Positions 1 to 42,046 of a stretch of 42,046 nucleotides of DNA are shown piece by piece. How positions within the stretch are numbered: position 1 is the stretch's first letter; every line of letters starts with the position of its first letter. Below the pieces are notes generated by a model, which did not search any database, had not been told where the DNA came from, and saw only the letters and a program-made list of their open reading frames with translations. The position numbers and the translations under genes are program-made. Source of the stretch: Chloroflexota bacterium (lineage in GTDB: Bacteria > Chloroflexota > Anaerolineae > Anaerolineales > UBA4823); NCBI GenBank assembly GCA_012798185.1, contig JAAZNS010000037.1, positions 1-42,046 on the forward strand. Reading direction: 5' to 3'.

Positions 1-951
1 GCCGCCGCCTACCGGAACGACGCGTTCTTTCCCCGCTACTGCCGGCATCTGAGTAACGCCCACCTTGAATGGCGCATTGGCTTCCATACTGGGAATATTA
101 GAGCTGGAAGCCATCAGCATCGCTAATTTTCCCGCCAGAAAATCACTCTTGGCTTCCTCATGCTGGTTAGGAGGCATGATTTTATAGGTGTTTACCATAT
201 CACCCCACAAGGTAAGCATTTGGACCGCTTCGGGGCTGTTATAAAGGACTTCGGTTTCTTCGGCGTTCACGATCTGCACCCCATTAGATAAAAACATAGC
301 ACTCAGATAATAATGGGTATCATCGGCAGAGTTAATCGCCCATTGATCGATTTCGCCATTAGCATTGGTATCCAGGGTTAATTTAGCGCCCATCTCGATC
401 ACATCAGCCCAGGTTTGAGGCGGTTTATCAGGATCCAGCCCGGCAGCCGTAAACAGGTCGCGGTTGTAATACAACACGGGTATAGACTGATTGAAGGGCA
501 TGCTCCATAATACGCCGCCGGCAGTGTTGTAATCCCAAAATACCTGCCGGATGGCGCTTTTATCGATGCCGTTGCTTCCATCGATAAATTCTGTAATGGG
601 AACAACAGCATTGGTGCTACCCATGAGCGGTGCACCGCCGATTTGAGCCACACTGGGCAACCCGCCGGTAGAAACAGCTGCCCATACTTTTGCCATGGCA
701 GAAGCATAATCGCCCTGGTATGTGGCATTTACCGTGATTTTAGATTGAGATTCATTGAATTGTTTTACCAACTCTTCCACAACTTTTCCATTATCGCCGC
801 TCAATGCATACCAAAATTCCAGGGTGATATGTCCATTGGCATCGATTTTCGCGGTTGATCCCGAACCGGATGTACTGGTCGATTGTGATCCCCCGCAGGC
901 AGTAATGCATATCAACAGAATTATGGCAAGTAAATTGATCTTTCTTATCAT
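1..951 (-). CDS. ABC transporter extracellular solute-binding lipoprotein (family 1, sugar-type); C-terminal part lies beyond the window edge
   Basis: Hand translation of the minus strand from the ATG at 949-951 stays open to position 1, so the ORF track missed it (no stop in window). N-terminus MIRKINLLAIILLICITAC is a signal peptide plus lipobox Cys. The body (EFWYALSG, YYNRDLFTAAGLDPDKPPQTW) looks like sugar SBPs. It lies directly downstream of two ABC permease genes. Confidence 0.85.
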   Translation of the reverse strand, partial: MIRKINLLAIILLICITACGGSQSTSTSGSGSTAKIDANGHITLEFWYALSGDNGKVVEELVKQFNESQSKITVNATYQGDYASAMAKVWAAVSTGGLPSVAQIGGAPLMGSTNAVVPITEFIDGSNGIDKSAIRQVFWDYNTAGGVLWSMPFNQSIPVLYYNRDLFTAAGLDPDKPPQTWADVIEMGAKLTLDTNANGEIDQWAINSADDTHYYLSAMFLSNGVQIVNAEETEVLYNSPEAVQMLTLWGDMVNTYKIMPPNQHEEAKSDFLAGKLAMLMASSSNIPSMEANAPFKVGVTQMPAVAGKERVVPVGGG

Positions 952-972
952 GGAAAACCTCCATTTACCATA

Positions 973-1860
973 CTATCGTTTTATTCCTGTGGTGGCGATC
1001 CCTTCCACAAAACTTTTCTGCACCAGGAAATAGAACAGGATCACCGGAATGGTAACCATCACAGCGGCTGCCATATATATGCCCCATTGTGTGCCGCCTT
1101 CCTGGCTGACAAAATAACGCAGCCCAATCTGTAATGTGCGCATCTCCTGGCGGTTGGTAACAACCAACGGCCATAAATACGAATTCCAATTGCCCATAAA
1201 AGCAAACAACGCCTGAGCGCCCAACACCGGGCGGGTAAGGGGAATGGCTATCTGCCATAAAAAGCGCAGCCGGCTGCAGCCATCCAGCCTGGCAGCGTCT
1301 TCCAGTTCACGCGGCAGCCCCATAAATGCCTGCCTGATCATGAAGACGCCAAAAGCATTCGCAAGAAATGGAACAATCAACCCCTGGTAAGTATCCTGCC
1401 AGTTCAATTGTTTGATCACCAAATAAGAAGGGATCAAAGTGACCTGGGTAGAAATCATCGTGGTGCTTAAGAACAGAGAAAACATAAAATTTTTCCCGAT
1501 GAAATTCATTCGGGCAAAGGCAAATGCTGCCAATGAACATGATATCAGCTGCCCCAGGGTTACAGCAAAGGCAACCACACCGCTGTTGAAAAAATACCGG
1601 GCAAACGGCGCGGCGTGCCAGGCATCGATATAATTCTGCCAGCGCAACTGCTTTGGAATCCAGGTGATTGGATAAGAGAATACCTCGGTGGCATCTTTAA
1701 ACGAAGTCGAAATCATCCAAATGAAGGGAATAACAACCAGGATAGAGGCAAAAATCATGACTATATACCAAACCGCGGCAGAGACCGCCCGCCTAGGACT
1801 GCGCCTTAATGTTCGAGGAAAACCCGAAGGTTGGGCTGTTGGGATTGCCATCTTACTCAT
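973..1860 (-). CDS. carbohydrate ABC transporter permease (MalG/UgpE-like)
   Basis: 295-aa multi-TM protein with an EAA-type loop (LPRELEDAARLDGCSRLRFLWQIAIPL). 8-nt overlap with the upstream permease gene. Confidence 0.9.
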   Translation of the reverse strand: MSKMAIPTAQPSGFPRTLRRSPRRAVSAAVWYIVMIFASILVVIPFIWMISTSFKDATEVFSYPITWIPKQLRWQNYIDAWHAAPFARYFFNSGVVAFAVTLGQLISCSLAAFAFARMNFIGKNFMFSLFLSTTMISTQVTLIPSYLVIKQLNWQDTYQGLIVPFLANAFGVFMIRQAFMGLPRELEDAARLDGCSRLRFLWQIAIPLTRPVLGAQALFAFMGNWNSYLWPLVVTNRQEMRTLQIGLRYFVSQEGGTQWGIYMAAAVMVTIPVILFYFLVQKSFVEGIATTGIKR

Positions 1861-2794
1861 AATATACCTTCTTCTCCAGAACTTTAAACTGCAGCAAGGT
1901 CAATATCAGCAATATAAAAAATAAGATTACTGCCACAGCAGAACCCATACCAATGCGGAAATATTTGAAGGCTTCCTGGTATAGATAATAAGCCAGAGTG
2001 GTTGTCACATTCAATGGACCACCCTGGGTCATCACATCGATCTCGGTAAAAGCTTGTAGTGAATTAATCACACCGATCACTAAAATATAAAATGTAGTAG
2101 GCGAAAGCTGCGGCCAGGTGACATAAAAGAATTTCGCTGTTGTGCCAGCGCCGTCAATCTCGGCGACCTCATAAAGCTCACGCGGAATCGCTTGCAGCCC
2201 CGCCAGGAATATAATGATGTTATACCCAATACCATGCCAAACACCCATCAGGATCAAGCAGGGCATTGCCAGAACAGGGTCGCGCAGCCAGCGCTGAACC
2301 GGCAACCCCACTTCCATGAGCAGCGAATTGAATAATCCGTAATCCGAAGGATGGTATAACCAAATCCACACCACCGAAATGGCTGCCATCGATGTGATGG
2401 TAGGCAGGAAAAAAGCCGTCCGAAACAAAGCTACACCAGGCAGCTTACGGTTGAGTAACAGCGCAAGGATTAGCGCCAGAATCATATTGATCGGGATGCC
2501 CAGCATAAAATAAAAAGTATTCCACACCGATTTCCAAAATACCTGCGAGGTCACCGGACCAGAAACCAGATCTACATAATTATCGAAACCGGCTGCCACA
2601 GCTTTATAAGGCAGATTCCAACGCAAGAAACTGGATATGAATGAAAAAATAACCGGGAAGAATGTAAATACGATGAAAATTAATATACTGGGCAATAAGA
2701 AAGCATATGCTGAAAAAGTTTCCTCGCCCCAGCGCCGCCACCACCCCGAATGAACAAAATTGGTTACAATTGGGTTCGATTCACTATCATTCAT
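1853..2794 (-). CDS. carbohydrate ABC transporter permease (MalF/UgpA-like)
   Basis: 313-aa multi-TM protein with an EAA loop (IPRELYEVAEIDGAGTTAKFFYVTWP). 8-nt overlap with the upstream gene. Confidence 0.9.
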   Translation of the reverse strand: MNDSESNPIVTNFVHSGWWRRWGEETFSAYAFLLPSILIFIVFTFFPVIFSFISSFLRWNLPYKAVAAGFDNYVDLVSGPVTSQVFWKSVWNTFYFMLGIPINMILALILALLLNRKLPGVALFRTAFFLPTITSMAAISVVWIWLYHPSDYGLFNSLLMEVGLPVQRWLRDPVLAMPCLILMGVWHGIGYNIIIFLAGLQAIPRELYEVAEIDGAGTTAKFFYVTWPQLSPTTFYILVIGVINSLQAFTEIDVMTQGGPLNVTTTLAYYLYQEAFKYFRIGMGSAVAVILFFILLILTLLQFKVLEKKVYYE

Positions 2795-3635
2795 CGAGCA
2801 ATTCCTTTATCCAGTGAATACTTTCAATCAGGCTGCGGTTGATCCTATCAATTTTCCATCCCCGCAACTGATTCCCTTTAATTTCAAGGCAAACAGAACC
2901 AGGGATGTGGCTCGATTGAATATAAGGCAACCAGGCTTTATAAGGCACCTGATCGTAGACCAGCGGAAAATGATCTAATCCAGTAGGGTTGATATCATGA
3001 ATATGTACATGGAATACCTTTGCCAGCCATTGGGAAGAGGGCAGGTCGGAGCGGTGATGCAGCGCATCATGCCCTAAATCCCAGCAGATGCCCACACGGG
3101 GGTCTGCCAGGTCTTGCGTCAAAGCTAACACTTCCTGACGTGTATCAGCAATTTTTATTTCTCCAGCGGCTGCTGGTCCCAGGTTTTCCATGGCAAACAA
3201 TAATTGCGGAAATTTATCCAGCGCCCAGCGCATGAAAGCCAACGTATCAGCATAGAGTCTTGCGCGGGAGCTAGTTTTAGATTTCGCGCCATGAACCACA
3301 ATCACAGGGATGGTATCTGCTGAAACACAATATTCCTGAGCCAGCGATAACAACGCAGTTAATTCACCTATGGAAGGCACTTGCTTTTTCTCATTGAAAC
3401 CATCCAGTGAATAAGGCTGGCTGTATGGAAAATGAAATGACAAATACAATCCCATATCGGCACAAGCCGTCATTAAAGGCTTGAATTGGTCCCATTCTCG
3501 CTGATGTGCATCCAGCAGGAATTCCATTGCGGTCAATCCGGCATCCTGCAATGGGGCTAAAAATTCCTTAAGGCTGGTGCCGGTTAACCATAATGGATGC
3601 ATGGTGAAACCGATGCGCGTTTTAGTAATGCTCAT
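2787..3635 (-). CDS. sugar phosphate isomerase/epimerase (xylose-isomerase-like TIM barrel) family protein
   Basis: 282 aa with the pattern typical of the AP-endonuclease-2/xylose isomerase-like TIM barrel family (FAMENL, CWDLGH, HVHIHD). Exact activity is unknown. Confidence 0.7.
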   Translation of the reverse strand: MSITKTRIGFTMHPLWLTGTSLKEFLAPLQDAGLTAMEFLLDAHQREWDQFKPLMTACADMGLYLSFHFPYSQPYSLDGFNEKKQVPSIGELTALLSLAQEYCVSADTIPVIVVHGAKSKTSSRARLYADTLAFMRWALDKFPQLLFAMENLGPAAAGEIKIADTRQEVLALTQDLADPRVGICWDLGHDALHHRSDLPSSQWLAKVFHVHIHDINPTGLDHFPLVYDQVPYKAWLPYIQSSHIPGSVCLEIKGNQLRGWKIDRINRSLIESIHWIKELLDE

Positions 3636-4654
3636 TTAACTATCCATCCCTGAGCGCTTTTTTGCCTCATGATATCAAATAAGCGCTGCGCTTCCCAAGA
3701 TAAATTTAATCCATTGGTAATTTCGATGGTCGAGAGCAGCGAGTGGTTGATTACGCTGGACCCTTTCCACGCCCCGCAAATTGCCCCGGCAATGGCTGCT
3801 ATCGTATCAGCATCGCCGCCCAGGTTTACACCATATTCTATCGCCTTCATTGGATCACCCTGCGCCAATTTAACGAGCCCAAAAGCAGTTGCAACCGATT
3901 CAGCCACCAGCATATCCACCCCAACATAACGGTAAAGGTCGCTCAGGGCTGTCTTTTCATTCTCAGCCCAATCGACAATCTTCAACGCCAGTTCGATACG
4001 TCCTTCCAGAGGCGTCCTCCAATGCCATTGACCGGTCGCGCTGCCCTGCACGGCACCTTCTTTGCCTGCATCGAGAATCTCAGGTAGAGTCGCATGTGGT
4101 AGCAGCGCCTGAGCAACAGCAAAGGCGACCGCTGCGCCTCCGGATATTGCGATCGCAGTGCCATGGGTAGGCAAACTTGCCTGAATGACATCAGCAAGGA
4201 TAGCCTCGAAATTACCCATGTTTACCAAGCCCACCGGAGGTACACGCATCGCTGCGCCATTGGTGGTGCCCTGCGCGCCAGCCTCATATACACTGCTGCC
4301 GTTTTTAATTGCCTCAAGTGCTTTTCGGGTGCTGGGTCCAATAAGCACTTCCAACTCTTCACGAGGTGTCCGATCGAACCACTTAATAAGTTCATTCGAA
4401 ACCGACTCGGCGCTTAGATCACCAGCATCGCTGTAGGCATGCGCTACTGCCAGAGCCTGCCAGGTATCATCACTGACACTGCCAGCTTTAAAACAGTGAT
4501 GAGGGTGCCAATCTAACGCTTGAACAATTCCGTTGATACGTCCATAATTTTCCAGGATTTGTTCGGGCGTTAGAAATTCTACCGGCATGCCTAAAGCATC
4601 CCCCAAAACCAAACCTGCCAAACAACCCAGAAATCGATCGTGTAAATCAGCCAC
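3632..4654 (-). CDS. ADP-ribosylglycohydrolase family protein
   Basis: Family hallmarks are an N-terminal GDALGMPVEF motif and a C-terminal GGDADTIAAIAGAICGA motif. 4-nt overlap with the downstream gene. Confidence 0.85.
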   Translation of the reverse strand: MADLHDRFLGCLAGLVLGDALGMPVEFLTPEQILENYGRINGIVQALDWHPHHCFKAGSVSDDTWQALAVAHAYSDAGDLSAESVSNELIKWFDRTPREELEVLIGPSTRKALEAIKNGSSVYEAGAQGTTNGAAMRVPPVGLVNMGNFEAILADVIQASLPTHGTAIAISGGAAVAFAVAQALLPHATLPEILDAGKEGAVQGSATGQWHWRTPLEGRIELALKIVDWAENEKTALSDLYRYVGVDMLVAESVATAFGLVKLAQGDPMKAIEYGVNLGGDADTIAAIAGAICGAWKGSSVINHSLLSTIEITNGLNLSWEAQRLFDIMRQKSAQGWIVK

Positions 4655-4656
4655 GT

Positions 4657-5442
4657 CTATTTTTGTATATAAAGATCAGAAGCGTGAGGCAACCGGGCGC
4701 GGTGCAAGCCGATGAGCACGCCTACCCCAACTATGGTTGCCAGAATGATAATTACCGTATCGACACCAATCCAATATGGCAGGGTCGGAATCCAATATTG
4801 CCAAGTCAGGCTATACAGCCAGTTGGTTAGGGAATTGGTGGTCAGGTATTCGGCGGCATGCCCGGTAGAGGCAAACAAAAAAAGTGCCGGCCACATCCAC
4901 AGCTTATTTTGGGTTAGGATCTGATGACGTGCCCATTCCCGTAAAGGCTTGATAAAAATTACCAACACCGCAATCAGCGAATATGGAAGCGGCACAAGAT
5001 ACATATACGGCTGCCAGGATGCCGGGTTCACAAACCAGGAAGCCAGCAAAATAATTTCGGCCAAACCGGCTAATTTCCAGCGGTTGGCAAAGGTAAGACC
5101 AGCAACCAAACCGCCCATGGTAGAGGTTACAAAGCTAAACGGTCCAAAAAATGCGCCAAAAGGGAAAAGAATTGTAGCAATAATTGCACCTGCGGCGTTG
5201 GCAACTGCAGCAGCTGGGCCTAACACAACCCCGGAAATGGCGGTCATGATAGCATTGACGGTGATCATCCCGCCCATCCCAGGCACCGGCAAGGCAGGGA
5301 CGGCGCTGGCAGCCACAAAAAGTGCTGCCCAGATGGCAATCAAAGAAATCGGAATGCCAAAGATACGTCCCCGTGATTGCCAAGTGCGCACTGGCGCGGG
5401 TTTTACTTCATCGATTTTTTCAGTTGGATTGGTTTCATTCAT
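4657..5442 (-). CDS. polytopic membrane protein, putative ECF-transporter substrate-capture (S) component, paralog 1 (divergent)
   Basis: 261 aa and hydrophobic, with a strong RBS (AAGGAGAG) upstream. It sits immediately downstream of ECF T/A/A' genes. It shares the pattern AIWAAL..AAS..PA.PV.G and FGP..F....G..AG.....RW with the proteins at 13926-14654 and 17370-18101. The family is unassigned. Confidence 0.6.
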   Translation of the reverse strand: MNETNPTEKIDEVKPAPVRTWQSRGRIFGIPISLIAIWAALFVAASAVPALPVPGMGGMITVNAIMTAISGVVLGPAAAVANAAGAIIATILFPFGAFFGPFSFVTSTMGGLVAGLTFANRWKLAGLAEIILLASWFVNPASWQPYMYLVPLPYSLIAVLVIFIKPLREWARHQILTQNKLWMWPALFLFASTGHAAEYLTTNSLTNWLYSLTWQYWIPTLPYWIGVDTVIIILATIVGVGVLIGLHRARLPHASDLYIQK

Positions 5443-5463
5443 GACGACTCTCTCCTTATTGAT

Positions 5464-6270
5464 TTATACAACCCCAAAGTGAGCCAGGCGCAAGATGATT
5501 GCAACGATCAGGCTCAGTAAGCATCCCGCTAAAAATAGATAATCAGCGCGGCGAAAATGACTTTCTAATAAATATGTGCGTTGTACAGGAGCGCCAAATG
5601 CCCGAGAGCTCATTGCTACATCCAAAATCTGAGAATCGCGGAAGGCACCCAATATCAAGGGAGTTAAAATACTGGCTGAAGCCCGTAACCGGATAAAGAA
5701 ATTTCCGCTCTCGAAATCGCCCACCCCTCGGCACAGCTGGGCTTGCTGAATCAATTCAGCGCGGTTTTGAATGGATGGGAATAAACTCATGGCAGTGGTC
5801 AGAATGAATGCAAAGCGGTAAGGTATCTTCAGCTTTACCAATGCCAACATCAGATCCGACATCGGGGTAGTCATCACCAATAAAGGTGCCACAGTCATGA
5901 TAACCACCAAGCGTAATACCAACGCTAAACCATACATCACGCCTTCTACGGTAATGTATCCGCTGAAACCTATTGCAGGGATTGCATTCGAAATGCGCAG
6001 CAGATTGGTTTGACCAGGATAGAAAAATGCCTGTAATGCAAATATGATGACAGCAATTCCTGTGAAGTATTTGAAAATATCCGCTACCATGTTGAGTGGA
6101 AGTTTTGCCAATGCCCAGGCGCCTAAAACCAGGAAAAGGATAGCTAGAACATAAAAAGGATTAGTAAAAACCAATACGACCAATAATATGGCTAACATTA
6201 ATACCAGTTTGGTACGCGCATCCAGACGATGTAAAAATGTATCTTTTTGGACATAACCTACATCAGCCAT
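5464..6270 (-). CDS. ECF transporter transmembrane (T) component, CbiQ/EcfT family
   Basis: 268-aa multi-TM protein with a coupling-helix type motif (MSSRAFGAP). 8-nt overlap with the upstream ATPase gene. Paralog of 20008-20814. Confidence 0.85.
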   Translation of the reverse strand: MADVGYVQKDTFLHRLDARTKLVLMLAILLVVLVFTNPFYVLAILFLVLGAWALAKLPLNMVADIFKYFTGIAVIIFALQAFFYPGQTNLLRISNAIPAIGFSGYITVEGVMYGLALVLRLVVIMTVAPLLVMTTPMSDLMLALVKLKIPYRFAFILTTAMSLFPSIQNRAELIQQAQLCRGVGDFESGNFFIRLRASASILTPLILGAFRDSQILDVAMSSRAFGAPVQRTYLLESHFRRADYLFLAGCLLSLIVAIILRLAHFGVV

Positions 6271-7126
6271 GATTGCCTCCCCTTCCGTTATTTCCTGCTA
6301 TCGGCGACGAACCCTGCGGCCTGATAACATCGCACATTTCGCGAATATTCAATATTGCCCGGTCGGTCCATCCCATTTGAAAAGCGAAGCGGGTTATTTG
6401 AGGCGGCCGCAAAGATAGTTTTTCAAGCAGTTCGATTTGCGTAAAAGCTTTTGCCGGAGGGGCATCCAGAGCTATCTTTCCGCCAGACATTACCACCACC
6501 CGCTGTGCGTGTTCGGCAACCATCTGCATATCGTGAGTGATGATAATGATCGTTTTACCGGATGTATGCAAACGATCGATAATTTCCATAATGCGCTGCC
6601 CGCCAAAATAATCCTGTCCGGTGGTGGGTTCATCGAAGACAAAGACCTCTGGCTGCATGGATAAGGCACAGGCTACCGCCAATCGTTGGCGATCTCCAAG
6701 GCTTAGGGCAAACGGGTGCTGATCCTGTAAAGATTCCAAACCTAAAATTTGTATAGTCTCTGCCACCCGGCGCTGAATTTCATCTTTGGAGCAGCCAATC
6801 ATCCGCGGGCCAAATCCGATCTCTTCTTCGACGCTATTACAAAATAGCATGTCGTCGGGGTTTTGGAAAACATAACCAATGATACGTGATAGTTCCGATA
6901 CCCGGGCTTTACTGGCGTCTTTACCACCGACTTTAATTGTTCCCTGAGTGGGTCTGAGCAACCCATTAAAATGTTTTGCCAGGGTGGTCTTTCCGCTGCC
7001 ATTTTGACCAACAATCGCTAGATATTCGCCCCGATCAACATTCAGTGAAACCCCACACAGCGCTTCTACGCCGTTGGGATAGACATGCGTTAGGTTTTCT
7101 ACGGTGATCATCGATTCTCTATCCAT
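6263..7126 (-). CDS. ECF transporter ATPase component (A')
   Basis: Walker A GQNGSGKT, signature LSLGDRQR, Walker B VFVFDEPT. The ORF-track start at 7180 would overlap the upstream ATPase by 62 nt. I prefer Met19 (7126, 8-nt overlap); Met24 (7111) is also possible. Confidence 0.85.
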   Translation of the reverse strand: MDRESMITVENLTHVYPNGVEALCGVSLNVDRGEYLAIVGQNGSGKTTLAKHFNGLLRPTQGTIKVGGKDASKARVSELSRIIGYVFQNPDDMLFCNSVEEEIGFGPRMIGCSKDEIQRRVAETIQILGLESLQDQHPFALSLGDRQRLAVACALSMQPEVFVFDEPTTGQDYFGGQRIMEIIDRLHTSGKTIIIITHDMQMVAEHAQRVVVMSGGKIALDAPPAKAFTQIELLEKLSLRPPQITRFAFQMGWTDRAILNIREMCDVIRPQGSSPIAGNNGRGGNHG

Positions 7127-7970
7127 GATGCAACCCTTTGTATAGTAAAACGGCTTCGTCGATGGAAATTGGGATATCACTGATTGGGGAACCGCGTTGG
7201 CGCAGCTCGAAACTGAGCTGGCTTACCTGCGGTGGTCTGATGCGGTTAGAGGCGAGTAAACCTGCCTGCGAAAAGACTTCCCGGGGAGTGCCATCCAGGA
7301 TAAGCATACCATCGTTGATCACCAAAATCCGGTCGGCATATTGGGCAATGAACTCTGTATCGTGGCTGACTAAAATAACCGTTTTGCCCAATCCCCGGTT
7401 AAGCCGGTTGATTACATCCATTACCTGCTCCGAACCCATCGGATCTAGCTCCGAAGTAGGCTCATCCAACACTAAAACATCGGGTTCCATTGCCAGCACA
7501 CACGCAATCGCAACGCGCTGCTGCTGCCCCCCAGAGAGAGCAGATGGCTGGCGGGTTTCGTAGCCTTGCAAACCGACAAAAGTAAGTGTCTCGTGCAGGT
7601 TTTGTAAAATTTTTTGACGGGGCATTCCCAGGTTTTCACAGCCAAAGGCGATCTCCCCTTGCACGTTGACGTTGAACAACTGATTGCGGGCGTTTTGTAC
7701 CACCAAGCCGACATGCTGAGCCATTACAGGAATTTCATTTTCATAGGTATCCAGCCCGGCTACAACAACGGAACCAGACATCTCGCCGCCAAATAGACGC
7801 GGCACAGCGCCATTGAAACAGTAACACAGGGTGGATTTCCCTGCCCCGGTCGGTCCAATCACAGCCAGGAACTGCCCTTCAGGTACCTGAAAGCTGATAT
7901 CCTTCAGTGCGGGTTTATCCGTACGCGGGTAAGCGTAAGTAAGGTTTTTAACTTCGATAATATTTGGCAT
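7119..7970 (-). CDS. ECF transporter ATPase component (A)
   Basis: Walker A GPTGAGKST, signature LSGGQQQR, Walker B VLVLDEPT, H-loop SHD. Confidence 0.9.
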   Translation of the reverse strand: MPNIIEVKNLTYAYPRTDKPALKDISFQVPEGQFLAVIGPTGAGKSTLCYCFNGAVPRLFGGEMSGSVVVAGLDTYENEIPVMAQHVGLVVQNARNQLFNVNVQGEIAFGCENLGMPRQKILQNLHETLTFVGLQGYETRQPSALSGGQQQRVAIACVLAMEPDVLVLDEPTSELDPMGSEQVMDVINRLNRGLGKTVILVSHDTEFIAQYADRILVINDGMLILDGTPREVFSQAGLLASNRIRPPQVSQLSFELRQRGSPISDIPISIDEAVLLYKGLHHG

Positions 7971-8064
7971 GTTTTTTTATAAATCGGGGAAGGACTTGTA
8001 TTCTCTACGCTAGAGATTTTTAAGCCCTTCCCATCTTCATTGAACCTCAATTTATACAATATGC

Positions 8065-8556
8065 TTATTTGAATTTGATCTCAACCACCCACCACATCCA
8101 CTGTTCGTCAAGGTAGGTTTCGCGAGCTTCCTGAGGGAAGGCAATTTTGACCGGTCCGCCTGTTTTCGAATCGAGTGCAGTACCAGCGTTGCGGTGCACC
8201 AGCATAATCGGCCATTTTTGCGCATCGGCAATTGACACATCGATTCCCTTGCCATCCGTCGCAATCACACTGATGGTGGTCGCATCGGCAGATGGTTTAA
8301 CAATTTCTATCAATTTGGACAATAGTACGCCATTATATTTTTGAGCTTCGGTTCCATCACCCACCCAGGGATCGATATATTCGCCATCGACCGCATTGGC
8401 ATCGAAGGTGGCTTCGTCAAATTCATAAGTTCCACCTTCAATATTTCCGGTGACCTTTAAAATGGTTGGGCCTTTTGCAGCTGGCTTTTGGGCGCAGCCC
8501 GCGACAAGGCTGGCAATGACTGCCAGACAAAATAGAATAACGAGGCTTTTTTTCAT
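8065..8556 (-). CDS. small secreted lipoprotein, oxidoreductase-molybdopterin-binding-like fold suspected, function unknown
   Basis: I start at the internal Met (MKKSLVILFCLAVIASLVAGC, a signal peptide plus lipobox). It is preceded by GGAGGA at 8566-8571. The ORF-track N-terminal extension to 8673 lacks support. Confidence 0.7.
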   Translation of the reverse strand: MKKSLVILFCLAVIASLVAGCAQKPAAKGPTILKVTGNIEGGTYEFDEATFDANAVDGEYIDPWVGDGTEAQKYNGVLLSKLIEIVKPSADATTISVIATDGKGIDVSIADAQKWPIMLVHRNAGTALDSKTGGPVKIAFPQEARETYLDEQWMWWVVEIKFK

Positions 8557-8579
8557 TTTCGACACTCCTCCAAAATTGG

Positions 8580-8607
8580 ATATTAGATTGCTTGGCTTTT
8601 CAGCCAA
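8580..8607 (-). promoter_or_regulatory. candidate internal sigma70-type promoter (TTGGCT-16 nt-TAATAT) ahead of the lipoprotein/ECF module 1 genes
   Basis: Read on the minus strand in the 113-nt gap after the SorC regulator gene. Only hexamer similarity supports it. Confidence 0.3.
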
Positions 8608-8625
8608 ATTGATTTTTTTACGGTC

Positions 8626-8648
8626 ATTGTCAAAAAAACATTGACAAT
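8626..8648. promoter_or_regulatory. inverted repeat ATTGTCAA-N7-TTGACAAT, possible operator
   Basis: Perfect 8-bp arms read directly from the sequence. It lies just upstream of the candidate promoter at 8580-8607. Confidence 0.3.
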
Positions 8649-8669
8649 TCTTTTGTTCGATCTTGCTTT

Positions 8670-9629
8670 TCACCTCCTCTCACTGTTCATCATCAGCACT
8701 TCACGGGCTGTGGCGGTATCTGTTACCAAAGTTTTAACCCAGCCTCCCCGCAGTGCACCCAAAATCGCCCTTACTTTTTCCAAACCTCCGGCAATAGCAA
8801 TGACCCGTGGAATAGACTGCAATTGATGTAAGTCGATTCCAATGACACCCGCCATGGGAACAATAGGCTTCCCCTGGATATCGAAAAACCTGCCGCAAAT
8901 ATCACCCACTGCCCCCTTCGCCTCCAGTTGCGCCAATGTACCGGGCGAAATATGGTCTCCGAAGAACATCGACGACATTTGCTGGAACTCTACGTGACCG
9001 ATGCCAACAATCGCTAAATCCAGTTTATTCCATAAGCTGCTTACCCGTTCTACTTCTTGGGTTTTCATCAATGCTTTATGGGTGGCAACATCAGAAGTAA
9101 ACGCTGGCACATGGAAAAATCGATAACTTCCTCCATAGGCTTCTGCCATCCGCCGGGCAAGTTCATTCACCTGAAAGAAAGGCGCCATATCGCCAATGCC
9201 TCCAATGAGCGGAGTGACATGGATGCGGATGGCGCTGTTATTGGGAAAAGAGCTTACCACTTCGAATAATGTGCGCCCCCAGCCAATCCCCACCACCATT
9301 TCATCTCTGAGAACGGTATGAATATGCTCGGCAGCAATTAATCCAATACGGTTTCGCAGATTGACGCCTTCCTGTTCCTCCATACAGGTTAATATCACCT
9401 CAGATAGATTAAATGTGCATCTCAGTTCTTCTTCCAATTGTTGATCGACATATTGAGGATCATTAATGGTTATCTGAACAATGCCCATGTCACGCGCCTG
9501 CTTCAATAAACGTGATACCCGCTGGCGTGTAATGCCTATTCGCCGGGCAATCTGTTGTTGCGTAAGATCGTTCTTATAATATAGTCGAGCAACTTGTGTG
9601 AGTAGCTGAGTTTCGGCTTGATTTTGCAT
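8670..9629 (-). CDS. SorC/DeoR-type sugar-binding transcriptional regulator
   Basis: N-terminal HTH (LTQQQIARRIGITRQRVSRLLKQARDMGIV) followed by a ~250-aa sugar-phosphate-binding type domain. Confidence 0.85.
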   Translation of the reverse strand: MQNQAETQLLTQVARLYYKNDLTQQQIARRIGITRQRVSRLLKQARDMGIVQITINDPQYVDQQLEEELRCTFNLSEVILTCMEEQEGVNLRNRIGLIAAEHIHTVLRDEMVVGIGWGRTLFEVVSSFPNNSAIRIHVTPLIGGIGDMAPFFQVNELARRMAEAYGGSYRFFHVPAFTSDVATHKALMKTQEVERVSSLWNKLDLAIVGIGHVEFQQMSSMFFGDHISPGTLAQLEAKGAVGDICGRFFDIQGKPIVPMAGVIGIDLHQLQSIPRVIAIAGGLEKVRAILGALRGGWVKTLVTDTATAREVLMMNSERR

Positions 9630-9637
9630 AGCAACCT

Positions 9638-11140
9638 TTACTTCTTCTCTTGAATTTCGTTTTGAAATAACGGCCGCAGTGCTGGATACAGACGTTTATA
9701 TCGCTGATAACCGTCTTCATAGCATGGAGATAGCGCATCATCGGGCTCTATAAGGTCGCCCAGTTGTGTCATTATTTGGTTTGCCTGACGAATATCGGAA
9801 AAACACCCCATGCTGATTCCTGCCAATATCGCCGCACCCAAGCAGGCGGTAATTTTATCTTTGATCGGATAAACCGGAATTTGGAGAACATTGGCTTTTA
9901 ATTGATTCCAAAAATGGCTGCGCGAACCGCCGCCGCAAATTATTAAACAATCTGCCTTGATCTTTGCAGCAGCTTGACAATATTCCAATACATGACGGAC
10001 CGCATAACTCACCGCTTCATATACCGCACGAGTAAAGTGACTGCGGGTGTGGTTCATGGTGATACCAACAAAACCTCCCCGCGCCTGGGCATCCCAAATT
10101 GGCGCCCGCTCCCCACAAAGATATGGCATAAAAATCAAACCATCACTTGCTGGTGGAGCCCACGAAGCAGTGTTTTCCAATTCTCGAAAATTAATATTTT
10201 TTTTCATCTCGGGGTAAAAAATATCCACCAGCCAGCGCAAGGTACTCCCACCAAATTGGGTTGGGCCGCAAACAAACTTGTCCTGCGGGCTGAGTTCTGC
10301 CAGAAAAACGCCAAACCCTTCTTCGGCTTGCGGTACACCCAGTGAAATGATCTCCGAAGTGCCGGCAATGTCAACTGCCCTTCCCCATAGACTGGCGCCG
10401 CAGGCAATATTATCGCACCAGGCATCGATGGTGCCAGAAACCACCGGTGTATTGGGAGATAATCCAGTGCGGGCAGCCGCCGATTGAGTAACATTGCCCA
10501 AACAACTTGTCGGGGTTAGAACTTTGGGCATTTTTTCGAGAGGCAATTGAAGGGCAGCGAAGTAATCCTCGTTATAACTGCCAACAGCCGGATCGACAAA
10601 GCTGTAAGCACTGTATAGGTCTGTTGCCATTTCACCGGTAAGACATAACCCGATGAAATCTTTAGGCTGCAAGATAGCAACCGCCTGGTCCCATTCTTCG
10701 TGACGATGTACCTGCAGCCAGCGCAAGCGCGCGGGAGGCAGGGTTGCATCAGCGTTTTGGCTGATGCCGCTCCATGCGAATGCTGCATTCGAAGCAATTC
10801 GCTCGCTTATCCATTGCGCTTCCTCAATAGCACGGTGATCCCGCCATATAATGGCTGGTCCAAGCGCGTTTCCCTGCTTATCCACCATCACATGACCCGG
10901 GCACTGCCCTGAAAGACCCAGGGCGATAATCCGGTTCCTGTCAATCCCATCCAAAATAGAATGCATCGTAACCTGCACGCCGTGCCACCAATCCGCCGGA
11001 TTTTGTGCCGCCCAGCCCGGGTAAGGGTTGGATATCGGCTGTTCAGCCAACGCAGCTGCCAGCTGCCTGCCTTGAAGATCATAAAGGCAGGCTTTCACCG
11101 CCGAAGTACCAATATCCAACCCTGCCAGCAAATCTTTCAA
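9638..11140 (-). CDS. FGGY-family carbohydrate kinase (xylulokinase/LsrK-like)
   Basis: N-terminal GLDIGTSAVKA and C-terminal CGGGSRSHFWNQLKANVL motifs, 500 aa. Confidence 0.9.
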   Translation of the reverse strand: MKDLLAGLDIGTSAVKACLYDLQGRQLAAALAEQPISNPYPGWAAQNPADWWHGVQVTMHSILDGIDRNRIIALGLSGQCPGHVMVDKQGNALGPAIIWRDHRAIEEAQWISERIASNAAFAWSGISQNADATLPPARLRWLQVHRHEEWDQAVAILQPKDFIGLCLTGEMATDLYSAYSFVDPAVGSYNEDYFAALQLPLEKMPKVLTPTSCLGNVTQSAAARTGLSPNTPVVSGTIDAWCDNIACGASLWGRAVDIAGTSEIISLGVPQAEEGFGVFLAELSPQDKFVCGPTQFGGSTLRWLVDIFYPEMKKNINFRELENTASWAPPASDGLIFMPYLCGERAPIWDAQARGGFVGITMNHTRSHFTRAVYEAVSYAVRHVLEYCQAAAKIKADCLIICGGGSRSHFWNQLKANVLQIPVYPIKDKITACLGAAILAGISMGCFSDIRQANQIMTQLGDLIEPDDALSPCYEDGYQRYKRLYPALRPLFQNEIQEKK

Positions 11141-11940
11141 CTTTCGAGCTCCTGTAAAGCCTGTTCAGGCGACACACCGCCATGCACCAATGCCACTAAT
11201 GCCCGGCACATACCCGCCGGGTTAGCATGCTGCCATACATTCCTGCCGATCGCTACACCACTGGCGCCAGCAGCCAGCGCCTCAGCCACCGAAGCTAATA
11301 AGCCGGCTTCATCATCCACCTTGGCACCGCCTAAAACTACAACCGGGCGGTAACAGGAACTCAATGCCTCCCGGTATTGTTTCTGAGGTTGGGCAAAGGG
11401 AGCTTTGATGATATCGGCGCCCAATTCCACACCGACGCGCATGGCAAAACCAATCTCTTCTGGGGTAGGTTCTTTCCCTTGCGCCGGTTTGACCAGCATT
11501 TCAGCCATTACCGGCACTTCCCACACAGCCGCCTGATTGACCAACTCGGTGAGATTATGCAATGACGAAGATTCTTCAGGGAAACCGATCATCCCCATGC
11601 ACACTACCGCATCGGCTCCGAGACGAACAGCATCTTCAACCGAAACAGTGCGCTGGATTGCGCCCATCTGCGGGTTGCGTGTCGAAGAACCCCCATCGGC
11701 TCTCAGCATTAACCCAAGCTTTCCAAATTGACTGCCAAAAGCGCGGGCAATGCCCAGGTTTGTCAATACTGCGTCGACACCCGTGCCGCGGATAGCGTTC
11801 AACAACGCCCCTGGATTTTCCAATCCTCTCATCGGACCCATATACGCAGCATGATCAAAAGCGATGATCACCGTGCGCCCATCTTCACCAAATAACCGAT
11901 TTTTGCGTATATCTTTCACAGTCGCCTCTTTTTTATTCAA
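11137..11940 (-). CDS. class I aldolase, DhnA/FbaB/LsrF (DeoC/LacD superfamily) type
   Basis: 267 aa with IIAFDH, VDAVLTN and a Schiff-base-lysine-like context ADIIKAPF. 4-nt and 8-nt overlaps with neighbours. Confidence 0.8.
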   Translation of the reverse strand: MNKKEATVKDIRKNRLFGEDGRTVIIAFDHAAYMGPMRGLENPGALLNAIRGTGVDAVLTNLGIARAFGSQFGKLGLMLRADGGSSTRNPQMGAIQRTVSVEDAVRLGADAVVCMGMIGFPEESSSLHNLTELVNQAAVWEVPVMAEMLVKPAQGKEPTPEEIGFAMRVGVELGADIIKAPFAQPQKQYREALSSCYRPVVVLGGAKVDDEAGLLASVAEALAAGASGVAIGRNVWQHANPAGMCRALVALVHGGVSPEQALQELES

Positions 11941-12955
11941 ATGTAACCATGGCTTTCAACCCGGTGCGGTTATCTGCATATGCCACAGCTTCTGCCACAT
12001 CGCTAAAGGGAAATTGAGCGGTGATAAACTGGGAAAAATCCATTCGCTTTGAGCTTAATAAGCGCAAAGCCTTTTCCAGGTGAGCAGGAGTCACACCCGA
12101 GGAGCCGGTTAGATAAAATTGTCCGTAATGAATTTTACGGATATCCAAAGATACCATCGATCCCTCGGGCACGCCGGCAAATGCATTGACCGTACCCCCT
12201 GGTCTAACTGCTTCGATACCACTCGCAAGCGCTTCGGCGGTCGAAACTGCCACCATAACGATATCTGCCCCTCTGTCGGCGGTATGCTCATGAACCACGC
12301 TGATCAGATTTTCTCGCGTAATATCCACAATAATATCTGCAAAAAACGCTTGTGCAATTTCCAGACGATGGGGAGTCATCCCTGCTACAATCACTGGAGA
12401 AGCACCATAGACCCGGGCGGCTGCGGCGGTAAATAGACCCATTGGTCCATCGCCTACGACCAACACCGAATTACCATATCTGTAAAAACTATCCTCGAGA
12501 CCTTTGAGCACGCAGCCAACCGGTTCAGCAAGCGCGGCAACCACATTGGGAACATGATCCGGGATAGCAAACACACCTCTCTCTGCCAGCGCACGCGGAA
12601 CATATACATTTTCTGCCAATCCACCGGGGTAAATGGTAACATCATAAAGGTGTGTACATAAAGCTTGCTGATTGTGGAGACAAAAATAACAACCCCCGCA
12701 GGGCAGATAAGGGGCAACGATCACGCGTTGTCCCGCCTGCCAGCGACTTTGCGGCGTTGTTTCAATGACCATACCTGCCAGCTCATGACCCAAGGCATAC
12801 TTCTTTTCCTTAGTACCTTTTTGTACCATTTTTACATCTGTGGTGCAAATACCGCATGCCAATGGGCTGACTATGATATCGCCTGCCTCTAGCTGCATAT
12901 CTGGAAACTCAATAATCTGAACCTCTCCAGGTTTTCCTGCCGAAGCACCTTTCAT
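11933..12955 (-). CDS. zinc-dependent medium-chain alcohol/polyol dehydrogenase
   Basis: Catalytic Zn motif region CGICTTD...GHELAG, structural Zn cysteines CGGCYFCLHNQQALC, Rossmann VVGDGPMG. Confidence 0.9.
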   Translation of the reverse strand: MKGASAGKPGEVQIIEFPDMQLEAGDIIVSPLACGICTTDVKMVQKGTKEKKYALGHELAGMVIETTPQSRWQAGQRVIVAPYLPCGGCYFCLHNQQALCTHLYDVTIYPGGLAENVYVPRALAERGVFAIPDHVPNVVAALAEPVGCVLKGLEDSFYRYGNSVLVVGDGPMGLFTAAAARVYGASPVIVAGMTPHRLEIAQAFFADIIVDITRENLISVVHEHTADRGADIVMVAVSTAEALASGIEAVRPGGTVNAFAGVPEGSMVSLDIRKIHYGQFYLTGSSGVTPAHLEKALRLLSSKRMDFSQFITAQFPFSDVAEAVAYADNRTGLKAMVTFE

Positions 12956-12958
12956 AAG

Positions 12959-13897
12959 CTATTTTTTTGCCCTTTCCATAAAATCATCCACCTGCTTTCG
13001 TGATGGCAAGCCACTGCGGGCACCAATATGTCCAATTTTTATTGCTGCCACAGCGCATCCCAGGCAGATCGCTTCCCGCCAATTTTTTCCTTCCAAATAA
13101 CCCTTGATCAACCCGGCAATAAATGCATCACCGGCGCCAGTGGTATCGACCACGGCTGTTCCCTGCCAGGCAGCAATATGTTCCTCCATGCCAGAAGTAA
13201 ACAGCCTGGCGCCTTCAGAACCCAGGGTTGTAATCACTACTTCAGGTCCCAAGCCCGCCAATATCTGCATTGCCTGAGATAAATTTTCATTCCCCGCAAG
13301 AGCCAGCGTTTCGTTGCGGCTTAACACCAGCACGTCTGTCATCTTTAGGATACTAGCCAGGAATGACAATCCGAACGAAGCCATCACACCGCCAACACCA
13401 TAAAAAACTTTAGCGCCGTTTTTATGCGCGGTTTCAGCAGCTACACATGCCACTTTGGGCAGCGCGTCGCCAATATACAAAATGCGAATTCCATCCAGAA
13501 GGCTGGTATCCAGCTCGCCAGGTTCCTCCAGCGTGGCTACACCGGGTAATCCGACAATCGTGCGGTTTCCGAGTTCATCCACGGTAATAAAACAGCTTGC
13601 GGAATGTGCTCCGGTAACCACTTTAATCCCACGCGTATCCACGCCTGATTTTTTAAACGAATCAACCAATAACCTTCCGCCTTCATCATCTCCAACTTTT
13701 CCCAAAAAAACTACCCGGCTGCCTAATTTTGCCAAAGCCTCGCACACATTCGCATTAGCACCTCCGGGGTAAATTGCGAAGGATGAAGCAGCTACGATAC
13801 TATCGGCGGCAGGCAGCGATGGCACACGAGCAACCATATCTACGGCAGCAGCCCCCAGCACAACAACCTCGACACCAGTCCTGATATCAGATCTCAT
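12959..13897 (-). CDS. PfkB/ribokinase-family carbohydrate (or nucleoside) kinase
   Basis: PGGANANV N-terminal motif and DTTGAGDAFIAG catalytic motif. Confidence 0.9.
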   Translation of the reverse strand: MRSDIRTGVEVVVLGAAAVDMVARVPSLPAADSIVAASSFAIYPGGANANVCEALAKLGSRVVFLGKVGDDEGGRLLVDSFKKSGVDTRGIKVVTGAHSASCFITVDELGNRTIVGLPGVATLEEPGELDTSLLDGIRILYIGDALPKVACVAAETAHKNGAKVFYGVGGVMASFGLSFLASILKMTDVLVLSRNETLALAGNENLSQAMQILAGLGPEVVITTLGSEGARLFTSGMEEHIAAWQGTAVVDTTGAGDAFIAGLIKGYLEGKNWREAICLGCAVAAIKIGHIGARSGLPSRKQVDDFMERAKK

Positions 13898-13925
13898 AGA
13901 AAATCTATTGAAAGACTAAAATGGT

Positions 13926-14654
13926 TCAATCTTCCTCAGATTCTTCTTCGTAAATCATCGGACCAACCGGAATGGATATCTTGGGCAGTCCAATCAACAA
14001 AGGCGTACCGACGATTGCTGCCCCAAGGCTGAAAAGAAAACGTTCGATGGGGGCAATCGGCAATACGGTAAACCAAATGGCTGGCGGCAAGGCGAACATG
14101 ATAAGCGCCCATAAGTTGCCAATAGCCTGGGTGACCACAACCCCCGCTACCGAGGCGCAGAATACTCCTGCAAACATTTTTCCCCGGTTAGGAGAAACCA
14201 GCCAGTCTTTTCCCCAAATCCAGCCGACGGCAATGCCCGCCAAACCAAGGGTGTATAAAAGCGGTGTTGCCCATGCTTTTTGTCCGGTGGGGAAAAGATA
14301 CCATACGCCGCCCAACCCTAATATCAGCAGCAAAGACCAGATCCATTTTCTCTGCATAGCCAAGCCGGCTGTTGCAGCTCCAAACATCGAAATGATGAAT
14401 TGCAGCGGCCCAAACAGCACCGTGTGGGGAGCGATCAACTGCCCAAGAAACGATCCGATGCCAGCAGCAATTGCCCCTGCCCATGGCCCAAATAATATTC
14501 CCGCCAGGGGCACCAGCGAAGCGCCGATGTTAAAAGTAGCCCCAGTGCCAATCACAGGAAATGCAGGTAATAAGGATGCTGCGGCAGTTAACGCTGCCCA
14601 AATGGCGATGATAGCCGGATGGGTAGATATAAAAGCTGATTTTTGGGGGCTCAT
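13926..14654 (-). CDS. polytopic membrane protein, putative ECF S component, paralog 3
   Basis: 242 aa with RBS AAGGAGG upstream. By eye about two-thirds identical to 17370-18101, including a shared C-terminal LLIGLPKISIPVG.MIYE plus an acidic tail. Confidence 0.6.
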   Translation of the reverse strand: MSPQKSAFISTHPAIIAIWAALTAAASLLPAFPVIGTGATFNIGASLVPLAGILFGPWAGAIAAGIGSFLGQLIAPHTVLFGPLQFIISMFGAATAGLAMQRKWIWSLLLILGLGGVWYLFPTGQKAWATPLLYTLGLAGIAVGWIWGKDWLVSPNRGKMFAGVFCASVAGVVVTQAIGNLWALIMFALPPAIWFTVLPIAPIERFLFSLGAAIVGTPLLIGLPKISIPVGPMIYEEESEED

Positions 14655-14687
14655 GTCTTTCCTCCTTAGTCAAGAATTGTTTTCATC

Positions 14688-17303
14688 TCAACTTGCTACT
14701 GTTTCGCGAACTTTGATCACTCGGTTGACCAAAGTGACCATATCCATCACTTCCATCTTATCTTTAGATTGGCTGCGCTGTTGTTGGAATTGGGTCAAAC
14801 ATGCCGGGCAGGCAGTAAGCAGCACACTAGCACCTGTCCCAATTGCTTCTGCCCAGCGTTGAGCGCCAGCCGTATCGGTGAGGCGGGGGAAATCATAGCG
14901 AACAAAGGAGCCTGCACCGCAACAAAACGCGTCTTTCCCATGGCGTGGCATTTCCGAAATCCTTAATCCGGGAATGGCTTCGATGATTTTGCGCGGAGCT
15001 TCATAAACGCCCAGCTGCCTGCCCAGAGTGCAAGGATCGTGATAAGTTGCTACAGCACCGGAAGAGTAAATATCAAATTCAATACGCCCGGCTTCAGCTT
15101 CTTCTGCCACCACCTCAATCAGGTGGCTGGTTTCGAATGGAAGCGGCTCACCCAATACTTCGGGCATCTCCCGCTGGAATGTTTCATAACATCCAGAGCA
15201 AACAAACACCAGCTTCTTTACCCCAAGATCTTTATAGGTTTGGATATTATGGCGCATGAATTCAATCGCTTTTTCCCGCTCTCCAGCAGACATGAGAGGA
15301 TGAGCGCAGCACCATTCCGCTGAAGCGATGGTGTAATCCAAACCCATCTTGTCCATTAATTCCACAGCTTCTTGAGCGGCAGAGCGGCGAATATAAGACG
15401 GAGTGCAGCCCACAAATAACGCCATAGGCGCCTGCCGATCCAGCCTGGATTGATCTTTCAGCCAGCGAAAACGATCTCCTCCTGCATTGCCATATGGATT
15501 GCGTTCTTGCATTACCGCCTGGGTAATTTGCTTTAACCCTGCAGGCGATAAGCCACGCTCTGCCATATCTTCGCGCATCGCCTGGAAAATCTTACGGATA
15601 TCGATGTATTTGAAACAATGTGCACCGCATGAACCGCACATGGTACAGGAAAAGATCCGTTCGGCGACCTCGGCGTTATAATCAATTTCGCCTTCGAGGA
15701 TCGAGCGCGCTACAGCAATCCGCCCGCGGGCGCTGTGTGTCTCAAATGAGCCATATGCATAGGAGGGACACATATGATAAGGACCAATCCAGCTCAAATC
15801 GAAGCAGAAGCCGCAGCGCAGACACTGGTAAGTAAGGTCGCCAACCGTATCAATTGCCCGGTTTTGCGAAGGAAGGCGAGCCGGGATAGCACCGACCGAA
15901 GGTTTTCCTCCCAGCATTAAGACCCCGGGATTAAGGATATTGTTGGGGTCCATGGTTTTTTTGAGCGTTTGCATAAGCTGATACGCCGGCCCAAGTTTTT
16001 CCATAATATATGGTGCAATACCCGCCACGATCCCTCCGGGTGAAGCCCAACGGCTATACAGCATCTCCGAGATATCCCGGCGGATTTTCAAGCCGTATTG
16101 ATGGTCTTCCACGTTCATTTCGGGATACAGGGTATCCACCCAAAGGAAAGCTGCGTTGCGAGAGAAATAGACATCCAAGCCTTTGGTGTGGATACCATGT
16201 TGGTCCCATTCAGCCTTGTGTTCTGCAATGTAAGCATCGAGTGCTGGAATGGCTTCTTTAAGTGCCTGGGTGGGTAGAAAACCTGAAACTTCCGGGCAAT
16301 AATAGGGCCGACTGCCATAATATGCGCCAGGGCCCATATTACGCAGCCAGGAATACATATGCTCTGTCCAATACATCCGCGTGGGTTTAGGATCTTGTGG
16401 TCTCCCGTTGAATGTCTGACAGATAACTTCACAGGCGCGTTTGCGTTCCTCGGCATGCAGCCGGCTGTCACGGATGATCACGTGCAGGAAATAATTACCG
16501 GGTATGTCATCCGGTTTCGGTCCGCCAAAAATGCCAATGGCAAATGTCGCAGCTGCCTGGCGTTGGATGGCAGATACCGCATCGACGATATCATCAAGCT
16601 GGTCGAAAGCATAGAACAAGAAATCTTCGACCTCAGGAATTCGGCGGATTCGCAAGGCGACTTTAGTGATGATACCCAGGGTACCACAAGAACCGATGAA
16701 TAAGCCCGCCAGGTCGGTACCGTTGGCACTGCGCTCGATGGGAATGTTGCCGGCTGCCTCATTAGCAGCGGAGCCGGTGTGCATCAGTGTGCCATCGGGC
16801 AAGACCACTTCTAAGGTCACTACATGATCTCCGGTGACACCATATTCGGTGATACCATGGGGAACTGCGTTGTAAGCTACCGTGCCGCCAACACTGGCAG
16901 AGAACATCCCTCCGCCACCCGGGGCAGCCAGTTCCCAGCCCAGTTTTTTGAGGTCGGCATCGATGGCATGCCATATTGCGCCTGTCTCGGCGACTACAAC
17001 CTGGTTTTCTAAATCGATCTCGTATTTATTCATTAAATCCAAGGCCAGCACAATGCTGCCTTCCATGGCACCAGAATCCACAAAAGTTGTTGCCCTGCCC
17101 CAGATAAACAGGGGCTTTTTAATTTCATTTGCCAGCTTCACTAAAGCAATCAACTCATCCACGGTTTCGGGCCGGGTAATATACCCGGGTATCTCGCCAG
17201 GAGTAGGTCCACAATCCCTGCGGTAGCACAAACGGTCCACCATCGCGTTGGACGCATGATTTGGTCCGCAAATTTCCTGTAAACGTTTTAAGATATCATC
17301 CAT
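14688..17303 (-). CDS. fusion FAD-linked oxidase (GlcD-like) + Fe-S/CCG-domain oxidoreductase (GlcF-like); 2-hydroxyacid-type dehydrogenase
   Basis: 871 aa with an N-terminal PCMH-type FAD-binding region. Two ferredoxin motifs are present (CLRCGFC...CP and CTMCGSCGAHC). Two CCG-type cysteine-rich regions are present (EWCCAHP, VCSGC, AFCCGAG, TACPAC). Confidence 0.9.
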   Translation of the reverse strand: MDDILKRLQEICGPNHASNAMVDRLCYRRDCGPTPGEIPGYITRPETVDELIALVKLANEIKKPLFIWGRATTFVDSGAMEGSIVLALDLMNKYEIDLENQVVVAETGAIWHAIDADLKKLGWELAAPGGGGMFSASVGGTVAYNAVPHGITEYGVTGDHVVTLEVVLPDGTLMHTGSAANEAAGNIPIERSANGTDLAGLFIGSCGTLGIITKVALRIRRIPEVEDFLFYAFDQLDDIVDAVSAIQRQAAATFAIGIFGGPKPDDIPGNYFLHVIIRDSRLHAEERKRACEVICQTFNGRPQDPKPTRMYWTEHMYSWLRNMGPGAYYGSRPYYCPEVSGFLPTQALKEAIPALDAYIAEHKAEWDQHGIHTKGLDVYFSRNAAFLWVDTLYPEMNVEDHQYGLKIRRDISEMLYSRWASPGGIVAGIAPYIMEKLGPAYQLMQTLKKTMDPNNILNPGVLMLGGKPSVGAIPARLPSQNRAIDTVGDLTYQCLRCGFCFDLSWIGPYHMCPSYAYGSFETHSARGRIAVARSILEGEIDYNAEVAERIFSCTMCGSCGAHCFKYIDIRKIFQAMREDMAERGLSPAGLKQITQAVMQERNPYGNAGGDRFRWLKDQSRLDRQAPMALFVGCTPSYIRRSAAQEAVELMDKMGLDYTIASAEWCCAHPLMSAGEREKAIEFMRHNIQTYKDLGVKKLVFVCSGCYETFQREMPEVLGEPLPFETSHLIEVVAEEAEAGRIEFDIYSSGAVATYHDPCTLGRQLGVYEAPRKIIEAIPGLRISEMPRHGKDAFCCGAGSFVRYDFPRLTDTAGAQRWAEAIGTGASVLLTACPACLTQFQQQRSQSKDKMEVMDMVTLVNRVIKVRETVAS

Positions 17304-17369
17304 GCGTAATACTCCAATGTATAAAATTATTAATTGTTCAGGCTATGGTAGAAAGCCCCGAAACAACGA

Positions 17370-18101
17370 TTAATCTTCTTCTTCCTTTTCACTTTCATAG
17401 ATCATCTGACCAACCGGAATTGAAATTTTCGGCAGCCCGATTAGCAAAGGCGTCCCGACGATCGCAGCACCCAGAGCAAACAATATCCTTTGCACCGGAG
17501 CGATGACTAAAACTGCTGCCCATACTTCTTTGGGTAGAGCAAACATCAGCAATGCCCAAAAGTTGCCAGCTGACCATGTGCAAACGATCCCTGATAAAGT
17601 GGTTAGAAAAACACCAGCGAACATGAGACCCCGGTTTGGAGAGCTAATCCATTTTCCTCCCCAGAACCAGCCGACCAGGGCGGCAATCACGCCAACCAGA
17701 TATCCAATCGGGGTAAACCAGGCAGCTTGTCCCAAGGGAGAAAAATACCATACAATGCCAAACAATATCGTAACCGCAATGGGGATAAACCATTTGCGCT
17801 GCATCGCAAAACCAGCACAGGCAGCGCCGAGCATTGCCAGAATGAATTGGAATGGTCCAAAGATGACCGTGTGCGGCGCGATCAATTGTCCAATCAATCC
17901 ACCGATGCCAGCTGCGATGGCACCTGCCCACGGGCCAAATAACACGCCTGCCAGCGGTATCATTACGTCGCTGATGCTGAATGTTGCCCCAGTACCAATG
18001 ACAGGGATGGCTGGAAGCAGGCTGGCAACCGCAATAAGCGCTGCCCATACAGCCATCAGTGCTGGATGAGTTTTTACACGAACTGATTTTCTGTTTGCCA
18101 T
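17370..18101 (-). CDS. polytopic membrane protein, putative ECF S component, paralog 2
   Basis: 243 aa with RBS AAAGGAG upstream. It is directly downstream of the fused ECF ATPase and paralogous to 13926-14654. Confidence 0.6.
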   Translation of the reverse strand: MANRKSVRVKTHPALMAVWAALIAVASLLPAIPVIGTGATFSISDVMIPLAGVLFGPWAGAIAAGIGGLIGQLIAPHTVIFGPFQFILAMLGAACAGFAMQRKWFIPIAVTILFGIVWYFSPLGQAAWFTPIGYLVGVIAALVGWFWGGKWISSPNRGLMFAGVFLTTLSGIVCTWSAGNFWALLMFALPKEVWAAVLVIAPVQRILFALGAAIVGTPLLIGLPKISIPVGQMIYESEKEEED

Positions 18102-18231
18102 TTTGTGCTCCTTTATAAAATTTATAGATCGGATAATTTATCAGCGCGGGAGGAATGCAAAAATGCTATTCCCGCAAATACACTCCATGGTTTTCAACAT
18201 CAGATACGAATTTTCACCATTAACATCTCTG

Positions 18232-19989
18232 TCATTGGTTTCCGTTTTTGCCTAATCTTGCCAGTATCGTCTCATATACCTGCGACACCGATAATGGTGT
18301 CCGCGGCAAGCTAAGCTCTTCCGGCAGCATCTGGCACAACTCGGTTATTTGGGGTGGAATAATATGTGCCCGGCGTACCAATTCCGGTCTGGCAAAAACC
18401 CGTTCGGTGGAATCATCGATCAGAATTTCACCCTCGCACATGACGATTACACGGCGGGCATATTCAGCAACTAAAGCCATGTGATGGGTAACGAATACGA
18501 TAGTTCTTCCCTCTTCATGCAGCGAGCGGGCTATCTGCATAATCTGGTGGCATCCCTTATAATCCTGTCCGGTGGTCGGCTCATCCAAAACGATCACCTC
18601 CGGATTCAAAGCCAGAGCTGAAGCGATGACCACCTTAGCCCGTTCTCCCTTCGATAACGCTGGAGGAAATTCTTTCCGCTGGGCTTCTAAACCCACCAGC
18701 TTCAGCGCCTGCTCAAGCCGATCCTTTACAGTAGCCTCATCCAGCCCCAGGTTGCGTGGACCAAACGAAATTTCATCTTCCACCGTCTCTGCAAATAATT
18801 GCTGATCCGGGTTTTGCAAAACAAAGCCAACATGCTGGGCAAGCTCTGCTACAGCGGTGGTTTTGGTATCCATACCGGCTACCATCACGCTGCCCGAAGT
18901 GGGTTTCAACAAGCCTAACAGATTCTTCAATACTGTGGTTTTGCCGGAGCCATTTTGCCCGATGATGGCAACAAATTCTCCTTTATGAACGTCAAAAGTG
19001 ACATTCTTTACTGCTTTTACATCCTGAGGTTGGTAAACATAATCCAGATCTTTAACGCTGATAATTACATCATTTTGGGGTTTAGCTTCTACGCCGGTTA
19101 CGGCCTCCGGCTCCCGTTTCGGCGGTGAAGCCGGTTTATCTGCCAGTAATTCGATGATTCCCTGGCAGCCTTCTTCCAAACTTACCGGGAAGCTTTTCAG
19201 GGGATGCCCCGCTTGGCTTAATTTCATTCCAAGCTGTGAAACCTGCGGGGCGCGGATCATCAACCGGGAAAACAAAGCTGTATCAGAAAAGATTTGCCGC
19301 GGCGTTCCTTCTGCCACCAGACTGCCTTTATCCAATACCAAGACGCGATCGGCAAGTTTCGCCACCTCTTCGCTTTGATCGGTTGTCATAACAATAGTCA
19401 TGCCATATTTCTGGTTTAGTTCCTTCACCAGTGTAAGCACTTCCACCACCCCCAGCGGATCGACCTGGGAAGTGGCTTCATCGAGCACCAGTATCGAAGG
19501 GCGCATGGCAAGCGCTGCAGCGATTGCCAGCCGTTGTTTCTGCCCGCCTGATAGAGCTGTCGGCAACCGGTCCTCATATCCGGTAAGCCTGACGACATCC
19601 AGCACCCAGCGGATACGTTCTTTGATCTCCTCTACCGGAGAATTCAGGTTCTCCGGGCCAAAAGCCACTTCTGACCTGACCGACGTAGTAAACAATTGCG
19701 TTTCTGGGTCATCCAATACAATACCCACCCGTGTCGCCAGTTCGGCAATCGACGCTTCTTTAGTATTTAAACCCCCAACAATCACATCCCCTTTTAATCG
19801 ACCGCCCAACGAATTAGGGATTATTCCAATGATTATCTGGCACAGCGTGCTTTTTCCTGCCCCATTTTCGCCCATCACGGCTACAAATTCGCCTGGTTTT
19901 ACCGAAAAATCCAAATTATTAATCACATATTTATCGGTACGTGCGTAGCGATAAGATACCTGTTTCAATTCGATAGCATTGTTTGTCAT
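18232..19989 (-). CDS. fused double-cassette ECF/ABC ATPase (A-A' fusion, YkoD-like architecture)
   Basis: Two complete cassettes: GENGAGKST / LSGGQKQR / ILVLDEAT and GQNGSGKTT / LSKGERAK / VIVLDEPT, 585 aa. Confidence 0.9.
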   Translation of the reverse strand: MTNNAIELKQVSYRYARTDKYVINNLDFSVKPGEFVAVMGENGAGKSTLCQIIIGIIPNSLGGRLKGDVIVGGLNTKEASIAELATRVGIVLDDPETQLFTTSVRSEVAFGPENLNSPVEEIKERIRWVLDVVRLTGYEDRLPTALSGGQKQRLAIAAALAMRPSILVLDEATSQVDPLGVVEVLTLVKELNQKYGMTIVMTTDQSEEVAKLADRVLVLDKGSLVAEGTPRQIFSDTALFSRLMIRAPQVSQLGMKLSQAGHPLKSFPVSLEEGCQGIIELLADKPASPPKREPEAVTGVEAKPQNDVIISVKDLDYVYQPQDVKAVKNVTFDVHKGEFVAIIGQNGSGKTTVLKNLLGLLKPTSGSVMVAGMDTKTTAVAELAQHVGFVLQNPDQQLFAETVEDEISFGPRNLGLDEATVKDRLEQALKLVGLEAQRKEFPPALSKGERAKVVIASALALNPEVIVLDEPTTGQDYKGCHQIMQIARSLHEEGRTIVFVTHHMALVAEYARRVIVMCEGEILIDDSTERVFARPELVRRAHIIPPQITELCQMLPEELSLPRTPLSVSQVYETILARLGKNGNQ

Positions 19990-20007
19990 TGCGCTTCACT
20001 CATCTAC

Positions 20008-20814
20008 TTATATAATTGCTGCGGCGACCAGAATTGCTATAGTACCCAGAGTCGAAGCAATCATAAAAAACCAGTCCATTGGGCTGAGTTTAATATCTTC
20101 TATATAAGTGCGGGTTTTCATCGCGCCAAATGCCCGCGCGTCCATTGCCACCGCCATAGATTGGGCGCGCCGCATTGCACCAATAACCAATGGCGTTACT
20201 AAAACAGGGTATGATTTCAGCTTGCTCCAAATACTACCTTTTTCGAAAGTGCTCATGGCGCGTAATTTCTGAGCGTCGACAATTACCCCGATTTCGCTTT
20301 GCAAAATCGGCACCATGTTCAATGCCGCAGTGATTGTATAAGACAACCGGTATGGCAACCCCATGCGCACCATGCCCAAAGCCAGAATATGAACCGGCGT
20401 CGTCATGCTCACCAGCGGGAGCAAGATGACCATTGCCAGCAGGCGGAACATAAGCAAAACGGCAAATAAAATGCCCTCCAGGTTTACCTGCCCCATGCCG
20501 CCGATTAGTGGAATGAATTTGGGAATAAGCGGTTTTATGATCGGCGTAACCCCAGGGTAAAGAAGCGCCTGCACGATGAACAAAAAAATGAACACCGGCA
20601 AAAGGGCTTTCAGAAAGCCATAAACAATAGATGCAGGCAGCCGCGCCAGCAACCATAAAGCAACCATAACCACTAAGATAATGCCGGAAAGATACAGATT
20701 TTGAACAGCGAAAATAACTGTACTTACCAGCACCATAAAGACGATCTTGGTACGGGGATCTAGTTTATGGAAGAAAGTCTGCCCGGGAAAATATACAACA
20801 AGCGATTTACTCAA
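20008..20814 (-). CDS. ECF transporter transmembrane (T) component, CbiQ/EcfT family
   Basis: 268-aa multi-TM protein with FFHKLDPRTK N-terminus and AMDARAFGA coupling motif. Paralog of 5464-6270. Confidence 0.85.
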   Translation of the reverse strand: MSKSLVVYFPGQTFFHKLDPRTKIVFMVLVSTVIFAVQNLYLSGIILVVMVALWLLARLPASIVYGFLKALLPVFIFLFIVQALLYPGVTPIIKPLIPKFIPLIGGMGQVNLEGILFAVLLMFRLLAMVILLPLVSMTTPVHILALGMVRMGLPYRLSYTITAALNMVPILQSEIGVIVDAQKLRAMSTFEKGSIWSKLKSYPVLVTPLVIGAMRRAQSMAVAMDARAFGAMKTRTYIEDIKLSPMDWFFMIASTLGTIAILVAAAII

Positions 20815-20834
20815 TGAAAAATCCTCCGTGACGA

Positions 20835-22169
20835 TTAATATCGAAAAACTGCCCGGTTGGTATAAAGAGGCGCTTCGATAGCATCAACTTCGTCTAAGAT
20901 CGCCTCTTCATCGCAATTCACCAGCTTACGCTCCCGCATCACCACTTTTCCGTCGATAATCGTATCGCGCACGTCATTAGCCTTGGCGCAAAAAACCAGC
21001 TGCTCGATCAACCGGTCAGGGTGAAGAGGCCGTAAATGGGCACCTTTTAATTCTACGATTGCCAAATCTGCCAGCTTGCCCGGCTCGATTGTGCCTGCTT
21101 CCAGCCGGCAAACAGCTGCTGGAGCAACAGTTGCCATGCGAAAAGCATCGGCGGCGCTGAGGGCGCCGGCGTCATTATTGGAAACACGGGCTAACATAAT
21201 CGCTGCCCGCATCTCTTCCCACATATCCAATAAATCGTTAGAGGCAGCGCCATCGGTTGCAACGCTGACCGGAATTTGACGATTTATCATGGAGACAACC
21301 GGAGCAACGCCATCGGCAAGTTTCATATTGCTCTTTGGGCAGTGCACCACGTGGCAGCCCGAATCGGATAAGATTTGGATATCACGGTCGGAGACATGCA
21401 CACAATGCACAGCGCTTGTCCGGGAAGATAAAAGCTCTAGCCGATTCAAGCGCTCCACCGGCGTCATACCCCACTCATCCAGCGATTCTTTGACCTCACT
21501 AGCAATTTCCGAAACATGGATTTGAATCCCCAAATCCAGCGCTTCTGCCTGGTCGCGGCACCACACCAGTAAATTATCGTCACAGAGAAAAGGTGTGGAA
21601 GGCGCCACAAAAGCCTGTATCAATCCACCAGGTTCATGCCAGCGGTTAATAAACTGCAGCACTTTGCGGTGAGTTTCTTCATCCGAGGGATGGAATTCTT
21701 CTGGAATCCAACGGTTGGAAATGGTATAACCCGCTACCGAGCGAAAACCCAAATCACGCCAGGCATCCAATGTAGCATCTACGGTCAAATCCATATCCAG
21801 GCAGCAAGTAATCCCCCCTTTGATCATCTCGATAGCCGCTGCGGCAGACCATAAATATGCTGCCCGGTAATTATTGGTCTCAAACCCGCTGCGCAGCGCT
21901 CCAACCGTAGGAAATAAGACTTCATTGCACCAGGGTACCAGCGGCAAGCCAGGCGAGACACCCTTTAGAAAATTCTGGTAAAGGTGAGTATGGGCGTTGA
22001 TTAATCCCGGCATGACCACACAACCGCGGGCATCGATTTCGATCGAGTCATCGGGCGCAGGGATATTTTTCCCCACCGCTGCAATGCGCTTCCCGGAAAT
22101 GAGCACATCGCAGTCTTGCTCAATATGTTCCGGGTTACAAATGAGATAAGAAATTTTGCGAATGATCAT
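20835..22169 (-). CDS. COG0402-type metal-dependent amidohydrolase (MtaD / nucleobase-nucleoside deaminase / chlorohydrolase-like)
   Basis: INAHTHLYQ metal motif, HVSE, VHCVH, ATDGAASN, 444 aa. It is the first gene of the minus-strand array. Confidence 0.85.
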   Translation of the reverse strand: MIIRKISYLICNPEHIEQDCDVLISGKRIAAVGKNIPAPDDSIEIDARGCVVMPGLINAHTHLYQNFLKGVSPGLPLVPWCNEVLFPTVGALRSGFETNNYRAAYLWSAAAAIEMIKGGITCCLDMDLTVDATLDAWRDLGFRSVAGYTISNRWIPEEFHPSDEETHRKVLQFINRWHEPGGLIQAFVAPSTPFLCDDNLLVWCRDQAEALDLGIQIHVSEIASEVKESLDEWGMTPVERLNRLELLSSRTSAVHCVHVSDRDIQILSDSGCHVVHCPKSNMKLADGVAPVVSMINRQIPVSVATDGAASNDLLDMWEEMRAAIMLARVSNNDAGALSAADAFRMATVAPAAVCRLEAGTIEPGKLADLAIVELKGAHLRPLHPDRLIEQLVFCAKANDVRDTIIDGKVVMRERKLVNCDEEAILDEVDAIEAPLYTNRAVFRY

Positions 22170-22228
22170 GTATTGTTGAGAAAATTAATTAATAGGTCAG
22201 CGTGACATTTGCTCATAACATTTGATCG

Positions 22229-22266
22229 TTCAGTATCATCATAGTAACATTAATTAATACTGAACA
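22229..22266. promoter_or_regulatory. inverted repeat GTTCAGTAT-N20-ATACTGAAC, candidate operator
   Basis: Perfect 9-bp arms (22229-22237 and 22258-22266) read from the sequence. The arms bracket the candidate minus-strand promoter. Confidence 0.4.
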
Positions 22267-22270
22267 CAAC
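22242..22270 (-). promoter_or_regulatory. candidate promoter for the minus-strand array (TTGTGT-17 nt-TACTAT)
   Basis: Hexamers read on the minus strand about 70 nt upstream of the ATG at 22169. Confidence 0.3.
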
Positions 22271-22377
22271 TAGACGAATGTAATTCTCATTTTGTGATTT
22301 ATGTCATATTTGGGGTTGGTTTTTAGGGCGGTTTTTATTATTACATTCACTATTACTTTACAATAATCAAACATTAC

Positions 22378-22406
22378 TTGACAAAGCTTCTTCTCACCTA
22401 TATACT
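22378..22406 (+). promoter_or_regulatory. candidate sigma70-type promoter TTGACA-17 nt-TATACT for the XRE-cupin/AOR operon
   Basis: Consensus -35, 17-nt spacer and a near-consensus -10, about 70 nt upstream of the ATG at 22476. The -35 is overlapped by one copy of a repeated ATTAC(T/A)T motif (22340, 22352, 22373). Confidence 0.5.
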
Positions 22407-22475
22407 ATTTAAAAATATAATGCTGCCTCTTTTTATTGCCCTTTGCTGTCCATACGATTGAAAGGGAACTAATTA

Positions 22476-23012
22476 ATGATCGGAAAAAAGATATACGATC
22501 GCAGAAAAGAACTCAATATTAGCTTACGCACCCTGGGAAAGATGACCAATCTTTCTGCCAGTTTTTTAAGCCAGGTTGAAAACGACCTGACTTCACCTTC
22601 CATAAGCTCGCTGCAAGCGATTGCCACTGCTCTGCGAATCCCCATGTTCACTTTCCTGGACGACGACAACCAAACCGAAGTGGTGGTCCGCCGAGATGCA
22701 CGAAAAAAATTAAGCTTCCCACACTCACATATCGTCTATGAGCTGCTTACCAGCGATCTATCCCGCCAGATGATGGCTTTCTTGGTTCGGCTGGAGCCGG
22801 GGGCGCGTTATCAGGCGCAAAGGTTATATCGCCCCACTGAAGAATTGATGTATGTATTACAAGGCGAAATGGACATCTGCATTGGAGAACGGATTTATCG
22901 TTTGAATACAGGGGATTGTATCTACTACGACGGAATGCAATTGAAAGAATATACTTCGGTAGGTGAAAAAGAATTGTGTGTTCTGTGTTCCATGACTCCC
23001 CCTGCGCTCTAA
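22476..23012 (+). CDS. XRE-family HTH + C-terminal cupin domain transcriptional regulator
   Basis: N-terminal HTH_3 pattern (IYDRRKELNISLRTLGKMTNLSASFLSQVEN) and a C-terminal cupin beta-barrel-like region (EELMYVLQGEMDICIGE...GDCIYY). Confidence 0.85.
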   Translation: MIGKKIYDRRKELNISLRTLGKMTNLSASFLSQVENDLTSPSISSLQAIATALRIPMFTFLDDDNQTEVVVRRDARKKLSFPHSHIVYELLTSDLSRQMMAFLVRLEPGARYQAQRLYRPTEELMYVLQGEMDICIGERIYRLNTGDCIYYDGMQLKEYTSVGEKELCVLCSMTPPAL

Positions 23013-23030
23013 ATTTACGGGAAAATTATC

Positions 23031-24929
23031 ATGCCGCTGACTGCTTTCATTGACCTGACACGTTCAAAGATAACTATTGAAACCACCAATCCAGACTTGA
23101 TCCGGCGCTGGCTGGGCGGCCGCGGGTTAGGAGCAAGCCTTCTATACAAGTACGTTCATCCCAGCACCGACGCTTATTCTCCCGATAATTGCATCATATT
23201 TACCAGCGGGATCTTTAATGGCACCTCCTGGCCAACCGCTTCTCGATATCATGTCACCTTTAAATCCCCTGCCACCGATGCATATGGGTATGCCAATTCG
23301 GGCGGATTTTTCGGACCGGAATTACGCCGTGCGGGCTTCGATGCCTTGGTAATCACCGGCAAAGCTCCCGCACCGGTATTTCTGCGCATCATCGATCAGG
23401 ATATCCAAATTCATTCTGCACTGCATTTGTGGGGACTTCCAACATCGCAAACCGAGGATACTTTAGTTTCCGAAGCAGGCGGCAGGGTAGCAGCGATCGG
23501 TTTGGCAGGTGAAAACCTAGTGCGAATGGCTGCAATTATCAATGATAAGGGCAGAGCCGCTGCCCGAACGGGGCCAGGCGCTGTGATGGGCAGCAAAAAC
23601 CTGAAAGCCATCCAGATCATCGCCAGCGCTAAAGGACTGCCCACCTCGTCCGAATTCCATAATTTGACTAAACAAGCCTCTGACCGGCTGATCCACAGCC
23701 CAGATACCCAAGGGCTGATGAACAGCTCAACTTTGGTGCTCATGGCGATAAAGAATAAGATCGGCGATCTTCCAGCGAAAAATCACCAATACGGTCAGGT
23801 GCCATTTATCGATTCGCTGGATGATAAATCATTTAGTAATTACTGGACACGCCGCAAAGGCTGTGCTGTATGTTCTATTCGCTGCTCCCGGCAATCGGAG
23901 CTAAAAGACGGCGACCAGGTTATAAAAATCGAAGGCCCTGAATACGAAACCGCCGATTCATTCGGTCCGCTATGCTGGAATCCCGACCCCGAAGTAGTTA
24001 TTAAAGCAAACGCCCTGTGCAACGATTATGGGTTAGATAGTATATCAACCGGCGTCACCATCGCCTTTGCTATGGAATGCAATGAGCATGGCATTCTGAA
24101 TGACGATGATTTCTCGCTAGAGTGGGGTGATCCGCAAACCATACTCGGGTTAATCCAAAAAATCGCCGAACGCCAAGGCTTGGGCAGGCTGCTCAGCGAA
24201 GGTACGCTGCGCGCTGCCCGGCAGATCGGCAACGGTGCCGAGCAGTTTGCTATGCAGGTAAAAGGGGTGGAAATGCCCCGCCAGGAACCGCGCATCGCCA
24301 AAGCCTTTGGGCTGGGGCATGCCACCGGCAACCGTGGCGCTGACCACCTCTATGCTCTTCCCACTATCGATCTGGCAGGTCATTGGGAAGCTGCCCGGAA
24401 AATTTTCCCCAATGAAACACTGCCCTCCCTGATGGATATTGCCGATGAAACCTATAAAGCAGATGTTGTTATCTATGGCGAGAATTTTTGCGCCATCATC
24501 GATTCACTGGGCTTATGCAAATTCAGCACTGCCGAAACTTATGTGATTATGCCTGATGATCTAGCACAGGGGCTTCAGGCACTAGGGTTTGATTTTACCG
24601 GAGAAGAACTAATGGCGATCGGCGAACGGATCGTCAACTTGGAACGCCTTTACAACCAGAGGCATGGTTTCAATAAAAGACAGGATATCTTACCAGAGCG
24701 TTTCACCCAAGAAACGCTACCGGTTTTTTCATTTATTCGCAGCTCAGCCAACGAACCTTTACGGCAATCAAAAGAACCTATTGCTGTTGGTCTGATTTAC
24801 GATTTTGAAGCCATGATCAACCGCTACTATCAGCTGCGCGGCTGGGACGATCAGGGTCTACCCACCCCGCAAACACTGGCACGGCTGGGGATTAGCGATC
24901 TGGCTGTGAATAGAGGCAATTCATCATGA
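23031..24929 (+). CDS. aldehyde:ferredoxin oxidoreductase (AOR) family tungsto/molybdopterin enzyme, paralog 1
   Basis: 632 aa with [4Fe-4S] motif CAVCSIRC plus DSLGLC, and pterin-binding region EPRIAKAFGLGHATGNRGADHL. ATGA overlap with the next gene. Confidence 0.9.
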   Translation: MPLTAFIDLTRSKITIETTNPDLIRRWLGGRGLGASLLYKYVHPSTDAYSPDNCIIFTSGIFNGTSWPTASRYHVTFKSPATDAYGYANSGGFFGPELRRAGFDALVITGKAPAPVFLRIIDQDIQIHSALHLWGLPTSQTEDTLVSEAGGRVAAIGLAGENLVRMAAIINDKGRAAARTGPGAVMGSKNLKAIQIIASAKGLPTSSEFHNLTKQASDRLIHSPDTQGLMNSSTLVLMAIKNKIGDLPAKNHQYGQVPFIDSLDDKSFSNYWTRRKGCAVCSIRCSRQSELKDGDQVIKIEGPEYETADSFGPLCWNPDPEVVIKANALCNDYGLDSISTGVTIAFAMECNEHGILNDDDFSLEWGDPQTILGLIQKIAERQGLGRLLSEGTLRAARQIGNGAEQFAMQVKGVEMPRQEPRIAKAFGLGHATGNRGADHLYALPTIDLAGHWEAARKIFPNETLPSLMDIADETYKADVVIYGENFCAIIDSLGLCKFSTAETYVIMPDDLAQGLQALGFDFTGEELMAIGERIVNLERLYNQRHGFNKRQDILPERFTQETLPVFSFIRSSANEPLRQSKEPIAVGLIYDFEAMINRYYQLRGWDDQGLPTPQTLARLGISDLAVNRGNSS

Positions 24930-26299
24930 TATTCGACCTGGTCATAAGCGGCGGAAAATTAGTTACGGCAAGTACAACGTATACCTCTGATATTGGTATT
25001 AACGGTGAAACAATCGCTGCAATTGGCGAGGGACTGCAGGGAAAAGAGGTCATCGATGCAAGGGGTAAACTGGTGATCCCTGGCGCTATCGACCCTCACG
25101 TGCACCTGGAAATGCCGGTTGGCGATACCTTTTCCGCCGATGACTGGGCAAGCGGCACTCTCGCAGCTGCCTGCGGTGGTGTGACGACTGTGATTGATTT
25201 CGTCGAGCCCGAACCAGACGAAGTCCTTATTGCTGCACTGCAAAAACGCCTGGAGTCTGCTAAGGGTAAGGCTGTCATTGACTATGGCTTGCACATGACC
25301 CTGCGCAACGATCACCCCGATACTTTAAACCAGATACCTGCTGTAGTTGCTGAAGGCTGCCCGTCATTCAAAACTTACCTCACCTATGAGGGTTTTGCAT
25401 TGAGCGATAAAGCATTTCTCAACGTGTTAGAAGCAGTGGGTAAAGCGCGTGGTATGGTGCTGGTGCATGCAGAAAATGATGCTATTGTCTCCTATTGCAC
25501 TCGACAAATGATCGAGAAGGGAAAAACATCACCAGGCGCTCATGCATTGGCAAGACCTGCCATTGCCGAAATGGCAGCAATCCAAAACTCCTTAGCGCAT
25601 GCAGAAGTGACCGGAACGCCGCTCTATATTGTCCATATTTCCACAGCCGGCGGCACATCAGCCCTGGAGGCTGCCCATTTACGCGGGATAACCGCCTACG
25701 GCGAAACCTGCCCTCAATATCTCACCCTGACTGAAGACAAGTACGATCTGCCCAATTTCGAAGGAGCAAAATATGTCTGCTCACCGCCGCTGCGCCAAAA
25801 AAATGATCAAGAAACCTTATGGCGGGGATTGGCGAAAGGCGTACTGCAAACCGTGGGCAGCGATCACTGTCCCTTTAATTTCAATGGACAAAAGGATAAA
25901 GGCAGAGATTCCTTCGTTAACATTCCGCCCGGCTTGCCAGGCATCGAAATTCGCCTGGCACTGCTGTTTACTTTTGGGGTTAAGAAAGGGCATATTTCAA
26001 TAAACCGCTGGGTAGATTGCTGCGCATCCAGCCCAGCACGCTTATTCGGGTTATACCCGCGCAAAGGTCATTTGATCCCCGGCGCTGACGCCGATATCGT
26101 GATTTTCGATCCCGATAAAGAGATCGTTGTAACGAAGGCGGTACTTCACGAACGCGTTGACTACACACCCTACGAAGGTATAAAACTTCAGGGCTACCCG
26201 GTGATGACCATATTACGTGGAAAATCCTTAGTCATCGAAAATGAATATATTGGAACCGCTGCACATGGTCAGTTCCTAAAACGGCAGGTATACCAATGA
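24926..26299 (+). CDS. dihydropyrimidinase / D-hydantoinase family cyclic amidohydrolase
   Basis: 457 aa with DPHVHLE, SFKTYLTY (carboxylated-Lys context), VHAEN, YIVHIS and GSDHCPF. Confidence 0.9.
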   Translation: MIFDLVISGGKLVTASTTYTSDIGINGETIAAIGEGLQGKEVIDARGKLVIPGAIDPHVHLEMPVGDTFSADDWASGTLAAACGGVTTVIDFVEPEPDEVLIAALQKRLESAKGKAVIDYGLHMTLRNDHPDTLNQIPAVVAEGCPSFKTYLTYEGFALSDKAFLNVLEAVGKARGMVLVHAENDAIVSYCTRQMIEKGKTSPGAHALARPAIAEMAAIQNSLAHAEVTGTPLYIVHISTAGGTSALEAAHLRGITAYGETCPQYLTLTEDKYDLPNFEGAKYVCSPPLRQKNDQETLWRGLAKGVLQTVGSDHCPFNFNGQKDKGRDSFVNIPPGLPGIEIRLALLFTFGVKKGHISINRWVDCCASSPARLFGLYPRKGHLIPGADADIVIFDPDKEIVVTKAVLHERVDYTPYEGIKLQGYPVMTILRGKSLVIENEYIGTAAHGQFLKRQVYQ

Positions 26300-26835
26300 A
26301 GCGTCTGGTAATCTATCCCGAATTATGCAGCGGGTGTTCTGCCTGCGAAGTTTTTTGCTCTCTTCACCATGAAGGCAAGGTCAATCCCGAGCTTTCCCGC
26401 ATTCATGTAATCAAAGATGAAGCACACGCGGCATTTCTCCCGGTCGTTTGTGTATCCTGTAAAAATAAAGCCTGCCTGGCAGCCTGCCCTGAGCAGGGAG
26501 CAATTTATATCAATCACCTGGGTATGACGGTGATCGAAGAAACGCTGTGTACCGGCTGCAGTAAATGCGCACAAGCTTGTGAAATTCACGCCATCCGGTT
26601 TTTCAAGCAAAGCGGGCGTGGAAAATGGGGTAAAGCATTTTGTTTTAAATGCGACCTTTGTGCAGGTGACCCTATCTGTGTTAAAGCCTGTCCGCAGGGC
26701 GCGTTGGCTGTCAAAGATATCGCGGATGACGGCGAGGCAGCACAAAATCTCTATGAACAGCTTCGCCAGGAATGCACACGCATCATCGAGTGGCTGGACG
26801 AACGCAGCCTGGTGAAAAATCGGAGGGCTGTATGA
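26296..26835 (+). CDS. four-cluster 4Fe-4S ferredoxin-type electron-transfer subunit (AorA/DmsB-like)
   Basis: Four Cys motifs: CSGCSACEVFC, CVSCKNKACLAACP, CTGCSKCAQAC and CFKCDLC...CVKACP. ATGA overlaps on both sides. Confidence 0.9.
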   Translation: MKRLVIYPELCSGCSACEVFCSLHHEGKVNPELSRIHVIKDEAHAAFLPVVCVSCKNKACLAACPEQGAIYINHLGMTVIEETLCTGCSKCAQACEIHAIRFFKQSGRGKWGKAFCFKCDLCAGDPICVKACPQGALAVKDIADDGEAAQNLYEQLRQECTRIIEWLDERSLVKNRRAV

Positions 26836-28820
26836 CCTTTGTATATAAAGGATATGGCGGGTCATACCTGAGGGTTAATCTAACGACGCGCCAGATCAAT
26901 AAATTTCCTCTAGCCAATGAGTGGGTGGAAAATTTCCTGGGCGGCAATGGCATCGGGACGAAAATTCTTTGGGATGAAGTTCCCGAAATAGCCAGTCCGC
27001 TTGGTCCAGATAACAAGTTGATTATTGCAACCGGACCATTATGCGGAAGCCCCATGCCCAACTCGGGCAGGGTGGAATTTATTGCGAAATCGCCGCTTAC
27101 CGGCATATACGGCGACGCCAATGCCGGCGGTCAATTCGGTCCCGAACTCAAAAGCGCTGGTTATGATGTGATCATTTTCGAAGGTCAATCTGATGAACCG
27201 GTTTATCTGGATATTCATGATGACGACGTAGCACTGCGTTCAGCTGAGGAGTTATGGGGATTGGGCACCTTCGAAGCCGAGGCGCGCCTGCAAGCCATTC
27301 ATAAAGATTCGCGTCTTAAAACTGCGCTGATTGGTCCCGCCGGAGAAAATCTGGTGCGCTTTGCCGGTATACAGGTCAGTTACCGCCGCAGTGCGGCGCG
27401 CTGTGGTTTGGGGGCGGTGATGGGTTCCAAGAAATTAAAGGGTGTGGCAGTGCGTGGTACAAAAGGGATTGCCTTTAGCTGTCCCCAAGAGCTTGAAGAG
27501 TTATCCCTGGAGATGCATAAAAAACTCCGCCAAAATGAGTTTTTTGCCGGCATTCATCAATTTGGCACCTCCGGTCTGGTAGCCCTGATGCAGCCTATTG
27601 GACGTTTCCCCACCCAAAATTTCCGCCTGGGTCATTTCGAGGGTTTTGAAGCCATTTCCGGCGAAGTATTGCGGGAAGAGCATCTGGTAAAAGATATCGC
27701 TTGTTTCAACTGCCCGCTGGGTTGCGACAAGATGTATTCTGTGATATCGGGTGAATTTGCTGGCTGCCGTATTTCCAGTGTTGAATATGAAACCCTTAAC
27801 GCTCTGGGGGCGCGCGTCTGCAATCGAAATCTACCTGCTCTGCTGAAAGCCAACGAAATCTGTGATGATCTGGGTTTGGATACAATCTCAGCTGGGAACA
27901 CTATCGCCTTTGCTATGGAACTGGCAGATTTTGGTATTTGGAATGCCAATGAGTTAAATGGATTAGATTTAAGCTGGGGGAACTACCACAGCATACTCCA
28001 GCTGCTGCATGATATGGCATACCGGCAGGGTTTTCTGGGCGACCTGTTGGCAGATGGCGCTGCCCGGGCAGCAAAATGGCTGGGACGCAATGCCGATCGT
28101 TACGCCATGCATGTAAAAGGTCAGGATATCCCTGCCCAGGATGGGCGCGCTCAGCAATCAATGGGATTGGCGCATGTCACCTCGTCACGCGGGGCAGATC
28201 ATCTAAAAGCTTTTCCTACTATCGATGAAACAGGTTACCCCAGTGAAGCCGTGCGCCGTTATGGCGATCAATACCTGCCCGAGCTGGTCGATCCTCTGGC
28301 AACTAAATATAAAGCCATGCTGGTGAAGGATGGTGAAGATTTTGGCGCTGTTGTCGATTCGAGCGGCAACTGTAAATCTGGGGGCACTTTTGTCATGGCA
28401 GAAATTTACTGGCAGGAGCAAGCCGATGCCATCGCTGCCGCCACAGGCATGCTGATGACCAGCAGGAATCTCCGCTGCATTGGTGAAAGGATTTATAATC
28501 TTCAGCGCTGTTATAATGCAATTCACGGCATCACTTCTGCTGACGATGTGCTGCCATGGCGGTTCACGCAAGCACCATCGCCTTCTGGCAATGCCCGCGG
28601 CAGTGTTTGCCGATTGGATCTTATGCTTCCAGATTATTATGCTGCCCGCGGCTGGAATCCGGAAGATGGTTTGCCAACTCAAGCTACCCTGCAACGTCTT
28701 GGACTTGATCAGGCTTGGAAATATATGCAGCAAATAATCAATTCCGGAAAAGCCAAAATCATTCGCTCTCAGCTTGGCTGGGCGGAACCATACACCAAAA
28801 AAATGGTCGAGCAAGAATGA
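26832..28820 (+). CDS. AOR-family tungsto/molybdopterin enzyme, paralog 2 (AorB-like)
   Basis: I start at the ATG at 26832, which has GGAGGG 4 nt upstream and an ATGA overlap with the ferredoxin stop, rather than the track start 26772. Motifs are CFNCPLGC, DSSGNC and GLAHVTSSRGADHL. 662 aa. Confidence 0.9.
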   Translation: MTFVYKGYGGSYLRVNLTTRQINKFPLANEWVENFLGGNGIGTKILWDEVPEIASPLGPDNKLIIATGPLCGSPMPNSGRVEFIAKSPLTGIYGDANAGGQFGPELKSAGYDVIIFEGQSDEPVYLDIHDDDVALRSAEELWGLGTFEAEARLQAIHKDSRLKTALIGPAGENLVRFAGIQVSYRRSAARCGLGAVMGSKKLKGVAVRGTKGIAFSCPQELEELSLEMHKKLRQNEFFAGIHQFGTSGLVALMQPIGRFPTQNFRLGHFEGFEAISGEVLREEHLVKDIACFNCPLGCDKMYSVISGEFAGCRISSVEYETLNALGARVCNRNLPALLKANEICDDLGLDTISAGNTIAFAMELADFGIWNANELNGLDLSWGNYHSILQLLHDMAYRQGFLGDLLADGAARAAKWLGRNADRYAMHVKGQDIPAQDGRAQQSMGLAHVTSSRGADHLKAFPTIDETGYPSEAVRRYGDQYLPELVDPLATKYKAMLVKDGEDFGAVVDSSGNCKSGGTFVMAEIYWQEQADAIAAATGMLMTSRNLRCIGERIYNLQRCYNAIHGITSADDVLPWRFTQAPSPSGNARGSVCRLDLMLPDYYAARGWNPEDGLPTQATLQRLGLDQAWKYMQQIINSGKAKIIRSQLGWAEPYTKKMVEQE

Positions 28821-29098
28821 TCACTGTTACCGTGAAATTATTCAATTTATTAGCGATTTACGCAGGCATAAAAACACAATCCTTCGATCTTGCCGAAGGG
28901 ATAACTATCAAACAATTGCTTGAACGTATGGTCCATGAGTACCCGGCCCCATTTAAAGATATGATATACCATCACGAAAAAATCAACCCCCATTTGCGCA
29001 TTTTTTTGAACGAGCATTTACTTAATGAAAGCGAACTCGATGCAGCACTTTCGGATGGAGATAAACTGATGCTCTTTCCTGCCATTGCCGGAGGATAA
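28817..29098 (+). CDS. MoaD/ThiS-family ubiquitin-like small protein with C-terminal Gly-Gly
   Basis: 93 aa starting MITVTVKLF and ending PAIAGG-stop. ATGA overlap with the AOR2 stop. The track start 28715 is an in-frame upstream extension inside AOR2. Confidence 0.75.
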   Translation: MITVTVKLFNLLAIYAGIKTQSFDLAEGITIKQLLERMVHEYPAPFKDMIYHHEKINPHLRIFLNEHLLNESELDAALSDGDKLMLFPAIAGG

Positions 29099-29103
29099 AT
29101 GCC

Positions 29104-30426
29104 ATGATCAACCGCATCATCCTTCCCGAATGGCTGATTACGAGTGGTTTGGAAAAACCACAGCAAAAGCGGGGAATACGCCTCTGTGGCGACAAAATTG
29201 CCGATATCGATGCAAACGAAGCATTGCAGCGCAAATATCCCCATGATGAAATCTGGCTGGCATCGGGGCAGGTGCTTAGCCCAGGGTTTGTAAACAGCCA
29301 CACCCACCTGTATGGTGTGCTGGCGCATGGCATTCCCTTACACAACGCCCCCGAAGGCTTTTGGCACTTTCTCAAAGATTTCTGGTGGCTGCAGGTTGAA
29401 GACCGTCTGGATCACGCCATGATCCGGGCTGCAGCAGATTGGCAATGCGCACTAATGCTGCGCAGCGGCATCACTTCGTTTTATGATTGTCTGGAAGCCC
29501 CCAATGCCATTCCAGGATGTCTCAATGTGATTAAAGACGTGGTCGAAAGACATGGATTACGAGCCATCCTATCCTTCGAAGCCACCGAGCGGATAAGCGC
29601 TAATAATGGGCAGCTTGGGCTTTCGGAAAACGAACAATTTATCAAGGACTGTCAAAAATTCCCCAGCCTGGTTTCAGGAATGATGTGTTTCCATACCACA
29701 TTTACCTGTTCGGCAGATTTCATCCGCCAGGCATTCCATATTGCCAACACCCTGGATGCCAGCGTGCATATGCACTGCTCCGAAGGAGCATACGAACCGG
29801 CGTATGCCTTGGAGCATTTTGGAATGCGCCCTATTCAATATTATGAGAAGCTGGGTGTACTAAGAGAAAATATGCTGGCTTCTCAATGCGTTCACCTGGA
29901 CAATGAGGAGATTGCGCTGATCGCAAAAAGAGGCGGGCGTGTCGCCCATATGCCGCTCTCCAATTGCGAGGTGGGTGGCGGTATTGCTCCCGTTCCACAA
30001 ATGATCGCTGCGAATATCACCCTGGGCTTGGGCAGCGACAGCTATATCGATGATTTCTTCGAGGTCATGCGCGGAGCATTTTTAATTCATAAAGCCAGCC
30101 AGCAAGATCCCCGTATCATGCCTGCTAACCTGGTATGGCATTTGGCAACCGAAGGCGGCGCCAAAGCTTTGGGGCTGGATAAAGTAGGCAGGATCGAACC
30201 GGGCTGGCACGCTGATTTGCAATTAATCGAGCTTGATTTTCCCACACCCGTCGAAGATTGGAATATTTTCGATCAGCTGCTGCTATATGGCAATCGGTTT
30301 TCAGTAAAAAGTGTTTTCGTTAATGGAGAGCTGCTAGTGAAAGACGGATGCCTCCTACGCGTGAATGAGCAAGAAGTAAAAGAGACCTGCCGCATTCAGG
30401 CGCAAAGATTATGGGGTTCTCATTGA
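29104..30426 (+). CDS. COG0402-type amidohydrolase (SsnA/chlorohydrolase-like by eye)
   Basis: VNSHTHLYGVLAHG, MHCSEG, CVHL and LGSDSY motifs, 440 aa, GGAGGA RBS upstream. Confidence 0.8.
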   Translation: MINRIILPEWLITSGLEKPQQKRGIRLCGDKIADIDANEALQRKYPHDEIWLASGQVLSPGFVNSHTHLYGVLAHGIPLHNAPEGFWHFLKDFWWLQVEDRLDHAMIRAAADWQCALMLRSGITSFYDCLEAPNAIPGCLNVIKDVVERHGLRAILSFEATERISANNGQLGLSENEQFIKDCQKFPSLVSGMMCFHTTFTCSADFIRQAFHIANTLDASVHMHCSEGAYEPAYALEHFGMRPIQYYEKLGVLRENMLASQCVHLDNEEIALIAKRGGRVAHMPLSNCEVGGGIAPVPQMIAANITLGLGSDSYIDDFFEVMRGAFLIHKASQQDPRIMPANLVWHLATEGGAKALGLDKVGRIEPGWHADLQLIELDFPTPVEDWNIFDQLLLYGNRFSVKSVFVNGELLVKDGCLLRVNEQEVKETCRIQAQRLWGSH

Positions 30427-30432
30427 CCGGGT

Positions 30433-31170
30433 ATGCCTCCTGCTAACGATTATCCTACCCTTTACCACGCCCACCATAATCGTCAACTTGAAGATCTCCC
30501 TTTTTGGCTGCATTTGGCAAAACAGCTTGGAAGCCCCATCCTCGAACTGGGCTGCGGCACCGGTCGCATCTTTACACCCATACACAGAGCCGGATATCGG
30601 ATTACCGGCATCGATCATGATCCCGTCATGCTGGCATATTTACTTCAAAACTGGGTTGCGCATGAGCCACCGGATCTCATCCAGGCAGAGATGACTGACT
30701 TTGCTCTGGCGCCGGTTTTCCGTCTGGTGATCTTACCCTGCAACACTTACAGTACACTGCAAGCAGCACAGCGCCAACAAACATTGAAATGCGTTCGGCG
30801 CTGCCTGCTGGCTGGAGGGGTGTTTGCCATCAGCATGCCCAATCCCAATATACTAAAACGCCTACCAACTGAATCTACTTCCGAAATTGAAGATATTTTT
30901 GCTCACCCGAATGATGGCGAACCGGTTCAGGTAAGCAGCGCCTGGCAAAGAGAATTATTAACCTTTTCATTGACCTGGCACTATGATCACTTGTTACCCG
31001 ATGGGCATGTAGAAAGAACCACCGCACACTCCCGCCAATTCATGGAGGACTTGAATAATTATATGCAGGAATTTCACCAGGCAGGTTTCAGCGATGTGAA
31101 AGTCTTTGGCAATTTCGATAAAACCCCTTATGACGACGATTCTCCAGGTTTGATATTTACTGCCCGATAA
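30433..31170 (+). CDS. class I SAM-dependent methyltransferase
   Basis: Motif I LELGCGTGRI followed by GIDHD, 245 aa, 6-nt gap after the upstream gene. Confidence 0.8.
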   Translation: MPPANDYPTLYHAHHNRQLEDLPFWLHLAKQLGSPILELGCGTGRIFTPIHRAGYRITGIDHDPVMLAYLLQNWVAHEPPDLIQAEMTDFALAPVFRLVILPCNTYSTLQAAQRQQTLKCVRRCLLAGGVFAISMPNPNILKRLPTESTSEIEDIFAHPNDGEPVQVSSAWQRELLTFSLTWHYDHLLPDGHVERTTAHSRQFMEDLNNYMQEFHQAGFSDVKVFGNFDKTPYDDDSPGLIFTAR

Positions 31171-31313
31171 GATTCCCCGCGAATCAATCCCCAGCAATCA
31201 ACCAGCCTTCGAATAAGTGTGTTGAAAATTGAAAAGCGTCCATTTAGAGATGAGATTTACCCTTTATTTTTCAAACAAAGTACTTTCAACGGTTTTCTTG
31301 TAATGCTCTCTCC

Positions 31314-31354
31314 TTGTTAGAAATTCATCAGATTTTTTCTCCCCTTTCTAACAA
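31314..31354. promoter_or_regulatory. inverted repeat TTGTTAGAAA-N21-TTTCTAACAA upstream of hsp20, candidate operator or RNA hairpin
   Basis: Perfect 10-bp arms read from the sequence, about 120 nt upstream of the hsp20 ATG. Confidence 0.35.
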
Positions 31355-31470
31355 AAAATCTATATTGCTTTGATATGCCTCTGATGTTGTTATTGTAAGA
31401 TACGGGTAAATATCAAATATAGGATAAATATCATCTTTATTAGTAAATCAATAACCAGAGGAGATAACCC

Positions 31471-31896
31471 ATGACCGTATATCTAACCCCCTATCGAAGA
31501 ATGTACAATCTTCGCGAAGCGATGAATCGGCTTTTCGAAGATAATATCGGAGAAGCCGCCTCAGAACGAGAAATGCTTCTGGCGATGGATATCACTGGCA
31601 GCGAAGATGCCTACGAAATCACCGCCTTTGTGCCTGGTTTGGATGCCGAGGACGTGAATATTGAGATTATCAATAATACCGTTAACATCCGTGGTGAGTT
31701 TACTTCCGAAGAGAAAAAGGATGTCCAAATTCTATCCTGCGAGCTGCCCAGCGGACGCTTTAGCCGGGTAGTAACTTTACCCACCGCATTAGATCCAGCT
31801 AAAGCTGAAGCCAATATCAAAAATGGCGTTCTCACATTACGCATCCCAAAAGCGGAAGCAGCCCGTCCAAAAGCTATAAAAGTCAAAGCTGGATAA
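31471..31896 (+). CDS. Hsp20/alpha-crystallin family small heat-shock protein
   Basis: 141 aa with an alpha-crystallin domain pattern (AYEITAFVPGLDAEDVNIEI...GVLTLRIPK). RBS GAGGAG upstream. Confidence 0.9.
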   Translation: MTVYLTPYRRMYNLREAMNRLFEDNIGEAASEREMLLAMDITGSEDAYEITAFVPGLDAEDVNIEIINNTVNIRGEFTSEEKKDVQILSCELPSGRFSRVVTLPTALDPAKAEANIKNGVLTLRIPKAEAARPKAIKVKAG

Positions 31897-31971
31897 CGCT
31901 GAAATACCTATGAGAAGGCTCTTACAACCAAATATGAAGTGATATCTCAAGTATATCGATGCAAATTGGAG

Positions 31972-32028
31972 AAAAAGTCATCACTGCGAAATAATCAAGA
32001 ATATTATCCCCCGTGGTGATGACTTTTT
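31972..32028 (+). terminator. possible hsp20 terminator/processing hairpin (13-bp stem AAAAAGTCATCAC/GTGATGACTTTTT, 31-nt loop)
   Basis: Perfect complementarity read from the sequence. The long loop and the U-run lying inside the stem make it atypical. Confidence 0.3.
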
Positions 32029-32129
32029 ATTCGAACGCCAGGGAAATATTCAATAAATTCGCTTACATCTCCACAGGTTTTCATAATATACTTGAGAGAG
32101 CTTCACACAAAATCAAACGGGAAGCAAAT

Positions 32130-32855
32130 ATGCTGCCGATACGTGACTCGGTTCATTCCTACACTTTTTCTGTAATCAACTGGTTAATCATCGCATTAAA
32201 TACGGTTGTTTTTCTCATTGAAATCAACTTATCGCCTGTTGCCCTAAACCGATTTATTCAGATATTTGCTCTCACCCCGGCAAATTTACATCTCAACGAT
32301 CCAACGACATTATTTAGCAATCCCATGTTGTTGATTCCGCTGATCACGCATATGTTCCTGCATGGCGGATGGTTCCATTTCTTGAGCAATATGTGGATCT
32401 TGTTTATTTTTGGGGACAATGTAGAAGACCGCATGGGATCGATCCGCTATCTTATTTTTTATCTGGCAGGTGGCGTTGTTGCAGGCGCTTTACAAACTTT
32501 TGTTTCTCCCTTTAGCGAAATACCCTCGTTAGGCGCCAGCGGTGCTATCGCAACAGTATTAGGCGCATACTTTCTGCTATATCCACGGGCACGGGTGACC
32601 ACTTTAATTCCTATGATATTTGTACCCTGGTTTGTAGAGATTCCTGCCGTCATTTACCTGGGATTCTGGTTTGTATCTCAACTTTTTTCTGGGATTGCTT
32701 CTTTAGGAGCAGCTAATGCTGCCAACATGGGTGGTGTGGCTTGGTTTGCCCATATTGGCGGTTTTGTATTCGGGTTGCTATTTGCCCGTATTTTTATTCC
32801 CCGCCGTCACCCGGCTTTCCTTCGCCAATTCCCCGACGAATATTACCCATGGTAG
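32130..32855 (+). CDS. rhomboid-family intramembrane serine protease
   Basis: Started at MLPIRDS. Motifs are HGGWFHFLSNM (H..N), GASGAI (catalytic Ser) and AHIGGF (catalytic His). The track start 32013 is a non-ATG extension. Confidence 0.85.
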   Translation: MLPIRDSVHSYTFSVINWLIIALNTVVFLIEINLSPVALNRFIQIFALTPANLHLNDPTTLFSNPMLLIPLITHMFLHGGWFHFLSNMWILFIFGDNVEDRMGSIRYLIFYLAGGVVAGALQTFVSPFSEIPSLGASGAIATVLGAYFLLYPRARVTTLIPMIFVPWFVEIPAVIYLGFWFVSQLFSGIASLGAANAANMGGVAWFAHIGGFVFGLLFARIFIPRRHPAFLRQFPDEYYPW

Positions 32856-32874
32856 CCAGGTTTGGGAGGTTTTT

Positions 32875-33720
32875 ATGGATTTTACTTTTCTACTCATGCT
32901 TTTTTTGATCATATCCTCATTGCAGCCGGTGATCCGTCAAAAAATACTAGAAGCAAACCGCACCAAGATGTTGCGCACCCTGGAAGCCAAACGCGGATCG
33001 CGGGTTATTGCCTTGATCCACCGCCAGGAAAGGTTATCCTTTTTAGGTTTTCCGCTGGCGCGCTATATTGATATTAATGATTCGGAAGAATTACTGCGGG
33101 CGATTAAGCTGACCGACCCAAAAATCCCCATCGATTTAATCCTGCACACGCCAGGAGGATTGGTGCTTGCAGCCGAACAAATTGCCACGGCACTGTGCCG
33201 CCATACAGCCAAGGTCACCGTGTTTATTCCTCATTATGCAATGTCGGGCGGCACATTAATCGCCCTGGCAGCCGATGAAATCGTTATGGATGAAAACGCT
33301 GTTTTAGGACCCGTTGACCCACAGTTAGGACAACACCCTGCTGTATCCATTCTTGCTGTATTAGATCAAAAGAACATCGATAAAGTCGATGATGAAACAC
33401 TCATCCAGGCAGATATGGCACGCAAAGCCCTGCGCCAGGTAAAAGATACCGTAAAACGCATCGTGAGCGAACGTATGACAGAAGAAGCTGCCGAAAACCT
33501 GGCAGAAATCATGACCAGCGGACGATGGACGCATGATTATCCAATTTCTGTAGAAGAAGCCCGCCAGTTAGGTCTGCCAATTAACACCGATGTCCCCACC
33601 GAAGTGTATCAGCTTATGAATTTATTCCCCCAAGCGGGCGGAGGCAGGCCGACTGTGGAATATATTCCAGTCCCCTACCGCGAACATCAGCCCGCCCCGC
33701 GGAGTAAAAATGTGTCGTAA
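32875..33720 (+). CDS. SDH-family (ClpP-fold) membrane-anchored serine protease
   Basis: Start at ATG 32875 with GGAGG at 32865-32869. There is an N-terminal TM, then RGSRVIALIHRQE...ILHTPGGLVLAAEQIA...YAMSGGTLIALAADEIVM, typical of the serine dehydrogenase proteinase family. The track start 32716 overlaps the rhomboid gene. Confidence 0.8.
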   Translation: MDFTFLLMLFLIISSLQPVIRQKILEANRTKMLRTLEAKRGSRVIALIHRQERLSFLGFPLARYIDINDSEELLRAIKLTDPKIPIDLILHTPGGLVLAAEQIATALCRHTAKVTVFIPHYAMSGGTLIALAADEIVMDENAVLGPVDPQLGQHPAVSILAVLDQKNIDKVDDETLIQADMARKALRQVKDTVKRIVSERMTEEAAENLAEIMTSGRWTHDYPISVEEARQLGLPINTDVPTEVYQLMNLFPQAGGGRPTVEYIPVPYREHQPAPRSKNVS

Positions 33721-33753
33721 TTCTTGTTCATTTGCGATCTGAGGAGATATAAG

Positions 33754-34365
33754 ATGGATCAAACTGATCAAACCCCGGAACAGGGACCAGCAGATACCAC
33801 ATCTACAGCGGAACAAGCCCTGAAAAAAGAAAGCCGGATTGGTAATTTTCTGAAAACTGCCACGCGCTGGCTTTTCGGTTTGCTTATTGTGTTTGGGCTG
33901 GGTGCCCTGGCGGTTATTTTTCTGCTGTATTCCCCCACCCGGCAGACTTTACAGCAAACCCAGGCAGACCTGGAAACCGCCAGACAAAAAATTACCGACC
34001 TGGAAAGCCAGGTGCAAAAGATGGCTGCCCTTGAAACTCAAAATGCATCGCTAAAAAAGGAAGTCGATTCCAGTGTTTTACATATTAAATTATTGACCGT
34101 GCTGGCAGATGTGGATACGGCACGAGTGGCACTGGCAGAGAAAGATGCCCCTGCCGCCAAAACCGCTCTTACCAATACCGCTGCGACAATTAACCAAATA
34201 TCTACCCTGGCAGGCAGCAGCCAAAGTGAGGCAGTGAAATTTATTCAAGACCGCCTCAAGCTTGTCTTAAGCGAAATCGAGACCGACCCCGCCACTGCTC
34301 AAACCGATCTGGGCGTTTTGGCAGGAAAATTGATAGAACTCGAACAAGCTTTATTTAATAAATGA
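33754..34365 (+). CDS. single-pass membrane protein with long coiled-coil ectodomain, function unknown
   Basis: Start at MDQTDQ (RBS GAGGAG at 33741-33746). One TM (WLFGLLIVFGLGALAVIFLLY) is followed by a heptad-like Q/E/L/A-rich sequence. Confidence 0.6.
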   Translation: MDQTDQTPEQGPADTTSTAEQALKKESRIGNFLKTATRWLFGLLIVFGLGALAVIFLLYSPTRQTLQQTQADLETARQKITDLESQVQKMAALETQNASLKKEVDSSVLHIKLLTVLADVDTARVALAEKDAPAAKTALTNTAATINQISTLAGSSQSEAVKFIQDRLKLVLSEIETDPATAQTDLGVLAGKLIELEQALFNK

Positions 34366-34403
34366 TAAACAAATTCTAAGCCAGGCTTGCTGAATTTCTT
34401 AAT

Positions 34404-34444
34404 TTGAGGTATTTGCAGGTGCGGCACACCCGCAAATACCTCAA
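34404..34444. terminator. strong hairpin between convergent genes (17 paired positions, 1 mismatch, 5-nt loop), likely bidirectional terminator
   Basis: TTGAGGTATTTGCAGGTG / CACCCGCAAATACCTCAA read directly from the sequence. It sits between the stop at 34365 (+) and the stop at 34451 (-). Flanking U-runs are weak. Confidence 0.5.
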
Positions 34445-34450
34445 AACCCA

Positions 34451-35551
34451 TCAATACCTCAATACTCCCCCAATATGCTCATAATCAGCCAAGTTGAGGT
34501 CATCATGCAATACTTCGACCTCTCCGCCAGACTGTAACACATGCTTAACTGCCATTTCCACCACATCAGCTACTTTCTCAACAGTGCCACTGCATAGTGA
34601 ACAGGTTTGCGATAACCGGGAAGCAACATAACCACATTGCGTGCAGCGCTGACCGGCAACACGCAATCCTTCACGGATCAACAGCGTATGCACTCTGCCA
34701 TCGTGGACAGCTTTTAGAGTCTCTTCCATTCCTACCACACCCCCGCGTTTTTTAGCAGCATTGGTGATCACCGCATCGATTAATTTGGCTTCCCTGCGAT
34801 GCTCCGCCTCTAAACCGATTTCCATGGCTCTTTCTAAAATATCATCATGGCTGGCGGTCATGCTCATTGGGAAAGTTCCTATCACCAGACTTTGCCAGGT
34901 TTTAGGCAATTGAGAGCGAAACGCAGCAATATTATCATCGGTACCGCCGATTACAATACGGCGGACATTCTTCTCGGAGAAAAATTTCGCTGCATAATCT
35001 GCCGCTTCACGAATATTCCTGCCTGTTACTTCATCGACATAATTGGTCAACCCGGCTGTACCGCCGCGTCTGCCTTGGGCTTGAGAACCGCCGCCGCGTT
35101 TGGTACGCCGCACGCTTTCTCCCAAGACACCTTCCTGTTCGATCAATTCTCCAAGGTGGAAATAAAAAAATCGAGCGCCTTGTTTATCTACCAAAGCGAC
35201 GCCATATCCACCATAAGCATCCAGTATATCTACCAGCGGTTTTACATGCGGACGATCCCCAACCCGCACCCGACTGCGTAATGGAATTGCCAGTGAATAT
35301 ACCCGGAACCACGATGCCGGCGCACATGAAAACAAAGCCACACTGCGCCCGTTCCAGTCAAATTCATGATCGAAAAACCGTTCGACCATCTCACCATCCT
35401 CAGGCAGATTGGCTTCTTTTAGCATACTGCGCAGGCGCAACTTATGGGCATCAGCGCTCCCTTCAGATGGCTCGATATTCAAATACATACTGAGGACAGG
35501 TCCTTTCCCCTTAAATGCAAGCAATTCACGCAGATCGTTTTCAGTTAGCAT
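34451..35551 (-). CDS. archaeo-eukaryotic release factor 1 (aeRF1/Pelota/VLRF1)-like protein with Zn-ribbon insert
   Basis: 366 aa with a central loop KRGGGSQAQGRRGG (GGSQ at nt 35081-35092) and the eRF1-like domain-3 pattern AVHDGRVHTLLI. A CxxC...CxxC motif is present (C303, C306, C317, C320). The C-terminal IGGVLRY matches the eRF1/Pelota C-terminal signature. Confidence 0.75.
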   Translation of the reverse strand: MLTENDLRELLAFKGKGPVLSMYLNIEPSEGSADAHKLRLRSMLKEANLPEDGEMVERFFDHEFDWNGRSVALFSCAPASWFRVYSLAIPLRSRVRVGDRPHVKPLVDILDAYGGYGVALVDKQGARFFYFHLGELIEQEGVLGESVRRTKRGGGSQAQGRRGGTAGLTNYVDEVTGRNIREAADYAAKFFSEKNVRRIVIGGTDDNIAAFRSQLPKTWQSLVIGTFPMSMTASHDDILERAMEIGLEAEHRREAKLIDAVITNAAKKRGGVVGMEETLKAVHDGRVHTLLIREGLRVAGQRCTQCGYVASRLSQTCSLCSGTVEKVADVVEMAVKHVLQSGGEVEVLHDDLNLADYEHIGGVLRY

Positions 35552-35631
35552 CCAATTATCCTCCGTTTCATACTAAATAATAATATTTTTGGGTAAACCT
35601 TATACAAATAAATAAGCGAGTATGAACAGAT

Positions 35632-36564
35632 CTATTTCTTGCCAGCCAATTTCATGAACAATGCTTTTTGTTCCTGAGTTAATTCACGCGGAATGCGGAC
35701 ATTAACCCGTACGAATTGATCGCCGCGCTTGGAAGGGTTTTTTATCTGCGGCATTCCTTTTCCCGCCAGGCGGAAGGTTTGCCCGGGTTGAGTTCCCGGG
35801 GGAATTTTAAGCACGACCTCACCGCTCAAGGTGGGTACTTTCACTTCGCCACCCAAGACTGCTGTATATAAATCCACTTTAACTTCATTAAAAAGGTCGT
35901 CATTCTTACGCTCAATACCCGGAGAATCCTGAACATCGACGAGAATGATCAAATCACCTTTATGTCCATCCGGTGTTGAAACAGCATCTGTCATGCGGAC
36001 TTTCGTGCCAGAACGTGCCCCGGCTGGAATCTTCACTTCAAACCGTCTGCCATCCACTTCGATACGGCGCGTCGTTCCCTCGTAAGCTTCTTTCAGAGAA
36101 ATGCTGGTTCGATACTCGTAAGCAGGCTTTGGGGTTCGTGTGGTTGTCCTCGAACGAGGTATCGAGGTGCCCATATTTGGCATACCTCCGAAAATTCGGC
36201 GGAAAAATTCCGAAAAATCTCCCAAACCGCCGCCAAACAAATCGCCGATATCCCCTACTTCTACACGCACATTACCGCCGCCCGGATAGGTTGCCCATTC
36301 ATCCCAATTAAATCCACCTGGAGCACCGCGCTGCTGCCATTGGGTATACGAATCGCCCAATTGATCGTATCGAGCGCGTTTTTGCGGATCACTCAAAACC
36401 TGATAAGCTTCGTTTATCTCTTTAAACTTTTCTTCAGCCGGTTTATTATTCGGGTTACGATCCGGATGGTACTTTAAAGCCAATTTTCGGTATGCACGTT
36501 TGATTTCATCTTCACTTGCTTTTCTGTCTACACCTAATATTTTATAATAGTCTTTATAATCCAT
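35632..36564 (-). CDS. DnaJ-class J-domain co-chaperone without zinc-finger domain (CbpA-like, class II)
   Basis: J-domain DYYKILGV...YHPDRNP and a G/F-rich linker, then C-terminal substrate-binding domains. No CxxCxGxG repeats. 310 aa. Confidence 0.9.
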
Positions 36565-36628
36565 AAATGAATCTCGAATCTTATTGAAATTAAACCATCC
36601 AATTTCTAGGATAGTACAAATTAATGAC

Positions 36629-36658
36629 TTGTATAGTAATTGATTTTATGCATATAAT
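36629..36658 (+). promoter_or_regulatory. candidate promoter TTGTAT-18 nt-TATAAT for the REC-GAF/kinase operon
   Basis: Hexamers read in the AT-rich 181-bp divergent gap. The -10 is consensus and the 18-nt spacer is slightly long. Confidence 0.35.
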
Positions 36659-36745
36659 TACACCAAAGTCAAGCGAATTGGGTAACCTCTTATGGAATTC
36701 TAATTCTATCTCCCGTTTTTCACATAACCATGCTATGATTATCCT

Positions 36746-37903
36746 ATGAATTACACAGCTGAGCGAATCCTGGTCGTTGAAAATAACCCGGAAATTGTCG
36801 ATGTCATTGCCAGACAGGCTTTACAGCCGTTAGGGTATCATGTAGAAATCGTTCATTCCGCGGCAACCGCAATTCAACAAGTTGCTCATTTTTTCCCCGA
36901 TGTGATCATCACCAATCTCGTTTTACCTGGGTTAAGCGGTAAAGATCTTCTGGTTGCTCTTTCATCTCAGGGATTGGAAACACCCGTCATTGTAATCTCT
37001 GAAAAAGGAAGAGAAGGGGAGGTCATTCAGGCTTTCCGCCTGGGCGCAACCGATTACCTCTATTGGCCGACGCGCGAAACCGAAATCGTTTCGGCGGTTG
37101 AAAGGGTGCTCAAGCAGGTGCGCACACGGCGGGATCGGGAAGATTTAGCTCAAACCTTGTATCAGACTAATCAGGAACTGCAAAAAAGGGTGAGGGAACT
37201 GACCACTATTTTTGCGATAGGCAAAGCGATCACCTCGATAACCGACCAATCCAGTTTGTACGAAAAAATTGTCGAAGGTGCCATCTATGTTGCCGAAGCA
37301 GATTGTGGATGGCTGTTATTGAAAAGCGACCAGGGCAAAGATTTTATCTTAACCGCCTCACGGAATATGCCGAAATCGATCACCGAAAAAACAAATCACC
37401 CCTGGGATGATGGGATCAGTGCGCTGGTGAGTATATCTGGCGAAATGCTCACCATCCACGGCGATCCATTGAAGCGGTTTAAAATTTCGCAGTTTGGCAA
37501 GTCTGCTTTGGTTGCTCCTCTCAAGGCTAATAAAACTGTAATTGGTTTATTGGTCATGGTGAGAAAAACAGCAAAACCATTCAGCCAGAGTACTCAAGAA
37601 TTAATCGAGGCTGTAGCGGATTATGCCTCAATCTCACTGATTAATTCACGATATTTTCGAGTGCTGGAAGAGCGGGTGCGAAATTCTCAATTAGCAGTCG
37701 AAGCCGCCCAAGCTAATGAGCATAAGAAAGATGAAAAGTTAGCGAATTTAAACTACCTGATCCTTCCCCAATTGAATGAATCTATGGAAATGGCTGCCTC
37801 ATTATTGATCGAAGGCGAAAACTTAGACGATAATCAGCGTGAAAAATTACACACACTGCAGGATAAACTTCAAAAAATTTCCGGTATATTACTGAATGAC
37901 TAA
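36746..37903 (+). CDS. receiver-like (pseudo-receiver) + GAF domain protein with C-terminal coiled coil
   Basis: REC fold pattern but EN for the acidic pair, Asn57 at the phospho-acceptor position (PDVIITN, nt 36914-36916) and Trp107 in place of the conserved Lys (DYLYWPT). It is followed by a GAF-like region. Confidence 0.85.
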   Translation: MNYTAERILVVENNPEIVDVIARQALQPLGYHVEIVHSAATAIQQVAHFFPDVIITNLVLPGLSGKDLLVALSSQGLETPVIVISEKGREGEVIQAFRLGATDYLYWPTRETEIVSAVERVLKQVRTRRDREDLAQTLYQTNQELQKRVRELTTIFAIGKAITSITDQSSLYEKIVEGAIYVAEADCGWLLLKSDQGKDFILTASRNMPKSITEKTNHPWDDGISALVSISGEMLTIHGDPLKRFKISQFGKSALVAPLKANKTVIGLLVMVRKTAKPFSQSTQELIEAVADYASISLINSRYFRVLEERVRNSQLAVEAAQANEHKKDEKLANLNYLILPQLNESMEMAASLLIEGENLDDNQREKLHTLQDKLQKISGILLND

Positions 37904-39272
37904 ATCTCAGATATTAATACTCACATCGAATGATGAAATTGGGGAAAAACTCACGAACATATTACATCAAAATGAAGATTTTCACATCTCGCGGGTAAAT
38001 GATGTAATCAATCTCGAATCGGCAATAGCCAGCACTTCGCCGGATTTAATTATTTGGGATGGGCAGGATAATCTCACTGATCTCCCCCAGCTTTTGACGA
38101 ATTTCAACGACCACCACGCCGAAATCTCTGTCATCCTGCTGGGAAACGAACCGACTTATGCAATGGTTCTCAATGCACTACGCGGGGGGTGTGTGGATTA
38201 TCTTTGCCCGCCATTTATTGAAGAAGATGTTCTGAGCATCGTCAATAACAGTTTAAAGCGCAGCAGAAAATCGGAACAAAGTCAAATTATTCTCTCCCGG
38301 ATGACTGAAGGGATTATGGTTATTAATCCCGAAGGCAGGATGATCTTTATTAATCACGCAGCAAAACAGACCTTCGAGCTGGAAACAGGGAATTTAATTG
38401 GCAAACATTATAAAGAGATTCTCCACAACACCGATTTAATAGCGCTGCTCGAACCTTACCACACTGCCGAAAATTTACATGGGGAAATTTCGTTGTCAGA
38501 CGGCAGGGTTCTCAATTGCCAGGTAACAACGATTCCCGAAATTGGGTATTTAATTTCTTTACAAGAAATCACCCACCTCAAGGAATTGGACCGCATCAAG
38601 ACCGATTTTGTAAATGCTGTATCGCACGATCTGCGGTCTCCCTTGACCGCAATTTTAGGATATGTTGAATTGCTGGAACGGGTTGGAGAAGTCAATCCCC
38701 AGCAAAAAGAATTCATTCAACGCGTTCGTCTTAGTGTTCAATCGATCACTGCTCTGATCAACGATTTGCTTGATCTGGGCCGTATCGAAGCCGGCTTCGA
38801 TAGTCAAAAGGAAATTACACCTTTAGGCGCTATTGTGCGTTATTCACTAGAAGGATTATCCAACACTATTACCTCCCGGTCACAAGTTTTAGAGCTGGAT
38901 ATTCCTGCTGAAACACCATTTGTATTAGGCAATCCTGTTCGGCTAAGGCAAATGTGTTTTAATCTAATCAGTAACGCCATCAAATATGCCCCAATTGGCG
39001 GAAAAATACGCATTCAAATAAGTGCCACCGATGAACATGTCATCATGCAGGTTTCAGATAATGGACCGGGGATCGCACCTCAAGATCAACCCCATATTTT
39101 CGACCGATTCTATCGGGCAAGCAACCAGCCTGCCGACGCCTCGGGCACAGGGTTGGGTCTGGCAATCGTAAAATCGATTGTCGAAGATCATCAGGGGCGG
39201 GTATGGGTAGATTCTTTACTTGGGCATGGTTCTACATTTACCGTCGTTTTACCGATTGTTGAAAAGCCATAA
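37896..39272 (+). CDS. cytoplasmic sensor histidine kinase (degenerate N-terminal REC, PAS, HisKA, HATPase_c)
   Basis: H-box FVNAVSHDLRSPL, N-box NLISNAIKY, G1 DNGPGI, F-box FDRFYR and G2 GTGLGLAIV. No TM segments. 8-nt overlap with the upstream gene. Confidence 0.9.
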   Translation: MTKSQILILTSNDEIGEKLTNILHQNEDFHISRVNDVINLESAIASTSPDLIIWDGQDNLTDLPQLLTNFNDHHAEISVILLGNEPTYAMVLNALRGGCVDYLCPPFIEEDVLSIVNNSLKRSRKSEQSQIILSRMTEGIMVINPEGRMIFINHAAKQTFELETGNLIGKHYKEILHNTDLIALLEPYHTAENLHGEISLSDGRVLNCQVTTIPEIGYLISLQEITHLKELDRIKTDFVNAVSHDLRSPLTAILGYVELLERVGEVNPQQKEFIQRVRLSVQSITALINDLLDLGRIEAGFDSQKEITPLGAIVRYSLEGLSNTITSRSQVLELDIPAETPFVLGNPVRLRQMCFNLISNAIKYAPIGGKIRIQISATDEHVIMQVSDNGPGIAPQDQPHIFDRFYRASNQPADASGTGLGLAIVKSIVEDHQGRVWVDSLLGHGSTFTVVLPIVEKP

Positions 39273-39345
39273 TAACCCCCCAGATGGCAATTCTTAATAA
39301 TCCAAACAAGATAAATCGATTTAGCTGAATCGGCGTTTAAAAGTC

Positions 39346-39383
39346 GCCTCCGCCGGGGCGGTGAGGGAGAACCCGGCGGAGGC
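39346..39383. other. perfect 12-bp GC-rich hairpin (GCCTCCGCCGGG-N14-CCCGGCGGAGGC)
   Basis: Read directly from the sequence, 74 nt after the kinase stop. No U-run follows on the plus strand, though TTTT follows on the minus strand. It may be a terminator or a stabiliser. Confidence 0.35.
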
Positions 39384-39835
39384 ATTCGCCAAAGGAGGAA
39401 ACAGCGATGAGCATCAGGAGAGTATCCTGAATCCCGTTTTCTGCCCTATATCATACAATAGATTGTCATAACACGTCATTGTCAACCATCCTAGATGCTA
39501 TGTGATAATTCTCACAATGTCATTATGACATTTTGGTATTAATTCGAGACAAGGATGCTCTCACTACCCCAATTAATTCTGTAACAGCTTGGTATGAATG
39601 CACTATAATATTGTGGTCAAAAAGAACCAGCAATATTCTCAAAAAACACTACCTTTGGCTAGGCTATGATAGTTATATATACAATGCACCAGCAGGCAGA
39701 CTTGTTACCCCGCCTGCTGATGACCAGGAATGGATTTTATTTTAAATTTCATCCCTACAGCAACAACCGCGATCATTCGTGATATGAATATGACGACAAA
39801 AGATGCACCTTCAATTACTTCAAATAAACATGAAT

Positions 39836-39872
39836 AATGAAAACAGGAAGCATCATTACATACTGCTCCCTG
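39836..39872 (-). terminator. intrinsic terminator of the P-type ATPase gene
   Basis: On the minus strand the 9-position stem CAGGGAGCA/TGCTTCCTG (8 paired, 1 mismatch) has an 11-nt loop. It is followed immediately by UUUUCAUUAUU, about 35 nt after the stop at 39905. Confidence 0.55.
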
Positions 39873-39904
39873 CTCTCCAATCTATAGTCCTGAAAAATCT
39901 CTCT

Positions 39905-42046
39905 TTAGAAGCGCGATTTCTTTTGCCTCCGGCTGGCGATCATTTTTACCAATTCTGCTGCTAATGAAGGGATAATCAACAATGGCAACACCAATTCCCA
40001 CTGCGTCCAACCAAGAGGAGTGGTATTGAAAATCGGGTTCAAGAAAGGTACATATATAACTAGCAGAAGCAACACAAGAGAAGAGAATACCCCGAGATTC
40101 ATATTTCGATTACTAAATAAACCGATCTTCAAAACAGGATAGCGCTCCGACCGTGCAGTATACGCCCGCAGCAGCTCCGAAAATGACAAGGTTACAAATG
40201 CCATCGTTTCCCCAAATTCGGGCATTTCGGGGTGCATCCGTAACCCAACCAAATAAGCTGTTAACGTTACAGCAGTGATGGCAACAGTTTGCACAGCAAT
40301 ACCGGCTTGCATAAAACGATTAATGATTGGCTCGGATGGTGGGCGTGGCGGCTGGTCCATAATATCCGGGTCTCCTTTTTCGGTACCCAGTGCCAAGGCA
40401 GGAGCGCCATCGGTAATCAGGTTCAGCCACAATAATTGAATCGCTGTAAGTGGCGAGGTTTTTGATAACAATGTGCCCAGGAAGATAATCGCAATTTCAG
40501 CTAGGTTACAGGAGATCAAATAATAGACAAATTTGCGGATATTACTATAAATTATTCTCCCCTGTTCAACTGCAGAAACAATACTGGCATAATTATCGTC
40601 GGTCAGTACCATATCTGCACTCTCTTTAGCCACGTCGGTGCCGGTGATGCCCATTGCTATGCCGATATCAGCCCGCTTAATCGAGGGGGCATCATTGACT
40701 CCATCGCCGGTCATTGCAACCACCTCACCGCTTTCACGCAAAGCCTCAACAATACGCAGTTTGTGCTCCGGTGAGACTCGGGCAAATACATCGGTAAAGG
40801 CAACTTGTTTGATCAGCTCTGCGTCATCCATGTTATCCACATCAGCGCCAGTAAGGACCTGGTGACCGGGATTCAATAAACCAATCGATTCAGCAATCGC
40901 TCTGGCGGTATTGGGGTAATCACCAGTGATCATGATCGTGCGGATACCAGCGGCGGCAGCTTTTGCAAGGGCTGGGGTAGCCTCTAGACGCGGGGGATCG
41001 ATCATCCCAATCAAACCGACAAAAACCAGCTCTCTCTCTATGGTCTCTGCATTTGAATCACTGGGTAATTCAGGAATAATGCGGTATGCCAAACCCAACA
41101 CGCGCAAAGCATCTTGAGTCATCAAATCATTGGCAGATAAGATTTGCATTCGCCGGTTTTCATCTAATGGGCGGGGAATATCATCCATTCCCTGATAATA
41201 ACTGCACAATTCAAGCACCATATCCGGCGCCCCTTTTTCTAAAACCACATATCCCTGAGGCAGGGCTCTATTATCATCAAATGGCGAAATATCTTCCGCC
41301 TGCGGATTATGTAAACCATGAATTGTTACCATCCGTTTACGTACGGCATCGAAGGGAATTTCCTGCAGGCGAGGGTAAGCCCGATTCAATTCAGCCATAT
41401 TAGCGCCTGCTTTAATGGCAGCTACGATCATCGCTCCTTCGGTTGGATCACCTACCATACGATAAGAAGATTTTCCGTTCTCGCCTTGGATGATTTCGAG
41501 ATCAGCGTCATTATTGAGTGCTGCAACCCATAATGCAGTTTGGGCAGCCTGGAAATCTGTCAGTTTAACCGATTTCTTATCGACCAGAAATTCACCTTGG
41601 GGTAAATAACCGCTGCCGGTAACATCAATAAATTGGCCATCCACCCACAATCGGGTAACGGTCATTTCATTTTGAGTCAAGGTGCCTGTTTTATCTGAGC
41701 AGATCACCGTGGCAGAACCCAACGTTTCCACCGAAGATAACCGGCGGATGAGCGCATGACGCTTGATCATTTCGCGCATGCCTAATGCCAGGCTAATCGT
41801 AACGACTGCCGGCAACCCTTCAGGGACAGCGGCGATCGCCAGACTAACGGCAACCATGAACATTTCCAAGGGATTATTCCCGCTTATCAGCCCTTCCACG
41901 AACACTAAAGCGCATACTGCCAAAGCCGCCCAACCCAAAGTTTTCCCAAGCTGATCGAGCCGTTTCTGTAATGGCGTAGGTTCGTTTTCCACCGATTGAA
42001 GCATCTCTGCAATGAGACCGATTTGGGTGTACATACCTGTAGCGAC
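39905..42046 (-). CDS. P-type cation-transporting ATPase (type IIA, Ca2+/SERCA-like); N-terminal part beyond window edge
   Basis: DKTGTLT phosphorylation motif, MITGD, TGDGVNDAPSIK and C-terminal TM bundle. The frame remains open upstream of the track Met at 42034 to the window end. Confidence 0.9.
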   Translation of the reverse strand, partial: VATGMYTQIGLIAEMLQSVENEPTPLQKRLDQLGKTLGWAALAVCALVFVEGLISGNNPLEMFMVAVSLAIAAVPEGLPAVVTISLALGMREMIKRHALIRRLSSVETLGSATVICSDKTGTLTQNEMTVTRLWVDGQFIDVTGSGYLPQGEFLVDKKSVKLTDFQAAQTALWVAALNNDADLEIIQGENGKSSYRMVGDPTEGAMIVAAIKAGANMAELNRAYPRLQEIPFDAVRKRMVTIHGLHNPQAEDISPFDDNRALPQGYVVLEKGAPDMVLELCSYYQGMDDIPRPLDENRRMQILSANDLMTQDALRVLGLAYRIIPELPSDSNAETIERELVFVGLIGMIDPPRLEATPALAKAAAAGIRTIMITGDYPNTARAIAESIGLLNPGHQVLTGADVDNMDDAELIKQVAFTDVFARVSPEHKLRIVEALRESGEVVAMTGDGVNDAPSIKRADIGIAMGITGTDVAKESADMVLTDDNYASIVSAVEQGRIIYSNIRKFVYYLISCNLAEIAIIFLGTLLSKTSPLTAIQLLWLNLITDGAPALALGTEKGDPDIMDQPPRPPSEPIINRFMQAGIAVQTVAITAVTLTAYLVGLRMHPEMPEFGETMAFVTLSFSELLRAYTARSERYPVLKIGLFSNRNMNLGVFSSLVLLLLVIYVPFLNPIFNTTPLGWTQWELVLPLLIIPSLAAELVKMIASRRQKKSRF

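Follow-up and report, generated by a model that had tools for sequence, protein, structure and literature searches.

ECF transporters are known as scavengers of vitamins and metals, and new families of their S components are hard to find because the sequences diverge so much. The Lha heme-importer paper describes them as trace-nutrient scavenging systems whose S components have very high affinity (PMC7299338). In group I systems, exemplified by BioMNY, CbiMNQO, QrtTUVW, and LhaSTA, each S gene sits in one cluster with the T and A genes that serve it. FolT (PDB 4z7f, 5jsz) is a group II folate S component. An AxxxA motif is needed for docking to EcfT; the S-component fold is common to non-transport proteins, and MreD and sensor kinases lack AxxxA (PMC11109136).

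Here, we analyze three genes, S1, S2, and S3, in a 42,046-nucleotide stretch of Chloroflexota DNA (contig JAAZNS010000037.1; "the window" denotes this whole stretch). Their products probably capture the substrates of two ABC importers of the ECF type, each with a dedicated (group I) module, and they belong to a conserved yet poorly described family from anaerobic bacteria of three phyla. Source annotations read only "ECF transporter S component" or "hypothetical protein," with the S3 clade "hypothetical" everywhere, and we found no paper on the family in the literature searched. A preliminary description of this DNA, made from its letters, had suggested that the family may be new or poorly described.

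Two ECF modules in a catabolic array

The window contains two complete ECF modules, with S genes clustered with their own T/A genes in the group I arrangement. The relevant features, by descending coordinate, are the following:

20835..22169 (-), TRZ/ATZ-type aminohydrolase, a deaminase, at the head of the array; best PDB matches are MTA/SAH deaminases
20008..20814 (-), EcfT of module a; PF02361 CbiQ, E 3.7e-31; LRA and ARAFG coupling-helix-type motifs
18232..19989 (-), fused EcfA-EcfA' ATPase of module a; exceeds the equivalog cut-offs of the ECF ATPase models TIGR04520 and TIGR04521
17370..18101 (-), S1, predicted ECF S component, 243 aa; PF07155, Foldseek, tree, AxxxA, dN/dS
14688..17303 (-), FAD_binding_4, 4Fe-4S, and 2xCCG fusion oxidoreductase, between the ATPase gene and S2
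13926..14654 (-), S2, predicted ECF S component, 242 aa; profile search, synteny, tree, dN/dS
12959..13897 (-), PfkB ribokinase-like kinase
11933..12955 (-), Zn-dependent polyol/alcohol dehydrogenase
11137..11940 (-), DhnA/DeoC-family class I aldolase; MJ0400, LsrF
9638..11140 (-), FGGY pentulose-type kinase; XylB model 296 bits, under cut-off
8670..9629 (-), SorC/DeoR-type sugar-phosphate-sensing regulator
8065..8556 (-), extracytoplasmic PruR-like lipoprotein with a truncated SUOX fold, directly upstream of module b
7119..7970 (-), EcfA of module b; ABC_tran; 45.6% identity to the fused ATPase's N-terminal domain
6263..7180 (-), EcfA' of module b; degenerate signature motif LSLGD
5464..6270 (-), EcfT of module b; PF02361, E 8e-25; CRG and SRAFG motifs
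4657..5442 (-), S3, divergent predicted S component, 261 aa, separate clade, likely partner of module b; homology, Foldseek, 12/12 loci
3632..4654 (-), ADP-ribosylglycohydrolase (ARH)-family ribosyl hydrolase, directly after S3; PF03747, E 2.7e-61
2787..3635 (-), xylose-isomerase-like TIM barrel (isomerase, epimerase, or phosphodiesterase); weak CbiR model match
1..2794 (-), CUT1-type ABC transporter; permeases at 1853-2794 and 973-1860, lipoprotein binding protein from 951 to beyond the window start

The T subunits possess XRX motifs and the A subunits possess Walker motifs; in the second domain of the fused ATPase, the signature motif is degenerate (LSKGE). The two EcfT proteins are 34% identical. 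As the preliminary description had it, two of the three S genes lie directly downstream of ECF T/A genes: S1 lies 130 bp beyond the fused EcfA-A' gene, and S3 lies 21 bp beyond the EcfT gene of module b. S2 is preceded by the FAD/Fe-S oxidoreductase gene, whose 871-aa product resembles D-lactate dehydrogenase in its N-terminal part. The ARH-family protein matches MJ1187, DraG, and ARH3 in the PDB, and a PDB sequence search with the TIM barrel protein gave no match. Next door lie genes for AFORs, an SsnA-like hydrolase, and a dihydropyrimidinase whose TIGR02033 score exceeds the cut-off. Across the window, no Rfam family attains its gathering score, so that no riboswitch, FMN riboswitch included, was detected there. 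The scan for promoters and terminators is uninformative because its counts do not exceed those of shuffled controls, the exception being two divergent promoters that plausibly form a pair near 22.3-22.4 kb. Control of the array appears to lie with the sugar-phosphate-sensing SorC/DeoR regulator rather than with a vitamin riboswitch.

An array of about 20 genes is conserved over the Anaerolineae. Specifically, synteny is retained in about 20 Anaerolineae genomes in the order Amido-T-AA-FAD/FeS-S-PfkB-(ADH-aldolase), continuing FGGY-SorC-lipoprotein-(A-A-T-S3)-ARH-TIM, with the FAD/Fe-S gene holding its position in about 17-20 loci. Because of this conservation, we regard the proposed link to a catabolic array as real. 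A Bacillota MAG carries a compact version, aldolase-PfkB-ARH-ADH-FGGY-S-T-A-A. The steadiest enzyme partner of the S family across the three phyla is the TRZ/ATZ-type aminohydrolase, with orthologs in 25 loci; those outside the Anaerolineae (Bacillota and one Spirochaete MAG) are 38-47% identical. Gene context nevertheless differs between phyla, and in termite-gut Treponema the only partners are an Amidohydro_2 gene and a PRPP-synthetase-like gene. For the Amidohydro_2 partner, a PDB search gave weak decarboxylase matches alone. An exhaustive search also recovered archaeal and other distant relatives, whose gene contexts (glycine cleavage, radical SAM) are unrelated and were of no help in assigning a ligand. 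T/A genes adjoin S homologs in 59-64 of 72 loci, spanning three phyla. Module b is present in all 12 loci of the S3 clade, and S3 is found nowhere without it.

We infer transport, the pairing of S proteins with modules, and the ligand. Module a (EcfT plus fused EcfA-A') would work with S1 and S2, and module b (EcfA, EcfA', and EcfT) would work with S3, whose binding-site composition differs. The S subunit would bind its ligand outside and dock the AxxxA face of helix 1 onto the T coupling helices; it would then topple and release the ligand into the cell, after which hydrolysis of ATP would return the system to its starting state. Both importers may supply a pathway of breakdown or salvage whose genes are co-transcribed, comprising the TRZ/ATZ-type aminohydrolase, ribosyl hydrolase, ribokinase, polyol dehydrogenase, pentulose kinase, aldolase, and 2-hydroxyacid-type FAD/Fe-S dehydrogenase.

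S1, S2, and S3 as probable S components

The direct evidence comprises the homology of the three proteins, the modeled fold, the AxxxA motif, conserved gene order, and purifying selection. We assign them as ECF S components because of their fold, their AxxxA motif, and the adjacency of T/A genes, which bears out the S-component likeness first noticed in the sequence. AF2 models of S1 and S3 have pLDDT values of 87.9 and 87.6. The Foldseek comparison that had been suggested as a check returned solved S components almost exclusively: nearly all of the top 26 PDB matches to S1, led by FolT, BioY, and RibU, and all of the top 18 matches to S3. These matches include FolT, BioY, PanT, ThiT, and RibU, with probabilities up to 1.0 and target-normalized TM-scores of 0.6-0.7 (maximum 0.70, TmRibU), at E-values of just 5e-3 to 1e-1. 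Helix 1 of S1 contains A17xxxA21 and A20xxxA24. Among family members, the S3 clade included, alanine occupies these positions in 78/81 (A17), 80/81 (A20), 76/81 (A21), and 67/81 (A24) sequences. Counting against the assignment are the extra length of S1-S3, which exceed solved S components by 50-80 residues and have 7-8 predicted helical segments rather than 6, the Foldseek E-values, and the marginal sequence similarity to any solved S component (FolT, E 0.014).

Profile searches place the family less precisely. S1 (40.8 bits) and S2 (38.3 bits) exceed the 26.7-bit gathering score of PF07155, the RibU-type family, as do most of their homologs, although only the N-terminal half aligns, to positions 8-97 of the 172 in the profile. 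S3 shows no PF07155 match at E up to 10, and its clade has no Pfam match. Matches to PF12822 are under cut-off, and a 5TMR_LYT match is weak (E 0.12). None of the NCBIfam substrate families reaches its cut-off for S1-S3; FolT-family matches are sub-threshold, with TIGR04518 scoring 25.8 (S1), 17.6 (S2), and 18.8 (S3) bits against a cut-off of 60. A profile search of the PDB returned FolT alone, at a marginal E of 0.014, beside a spurious cytochrome oxidase match. We reject the named substrate families for S1-S3 on the sub-threshold NCBIfam and PF12822 scores and the marginal FolT match. The original remark that the proteins were not recognizable as any named S family thus stands with regard to NCBIfam and requires qualification with regard to Pfam, given the partial PF07155 alignment of S1 and S2.

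Pairwise comparison puts S1 and S2 at 64% identity over 242 aa without gaps (E 5e-98), in keeping with the earlier estimate of two-thirds. S3, described as more divergent on the same skeleton, is 28% identical to S1 and S2 over about 231 aa; at E 1e-13 and 1e-12, this homology is far above chance. The motifs quoted previously, HPA..WAAL, PVIGTGATF, QLIAPHTV.FGP.QF, LFGPWAGAIAAGIG, and LLIGLPKISIPVG.MIYE, are all present, and the S1/S2 pair bears the acidic tails ESEKEEED and EEESEED, a feature missing from S3. S1, S2, and S3 are under purifying selection relative to orthologs, with dN/dS of about 0.02-0.09 (0.048 for S1, 0.021 for S2), values that are approximate because dS is saturated.

The tree resolves two clades, S1 plus S2 and S3. 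S2 is the mainstream ortholog, kept 3' of the FAD/Fe-S gene in Anaerolineae, and S1 is an extra copy seen solely in the window and its closest relative, L001. The S1/S2 pair is a recent, lineage-specific duplication that probably serves module a. Every polar residue conserved in the family is common to S1 and S2 and is replaced in S3. Therefore, we replace the three specificities proposed initially with two: the ligands of S1 and S2 are most likely identical or very similar.

Candidate ligands

Our best guess from gene context is an amino-N-heterocycle to which ribose or ribitol is attached. This context speaks for a scarce compound, pterin- or nucleoside-like, more than for the bulk carbon substrate considered in the preliminary description. 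Of the ligand classes, a pterin is the likeliest, a choice that we make tentatively from the neighboring genes. A pterin-type substrate is indicated by the PruR-like lipoprotein and by the MCH, pterin-binding methyltransferase, and sarcosine-oxidase-like neighbors in Bacillota. Specifically, the lipoprotein has a signal peptide and lipobox (LVAGC), scores 26.2 bits against PF00174, and matches PDB 7kos, "Pterin Binding Protein," at E 2.5e-6; the hallmark Trp of PruR is present in 16/16 sequences. At the positions of PruR Asn102 and Tyr104, the lipoprotein has Asp and Lys, and the Trp160 region falls outside the alignment. The MCH that adjoins S homologs in Bacillota matches the M. kandleri enzyme over its full length (E 1e-76) and exceeds the TIGR03120 cut-off, and further neighbors there include Pterin_bind methyltransferase, MTHFR-like, and sarcosine-oxidase-like genes. 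The pterin-binding methyltransferases are closer to folate-type than to methanopterin-type enzymes. The aminohydrolase family also contains isoxanthopterin and 8-oxoguanine deaminases.

A further clue to a pterin is that the best match of the S proteins, both by sequence and by Foldseek E-value, is FolT. Counting against a pterin are the absence from the lipoprotein of the pterin-contacting Asn and Tyr of PruR and the folate-like character of the methyltransferases, as well as the Treponema partners and the variation of context by phylum.

Methanopterin-type cofactors are the most specific candidate that gene context suggests, and a doubtful one. More speculative still is the notion that the S family represents the missing bacterial importer of unconjugated or archaeal-type pterins, with which methanogen-associated anaerobes (Anaerolineae, Bacillota, and termite-gut and sediment Spirochaetes) would scavenge methanopterin-type cofactors shed by archaea and then dismantle or reuse them. 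In such a scheme, MCH and the pterin-binding methyltransferase would handle C1-loaded forms, a SoxB-like amine dehydrogenase would cut the N10 linkage, the aminohydrolase would deaminate the pterin, and the ARH enzyme would remove the alpha-linked ribose. Ribose and ribitol would be consumed via ribokinase, polyol dehydrogenase, pentulose kinase, and aldolase, and the hydroxy-acid tail would be oxidized by the FAD/Fe-S enzyme. Literature searches yielded nothing relevant on methanopterin degradation, on MCH in Moorella or Anaerolineae, on ECF transporters in connection with ADP-ribosylglycohydrolases or Anaerolineae, or on ECF transporters in catabolic clusters.

The S components could instead import an adenosine-type nucleoside (5'-methylthioadenosine, 5'-deoxyadenosine, S-adenosylhomocysteine, or a modified nucleoside), which we consider unlikely but worth serious attention. 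The compound would be deaminated and then de-ribosylated by the ARH-family enzyme, with the sugar passing through the kinases and aldolase and the base through the neighboring divergent operon. What speaks for a nucleoside is that the closest solved relatives of the aminohydrolase are the MTA/SAH deaminases 4dzh, 4dyk, 4gbd, and 4f0r; the enzyme also scores 305 bits against the NCBIfam 5'-deoxyadenosine deaminase model, although all of its deaminase matches are under the equivalog cut-offs. The ribokinase-like PfkB, ARH ribosyl hydrolase, DeoR-like regulator, and DeoC-family aldolase suit such a substrate, as do the dihydropyrimidinase, SsnA-like hydrolase, and AFORs next door and a Bmp-family nucleoside-type binding protein adjoining one Bacillota homolog. 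Left unexplained, however, are the PruR-like lipoprotein and the recurrent MCH, pterin-binding methyltransferase, and sarcosine-oxidase-like neighbors.

It is improbable that S1 and S2 are RibU-like importers of flavins or deazaflavins (riboflavin, FO, F420), supplying flavoenzymes or flavin breakdown. The PF07155 family, "ECF-type riboflavin transporter S component," is broad, and its name does not fix a substrate; against the passing scores of S1 and S2 stand the half-length alignment and the lack of any match to S3. TmRibU gives the highest TM-score, and the enzymes of ribityl-type catabolism (polyol dehydrogenase, pentulose kinase) would be appropriate, but the window has no FMN riboswitch. 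Flavoenzymes neighbor the S genes both in Anaerolineae, in the form of the FAD/Fe-S fusion, and in Bacillota, as DAO and Pyr_redox_2, whereas the Treponema loci have no flavoenzyme partner. Finally, S1-S3 could be S-fold proteins without a transport function, MreD- or 5TMR-sensor-like anchors or sensors for adjacent enzymes, given that non-transport proteins share the fold (PMC11109136), that S2 adjoins an oxidoreductase gene rather than T/A genes, and that the 5TMR_LYT model matches weakly. We reject this highly improbable reading because AxxxA, absent from MreD and sensor kinases (PMC11109136), is near-invariant here and because about 60 of 72 loci have ECF T/A genes alongside; the S proteins also carry no fused kinase or output domain.

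Significance and comparison with described systems

The present analysis defines a cross-phylum S family and its sister clade, S3, both with clear signatures and their own energizing modules and both wired to breakdown rather than to cofactor biosynthesis. How pterins cross bacterial membranes is unknown, according to a 2026 review (PMC13259868). If the ligand is a pterin, the S family would help to answer that question, and fermenting bacteria would have a route for recycling the cofactors of neighboring methanogens. Should methanopterin scavenging take place, an archaeal C1 cofactor would for the first time have a catabolic route, and an ECF importer would for the first time serve catabolism. 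If the ligand is instead a nucleoside, an ECF system that feeds catabolism would still be a rarity. The S family has two cultured carriers, Longilinea arvoryzae KOME-1 and Moorella naiadis, and the idea is therefore testable.

Among described S components, FolT offers the best sequence-profile match and the best Foldseek E-value. It shares with S1-S3 the overall fold, the AxxxA of helix 1, and G-x-(I/L)-F-G-P...G at the helix 2/3 junction, and its ligand class is also related if the pterin idea holds. However, identity is 17-20%, FolT is about 165-200 aa long versus about 243-261 aa here, and FolT is encoded by a solitary gene and served by a shared housekeeping module, whereas S1-S3 are accompanied by their own T/A genes inside a catabolic cluster. 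RibU comes close to S1 and S2 by PF07155 score and to S1 by the TM-score of TmRibU, but the profile aligns to the N-terminal half alone and has no match in the S3 clade; nor is the context here one of riboflavin biosynthesis or salvage.

The lipoprotein, rather than any S protein, can be compared with PruR (PDB 7kos, 7rkb), a small secreted SUOX-fold domain in which Trp replaces the Mo-ligating Cys. PruR partners with the c-di-GMP enzyme DcpA in Proteobacteria, whereas the lipoprotein belongs to a monoderm-type Chloroflexi operon beside an ECF module, and a conserved T-D-G-K motif takes the place of the Asn102/Tyr104 contacts. With BioMNY, CbiMNQO, QrtTUVW, and LhaSTA, the locus has in common the clustering of S genes with dedicated T/A genes. 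It differs from them in that two paralogous modules and three S genes occupy one array, an oxidoreductase gene lies between the ATPase and S genes, a SUOX-fold lipoprotein is encoded upstream of module b, and a SorC/DeoR regulator appears to govern the joint transcription of sugar kinase and aldolase genes.

The S proteins and their energising modules

Three minus-strand membrane proteins, S1, S2, and S3, lie where the preliminary description placed them. The window also encodes two complete energising modules, a and b.

Features of the window
1-2794, minus strand: CUT1-type sugar ABC transporter (two permeases and a lipoprotein binding protein)
4657-5442, minus strand: S3, ORF of 261 aa
5464-6270: EcfT, module b
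6263-7180, minus strand: EcfA', module b
7119-7970: EcfA, module b
8065-8556, minus strand: lipoprotein, lipobox LVAGC, truncated SUOX fold
13926-14654, minus strand: S2, ORF of 242 aa
14688-17303, minus strand: FAD/Fe-S fusion oxidoreductase, 871 aa
17370-18101, minus strand: S1, ORF of 243 aa
18232-19989, minus strand: fused A-A' ATPase, module a, above both ECF ATPase equivalog cut-offs
20008-20814: EcfT, module a
22476-30426, plus strand: divergent operon next to the array

Pairwise alignment bears out the close paralogy of S1 and S2, originally judged by eye, and the greater divergence of S3. Specifically, S1 and S2 align without gaps along their full length at 64% identity (E 5e-98), and S3 is 28% identical to each across ~231 residues (E 1e-13 to S1 and 1e-12 to S2). 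The motifs quoted earlier were all found, as were the acidic tails of S1 and S2. Such C-terminal tails (E/D runs of 6-15 residues) occur family-wide in the S1/S2 type, in all three phyla (homologues in loci L029-L071 of other genomes carry them), and are absent from the S3 clade. As described, two of the three S genes follow ECF T/A genes: S1 lies 130 bp after the fused ATPase gene, and S3 lies 21 bp after EcfT. S2 follows the 871-aa oxidoreductase gene by 33 bp. Purifying selection acts on all three genes, with dN/dS against orthologues of ~0.05 (S1), ~0.02 (S2), and ~0.09 (S3), values that are rough, dS being saturated.

The proposal that these proteins are ECF S components holds in fold, motif, and gene clustering. 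Confident AlphaFold2 models were made from family alignments for S1 (pLDDT 87.9, pTM 0.86) and S3 (pLDDT 87.6, pTM 0.83). In Foldseek comparisons with the PDB, solved S components make up nearly all of the top 26 matches to S1 and all of the top 18 to S3. Those matched are FolT, BioY, PanT, ThiT, RibU, and the S subunits of 4huq and 4hzu, with probability up to 1.0 and target-normalised TM up to 0.70, at identities of just 12-20% and modest E-values. Helix 1 carries a near-invariant AxxxA motif: among 81 family members, alanine occupies S1 positions 17, 20, 21, and 24 in 78, 80, 76, and 67, respectively, and Trp19 is present in 80. The AxxxA motif contacts EcfT and sets transporters apart from MreD and sensor-kinase look-alikes (Partipilo and Slotboom, PMC11109136). 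We infer that S1, S2, and S3 dock on EcfT. The proteins exceed solved S components by 50-80 residues, and seven to eight helical segments are predicted in them.

Modules a and b are paralogous: their T subunits are 34% identical and their A domains about 45%. Each T protein has two X-Arg-X motifs near the C-terminal coupling region. The second ATPase domain of both modules has a degenerate ABC signature (LSKGE in the ATPase at 18232-19989, minus strand, and LSLGD in that at 6263-7180, minus strand) in place of LSGGQ, and the first domain is canonical. This arrangement suggests that one ATP site may be catalytically weakened.

Family distribution and number of specificities

A word-index-limited search of 5.8 billion proteins returned at least 185 S1/S2-type proteins at E <= 0.001, the best 120 listed being 53-100% identical to S1. 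Few of the matches listed carry an organism name, and all that do are Anaerolineae MAGs; annotations read "ECF transporter S component", "uncharacterized membrane protein", or "hypothetical protein". The relatives of S3 number 68; every one is Anaerolineae-type and labelled "hypothetical", with no Pfam domain recorded for any; within the S3 group, a precomputed PF07155 entry exists only for the window's own S3. Exhaustive profile searching of 1.84 billion cluster representatives yielded 695 clusters at E <= 1e-3 (204 at E <= 1e-10), including archaeal proteins without annotation. Scanning one genome per species produced 72 loci in Anaerolineae (among them the isolate Longilinea arvoryzae KOME-1), Bacillota (among them Moorella naiadis), Spirochaetes of termite guts and sediments, and Halanaerobiaceae. 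Habitats are anoxic throughout. The nearest relative of the window is an Anaerolineales MAG (locus L001), whose S1 is 86% identical. A distant archaeal relative (233 aa, PF07155) on Thermoprotei MAG contigs L076-L078 sits right after glycine-cleavage P-protein genes, with T, H, and lipoate-ligase genes close by; no ECF module lies near it on those contigs.

Three specificities had been proposed for the array; we read it as having two, S1 and S2 working with module a and S3 with module b. The family-conserved polar residues H12, T37, T40, Q72, H77, T78, and R205 are all common to S1 and S2, which favours two specificities over three, whereas most are substituted in the S3 clade (H12 by P/S, T37 and T40 by M, H77 by Y/F, T78 by G, and R205 by D). 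S3 orthologues, moreover, occur in 12 loci, each time directly 3' of a module-b-type A-A'-T set. In a distance tree, S3 and its orthologues form a deep separate clade, and S1 and S2 fall within one small Anaerolineae sub-clade. Among the loci compared, the extra S1 copy right after the ATPase gene exists only in the window and L001; another locus, L020, has a tandem S pair, and the remaining Anaerolineae carry one S gene only, which follows the FAD/Fe-S gene. Compared across a single pair of genomes, S1 has evolved faster than S2 (dN 0.092 versus 0.057).

A conserved catabolic array

The array comprises about 20 co-directional genes, tightly spaced or overlapping. In transcription order, they encode a TRZ/ATZ-type aminohydrolase, T, and A-A'; S1, the FAD/Fe-S/CCG oxidoreductase, and S2; a PfkB ribokinase-like kinase and a Zn-dependent dehydrogenase; a DhnA/DeoC-type aldolase, an FGGY pentulose-type kinase, and a SorC/DeoR regulator; the lipoprotein, the A, A', and T of module b, and S3; and an ADP-ribosylglycohydrolase-family protein (ARH), a xylose-isomerase-like TIM barrel protein, and the CUT1 transporter. 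The last closes the array, its binding-protein gene extending past the window start, and makes this an island with three uptake systems. Neighbour clustering of the 72 loci shows the gene order kept in ~20 Anaerolineae genomes, with T and A genes adjoining S homologues in 59-64 of the 72. The array takes a compact form, aldolase-PfkB-ARH-ADH-FGGY-S-T-A-A, in a Bacillota MAG. No riboswitch was found across the window, and the regulator is similar to DeoR and LsrR, which sense sugar phosphates, with scores under equivalog cut-offs. Such features mark an operon for catabolism or salvage and not one for vitamin homeostasis, and the earlier suggestion that the S proteins serve a catabolic array stands.

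The 871-aa fusion joins a D-lactate-dehydrogenase-like FAD domain to a 4Fe-4S dicluster and two CCG domains. Its gene lies between the ECF ATPase and S genes in ~17-20 Anaerolineae loci, positioned as if it were a member of the transporter operon. Several Anaerolineae keep the divergent operon beside the ECF array. Its products are an XRE-cupin regulator, two aldehyde:ferredoxin oxidoreductase-family proteins, a 4Fe-4S ferredoxin, an SsnA-like aminohydrolase, and a dihydropyrimidinase/D-hydantoinase (above the TIGR02033 cut-off). These enzymes are heterocycle-degrading types, and the operon probably functions in heterocycle breakdown. A third type of context is found in the termite-gut Treponema loci L040-L063: S-T-A-A' stands beside genes for PRPP-synthetase-like, small Lys-rich, and Amidohydro_2 proteins and for an FGGY kinase, with neither a TRZ/ATZ hydrolase nor a methenyl-tetrahydromethanopterin cyclohydrolase (MCH) among the neighbours.

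Candidate ligands and known systems

Gene context is our guide to the ligand. The aminohydrolase is the most conserved enzyme partner across phyla, with orthologues in 25 loci; their identities (50-77% in Anaerolineae, 38-47% in Bacillota and one Spirochaete MAG) well exceed its match to any solved structure. Thus, an amino-substituted N-heterocycle is probably part of the ligand. An attached ribose or ribitol is suggested by the set of ribosyl hydrolase, ribokinase, polyol dehydrogenase, pentulose kinase, and aldolase.

Tentatively, and with more doubt than confidence, we propose a pterin. This reading draws on several independent clues, among them the PruR-like lipoprotein, FolT as the top match for the S proteins, and the MCH genes that repeatedly flank the S gene in Bacillota. 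MCH homologues are full-length (L033:10818-11777; L081:1851-2819; L082:196-1146 and 4249-5211); they align end to end with the M. kandleri enzyme (E 1e-76) and exceed the equivalog cut-off of TIGR03120. They directly adjoin the S gene and ECF module in Moorella and other Bacillota, with two copies in L082. A pterin-binding methyltransferase often accompanies them. These clusters also encode a SoxB-like dehydrogenase with sarcosine-oxidase-alpha-type partners, an M20 carboxypeptidase-like protein, and Amidohydro_2 proteins, and the whole set likewise favours a pterin. An MTHFR-like gene in some Spirochaete loci points the same way.

In methanopterin, a pterin is combined with ribitol, a hydroxy-acid tail, and ribose phosphate in alpha linkage. 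It is the only candidate that would draw on every enzyme type observed, and the family's habitats are anoxic; however, the methyltransferases resemble folate-type enzymes, and a methanopterin-type cofactor is unlikely. Those methyltransferases, the kinship of the aminohydrolase with MTA/SAH deaminases (its nearest solved relatives), and a Bmp-type nucleoside binding protein adjoining one S homologue keep other candidates in contention: a nucleoside, which we consider somewhat unlikely, and a flavin or deazaflavin, which is very improbable. Were the pterin or methanopterin reading true, the S family would be of considerably greater interest. A 2026 review describes the route of pterins through bacterial membranes as unknown (PMC13259868).

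A literature search on the S family or its gene cluster found nothing. We regard as new the cross-phylum S subfamily without an assigned ligand, the sister clade S3 overlooked by current annotation, an array that combines two modules with three S genes, the oxidoreductase gene inserted between ATPase and S genes, the SUOX-fold lipoprotein gene 5' of one ECF module, and the consistent catabolic context.

The lipoprotein (ORF of 202 aa, start probably M40), encoded just upstream of module b, has its best PDB matches in the periplasmic pterin-binding protein PruR (7kos, E 2.5e-6; 7rkb). Like PruR, it has the hallmark Trp replacing the Mo-ligating Cys, in 16 of 16 sequences, but the Asn102 and Tyr104 contacts of PruR are substituted. 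Conserved motifs in the 16 Anaerolineae sequences are DPW(V/M)GDG, TDGK, GGPVK, and a C-terminal WxWW. If the lipoprotein serves as an extracytoplasmic partner of the ECF module, that would be unusual.

The view that the S proteins belong to no named family survives in part. FolT is their best match by sequence and by Foldseek E-value, but NCBIfam returned only FolT-family matches for S1, S2, and S3, all sub-threshold. S1 and S2 do pass the RibU-type model PF07155 ("ECF-type riboflavin transporter S component"; 40.8 and 38.3 bits versus a gathering score of 26.7), but across only its N-terminal half; a Pfam search of S3 gave no match. Mechanistically, S1-S3 are ordinary ECF S components of dedicated (group I) systems.

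Follow-up and report, generated by a model that had tools for sequence, protein, structure and literature searches.

Annotation of the window (the whole 42,046-nt stretch analyzed) revealed eight co-directional plus-strand genes of an Anaerolineales (Chloroflexota) bacterium at positions 22476-31170, whose ORF coordinates were checked. The genes are linked by ATGA stop/start overlaps at 24926, 26296, 26832 and 28817, and the remaining intergenic gaps measure 18, 5 and 6 nt. An earlier note on this DNA had described the same genes and overlaps, and had placed a divergently oriented COG0402 amidohydrolase gene at 20835-22169; all of these lie where it had located them, and every protein motif that it quoted was recovered in the translated ORFs. 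The operon and its control region comprise the following features:

22170..22475, no strand, divergent control region, 306 nt between amidohydrolase and regulator
22476..23012, plus strand, XRE-type HTH and cupin regulator (HTH_3+Cupin_2, PuuR-like architecture; domain search)
23031..24929, plus strand, AOR1, AOR/WOR family (AFOR_N+AFOR_C; domain search, tree, alignment)
24926..26299, plus strand, D-hydantoinase/dihydropyrimidinase, HyuA-type cyclic amidohydrolase (TIGR02033)
26296..26835, plus strand, polyferredoxin with four [4Fe-4S] motifs, AorA type (Cys motifs, structure homologues)
26832..28820, plus strand, AOR2, AOR/WOR family (AFOR_N+AFOR_C; domain search, tree, alignment)
28817..29098, plus strand, small MoaD/ThiS-like protein with C-terminal GG (domain search)
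29104..30426, plus strand, SsnA-like COG0402 amidohydrolase (best family SsnA)
30433..31170, plus strand, class I SAM methyltransferase, an accessory gene (domain search)

A sigma-70-like promoter for the plus-strand operon (TTGACA-17-TATACT) is located at 22378-22406, inside the control region. The palindrome ATTAATTAAT occurs twice in the same region (22184-22193 and 22249-22258), and both copies are candidate operators. The cupin domain of the regulator is probably a small-molecule sensor, and an XRE-cupin regulator heads the operon also in loci L001, L004, L005, L098, L158, L105 and L088. Since the gene order is identical in relatives L001, L005, L098 and L158 (AOR1 identity 63-84%), the genes form a conserved operon and did not come together by chance. 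Among the relatives, the methyltransferase is present only in the closest, L001; its position in others is taken by a luciferase-like or UacX-like reductase. No gene of the DHO_dh/DPD or XDH type was found among the larger ORFs scanned in the 42-kb window, in line with the earlier view that neither enzyme type is encoded here. UacX-like, luciferase-like and YgfK-like reductases are absent from the window, as are homologues of YgeW, YgeY and YgeX (the last was found in none of the loci compared), and no selenium-related genes were seen in it.

The hydantoinase scored 518 bits against TIGR02033 (cut-off 393), is 38% identical to E. coli HyuA and contains the motifs DPHVHLE, SFKTY, VHAEN and GSDHCPF at positions 56, 147, 180 and 311, respectively. 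It probably opens the hydantoin or dihydropyrimidine ring remaining from a first ring cleavage, for which the SsnA-like protein (NSHTHLY at residue 64; 273 bits to the SsnA family, under the cut-off of 444) is the probable hydrolase. The best solved homologues of the polyferredoxin are AOR-partner subunits (8c0z_C, 9mqx_E and 6x6u_B), which makes it the predicted electron-transfer partner of AOR2. The MoaD-like protein, whose gene adjoins AOR2 or XDH genes on their 3′ side in relatives, presumably helps to mature the metallopterin cofactor, the role that such proteins have in other AOR operons. AorAB(C) of Aromatoleum aromaticum, WOR1 and WOR5/ASOR likewise combine an AOR catalytic subunit with a four-cluster polyferredoxin; the window shows the order ferredoxin-AOR2-MoaD, and its ferredoxin is nearest to AorA, the 9mqx small subunit and WOR5 beta. 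In contrast to those systems, the window lacks the FAD subunit (AorC) and a bifurcating module, AOR2 belongs to a separate clade, and the genomic partners are amidohydrolases instead of genes of aromatic or aldehyde metabolism.

AOR1 carries the motifs CAVCSIRC, GNRGADH and DSLGLC at residues 278, 433 and 491. Against the Pyrococcus furiosus enzyme (PfAOR, 1AOR) AOR1 and AOR2 scored 394 and 397 bits, and the best solved homologues of AOR2 are 9mqx, 9g7j, PfAOR and AorB. In a neighbour-joining tree, built without GAPOR, WOR4, WOR5 and BamB sequences, the AOR1 clade had a bootstrap value of 99 and the AOR2 clade 86 (100 for its 31-sequence core), while PfAOR, AorB, 9mqx, 9g7j, FOR and YdhV were all placed outside both; nesting among proven aldehyde oxidoreductases, which the earlier note had considered, was thus seen for neither protein. 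Distances to the references were 1.04-1.35 (AOR-type), 1.28-1.54 (FOR) and 1.72-1.82 (YdhV), compared with 1.11 between PfAOR and FOR, so both proteins lie at about FOR's distance from the proven aldehyde oxidoreductase clade. On this evidence AOR1 and AOR2 are predicted to be two separate new subfamilies of the AOR/WOR family. Their metal may be tungsten rather than molybdenum; sequence does not tell the two apart.

Both proteins share with PfAOR the two-domain AFOR architecture, the four cluster cysteines and residues Thr243, Glu311, Tyr312, Glu313 and His448. Because the full Glu313/His448/Thr243 catalytic set is retained, both proteins may oxidize aldehydes, and this conservation, extending to Tyr312 and the cluster cysteines, favours an alternative in which the AORs are ordinary aldehyde oxidoreductases that supply electrons to the pathway and leave the heterocycle untouched. 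Against it stands residue Tyr427, a conserved second-shell residue proposed to place the aldehyde (PMC12096430), which is Gln in all members of both clades (63/63 AOR1 and 38/38 AOR2 sequences), whereas AorB has Tyr and WOR5 has His at this position. Further changes relative to PfAOR are Cys447→Asp, Trp316→Asp, Lys450→Tyr and Tyr452→Leu in AOR1, and Cys447→Asp, Trp316→Asn and Tyr452→Phe in AOR2; the substitutions at 447 and 316 introduce polar groups.

The earlier note had also pointed to BamB (class II benzoyl-CoA reductase), an AOR-family enzyme with a polyferredoxin partner and an aromatic-ring substrate, which shows that aromatic ring reduction occurs within the family (PMC12096430). One AOR could then be a BamB-like dearomatising ring reductase standing in for the missing UacX, YgfK or luciferase-type enzyme, as neither a UacX-like nor a luciferase-like gene lies 3′ of the SsnA-like gene in the window, L001 and L005. 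We consider this very improbable: AOR1 and AOR2 lack the Cys322 tungsten ligand (the BamB/YdhV position) and keep the aldehyde-type Glu/His/Thr second shell that is missing in BamB, no Bam-type bifurcation subunits and no BamD-I partners are present, and AORs co-occur with UacX in many loci (35 of 64 AOR1-clade loci) and with a luciferase-like gene in L004, L098 and L158. In searches with AOR1 and AOR2, BamB scored 190 and 213 bits, respectively, whereas AORs reached 394-441 bits; among the solved relatives it is the most distant from AOR2 and the second most distant from AOR1.

The neighbourhoods of 64 AOR1-clade loci were surveyed on one-genome-per-species contigs, neighbours being counted within 10 kb. 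These loci span Chloroflexota, Thermotogota, Bipolaricaulota, Atribacterota, Spirochaetota, Bacillota, Neomarinimicrobiota and Bathyarchaeia. Purine-type genes were found at 53 of the 64 loci, but at only one of 13 canonical-AOR control loci, and the association of AORs with purine genes is beyond chance. SsnA-like genes were counted at 37 loci, UacX-like at 35, AOR2 at 28, hydantoinase at 25, YgeW-like at 14 and M20 at 11, while sugar-type genes were present at 19; Pfam calls of the partners included DHO_dh+2xFer4 (UacX architecture), OTCace (YgeW type), M20 (YgeY type) and Bac_luciferase. The link between AORs and cyclic or COG0402 amidohydrolases, as originally noted, is therefore kept across phyla, but its hydantoinase component is inconstant, being missing in Longilinea (L004) and many other loci. 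The SsnA-like amidohydrolase accompanies the AORs constantly, as does a reductase of the UacX-like or luciferase-like kind; the hydantoinase pairs with the SsnA-like gene, not with the AORs.

A comparison of gene order indicated that AOR2-type and XDH-type enzymes behave as alternatives, both beside AOR1 and beside the SsnA-like gene. Loci L009, L011 and L014 have the arrangement AOR1-XDH(FAD, Mo)-MoaD where the window has AOR1, ferredoxin-AOR2 and MoaD, and L105 and L088 display the divergent architecture of the window with YgfM-like and XdhD-like genes replacing AOR1, ferredoxin and AOR2. Within 4 kb of AOR1, AOR2 was found 27 times, XDH seven times and both together never (P=0.017, related loci being counted as independent); around 80 metagenome SsnA-like genes, the AOR pair occurred nine times, XDH 17 times and both never, with related loci again counted as independent. 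This mutual exclusion fits a common catalytic role better than mere electron supply. AOR1 is nevertheless accompanied by XDH in L037 and L052, and L105 and L088 carry a third AOR clade and an XdhD-like enzyme within one operon. Such combinations speak for an aldehyde-oxidizing function, and they mean that AOR1, at least, is no simple XDH substitute.

On the other side of the control region, a minus-strand operon encodes:

20835..22169, minus strand, COG0402 amidohydrolase (nearest solved: MTA/SAH/adenosine-type deaminases)
17370..20814, minus strand, ECF transporter (T component 20008-20814, fused A/A′ ATPase 18232-19989, S component 17370-18101)
14688..17303, minus strand, FAD-linked oxidase fused to FeS and CCG domains (GlcD/GlcF- or HdrD-like)
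13926-14654, minus strand, second ECF S component (domain search)
8065..13897, minus strand, sugar-type genes of the same string, as follows
12959-13897, minus strand, PfkB (ribokinase-like)
11933-12955, minus strand, Zn-ADH
11137-11940, minus strand, DhnA-type class I aldolase
9638-11140, minus strand, FGGY (xylulokinase-like)
8670-9629, minus strand, SorC-type regulator
8065-8673, minus strand, small Oxidored_molyb protein

The divergent amidohydrolase probably deaminates an aminopurine or the nucleoside of one, and it is found with the module in phyla beyond Chloroflexota (L040, L046, L055, L056 and L058). The FAD-linked oxidase, fused or split, is its conserved companion (L040, L046, L056, L058, L088 and L105). 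The ECF transporter, syntenic in L001, L004, L005, L098 and L158, is probably responsible for substrate uptake. The sugar-type genes, which recur near the module in relatives, probably process a sugar moiety and are a possible source of aldehyde.

If the AORs were ordinary aldehyde oxidoreductases, they could use glycolaldehyde, acetaldehyde or lactaldehyde released from a nucleoside sugar by the DhnA-type aldolase, or an aldehyde from late base breakdown, and deliver low-potential electrons by way of the polyferredoxin to ferredoxin, to hydrogen production or to the reductive purine steps. The two kinases, Zn-ADH and class I aldolase of this operon, together with the sugar-type genes at 19/64 loci, favour such a function. 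AORs do serve an aldehyde role in Chloroflexota, since canonical AOR and MoaD occupy rhamnose-type clusters with a class II aldolase in other members of the phylum (L071-L083), and the known purine pathway requires four reducing equivalents (PMC12507026). On the other hand, the purine-type association far exceeds the sugar-type one, and AOR1, AOR2, SsnA-like and UacX genes are contiguous in L033, L047 and L055, where no sugar-type markers were detected. Overall, we regard this explanation as unlikely, though it is the chief competitor.

A different N-heterocycle (pteridine, lumazine, flavin, pyrimidine or a modified nucleobase) might also be the substrate, with the AORs acting as ring hydroxylases or reductases and the specificity of the SsnA-like protein and hydantoinase shifted. 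With 28% identity and a score under the family cut-off, the SsnA-like protein is only distantly paralogous to E. coli SsnA, and it has no close solved homologue; the heterocycle could therefore be other than 2,8-dioxopurine. Consistent with this, both ECF S components weakly match the riboflavin-type PF07155 (E 3e-10 and 2e-9), proteins of FTR-like, MCH-like and luciferase-like (Mer-type fold) kinds are repeatedly found close to the module, the nearest relatives of the hydantoinase are generic D-hydantoinases/dihydropyrimidinases, and the set UacX, hydantoinase and M20 recalls PydA/B/C of pyrimidine reduction. However, the SsnA-like clade (57-64% identity) often adjoins the purine-type XdhD/YgfM-like, XDH-like, YgeW-like and M20 genes, the divergent amidohydrolase is nearest to adenosine/MTA/SAH-type deaminases, and Chloroflexota SsnA clusters have been assigned to the uricolytic family (PMC12507026). 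We consider another heterocycle improbable.

The reading that we favour, with roughly even confidence, is that the operon encodes the ring-activating and ring-opening part of anaerobic purine-type N-heterocycle breakdown and represents a modified form of the reductive uric-acid (2,8-dioxopurine) pathway in which ferredoxin-AOR2, with or without AOR1, replaces XdhD-YgfM. It builds on directly observed gene content, conservation, clade separation, active-site substitution and mutual exclusion with XDH. The substrate would be imported by the ECF transporter, its amino group removed by the COG0402 deaminase (an adenosine/MTA deaminase relative) and its sugar moiety handled by the sugar-type enzymes. 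AOR2 with its ferredoxin, matured with the MoaD-like protein, would take the place of XdhD-YgfM/XDH, and AOR1 would probably do so too. Acting directly on the heterocycle, the AORs may adjust which ring positions are oxidized, through C-H hydroxylation or lactam dehydroxylation, a chemistry formally equivalent to aldehyde/acid interconversion, with electrons routed via the polyferredoxin; we infer the identity of the substrate, the direction and site of these reactions and the division of roles between the AORs from the genomic context. Ring reduction would follow, a step for which relatives carry a UacX-like or luciferase-like reductase gene directly 3′ of the SsnA-like gene, without a counterpart in the window. 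The SsnA-like amidohydrolase would then open the first ring and the hydantoinase the second. The originally suggested order of deamination, tungsten-enzyme step and hydrolytic opening agrees with the partners being homologues of purine ring-opening enzymes and with AOR2 and XDH being alternatives beside them; direct AOR ring chemistry is conjectural.

The reductive uric-acid/2,8-dioxopurine pathway was described in 2025 (PMC12507026; bioRxiv 10.1101/2025.04.24.650524), and the partner enzyme types found here correspond to enzymes characterized there. Because the partners are homologues of that pathway's enzymes, its frame is already known, contrary to the earlier suggestion of an undescribed pathway; only the AOR involvement looks new. 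AORs are not mentioned in PMC12507026, which reports Chloroflexota SsnA neighbourhoods without XdhD, YgfK and UacX, and their participation in this pathway was not found in the literature searched. With the uric-acid clusters (E. coli ygeW-xdhD; C. difficile and C. sporogenes) the window shares the pair of SsnA-type and HyuA-type genes and an anaerobic setting, and its relatives share the reductase 3′ of the SsnA-like gene and nearby YgeW-like and M20 (YgeY-like) genes; the adjacent COG0402 deaminase resembles the E. coli guaD adjacency. The window differs in having two AORs, a polyferredoxin and a MoaD-like protein in place of XdhD-YgfM/XdhABC, a divergent SsnA-like protein, no ring reductase, YgeW or YgeY, and an ECF transporter instead of an NCS2 permease. 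XdhD-YgfM and the Se-dependent Mo hydroxylases (DOPDH, purine hydroxylase and xanthine dehydrogenase) have the same cluster position as AOR2, with which they are mutually exclusive, and their formal chemistry is alike (sp2 C-H to C-OH at a metallopterin centre), but the folds are unrelated, and Mo-MCD/MPT, 2x[2Fe-2S] and FAD contrast with the bis-metallopterin W/Mo and [4Fe-4S] of AORs. The presence of AOR-family tungsten-type enzymes in the XDH-type slot of a purine operon suggests that this family may also serve nucleobase degradation.

Annotation of the window (G+C content ~48%) confirmed eight plus-strand ORFs at positions 22476-31170, with ATGA stop/start overlaps at 24926, 26296, 26832 and 28817; the other intergenic gaps within this operon are 18, 5 and 6 nt long. 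All motifs quoted in the earlier note were located, each at a defined residue of its protein. These genes form a genuine module that is conserved widely, with the following composition:

First gene, plus strand: regulator with HTH_3 and Cupin_2 domains (Pfam/NCBIfam).
23031..24929, plus strand: AOR1, AOR/WOR-family protein of 632 aa with AFOR_N (PF02730; 239.6 bits) and AFOR_C (PF01314; 392.4 bits) domains.
Between AOR1 and the polyferredoxin gene, plus strand: dihydropyrimidinase/D-hydantoinase (TIGR02033 / IPR011778; 518 bits against an equivalog cut-off of 393).
26296..26835, plus strand: polyferredoxin of 179 aa with four Cys motifs; the gene overlaps the start of AOR2 by 4 nt.
26832..28820, plus strand: AOR2, AOR/WOR-family protein of 662 aa (start codon ATG at 26832) with AFOR_N (PF02730; 265.1 bits) and AFOR_C (PF01314; 407.9 bits) domains.
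28817..29098, plus strand: ThiS/MoaD-like protein of 93 aa ending in GG.
29104..30426, plus strand: SsnA-like COG0402 amidohydrolase; the best models are those of SsnA (IPR017700 / TIGR03314), with scores below the cut-offs (273 vs 444; 250 vs 455.5).
Last gene, plus strand: class I methyltransferase.

The best solved homologues of the ferredoxin are polyferredoxin partners of AORs, i.e. AorA 8c0z_C (87 bits), 9mqx_E and WOR5 beta. As in two-subunit AORs of the AorAB type, a four-cluster polyferredoxin gene adjoins that of a catalytic subunit, here AOR2. No gene of the window was recognised as encoding a tungstate transporter. Genes located 3′ of the operon are unrelated housekeeping genes; a bacterial eRF1-like protein (baeRF family 10), encoded at 34451-35551 beside a DnaJ-like protein, bears no relation to the AORs.

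The second COG0402 amidohydrolase gene is indeed divergent from the operon, and heads a minus-strand string:

20835-22169, minus strand: COG0402 amidohydrolase, whose nearest solved proteins are MTA/SAH/adenosine-type deaminases.
Next, minus strand: ECF-T, fused ECF A/A′ ATPase and S component.
Then, minus strand: 871-aa FAD-oxidase/FeS/CCG fusion, second S component, ribokinase-like PfkB (12959-13897) and Zn-ADH.
End of the string, minus strand: DhnA-type class I aldolase, xylulokinase-like FGGY kinase, SorC regulator and a small Oxidored_molyb (sulfite-oxidase-fold) protein of ~200 aa (8065-8673).
Beyond the string, upstream: second ECF module, ADP-ribosylglycohydrolase-family protein (3632-4654), xylose-isomerase-like TIM barrel and ABC permeases.

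Within the 306 nt that separate the divergent genes there is a near-consensus promoter (TTGACA-17-TATACT) at 22378-22406. Just upstream of the start of the divergent amidohydrolase gene there are two identical self-complementary decamers, ATTAATTAAT (22184-22193 and 22249-22258, 55 nt apart), which are candidate operators of the XRE-cupin regulator. The two ECF energising modules (5464-7970 and 13926-20814) comprise a T component with two single ATPases and a T component with a fused A/A′ ATPase, respectively, and the two paralogous S components show weak similarity to those of the riboflavin type. The small Oxidored_molyb protein is also encoded directly 5′ of AOR1 in three Chloroflexota loci (L018 415-795, L019 and L023 3095-4032). 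The ADP-ribosylglycohydrolase-family and PfkB proteins recur with the module and are encoded side by side in loci L040, L046 and L056, a pairing that resembles E. coli YegU/YegV and suggests entry of the substrate as a nucleoside or ribosylated compound. A DeoC-type deoxyribose aldolase as a source of acetaldehyde is not supported, the aldolase of the window being of the DhnA type.

The closest AOR1 homologues originate from Anaerolineales/Anaerolineae MAGs (99% identity in an SRA assembly, 84% in GCA_040960625.1 and 78% in an Anaerolineales MAG), and the protein is 62% identical in the cultured Longilinea arvoryzae. Of the solved structures, those of AOR sensu stricto give the highest scores with AOR1 and AOR2 (394-441 bits, HMMER); scores are lower for FOR (247 and 321 bits), BamB (190 and 213 bits) and WOR5 (168 and 224 bits). 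A neighbour-joining tree was constructed from 125 sequences (100 bootstraps), with PfAOR, 9g7j, 9mqx, AorB, FOR and YdhV as references and without BamB, WOR5, WOR4, GAPOR and GOR. AOR1 belongs to a clade of 63 members (bootstrap 99) and AOR2 to one of 38 (bootstrap 86; core of 31, bootstrap 100), and each of the references lies outside both. The canonical AORs (PfAOR, AorB, 9mqx and 9g7j) are 0.66 apart and cluster with AORs of Chloroflexota rhamnose-type loci. The distances of AOR1 and AOR2 to the AOR-type references are 1.04-1.35, and 1.22 separates the two paralogues; the PfAOR-FOR distance is similar (1.11). In this neighbour-joining tree, with its limited reference set, neither paralogue is nested within proven aldehyde oxidoreductases; nesting of both, together with a non-conserved hydantoinase adjacency, would have refuted the proposal of the earlier note. 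To our knowledge, characterised enzymes of the AOR family all act on aldehydes/acids, sulfonates or benzoyl-CoA.

In Chloroflexota loci L071-L083 (e.g. L073 8184-11776; L081 9364-11768), the AOR is of a more canonical kind; it shares 36-40% identity with AOR1/AOR2, and its nearest solved relative is 9mqx. Read from sequence, the neighbouring genes encode a rhamnulokinase-like FGGY kinase, an L-rhamnose-isomerase-like protein, a MoaD-like protein and a class II aldolase. These loci look like a deoxy-sugar cluster, in which the AOR would oxidise lactaldehyde.

All four cysteines that bind the [4Fe-4S] cluster (PfAOR 288, 291, 295 and 494; AOR residue numbers follow PfAOR) are kept in 63/63 AOR1 and 38/38 AOR2 sequences, and Thr243, Glu311, Tyr312, Glu313 and His448 are invariant in both clades. 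Aldehyde-oxidising members conserve a second shell of Thr243, Glu313, Tyr427 and His448, and changes of Tyr427 are tied to altered function: WOR4, with Trp, has no activity on aldehydes, and WOR5/ASOR, with His, performs sulfonate chemistry (PMC12096430). Tyr427 is replaced by Gln in all 63 AOR1-clade and all 38 AOR2-clade sequences. Furthermore, Cys447 is replaced by Asp in every member of the two clades, Trp316 by Asp/Asn, and Tyr452 by Leu in AOR1 and by Phe in AOR2; Lys450→Tyr and Ile250→Lys are further replacements in AOR1. AOR1 and AOR2 thus have Thr, Glu and His in common with AOR sensu stricto, but neither Tyr427 nor the grouping with characterised AORs. A heterocycle that forms hydrogen bonds would match the polar replacements near the metal (Gln427, Asp447 and Asp/Asn316). 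The intact Glu/His/Thr set speaks for the strongest rival explanation, namely that the AORs oxidise an aldehyde (from the DhnA-type aldolase or a late intermediate) and feed electrons to a four-electron reductive pathway; we regard this explanation as less likely.

The dearomatising ring reduction of BamB, which the earlier note had brought into consideration, is disfavoured and was rejected, since W ligand, second shell and co-occurrence speak against it. BamB and YdhV have a W ligand of the Cys322 type, and BamB has lost the aldehyde-type second shell, whereas AOR1 and AOR2 have no Cys at PfAOR 306-316 and keep Glu, His and Thr. BamC-I partners were not found in the operon, which encodes one polyferredoxin and no HdrA-like or NuoF-like proteins.

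An anaerobic reductive uric-acid / 2,8-dioxopurine pathway was described in 2025 (PMC12507026; bioRxiv 10.1101/2025.04.24.650524). XdhD-YgfM dehydroxylates urate to 2,8-dioxopurine, which is dearomatised by YgfK or the PydA-like UacX (PF01180 + FeS); ring opening by SsnA then yields ureidomethylhydantoin or 5-ureido-dihydrouracil, the product of HyuA is 2,3-diureidopropionate, and the last steps to pyruvate are performed by YgeW/UacY, YgeY and YgeX (PMC12507026; bioRxiv 10.1101/2025.04.24.650524). The pathway depends on Mo/Se hydroxylases; in Chloroflexota, SsnA neighbourhoods without XdhD, YgfK and UacX, with a luciferase-family enzyme present instead, were reported, and the authors proposed no replacement for the XdhD step in these clusters (PMC12507026).

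Judged by sequence similarity, the families around AOR1 and AOR2 are the enzyme set of this pathway. The HyuA-type hydantoinase (above the TIGR02033 cut-off) is common to the 2,8-dioxopurine cluster and the window; it is 38% identical to E. coli HyuA, and its nearest solved relatives are Bacillus D-hydantoinases. The SsnA-like protein is 28% identical to E. coli SsnA and has no close solved relative, and members of its clade adjoin XdhD/YgfM-like, YgeW-like and M20 (YgeY-type) genes in metagenomes. Unlike the 2,8-dioxopurine cluster, the window lacks XdhD-YgfM, both of which are present in the sister architectures L105 and L088; in agreement with the earlier note, neither a DPD/DHO_dh-type nor an XDH-type enzyme was detected among the larger window ORFs scanned. 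No ring reductase (YgfK, UacX or luciferase-type) and no YgeW/UacY, YgeY or YgeX was identified in the window; relatives do carry YgeW-like and M20 genes, and a YgeX homologue was not found in any locus surveyed. The SsnA-like gene is directly followed by a luciferase-like gene in L004 (Longilinea arvoryzae), L098 and L158, and by a UacX-like gene (DHO_dh + 2xFer4) in L087 and many other loci. Since in the window and its closest relative this slot is occupied by the methyltransferase gene, the ring reductase is not part of this operon.

Degradation of another heterocycle (pteridine, flavin or pyrimidine) is unlikely, although it would be compatible with the distant paralogy of the SsnA-like protein, the faint riboflavin-type resemblance of the S components and the recurrence of FTR-, MCH- and Mer-fold proteins in the vicinity. 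Of PydA, PydB and PydC, the window contains only a PydB-type enzyme, and in relatives the PydA-like (UacX) and M20 genes accompany SsnA-like and XDH-type genes, a set that points to purines.

The conservation of the module was surveyed in loci from a scan with the AOR1 alignment (one genome per species, 80 loci), in which homologues of all window proteins and recurrent non-window families were located by tblastn; Pfam confirmed the identity of the latter. A purine-type gene is present within 10 kb of an AOR1-clade gene in 53/64 loci. SsnA-like genes occur in 37 of these 64, DHO_dh + 2xFer4 in 35, AOR2-type in 28, hydantoinase in 25, the XDH Mo subunit in 15, OTCace-type (YgeW-type) carbamoyltransferase in 14 and M20 peptidase in 11 (all within 10 kb). 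Sugar-type genes were found in 19/64 AOR1 loci; their conservation is in line with aldehyde oxidation, as is the occurrence of canonical AORs in rhamnose clusters of Chloroflexota. Among loci of more canonical AORs (36-40% identity), only 1/13 has a purine-type gene. Contiguous AOR1-AOR2-SsnA-like-DHO_dh/FeS blocks were identified in Thermotogota (L033 and L046), Neomarinimicrobiota (L040) and Atribacterota (L047). Bipolaricaulota (L055) have a similar block with no DHO_dh/FeS match, while in Bathyarchaeia (L053) AOR1, AOR2 and SsnA-like genes occur together on mixed strands.

The earlier note called for a survey of AOR-hydantoinase adjacency. The AOR-amidohydrolase link is conserved, but the adjacency of hydantoinase and AOR is variable. 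That the hydantoinase defines the AOR partnership was rejected, as its gene is absent from L004, L008, L030, L040, L055 and other loci and tracks the SsnA-like gene rather than the AORs. In an independent, SsnA-anchored metagenome set (80 loci, 57-64% identity), hydantoinase genes were present in 38/80 loci, and in 14 of the 16 loci with at least 5 kb of flank on both sides, which indicates that this enzyme is primarily a partner of the SsnA-like one.

Genes for a UbiD-family (prenyl-FMN) decarboxylase adjoin the SsnA-like gene in 12/80 metagenome loci (L094, L117, L129, L132, L133, L136, L138, L144, L150, L152, L153 and L156) and are located near AOR1 in 8/64 (e.g. L036 934-2280); this recurrence hints at a decarboxylation step outside the published pathway. 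Pfam-confirmed homologues of FTR (formylmethanofuran:H4MPT formyltransferase) and MCH (methenyl-H4MPT cyclohydrolase) are encoded beside the AOR module in Thermotogota, Neomarinimicrobiota and Chloroflexota (L040 587-2466, L046 1943-3843, L029 8853-9833 and L087 40-999), directly 5′ of a COG0402 deaminase and a split FAD/FeS/CCG enzyme. One idea is that they help to open an amidine or imidazole ring and to handle the formyl group.

The gene order in loci L009, L011 and L014 is AOR1-XDH(FAD)-XDH(Mo)-MoaD, with a 2Fe-2S subunit also seen in L009; the corresponding order in the window is AOR1-(hydantoinase)-Fd-AOR2-MoaD. L105 and L088 share the divergent layout of the window, with FGGY kinase, aldolase, Zn-ADH, FAD/FeS/CCG enzyme and deaminase opposite the regulator, hydantoinase and SsnA-like protein, and their operon continues with luciferase-like and YgfM-like genes and a gene for a fused 2Fe2S+Mo XdhD-like protein. 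AOR2-type genes were found within 4 kb of AOR1 in 27 loci, XDH-type in 7 and both in none (hypergeometric P=0.017, loci taken as independent); within 10 kb the respective numbers are 28, 14 and 2 (P=0.011, loci again taken as independent). In the 80 loci around SsnA-like genes, 9 contain the AOR pair and 17 contain XDH, with no overlap between the two groups. The slot swap, the sister architecture and the anticorrelation suggest that polyferredoxin with AOR2, on the one hand, and an XDH-type enzyme, on the other, are alternatives.

Directly after the YgfM-like and fused XdhD-like genes, L105 (16129-18051) and L088 (16218-18122) carry a gene of a third AOR clade, AOR3 (32-34% identity; His at PfAOR 427, Asp at 447). 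It is followed in L105 (18177-19280) by an Ldh_2 family dehydrogenase gene (sulfolactate / ureidoglycolate dehydrogenase-like). AOR1 is found together with XDH in L037 and L052. The pattern is more complex than a one-for-one exchange, and every variant contains a pair of metallopterin enzymes: AOR1+AOR2, AOR1+XDH or AOR3+XdhD. The co-occurrence of AOR1 or AOR3 with XDH is also consistent with aldehyde oxidation by the AORs.

In the most economical reading, the regulon would degrade a purine, probably delivered as a nucleoside, with uptake, deamination and sugar handling assigned to the minus strand and ring chemistry to the plus strand. The two metallopterin enzymes would set the oxidation pattern of the ring, and the SsnA-like enzyme and the hydantoinase would then open the two rings, as predicted from homology with characterised enzymes. 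Of the E. coli counterparts, XdhABC hydroxylates and XdhD dehydroxylates at C6. Conversion of a lactam/lactim C-OH to C-H is formally the reverse of the AOR reaction (acid to aldehyde) and would suit a low-potential, ferredoxin-linked tungsten centre. We tentatively propose that AOR2, and possibly AOR1, may be a tungsten-dependent purine hydroxylase/dehydroxylase that substitutes for XdhD (Mo/Se XDH family) in many uncultured anaerobes, conceivably of the Chloroflexota, Thermotogota, Atribacterota, Bipolaricaulota, Bathyarchaeia and others. An AOR pair served by one polyferredoxin could convert xanthine to 2,8-dioxopurine redox-neutrally, by C8 hydroxylation and C6 dehydroxylation. The N-heterocycle route with an AOR redox step put forward in the earlier note is partly supported: its link between AORs and amidohydrolases is retained, while BamB-like ring reduction and the hydantoinase as a constant partner are not.

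The pathway, previously regarded as undescribed, has a frame known since 2025; the AOR role is absent from the literature searched. No paper linking tungsten or AOR to hydantoinase, dihydropyrimidinase, amidohydrolase together with purine, or dioxopurine/yanthine was found in a full-text search, most subscription journals lying outside it. The words tungsten and ferredoxin oxidoreductase are absent from PMC12507026 and bioRxiv 10.1101/2025.04.24.650524, as are purine and heterocycle from the 2025 review of the AOR family (PMC12096430). The two AOR subfamilies and their systematic tie to the purine pathway are not mentioned in, and are new relative to, the literature searched.

The cultured isolate Longilinea arvoryzae (KOME-1) carries the cluster, in the order regulator-AOR1-Fd-AOR2-MoaD-SsnA-like-luciferase-like, and the question is therefore directly testable. 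According to our proposal, AOR subfamilies with an altered active-site residue may fill the XdhD gap in clusters of many sediment and subsurface phyla, and would be the first AOR-family enzymes known to act on a C-H/C-OH position of an N-heterocycle. If the AORs act on the ring, the reaction scope of tungsten enzymes would be widened, possibly by a new reaction class, and ferredoxin-linked catalysts of low potential would be available for C-H chemistry on lactams and heteroaromatics. It would also explain how nucleobases from necromass are fermented without Mo/Se hydroxylases.

Follow-up and report, generated by a model that had tools for sequence, protein, structure and literature searches.

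A baeRF-1 family 10 protein distantly related to Balon is encoded next to a class-B J-domain co-chaperone gene in an uncultured Anaerolineae bacterium

The 366-aa protein encoded in the 42,046-nt stretch of Anaerolineae DNA analyzed herein (the window) was a member of baeRF-1 family 10, and it displayed an aeRF1 fold and a loop homologous to the GGQ loop. It is probably a stress-induced Balon-type A-site factor, co-regulated with DnaJ, that pauses ribosomes with no hydrolysis of peptidyl-tRNA. The Balon/baeRF-1 family was extended to uncultured Anaerolineae, and a deeply conserved dnaJ–(htrA)–baeRF operon was documented, in support of the idea that bacteria responding to protein damage also silence their ribosomes. 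The open reading frames, their strand, the gap between the two genes, and the length of the protein were all as given in the initial annotation (Table 1), and the interpretation offered there stood in its fold, family, loop homology, and chaperone link, but not in its Gln-dependent hydrolysis and its hand-off to Hsp70 via the J-protein.

Table 1. Features of the operon, its products, and its flanking genes, with positions in the window
Feature	Position	Strand	Remark
Hsp20 small heat-shock protein	31471..31896	plus	PF00011, 74.3 bits; opens convergent plus-strand run
aeRF1-fold protein, baeRF-1 family 10 (Balon superfamily), 366 aa	34451..35551	minus	PF18854
C-terminal eRF1_3/Pelota-type domain, residues 253–366	34454..34795	minus	PF03465, 25.0 bits vs. 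cut-off 25.8
Cys4 zinc ribbon C303, C306, C317, C320, inserted in C-domain	34592..34645	minus	C-x2-C-N10-C-x2-C
Middle domain (RNase H-fold, GGQ-loop), residues 101–245	34817..35251	minus	Extent of PF18854 match
Gly/Arg-rich loop RRTKRGGGSQAQGRRGGTAGL, residues 148–168	35048..35110	minus	Homologous to eRF1 GGQ loop
P101-x-x-(K/R)104-P105-L106 segment	35234..35251	minus	Aligns with GPFIHPL (Msmeg1130) and KFHTEAL (eRF1)
N-terminal domain, residues 1–100	35252..35551	minus	Without NIKS motif
Intergenic gap, 80 nt	35552..35631	minus	RBS GGAGGA at 35559–35564, 7 nt ahead of ATG
Class-B (CbpA-like) J-domain co-chaperone, 310 aa	35632..36564	minus	Pfam DnaJ + DnaJ_C
Promoter-like site TTGACT-18-TAAAAT	36643..36672	minus	Upstream of dnaJ; 10/12 consensus positions matched
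REC-GAF protein plus hybrid PAS histidine kinase	36746..39272	plus	Divergent from operon; Pfam matches

The 366-aa protein matched PF18854 (baeRF_family10) with 139.9 bits against a gathering cut-off of 27.1, family 2 being the runner-up with 34.5 bits, and a whole-genome profile search found the baeRF_family10 gene in a single copy. The label initially attached to the protein, aeRF1/VLRF1-like, was upheld by this profile check in its aeRF1 part, but not in its VLRF1 part: no VLRF1-family model in Pfam matched at E of 0.01 or better, and VLRF1/Vms1 membership was rejected. The best sequence match in PDB was the Balon protein Msmeg1130 (E 1.3e-8), which itself scored best in baeRF_family10 (126.7 bits). 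The AF2 model of the 366-aa protein had a moderate pLDDT of 74, with both key loops disordered. Foldseek placed 8v9l at the top (E 7e-20, TM 0.62), followed by aRF1 (4af1, E 9e-18), eRF1 (TM about 0.6), and Psychrobacter urativorans Balon; the Balon structures 8v9l, 8v9j, 8rdv, and 8v9k gave E of 7e-20 to 1e-15, and aRF1/eRF1 matched equally well. The proposed aeRF1 fold was confirmed by this structural comparison. The bit scores against the Balon equivalog models were 96.2 vs. a cut-off of 480 (NF052288), 64.7 vs. 320 (NF052289), and 52.5 vs. 330 (NF052287), and the score against TIGR03676 (aRF1/eRF1) was 55.3 vs. 234.7; judged from its scores against the Balon models, the protein is a distant relative of Balon and not an equivalog.

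Balon is a ribosome hibernation factor whose ribosome-bound structures have been solved (Helena-Bueno et al. 2024, PMC10901736), and the earlier statement that bacterial aeRF1 homologues had no experimentally defined role was out of date, with that of Balon now defined. No functional GGQ or NIKS motif is present in Balon homologues, and their binding to the A site does not depend on mRNA; the published hallmarks of Balon are an HP motif at the decoding centre, a lasso loop, a bL27 trap, and a C-domain beta-hairpin contacting EF-Tu. Across phyla, stress operons are the typical setting of the genes, with Hsp20, DnaK, and DnaJ as companions, and Msmeg1130 was seen bound to M. smegmatis ribosomes in the A site and is activated in response to hypoxia (PMC10901736). 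In two supplementary files of that paper, no Chloroflexi or Anaerolinea entries were found.

Msmeg1130 (8v9j and 8v9l; NF052288) belonged to the same Pfam family as the 366-aa protein and was its best match in both sequence and fold. The two proteins had in common (i) the three-domain aeRF1 layout, (ii) the lack of NIKS and of a canonical GGQ, (iii) a Pro-Leu segment aligned at the N/M junction (IHPL in Msmeg1130 and VKPL here), and (iv) a stress-gene context. They differed in the kind of stress link, the neighbors here being DnaJ and Hsp20, joined in relatives by HtrA, whereas Msmeg1130 is described as hypoxia-activated (PMC10901736). Their identity was about 18–19%, and that to the solved Balons overall was about 18–20%; the loop read ERAGQMREQRQ in Msmeg1130 vs. 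KRGGGSQAQGRRGG here, and the GG pair and the Cys4 ribbon were retained in the latter. P. urativorans Balon (8rd8, 8rdv, and 8rdw) and Rv2629 (8v9k), both A-site factors with Hsp20, DnaK, and DnaJ among the published neighbors, shared the aeRF1 fold with the 366-aa protein (Foldseek E about 1e-15), but Rv2629 belonged to Pfam family 2 rather than family 10, and a sequence search with the 366-aa protein gave no match to P. urativorans Balon. The C-domain carried a beta-hairpin in Balon, whereas it carried an intact Cys4 Zn ribbon in the 366-aa protein. This intact ribbon, the low identity to solved Balons, the scores far under the Balon equivalog cut-offs, and the moderate quality of the AF2 model stood against the reading of the protein as a Balon-type A-site factor.

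Outside the loop, residues 45–54, which form the tip of a helical hairpin in the N-domain, varied across orthologues, while the segment that follows at the domain junction was largely kept among 107 family representatives (P101 in 88, K/R at 104 in 71, P105 in 91, and L106 in 100); K104–P105 aligned with H–P of Msmeg1130 IHPL, the relevant loops being disordered in the AF2 model. The match behind the eRF1-like third domain of the initial annotation was real but just short of the cut-off (Table 1). The IGGVLRY end of the protein was present as described, and the terminal G-x-x-L-R-Y motif was retained at G361 in 98, at L364 in 101, and at R365 in 101 of the 107 representatives. The CxxC-N10-CxxC insert could likewise be located in the sequence as the Cys4 ribbon, each Cys of which was kept in 99–100 of the 107 representatives (about 93%) and was invariant in A1 and A2. 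Burroughs and Aravind (2019) described, for many baeRF families, an insert of two strands, maybe a degenerate ribbon, at the Zn-ribbon site of classical aeRF-1; the C-domain Zn ribbon of the 366-aa protein was found at this classical insertion site of aRF1/eRF1.

The central GGSQ loop claimed initially mapped exactly: its core KRGGGSQAQGRRGG corresponded to K151–G164 (nt 35060–35101). Residues 148–168 had pLDDT below 50 in the AF2 model and were predicted to be disordered. In the PDB sequence alignment, RGGQS of eRF1 aligned with R152-G153-G154-G155-S156, the GG of the loop thereby aligning with the GG of GGQ; the position of the catalytic Gln of eRF1 was taken by G155 here, not by Q157, and by Trp in the family consensus HKQGGWSQ. 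The GGQ tripeptide was absent from the 366-aa protein, while the GG pair and a Gln two residues further were present. The GG pair was kept in 81–88% of the family representatives (G153 in 87/107 and G154 in 94/107) and was invariant in the close clade; KRGGGS and GRRGG were nearly invariant among close orthologues, and the 9-residue loop insert QGRRGGTAG was clade-specific, being missing in 91–94 of the 107 representatives. The canonical family motif GGWSQxRFQR preserved much of eRF1 GGQSALRFAR, and the retention of this motif and of GG exceeded what a mere plug seems to need.

The Gln of GGSQ, on whose conservation the first proposal had been staked, was the least constrained residue of the loop, and its conservation largely failed: Q157 was retained in 142 of 162 close orthologues (88%) and replaced in the other 12%, 36 of the 107 representatives of the family (34%) had Q at position 157, and only 4 of 38 rows of the well-supported clade containing the query had it. 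It was absent in the syntenic same-order orthologues L088, L089, L097, and L099 (loops such as GGAST and GGGDT), and L013 and L015 lacked the Gln yet shared the same operon. DnaJ-adjacent homologues in genus g154 had none of GG, Gln, and Zn ribbon.

These loop data bear on the reading of the 366-aa protein as an active stop-codon-independent peptidyl-tRNA hydrolase, in which the GG(G)SQ loop would, under stress, extend to the peptidyl-transferase centre and free the nascent chains of stalled ribosomes, and the co-expressed J-protein would pass these chains to DnaK. That reading has an appreciable chance but is unlikely: it draws on the positional homology of the loop with the GGQ loop, the conserved GG pair, the Q157 of most close orthologues, and the link with DnaJ (52/73 loci), which is seen again among distant Chloroflexota with the genes in a different order, whereas syntenic orthologues, like most of the surrounding clade, have lost the Gln, Gly or Trp occupies the Gln position of eRF1, and the closest characterized family member, Msmeg1130, is a non-releasing hibernation factor. 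The genome moreover encodes two RF-1-domain proteins as its own release factors, 31 loci have HtrA between the two genes, and a DnaJ link also exists for homologues without the loop. As mutagenesis of RF1/RF2 has shown, hydrolysis depends more on the glycines than on the side chain of the Gln, and the variability of the Gln is therefore compatible with catalysis, as is, by itself, the retention of the GG pair.

Family 10 was earlier flagged as possibly catalytic by Burroughs and Aravind (2019), who raised the question of hydrolysis by its GG-retaining members; no paper testing it was found, a literature search for hydrolase activity of Gln-bearing Balon homologues returned nothing beyond PMC10901736 and Burroughs and Aravind, and no biochemical evidence for any baeRF hydrolase was found in the literature. 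If GG-retaining family 10 members, with or without the Gln, hydrolyzed peptidyl-tRNA, the family would include release enzymes beside A-site plugs. A related and rather doubtful proposal is that family 10 proteins of Anaerolineae retained, or recovered, a functional catalytic loop, with its invariant GG, its Gln at +2, and its second RRGG copy, and that they are induced by heat stress and release nascent chains independently of stop codons. If so, the Balon family would comprise ribosome silencers as well as true releasers, and a release pathway coupled to chaperones, comparable to ribosome quality control in eukaryotes, would exist in bacteria.

G153-G154-G155-S156-Q157 also fitted the GGxSQ motif of the VLRF-1 clade as defined by Burroughs and Aravind, with the Gln not reliably conserved. 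This clade includes Vms1/ANKZF1, aVLRF-1, and acVLRF-1, and a Vms1/ANKZF1-like factor would serve bacterial ribosome-associated quality control by acting on the split 50S–peptidyl-tRNA complex, either as a hydrolase or as a nuclease of the tRNA CCA end. The GxxQ/GGxSQ-type motif and a loop longer than that of eRF1 agree with such a factor, but it is extremely improbable here: besides the lack of any VLRF1-family match to the protein, acVLRF1 (PF18859) had no match anywhere in the genome, and the 366-aa protein displayed a full three-domain tRNA-mimic layout with a complete C-terminal Pelota-type domain, which aVLRF-1 lacks. A 50S-based quality control role was left without support because RqcH/NFACT was not found in the genome, which is 94.5% complete.

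The J-protein encoded upstream matched Pfam DnaJ (PF00226, 107.9 bits) and DnaJ_C (PF01556, 144.3 bits) with no other Pfam match, the zinc-finger (Cys-rich) domain included, and it contained HPD within KYHPDRN and a Gly/Phe-rich linker. With this HPD J domain, Gly/Phe linker, and DnaJ_C but no zinc finger, it was a class-B (type II) J-protein, in line with the CbpA-type assignment made at the outset. E. coli CbpA has the same composition, again without zinc finger; however, the J-protein here was below the NCBIfam equivalog cut-offs of both DnaJ (273 vs. 377) and CbpA (NF007618; 147.3 vs. 403), and the gene downstream of it was not a cbpM-type modulator. The genome contained five J-domain genes, this one among them.

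Adjacency to the J-protein gene, which the initial annotation had proposed to check, proved to be a conserved chaperone link: DnaJ was linked to the baeRF gene in 52 of 73 loci and absent in 21, and a gene for an exported HtrA protease (Trypsin_2 + PDZ) lay between dnaJ and the baeRF gene in 31 of the 73. Of 59 orthologous loci, 30 had Hsp20 no more than 5 kb downstream, and Hsp20 was an immediate neighbor in L084 and L086, two distant loci. In distant homologues, chaperone/protease neighbors appeared in varied arrangements: DnaJ on the upstream or on the downstream side, Hsp20, or HtrA. The synteny of the close loci was not independent evidence because all 80 of them came from one class. This restriction, the dnaJ-less loci, and the absence of baeRF_family10 in 40 of 151 genomes of the class would suit a dnaJ adjacency that is inherited gene order with no functional meaning, the protein being housekeeping or non-ribosomal; the differently arranged chaperone/protease neighbors of distant homologues, the recurrence of such neighbors across phyla for Balon (PMC10901736), and the ribosome-specific fold and family make it quite improbable. 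A shared stress regulon fitted better than a dedicated pair because HtrA intervenes between the two genes and the g154 homologues have lost GG, Gln, and ribbon.

For the preferred reading as a Balon-type A-site factor, we infer that the protein binds to ribosomes and is not catalytic, and that its gene is induced by stress and co-transcribed. The 366-aa factor would be made together with the class-B DnaJ from one stress-responsive promoter, in many relatives with the exported HtrA protease in the same transcription unit and Hsp20 nearby. Upon protein damage, the factor would enter the ribosomal A site, where (i) the N-domain and the K/R-P-L segment would lie at the decoding centre with no reading of stop codons, (ii) the middle domain would place its Gly/Arg-rich loop at or beside the peptidyl-transferase centre, and (iii) the C-domain, zinc ribbon included, would be turned toward the site where EF-Tu binds. 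The ribosomes would thereby be paused and protected, and peptidyl-tRNA would not be hydrolyzed. The DnaJ link would reflect co-regulation in a proteotoxic-stress regulon, with fewer new chains made while chaperones and proteases clear damage, and would involve no dedicated hand-off.

The dnaJ gene and the gene of the 366-aa protein are presumably co-transcribed; a scan of the 80-nt gap between them revealed no terminator site and no terminator-like hairpin. When the 9-mers of 77 orthologous regions upstream of the operon were surveyed, the –35 block GCTTGACTT recurred in 28 and the –10 block GCATACAAT in 27, and this sigma-70-type promoter was the sole conserved signal: reading and the 9-mer survey detected no CIRCE/HAIR-like palindromic operator upstream of dnaJ or hsp20 or in the 77 regions. 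Downstream, Hsp20, rhomboid, an SDH/ClpP-fold protease, and a coiled-coil membrane protein formed a plus-strand run that ended at 34365, and the convergence of the first three upon the locus noted earlier was thereby verified, their Pfam-matched genes running toward the operon end. On the other side, 48 of 69 loci had the REC-GAF gene upstream in divergent orientation, and in loci without dnaJ the next gene upstream of the baeRF gene was REC-GAF; a regulatory link of the REC-GAF and PAS histidine kinase neighbors to the operon might be guessed at.

The locus was as the initial annotation had described it, including both ORFs, the 80-nt gap, the class-B J-protein, the loop coordinates, the four cysteines, the IGGVLRY terminus, and the convergent genes. 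No zinc-finger domain was found among the domain matches of the J-protein, and its score was below the NCBIfam equivalog cut-offs of both DnaJ and CbpA. The 366-aa baeRF product contained C303-x2-C306-N10-C317-x2-C320 and ended in IGGVLRY. The plus-strand genes for Hsp20, rhomboid, SDH/ClpP-fold protease, and coiled-coil membrane protein converged on the operon end; the listed rhomboid and protease ORFs overlapped by 140 nt, and the Pfam match began only at residue 109 in the rhomboid and at residue 54 in the protease, so that both probably start further downstream than listed.

Features of the dnaJ–baeRF locus and its flanks
Feature	Position	Strand	Evidence
Rhomboid	32013-32855	+	listed ORF
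SDH/ClpP-fold protease	32716-33720	+	listed ORF
baeRF gene, 366 aa	34451-35551	-	ORF; 80 nt from dnaJ
Loop K151-RGGGSQAQGRRG-G164	35060-35101	-	exact match of coordinates
Q157-A158, then insert Q159-G167	35060-35086	-	orthologue comparison
Class-B J-protein (dnaJ), 310 aa	35632-36564	-	ORF; J domain 107.9 bits with HPD, DnaJ_C 144.3 bits
Predicted operon promoter region	36565-36745		conserved blocks GCTTGACTT and GCGCATACAAT
Third conserved block AATCATAGCATGG	~36727-36739		just upstream of REC-GAF start
REC-GAF/kinase pair	36746-39272	+	divergent from dnaJ

The HMM comparison with baeRF, VLRF1, and Host_attach families proposed in the initial annotation assigned residues 101–245 of the 366-aa protein to Pfam baeRF_family10 (139.9 bits; cut-off 27.1), with weaker matches to families 2, 3, and 12 and Host_attach and a borderline eRF1_3 match at residues 253–366. 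All NCBIfam matches were sub-threshold: 'ribosome hibernation factor' models MSMEG_1130 (96 vs 480), Rv2629 (65 vs 320), and AOC03_06830 (52 vs 330), and the aRF1 model (55 vs cut-off 235). The closest solved relatives by sequence were Balon Msmeg1130 (E 1.3e-8) and Rv2629, with eRF1 next. The expected fold was likewise recovered: an AlphaFold model built with 23 orthologues as input (pLDDT 74; residues 88–114 and 148–168 disordered) matched ribosome-bound Msmeg1130 best (8v9l; E 7e-20, TM 0.62), then aRF1 (4af1), eRF1, and P. urativorans Balon, and more weakly Pelota/Dom34. The Msmeg1130 segment from the HMMER alignment had baeRF_family10 as its top Pfam family (126.7 bits) and Rv2629 had family 2; therefore, an experimentally characterised hibernation factor shared the Pfam family of the 366-aa protein. 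The Rv2629 Balon fragment additionally scored 27.3 bits against the acVLRF1 model (gathering score 27.1), and thus the Pfam VLRF1 and baeRF models cross-reacted at the margin.

Balon and its mycobacterial homologues sit in the ribosomal A site, lack NIKS and GGQ, possess the HP motif, lasso loop, bL27 trap, and EF-Tu-facing beta-hairpin, and are typically encoded in stress operons with Hsp20, DnaK, DnaJ, RaiA, and others (Helena-Bueno et al. 2024, PMC10901736); given this A-site role, the earlier statement that bacterial aeRF1 homologues had no experimentally defined role was out of date. The 366-aa protein is a further member of the already described Balon/baeRF family 10, and it is probably a Balon-type A-site factor co-regulated with DnaJ, HtrA, and Hsp20: upon proteotoxic stress it would bind the A site, whereby ribosomes would be paused and protected, and dnaJ, HtrA, Hsp20, and the baeRF gene would constitute one shared proteotoxic-stress regulon.

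The initial annotation had instead proposed a release factor whose GGSQ loop frees nascent chains, with the J-protein as partner. In the HMMER alignment, eRF1 R-G-G-Q-S paired with R152-G153-G154-G155-S156, and on this alignment the loop is a homologue of the GGQ loop; however, the catalytic Gln position was occupied by Gly (Trp in the family consensus HKQGGWSQA(R/N)(F/Y)QRH, which still resembled eRF1 HGRGGQSALRFAR), and Q157 lay two residues past it. The Gln, expected to be kept among orthologues, largely was not: (i) among 162 Anaerolineae close orthologues, the flanking KRGGGS and GRRGG were nearly constant, and position 157 was Q in 142, A in 9, S in 5, T in 4, R in 1, and M in 1; (ii) same-order syntenic orthologues had GGAST at 51% identity and GGGDT at 42%; and (iii) in a set of 107 full-length sequences, each representing a 50%-identity cluster, this column was Q in 36, A in 25, E in 15, and S in 10, and a Gln occurred in the four residues following GG in only 39. 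Better conserved in the same 107 representatives were G153 (87), G154 (94), each Zn-ribbon Cys (99–100), P105 (91), L106 (100), L364 (101), and R365 (101). The query fell within a 99%-supported clade of 38 rows, only 4 of which had Gln, and the strongly supported branches alone required the combined Gln/GG/Zn-ribbon state to change at least 10 times. In RF1/RF2 mutagenesis, hydrolysis depends more on the two glycines than on the side chain of the Gln; the well-conserved GG pair thus kept the catalytic reading alive, as an unlikely one. The Anaerolineae clade also carried a 9-residue insert, QGRRGGTAG, absent in 91–94 of the 107 representatives. Its GRRGGTAG(Q/L) resembled the preceding KRGGGSQAQ (R, GG, S/T, and final Q shared in most orthologues), which raises the possibility that the GG loop was duplicated in tandem long ago.

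Gene order also bore on the proposed J-protein partnership. Among 80 retrieved Anaerolineae loci, 73 had enough upstream sequence to judge, and their counts were not independent because the loci were related: dnaJ was directly upstream of the baeRF gene on the same strand in 21, dnaJ and the baeRF gene were separated by one extra gene in 31, and dnaJ was absent with the REC-GAF gene directly divergent in 21. Mere inheritance of the adjacency was a minor option. The extra gene (L004, L010, L012, L013, and 27 other orthologous loci), absent from the window, encoded an exported HtrA/DegP-type protease of ~400 aa (Trypsin_2 119.6 bits plus PDZ, N-terminal signal-like segment), making the two-gene layout of the window the minority form; a periplasmic protease within the operon favoured a common proteotoxic-stress regulon over physical pairing of the J-protein with a release factor. 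Hsp20 lay within 5 kb downstream in 30/59 loci, and the REC-GAF gene upstream in 48/69. More telling than close loci were the varying gene orders of distant Chloroflexota homologues (24–32% identity): dnaJ was upstream in L083 and downstream on the same strand in genus g154, Hsp20 adjoined in L084 and L086, and HtrA adjoined in L101. The g154 proteins no longer had GG, Gln, or the Zn ribbon (all four cysteines gone in L095, L096, L098, L102, and L106–L108) but kept the dnaJ link, and L013 and L015, close orthologues without Gln, retained the operon; the chaperone link was therefore independent of the catalytic-looking loop. Those seven loci also had an additional insert preceding the P-Y-I-A-P-L segment and a class-B dnaJ immediately 3' on the same strand.

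Burroughs and Aravind (2019, PMC6514570) noted that the catalytic Gln is missing in most baeRF-1 families, described the GGxSQ motif for aVLRF-1 and acVLRF-1, and singled out family 10, whose Gln is well conserved and in their words 'could potentially function' in peptidyl hydrolysis; the catalytic hypothesis was therefore already in print, and our literature search found no later paper testing it for family 10. The source genome (3.94 Mb, 94.5% complete) contained one family-10 gene, HPF elsewhere, five J-domain genes, and two RF-1-domain genes; neither NFACT/RqcH nor acVLRF1 was found in it, and a Vms1-like role on 50S subunits was another minor option. Family 10, present in 111/151 sampled genomes of the class and 61/201 of the phylum, is common but dispensable.

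No terminator-like hairpin was found in the 80-nt dnaJ–baeRF gap, which had GGAGGA 7 nt 5' of the baeRF ATG. A TTGACT-18-TAAAAT site 5' of dnaJ, its -35 and -10 blocks recurring in orthologous upstream regions, was the predicted sigma-70-type operon promoter, and a search upstream of the operon revealed no palindrome resembling CIRCE or HAIR; we infer co-transcription of dnaJ and the baeRF gene as well as stress induction. The REC-GAF protein had no recognisable DNA-binding domain, and its gene shared 8 nt with the beginning of a gene for a hybrid REC-PAS histidine kinase. With dnaJ-less loci counted, this pair was more steadily syntenic with the baeRF gene than dnaJ was, and it possibly has a regulatory role for the operon.
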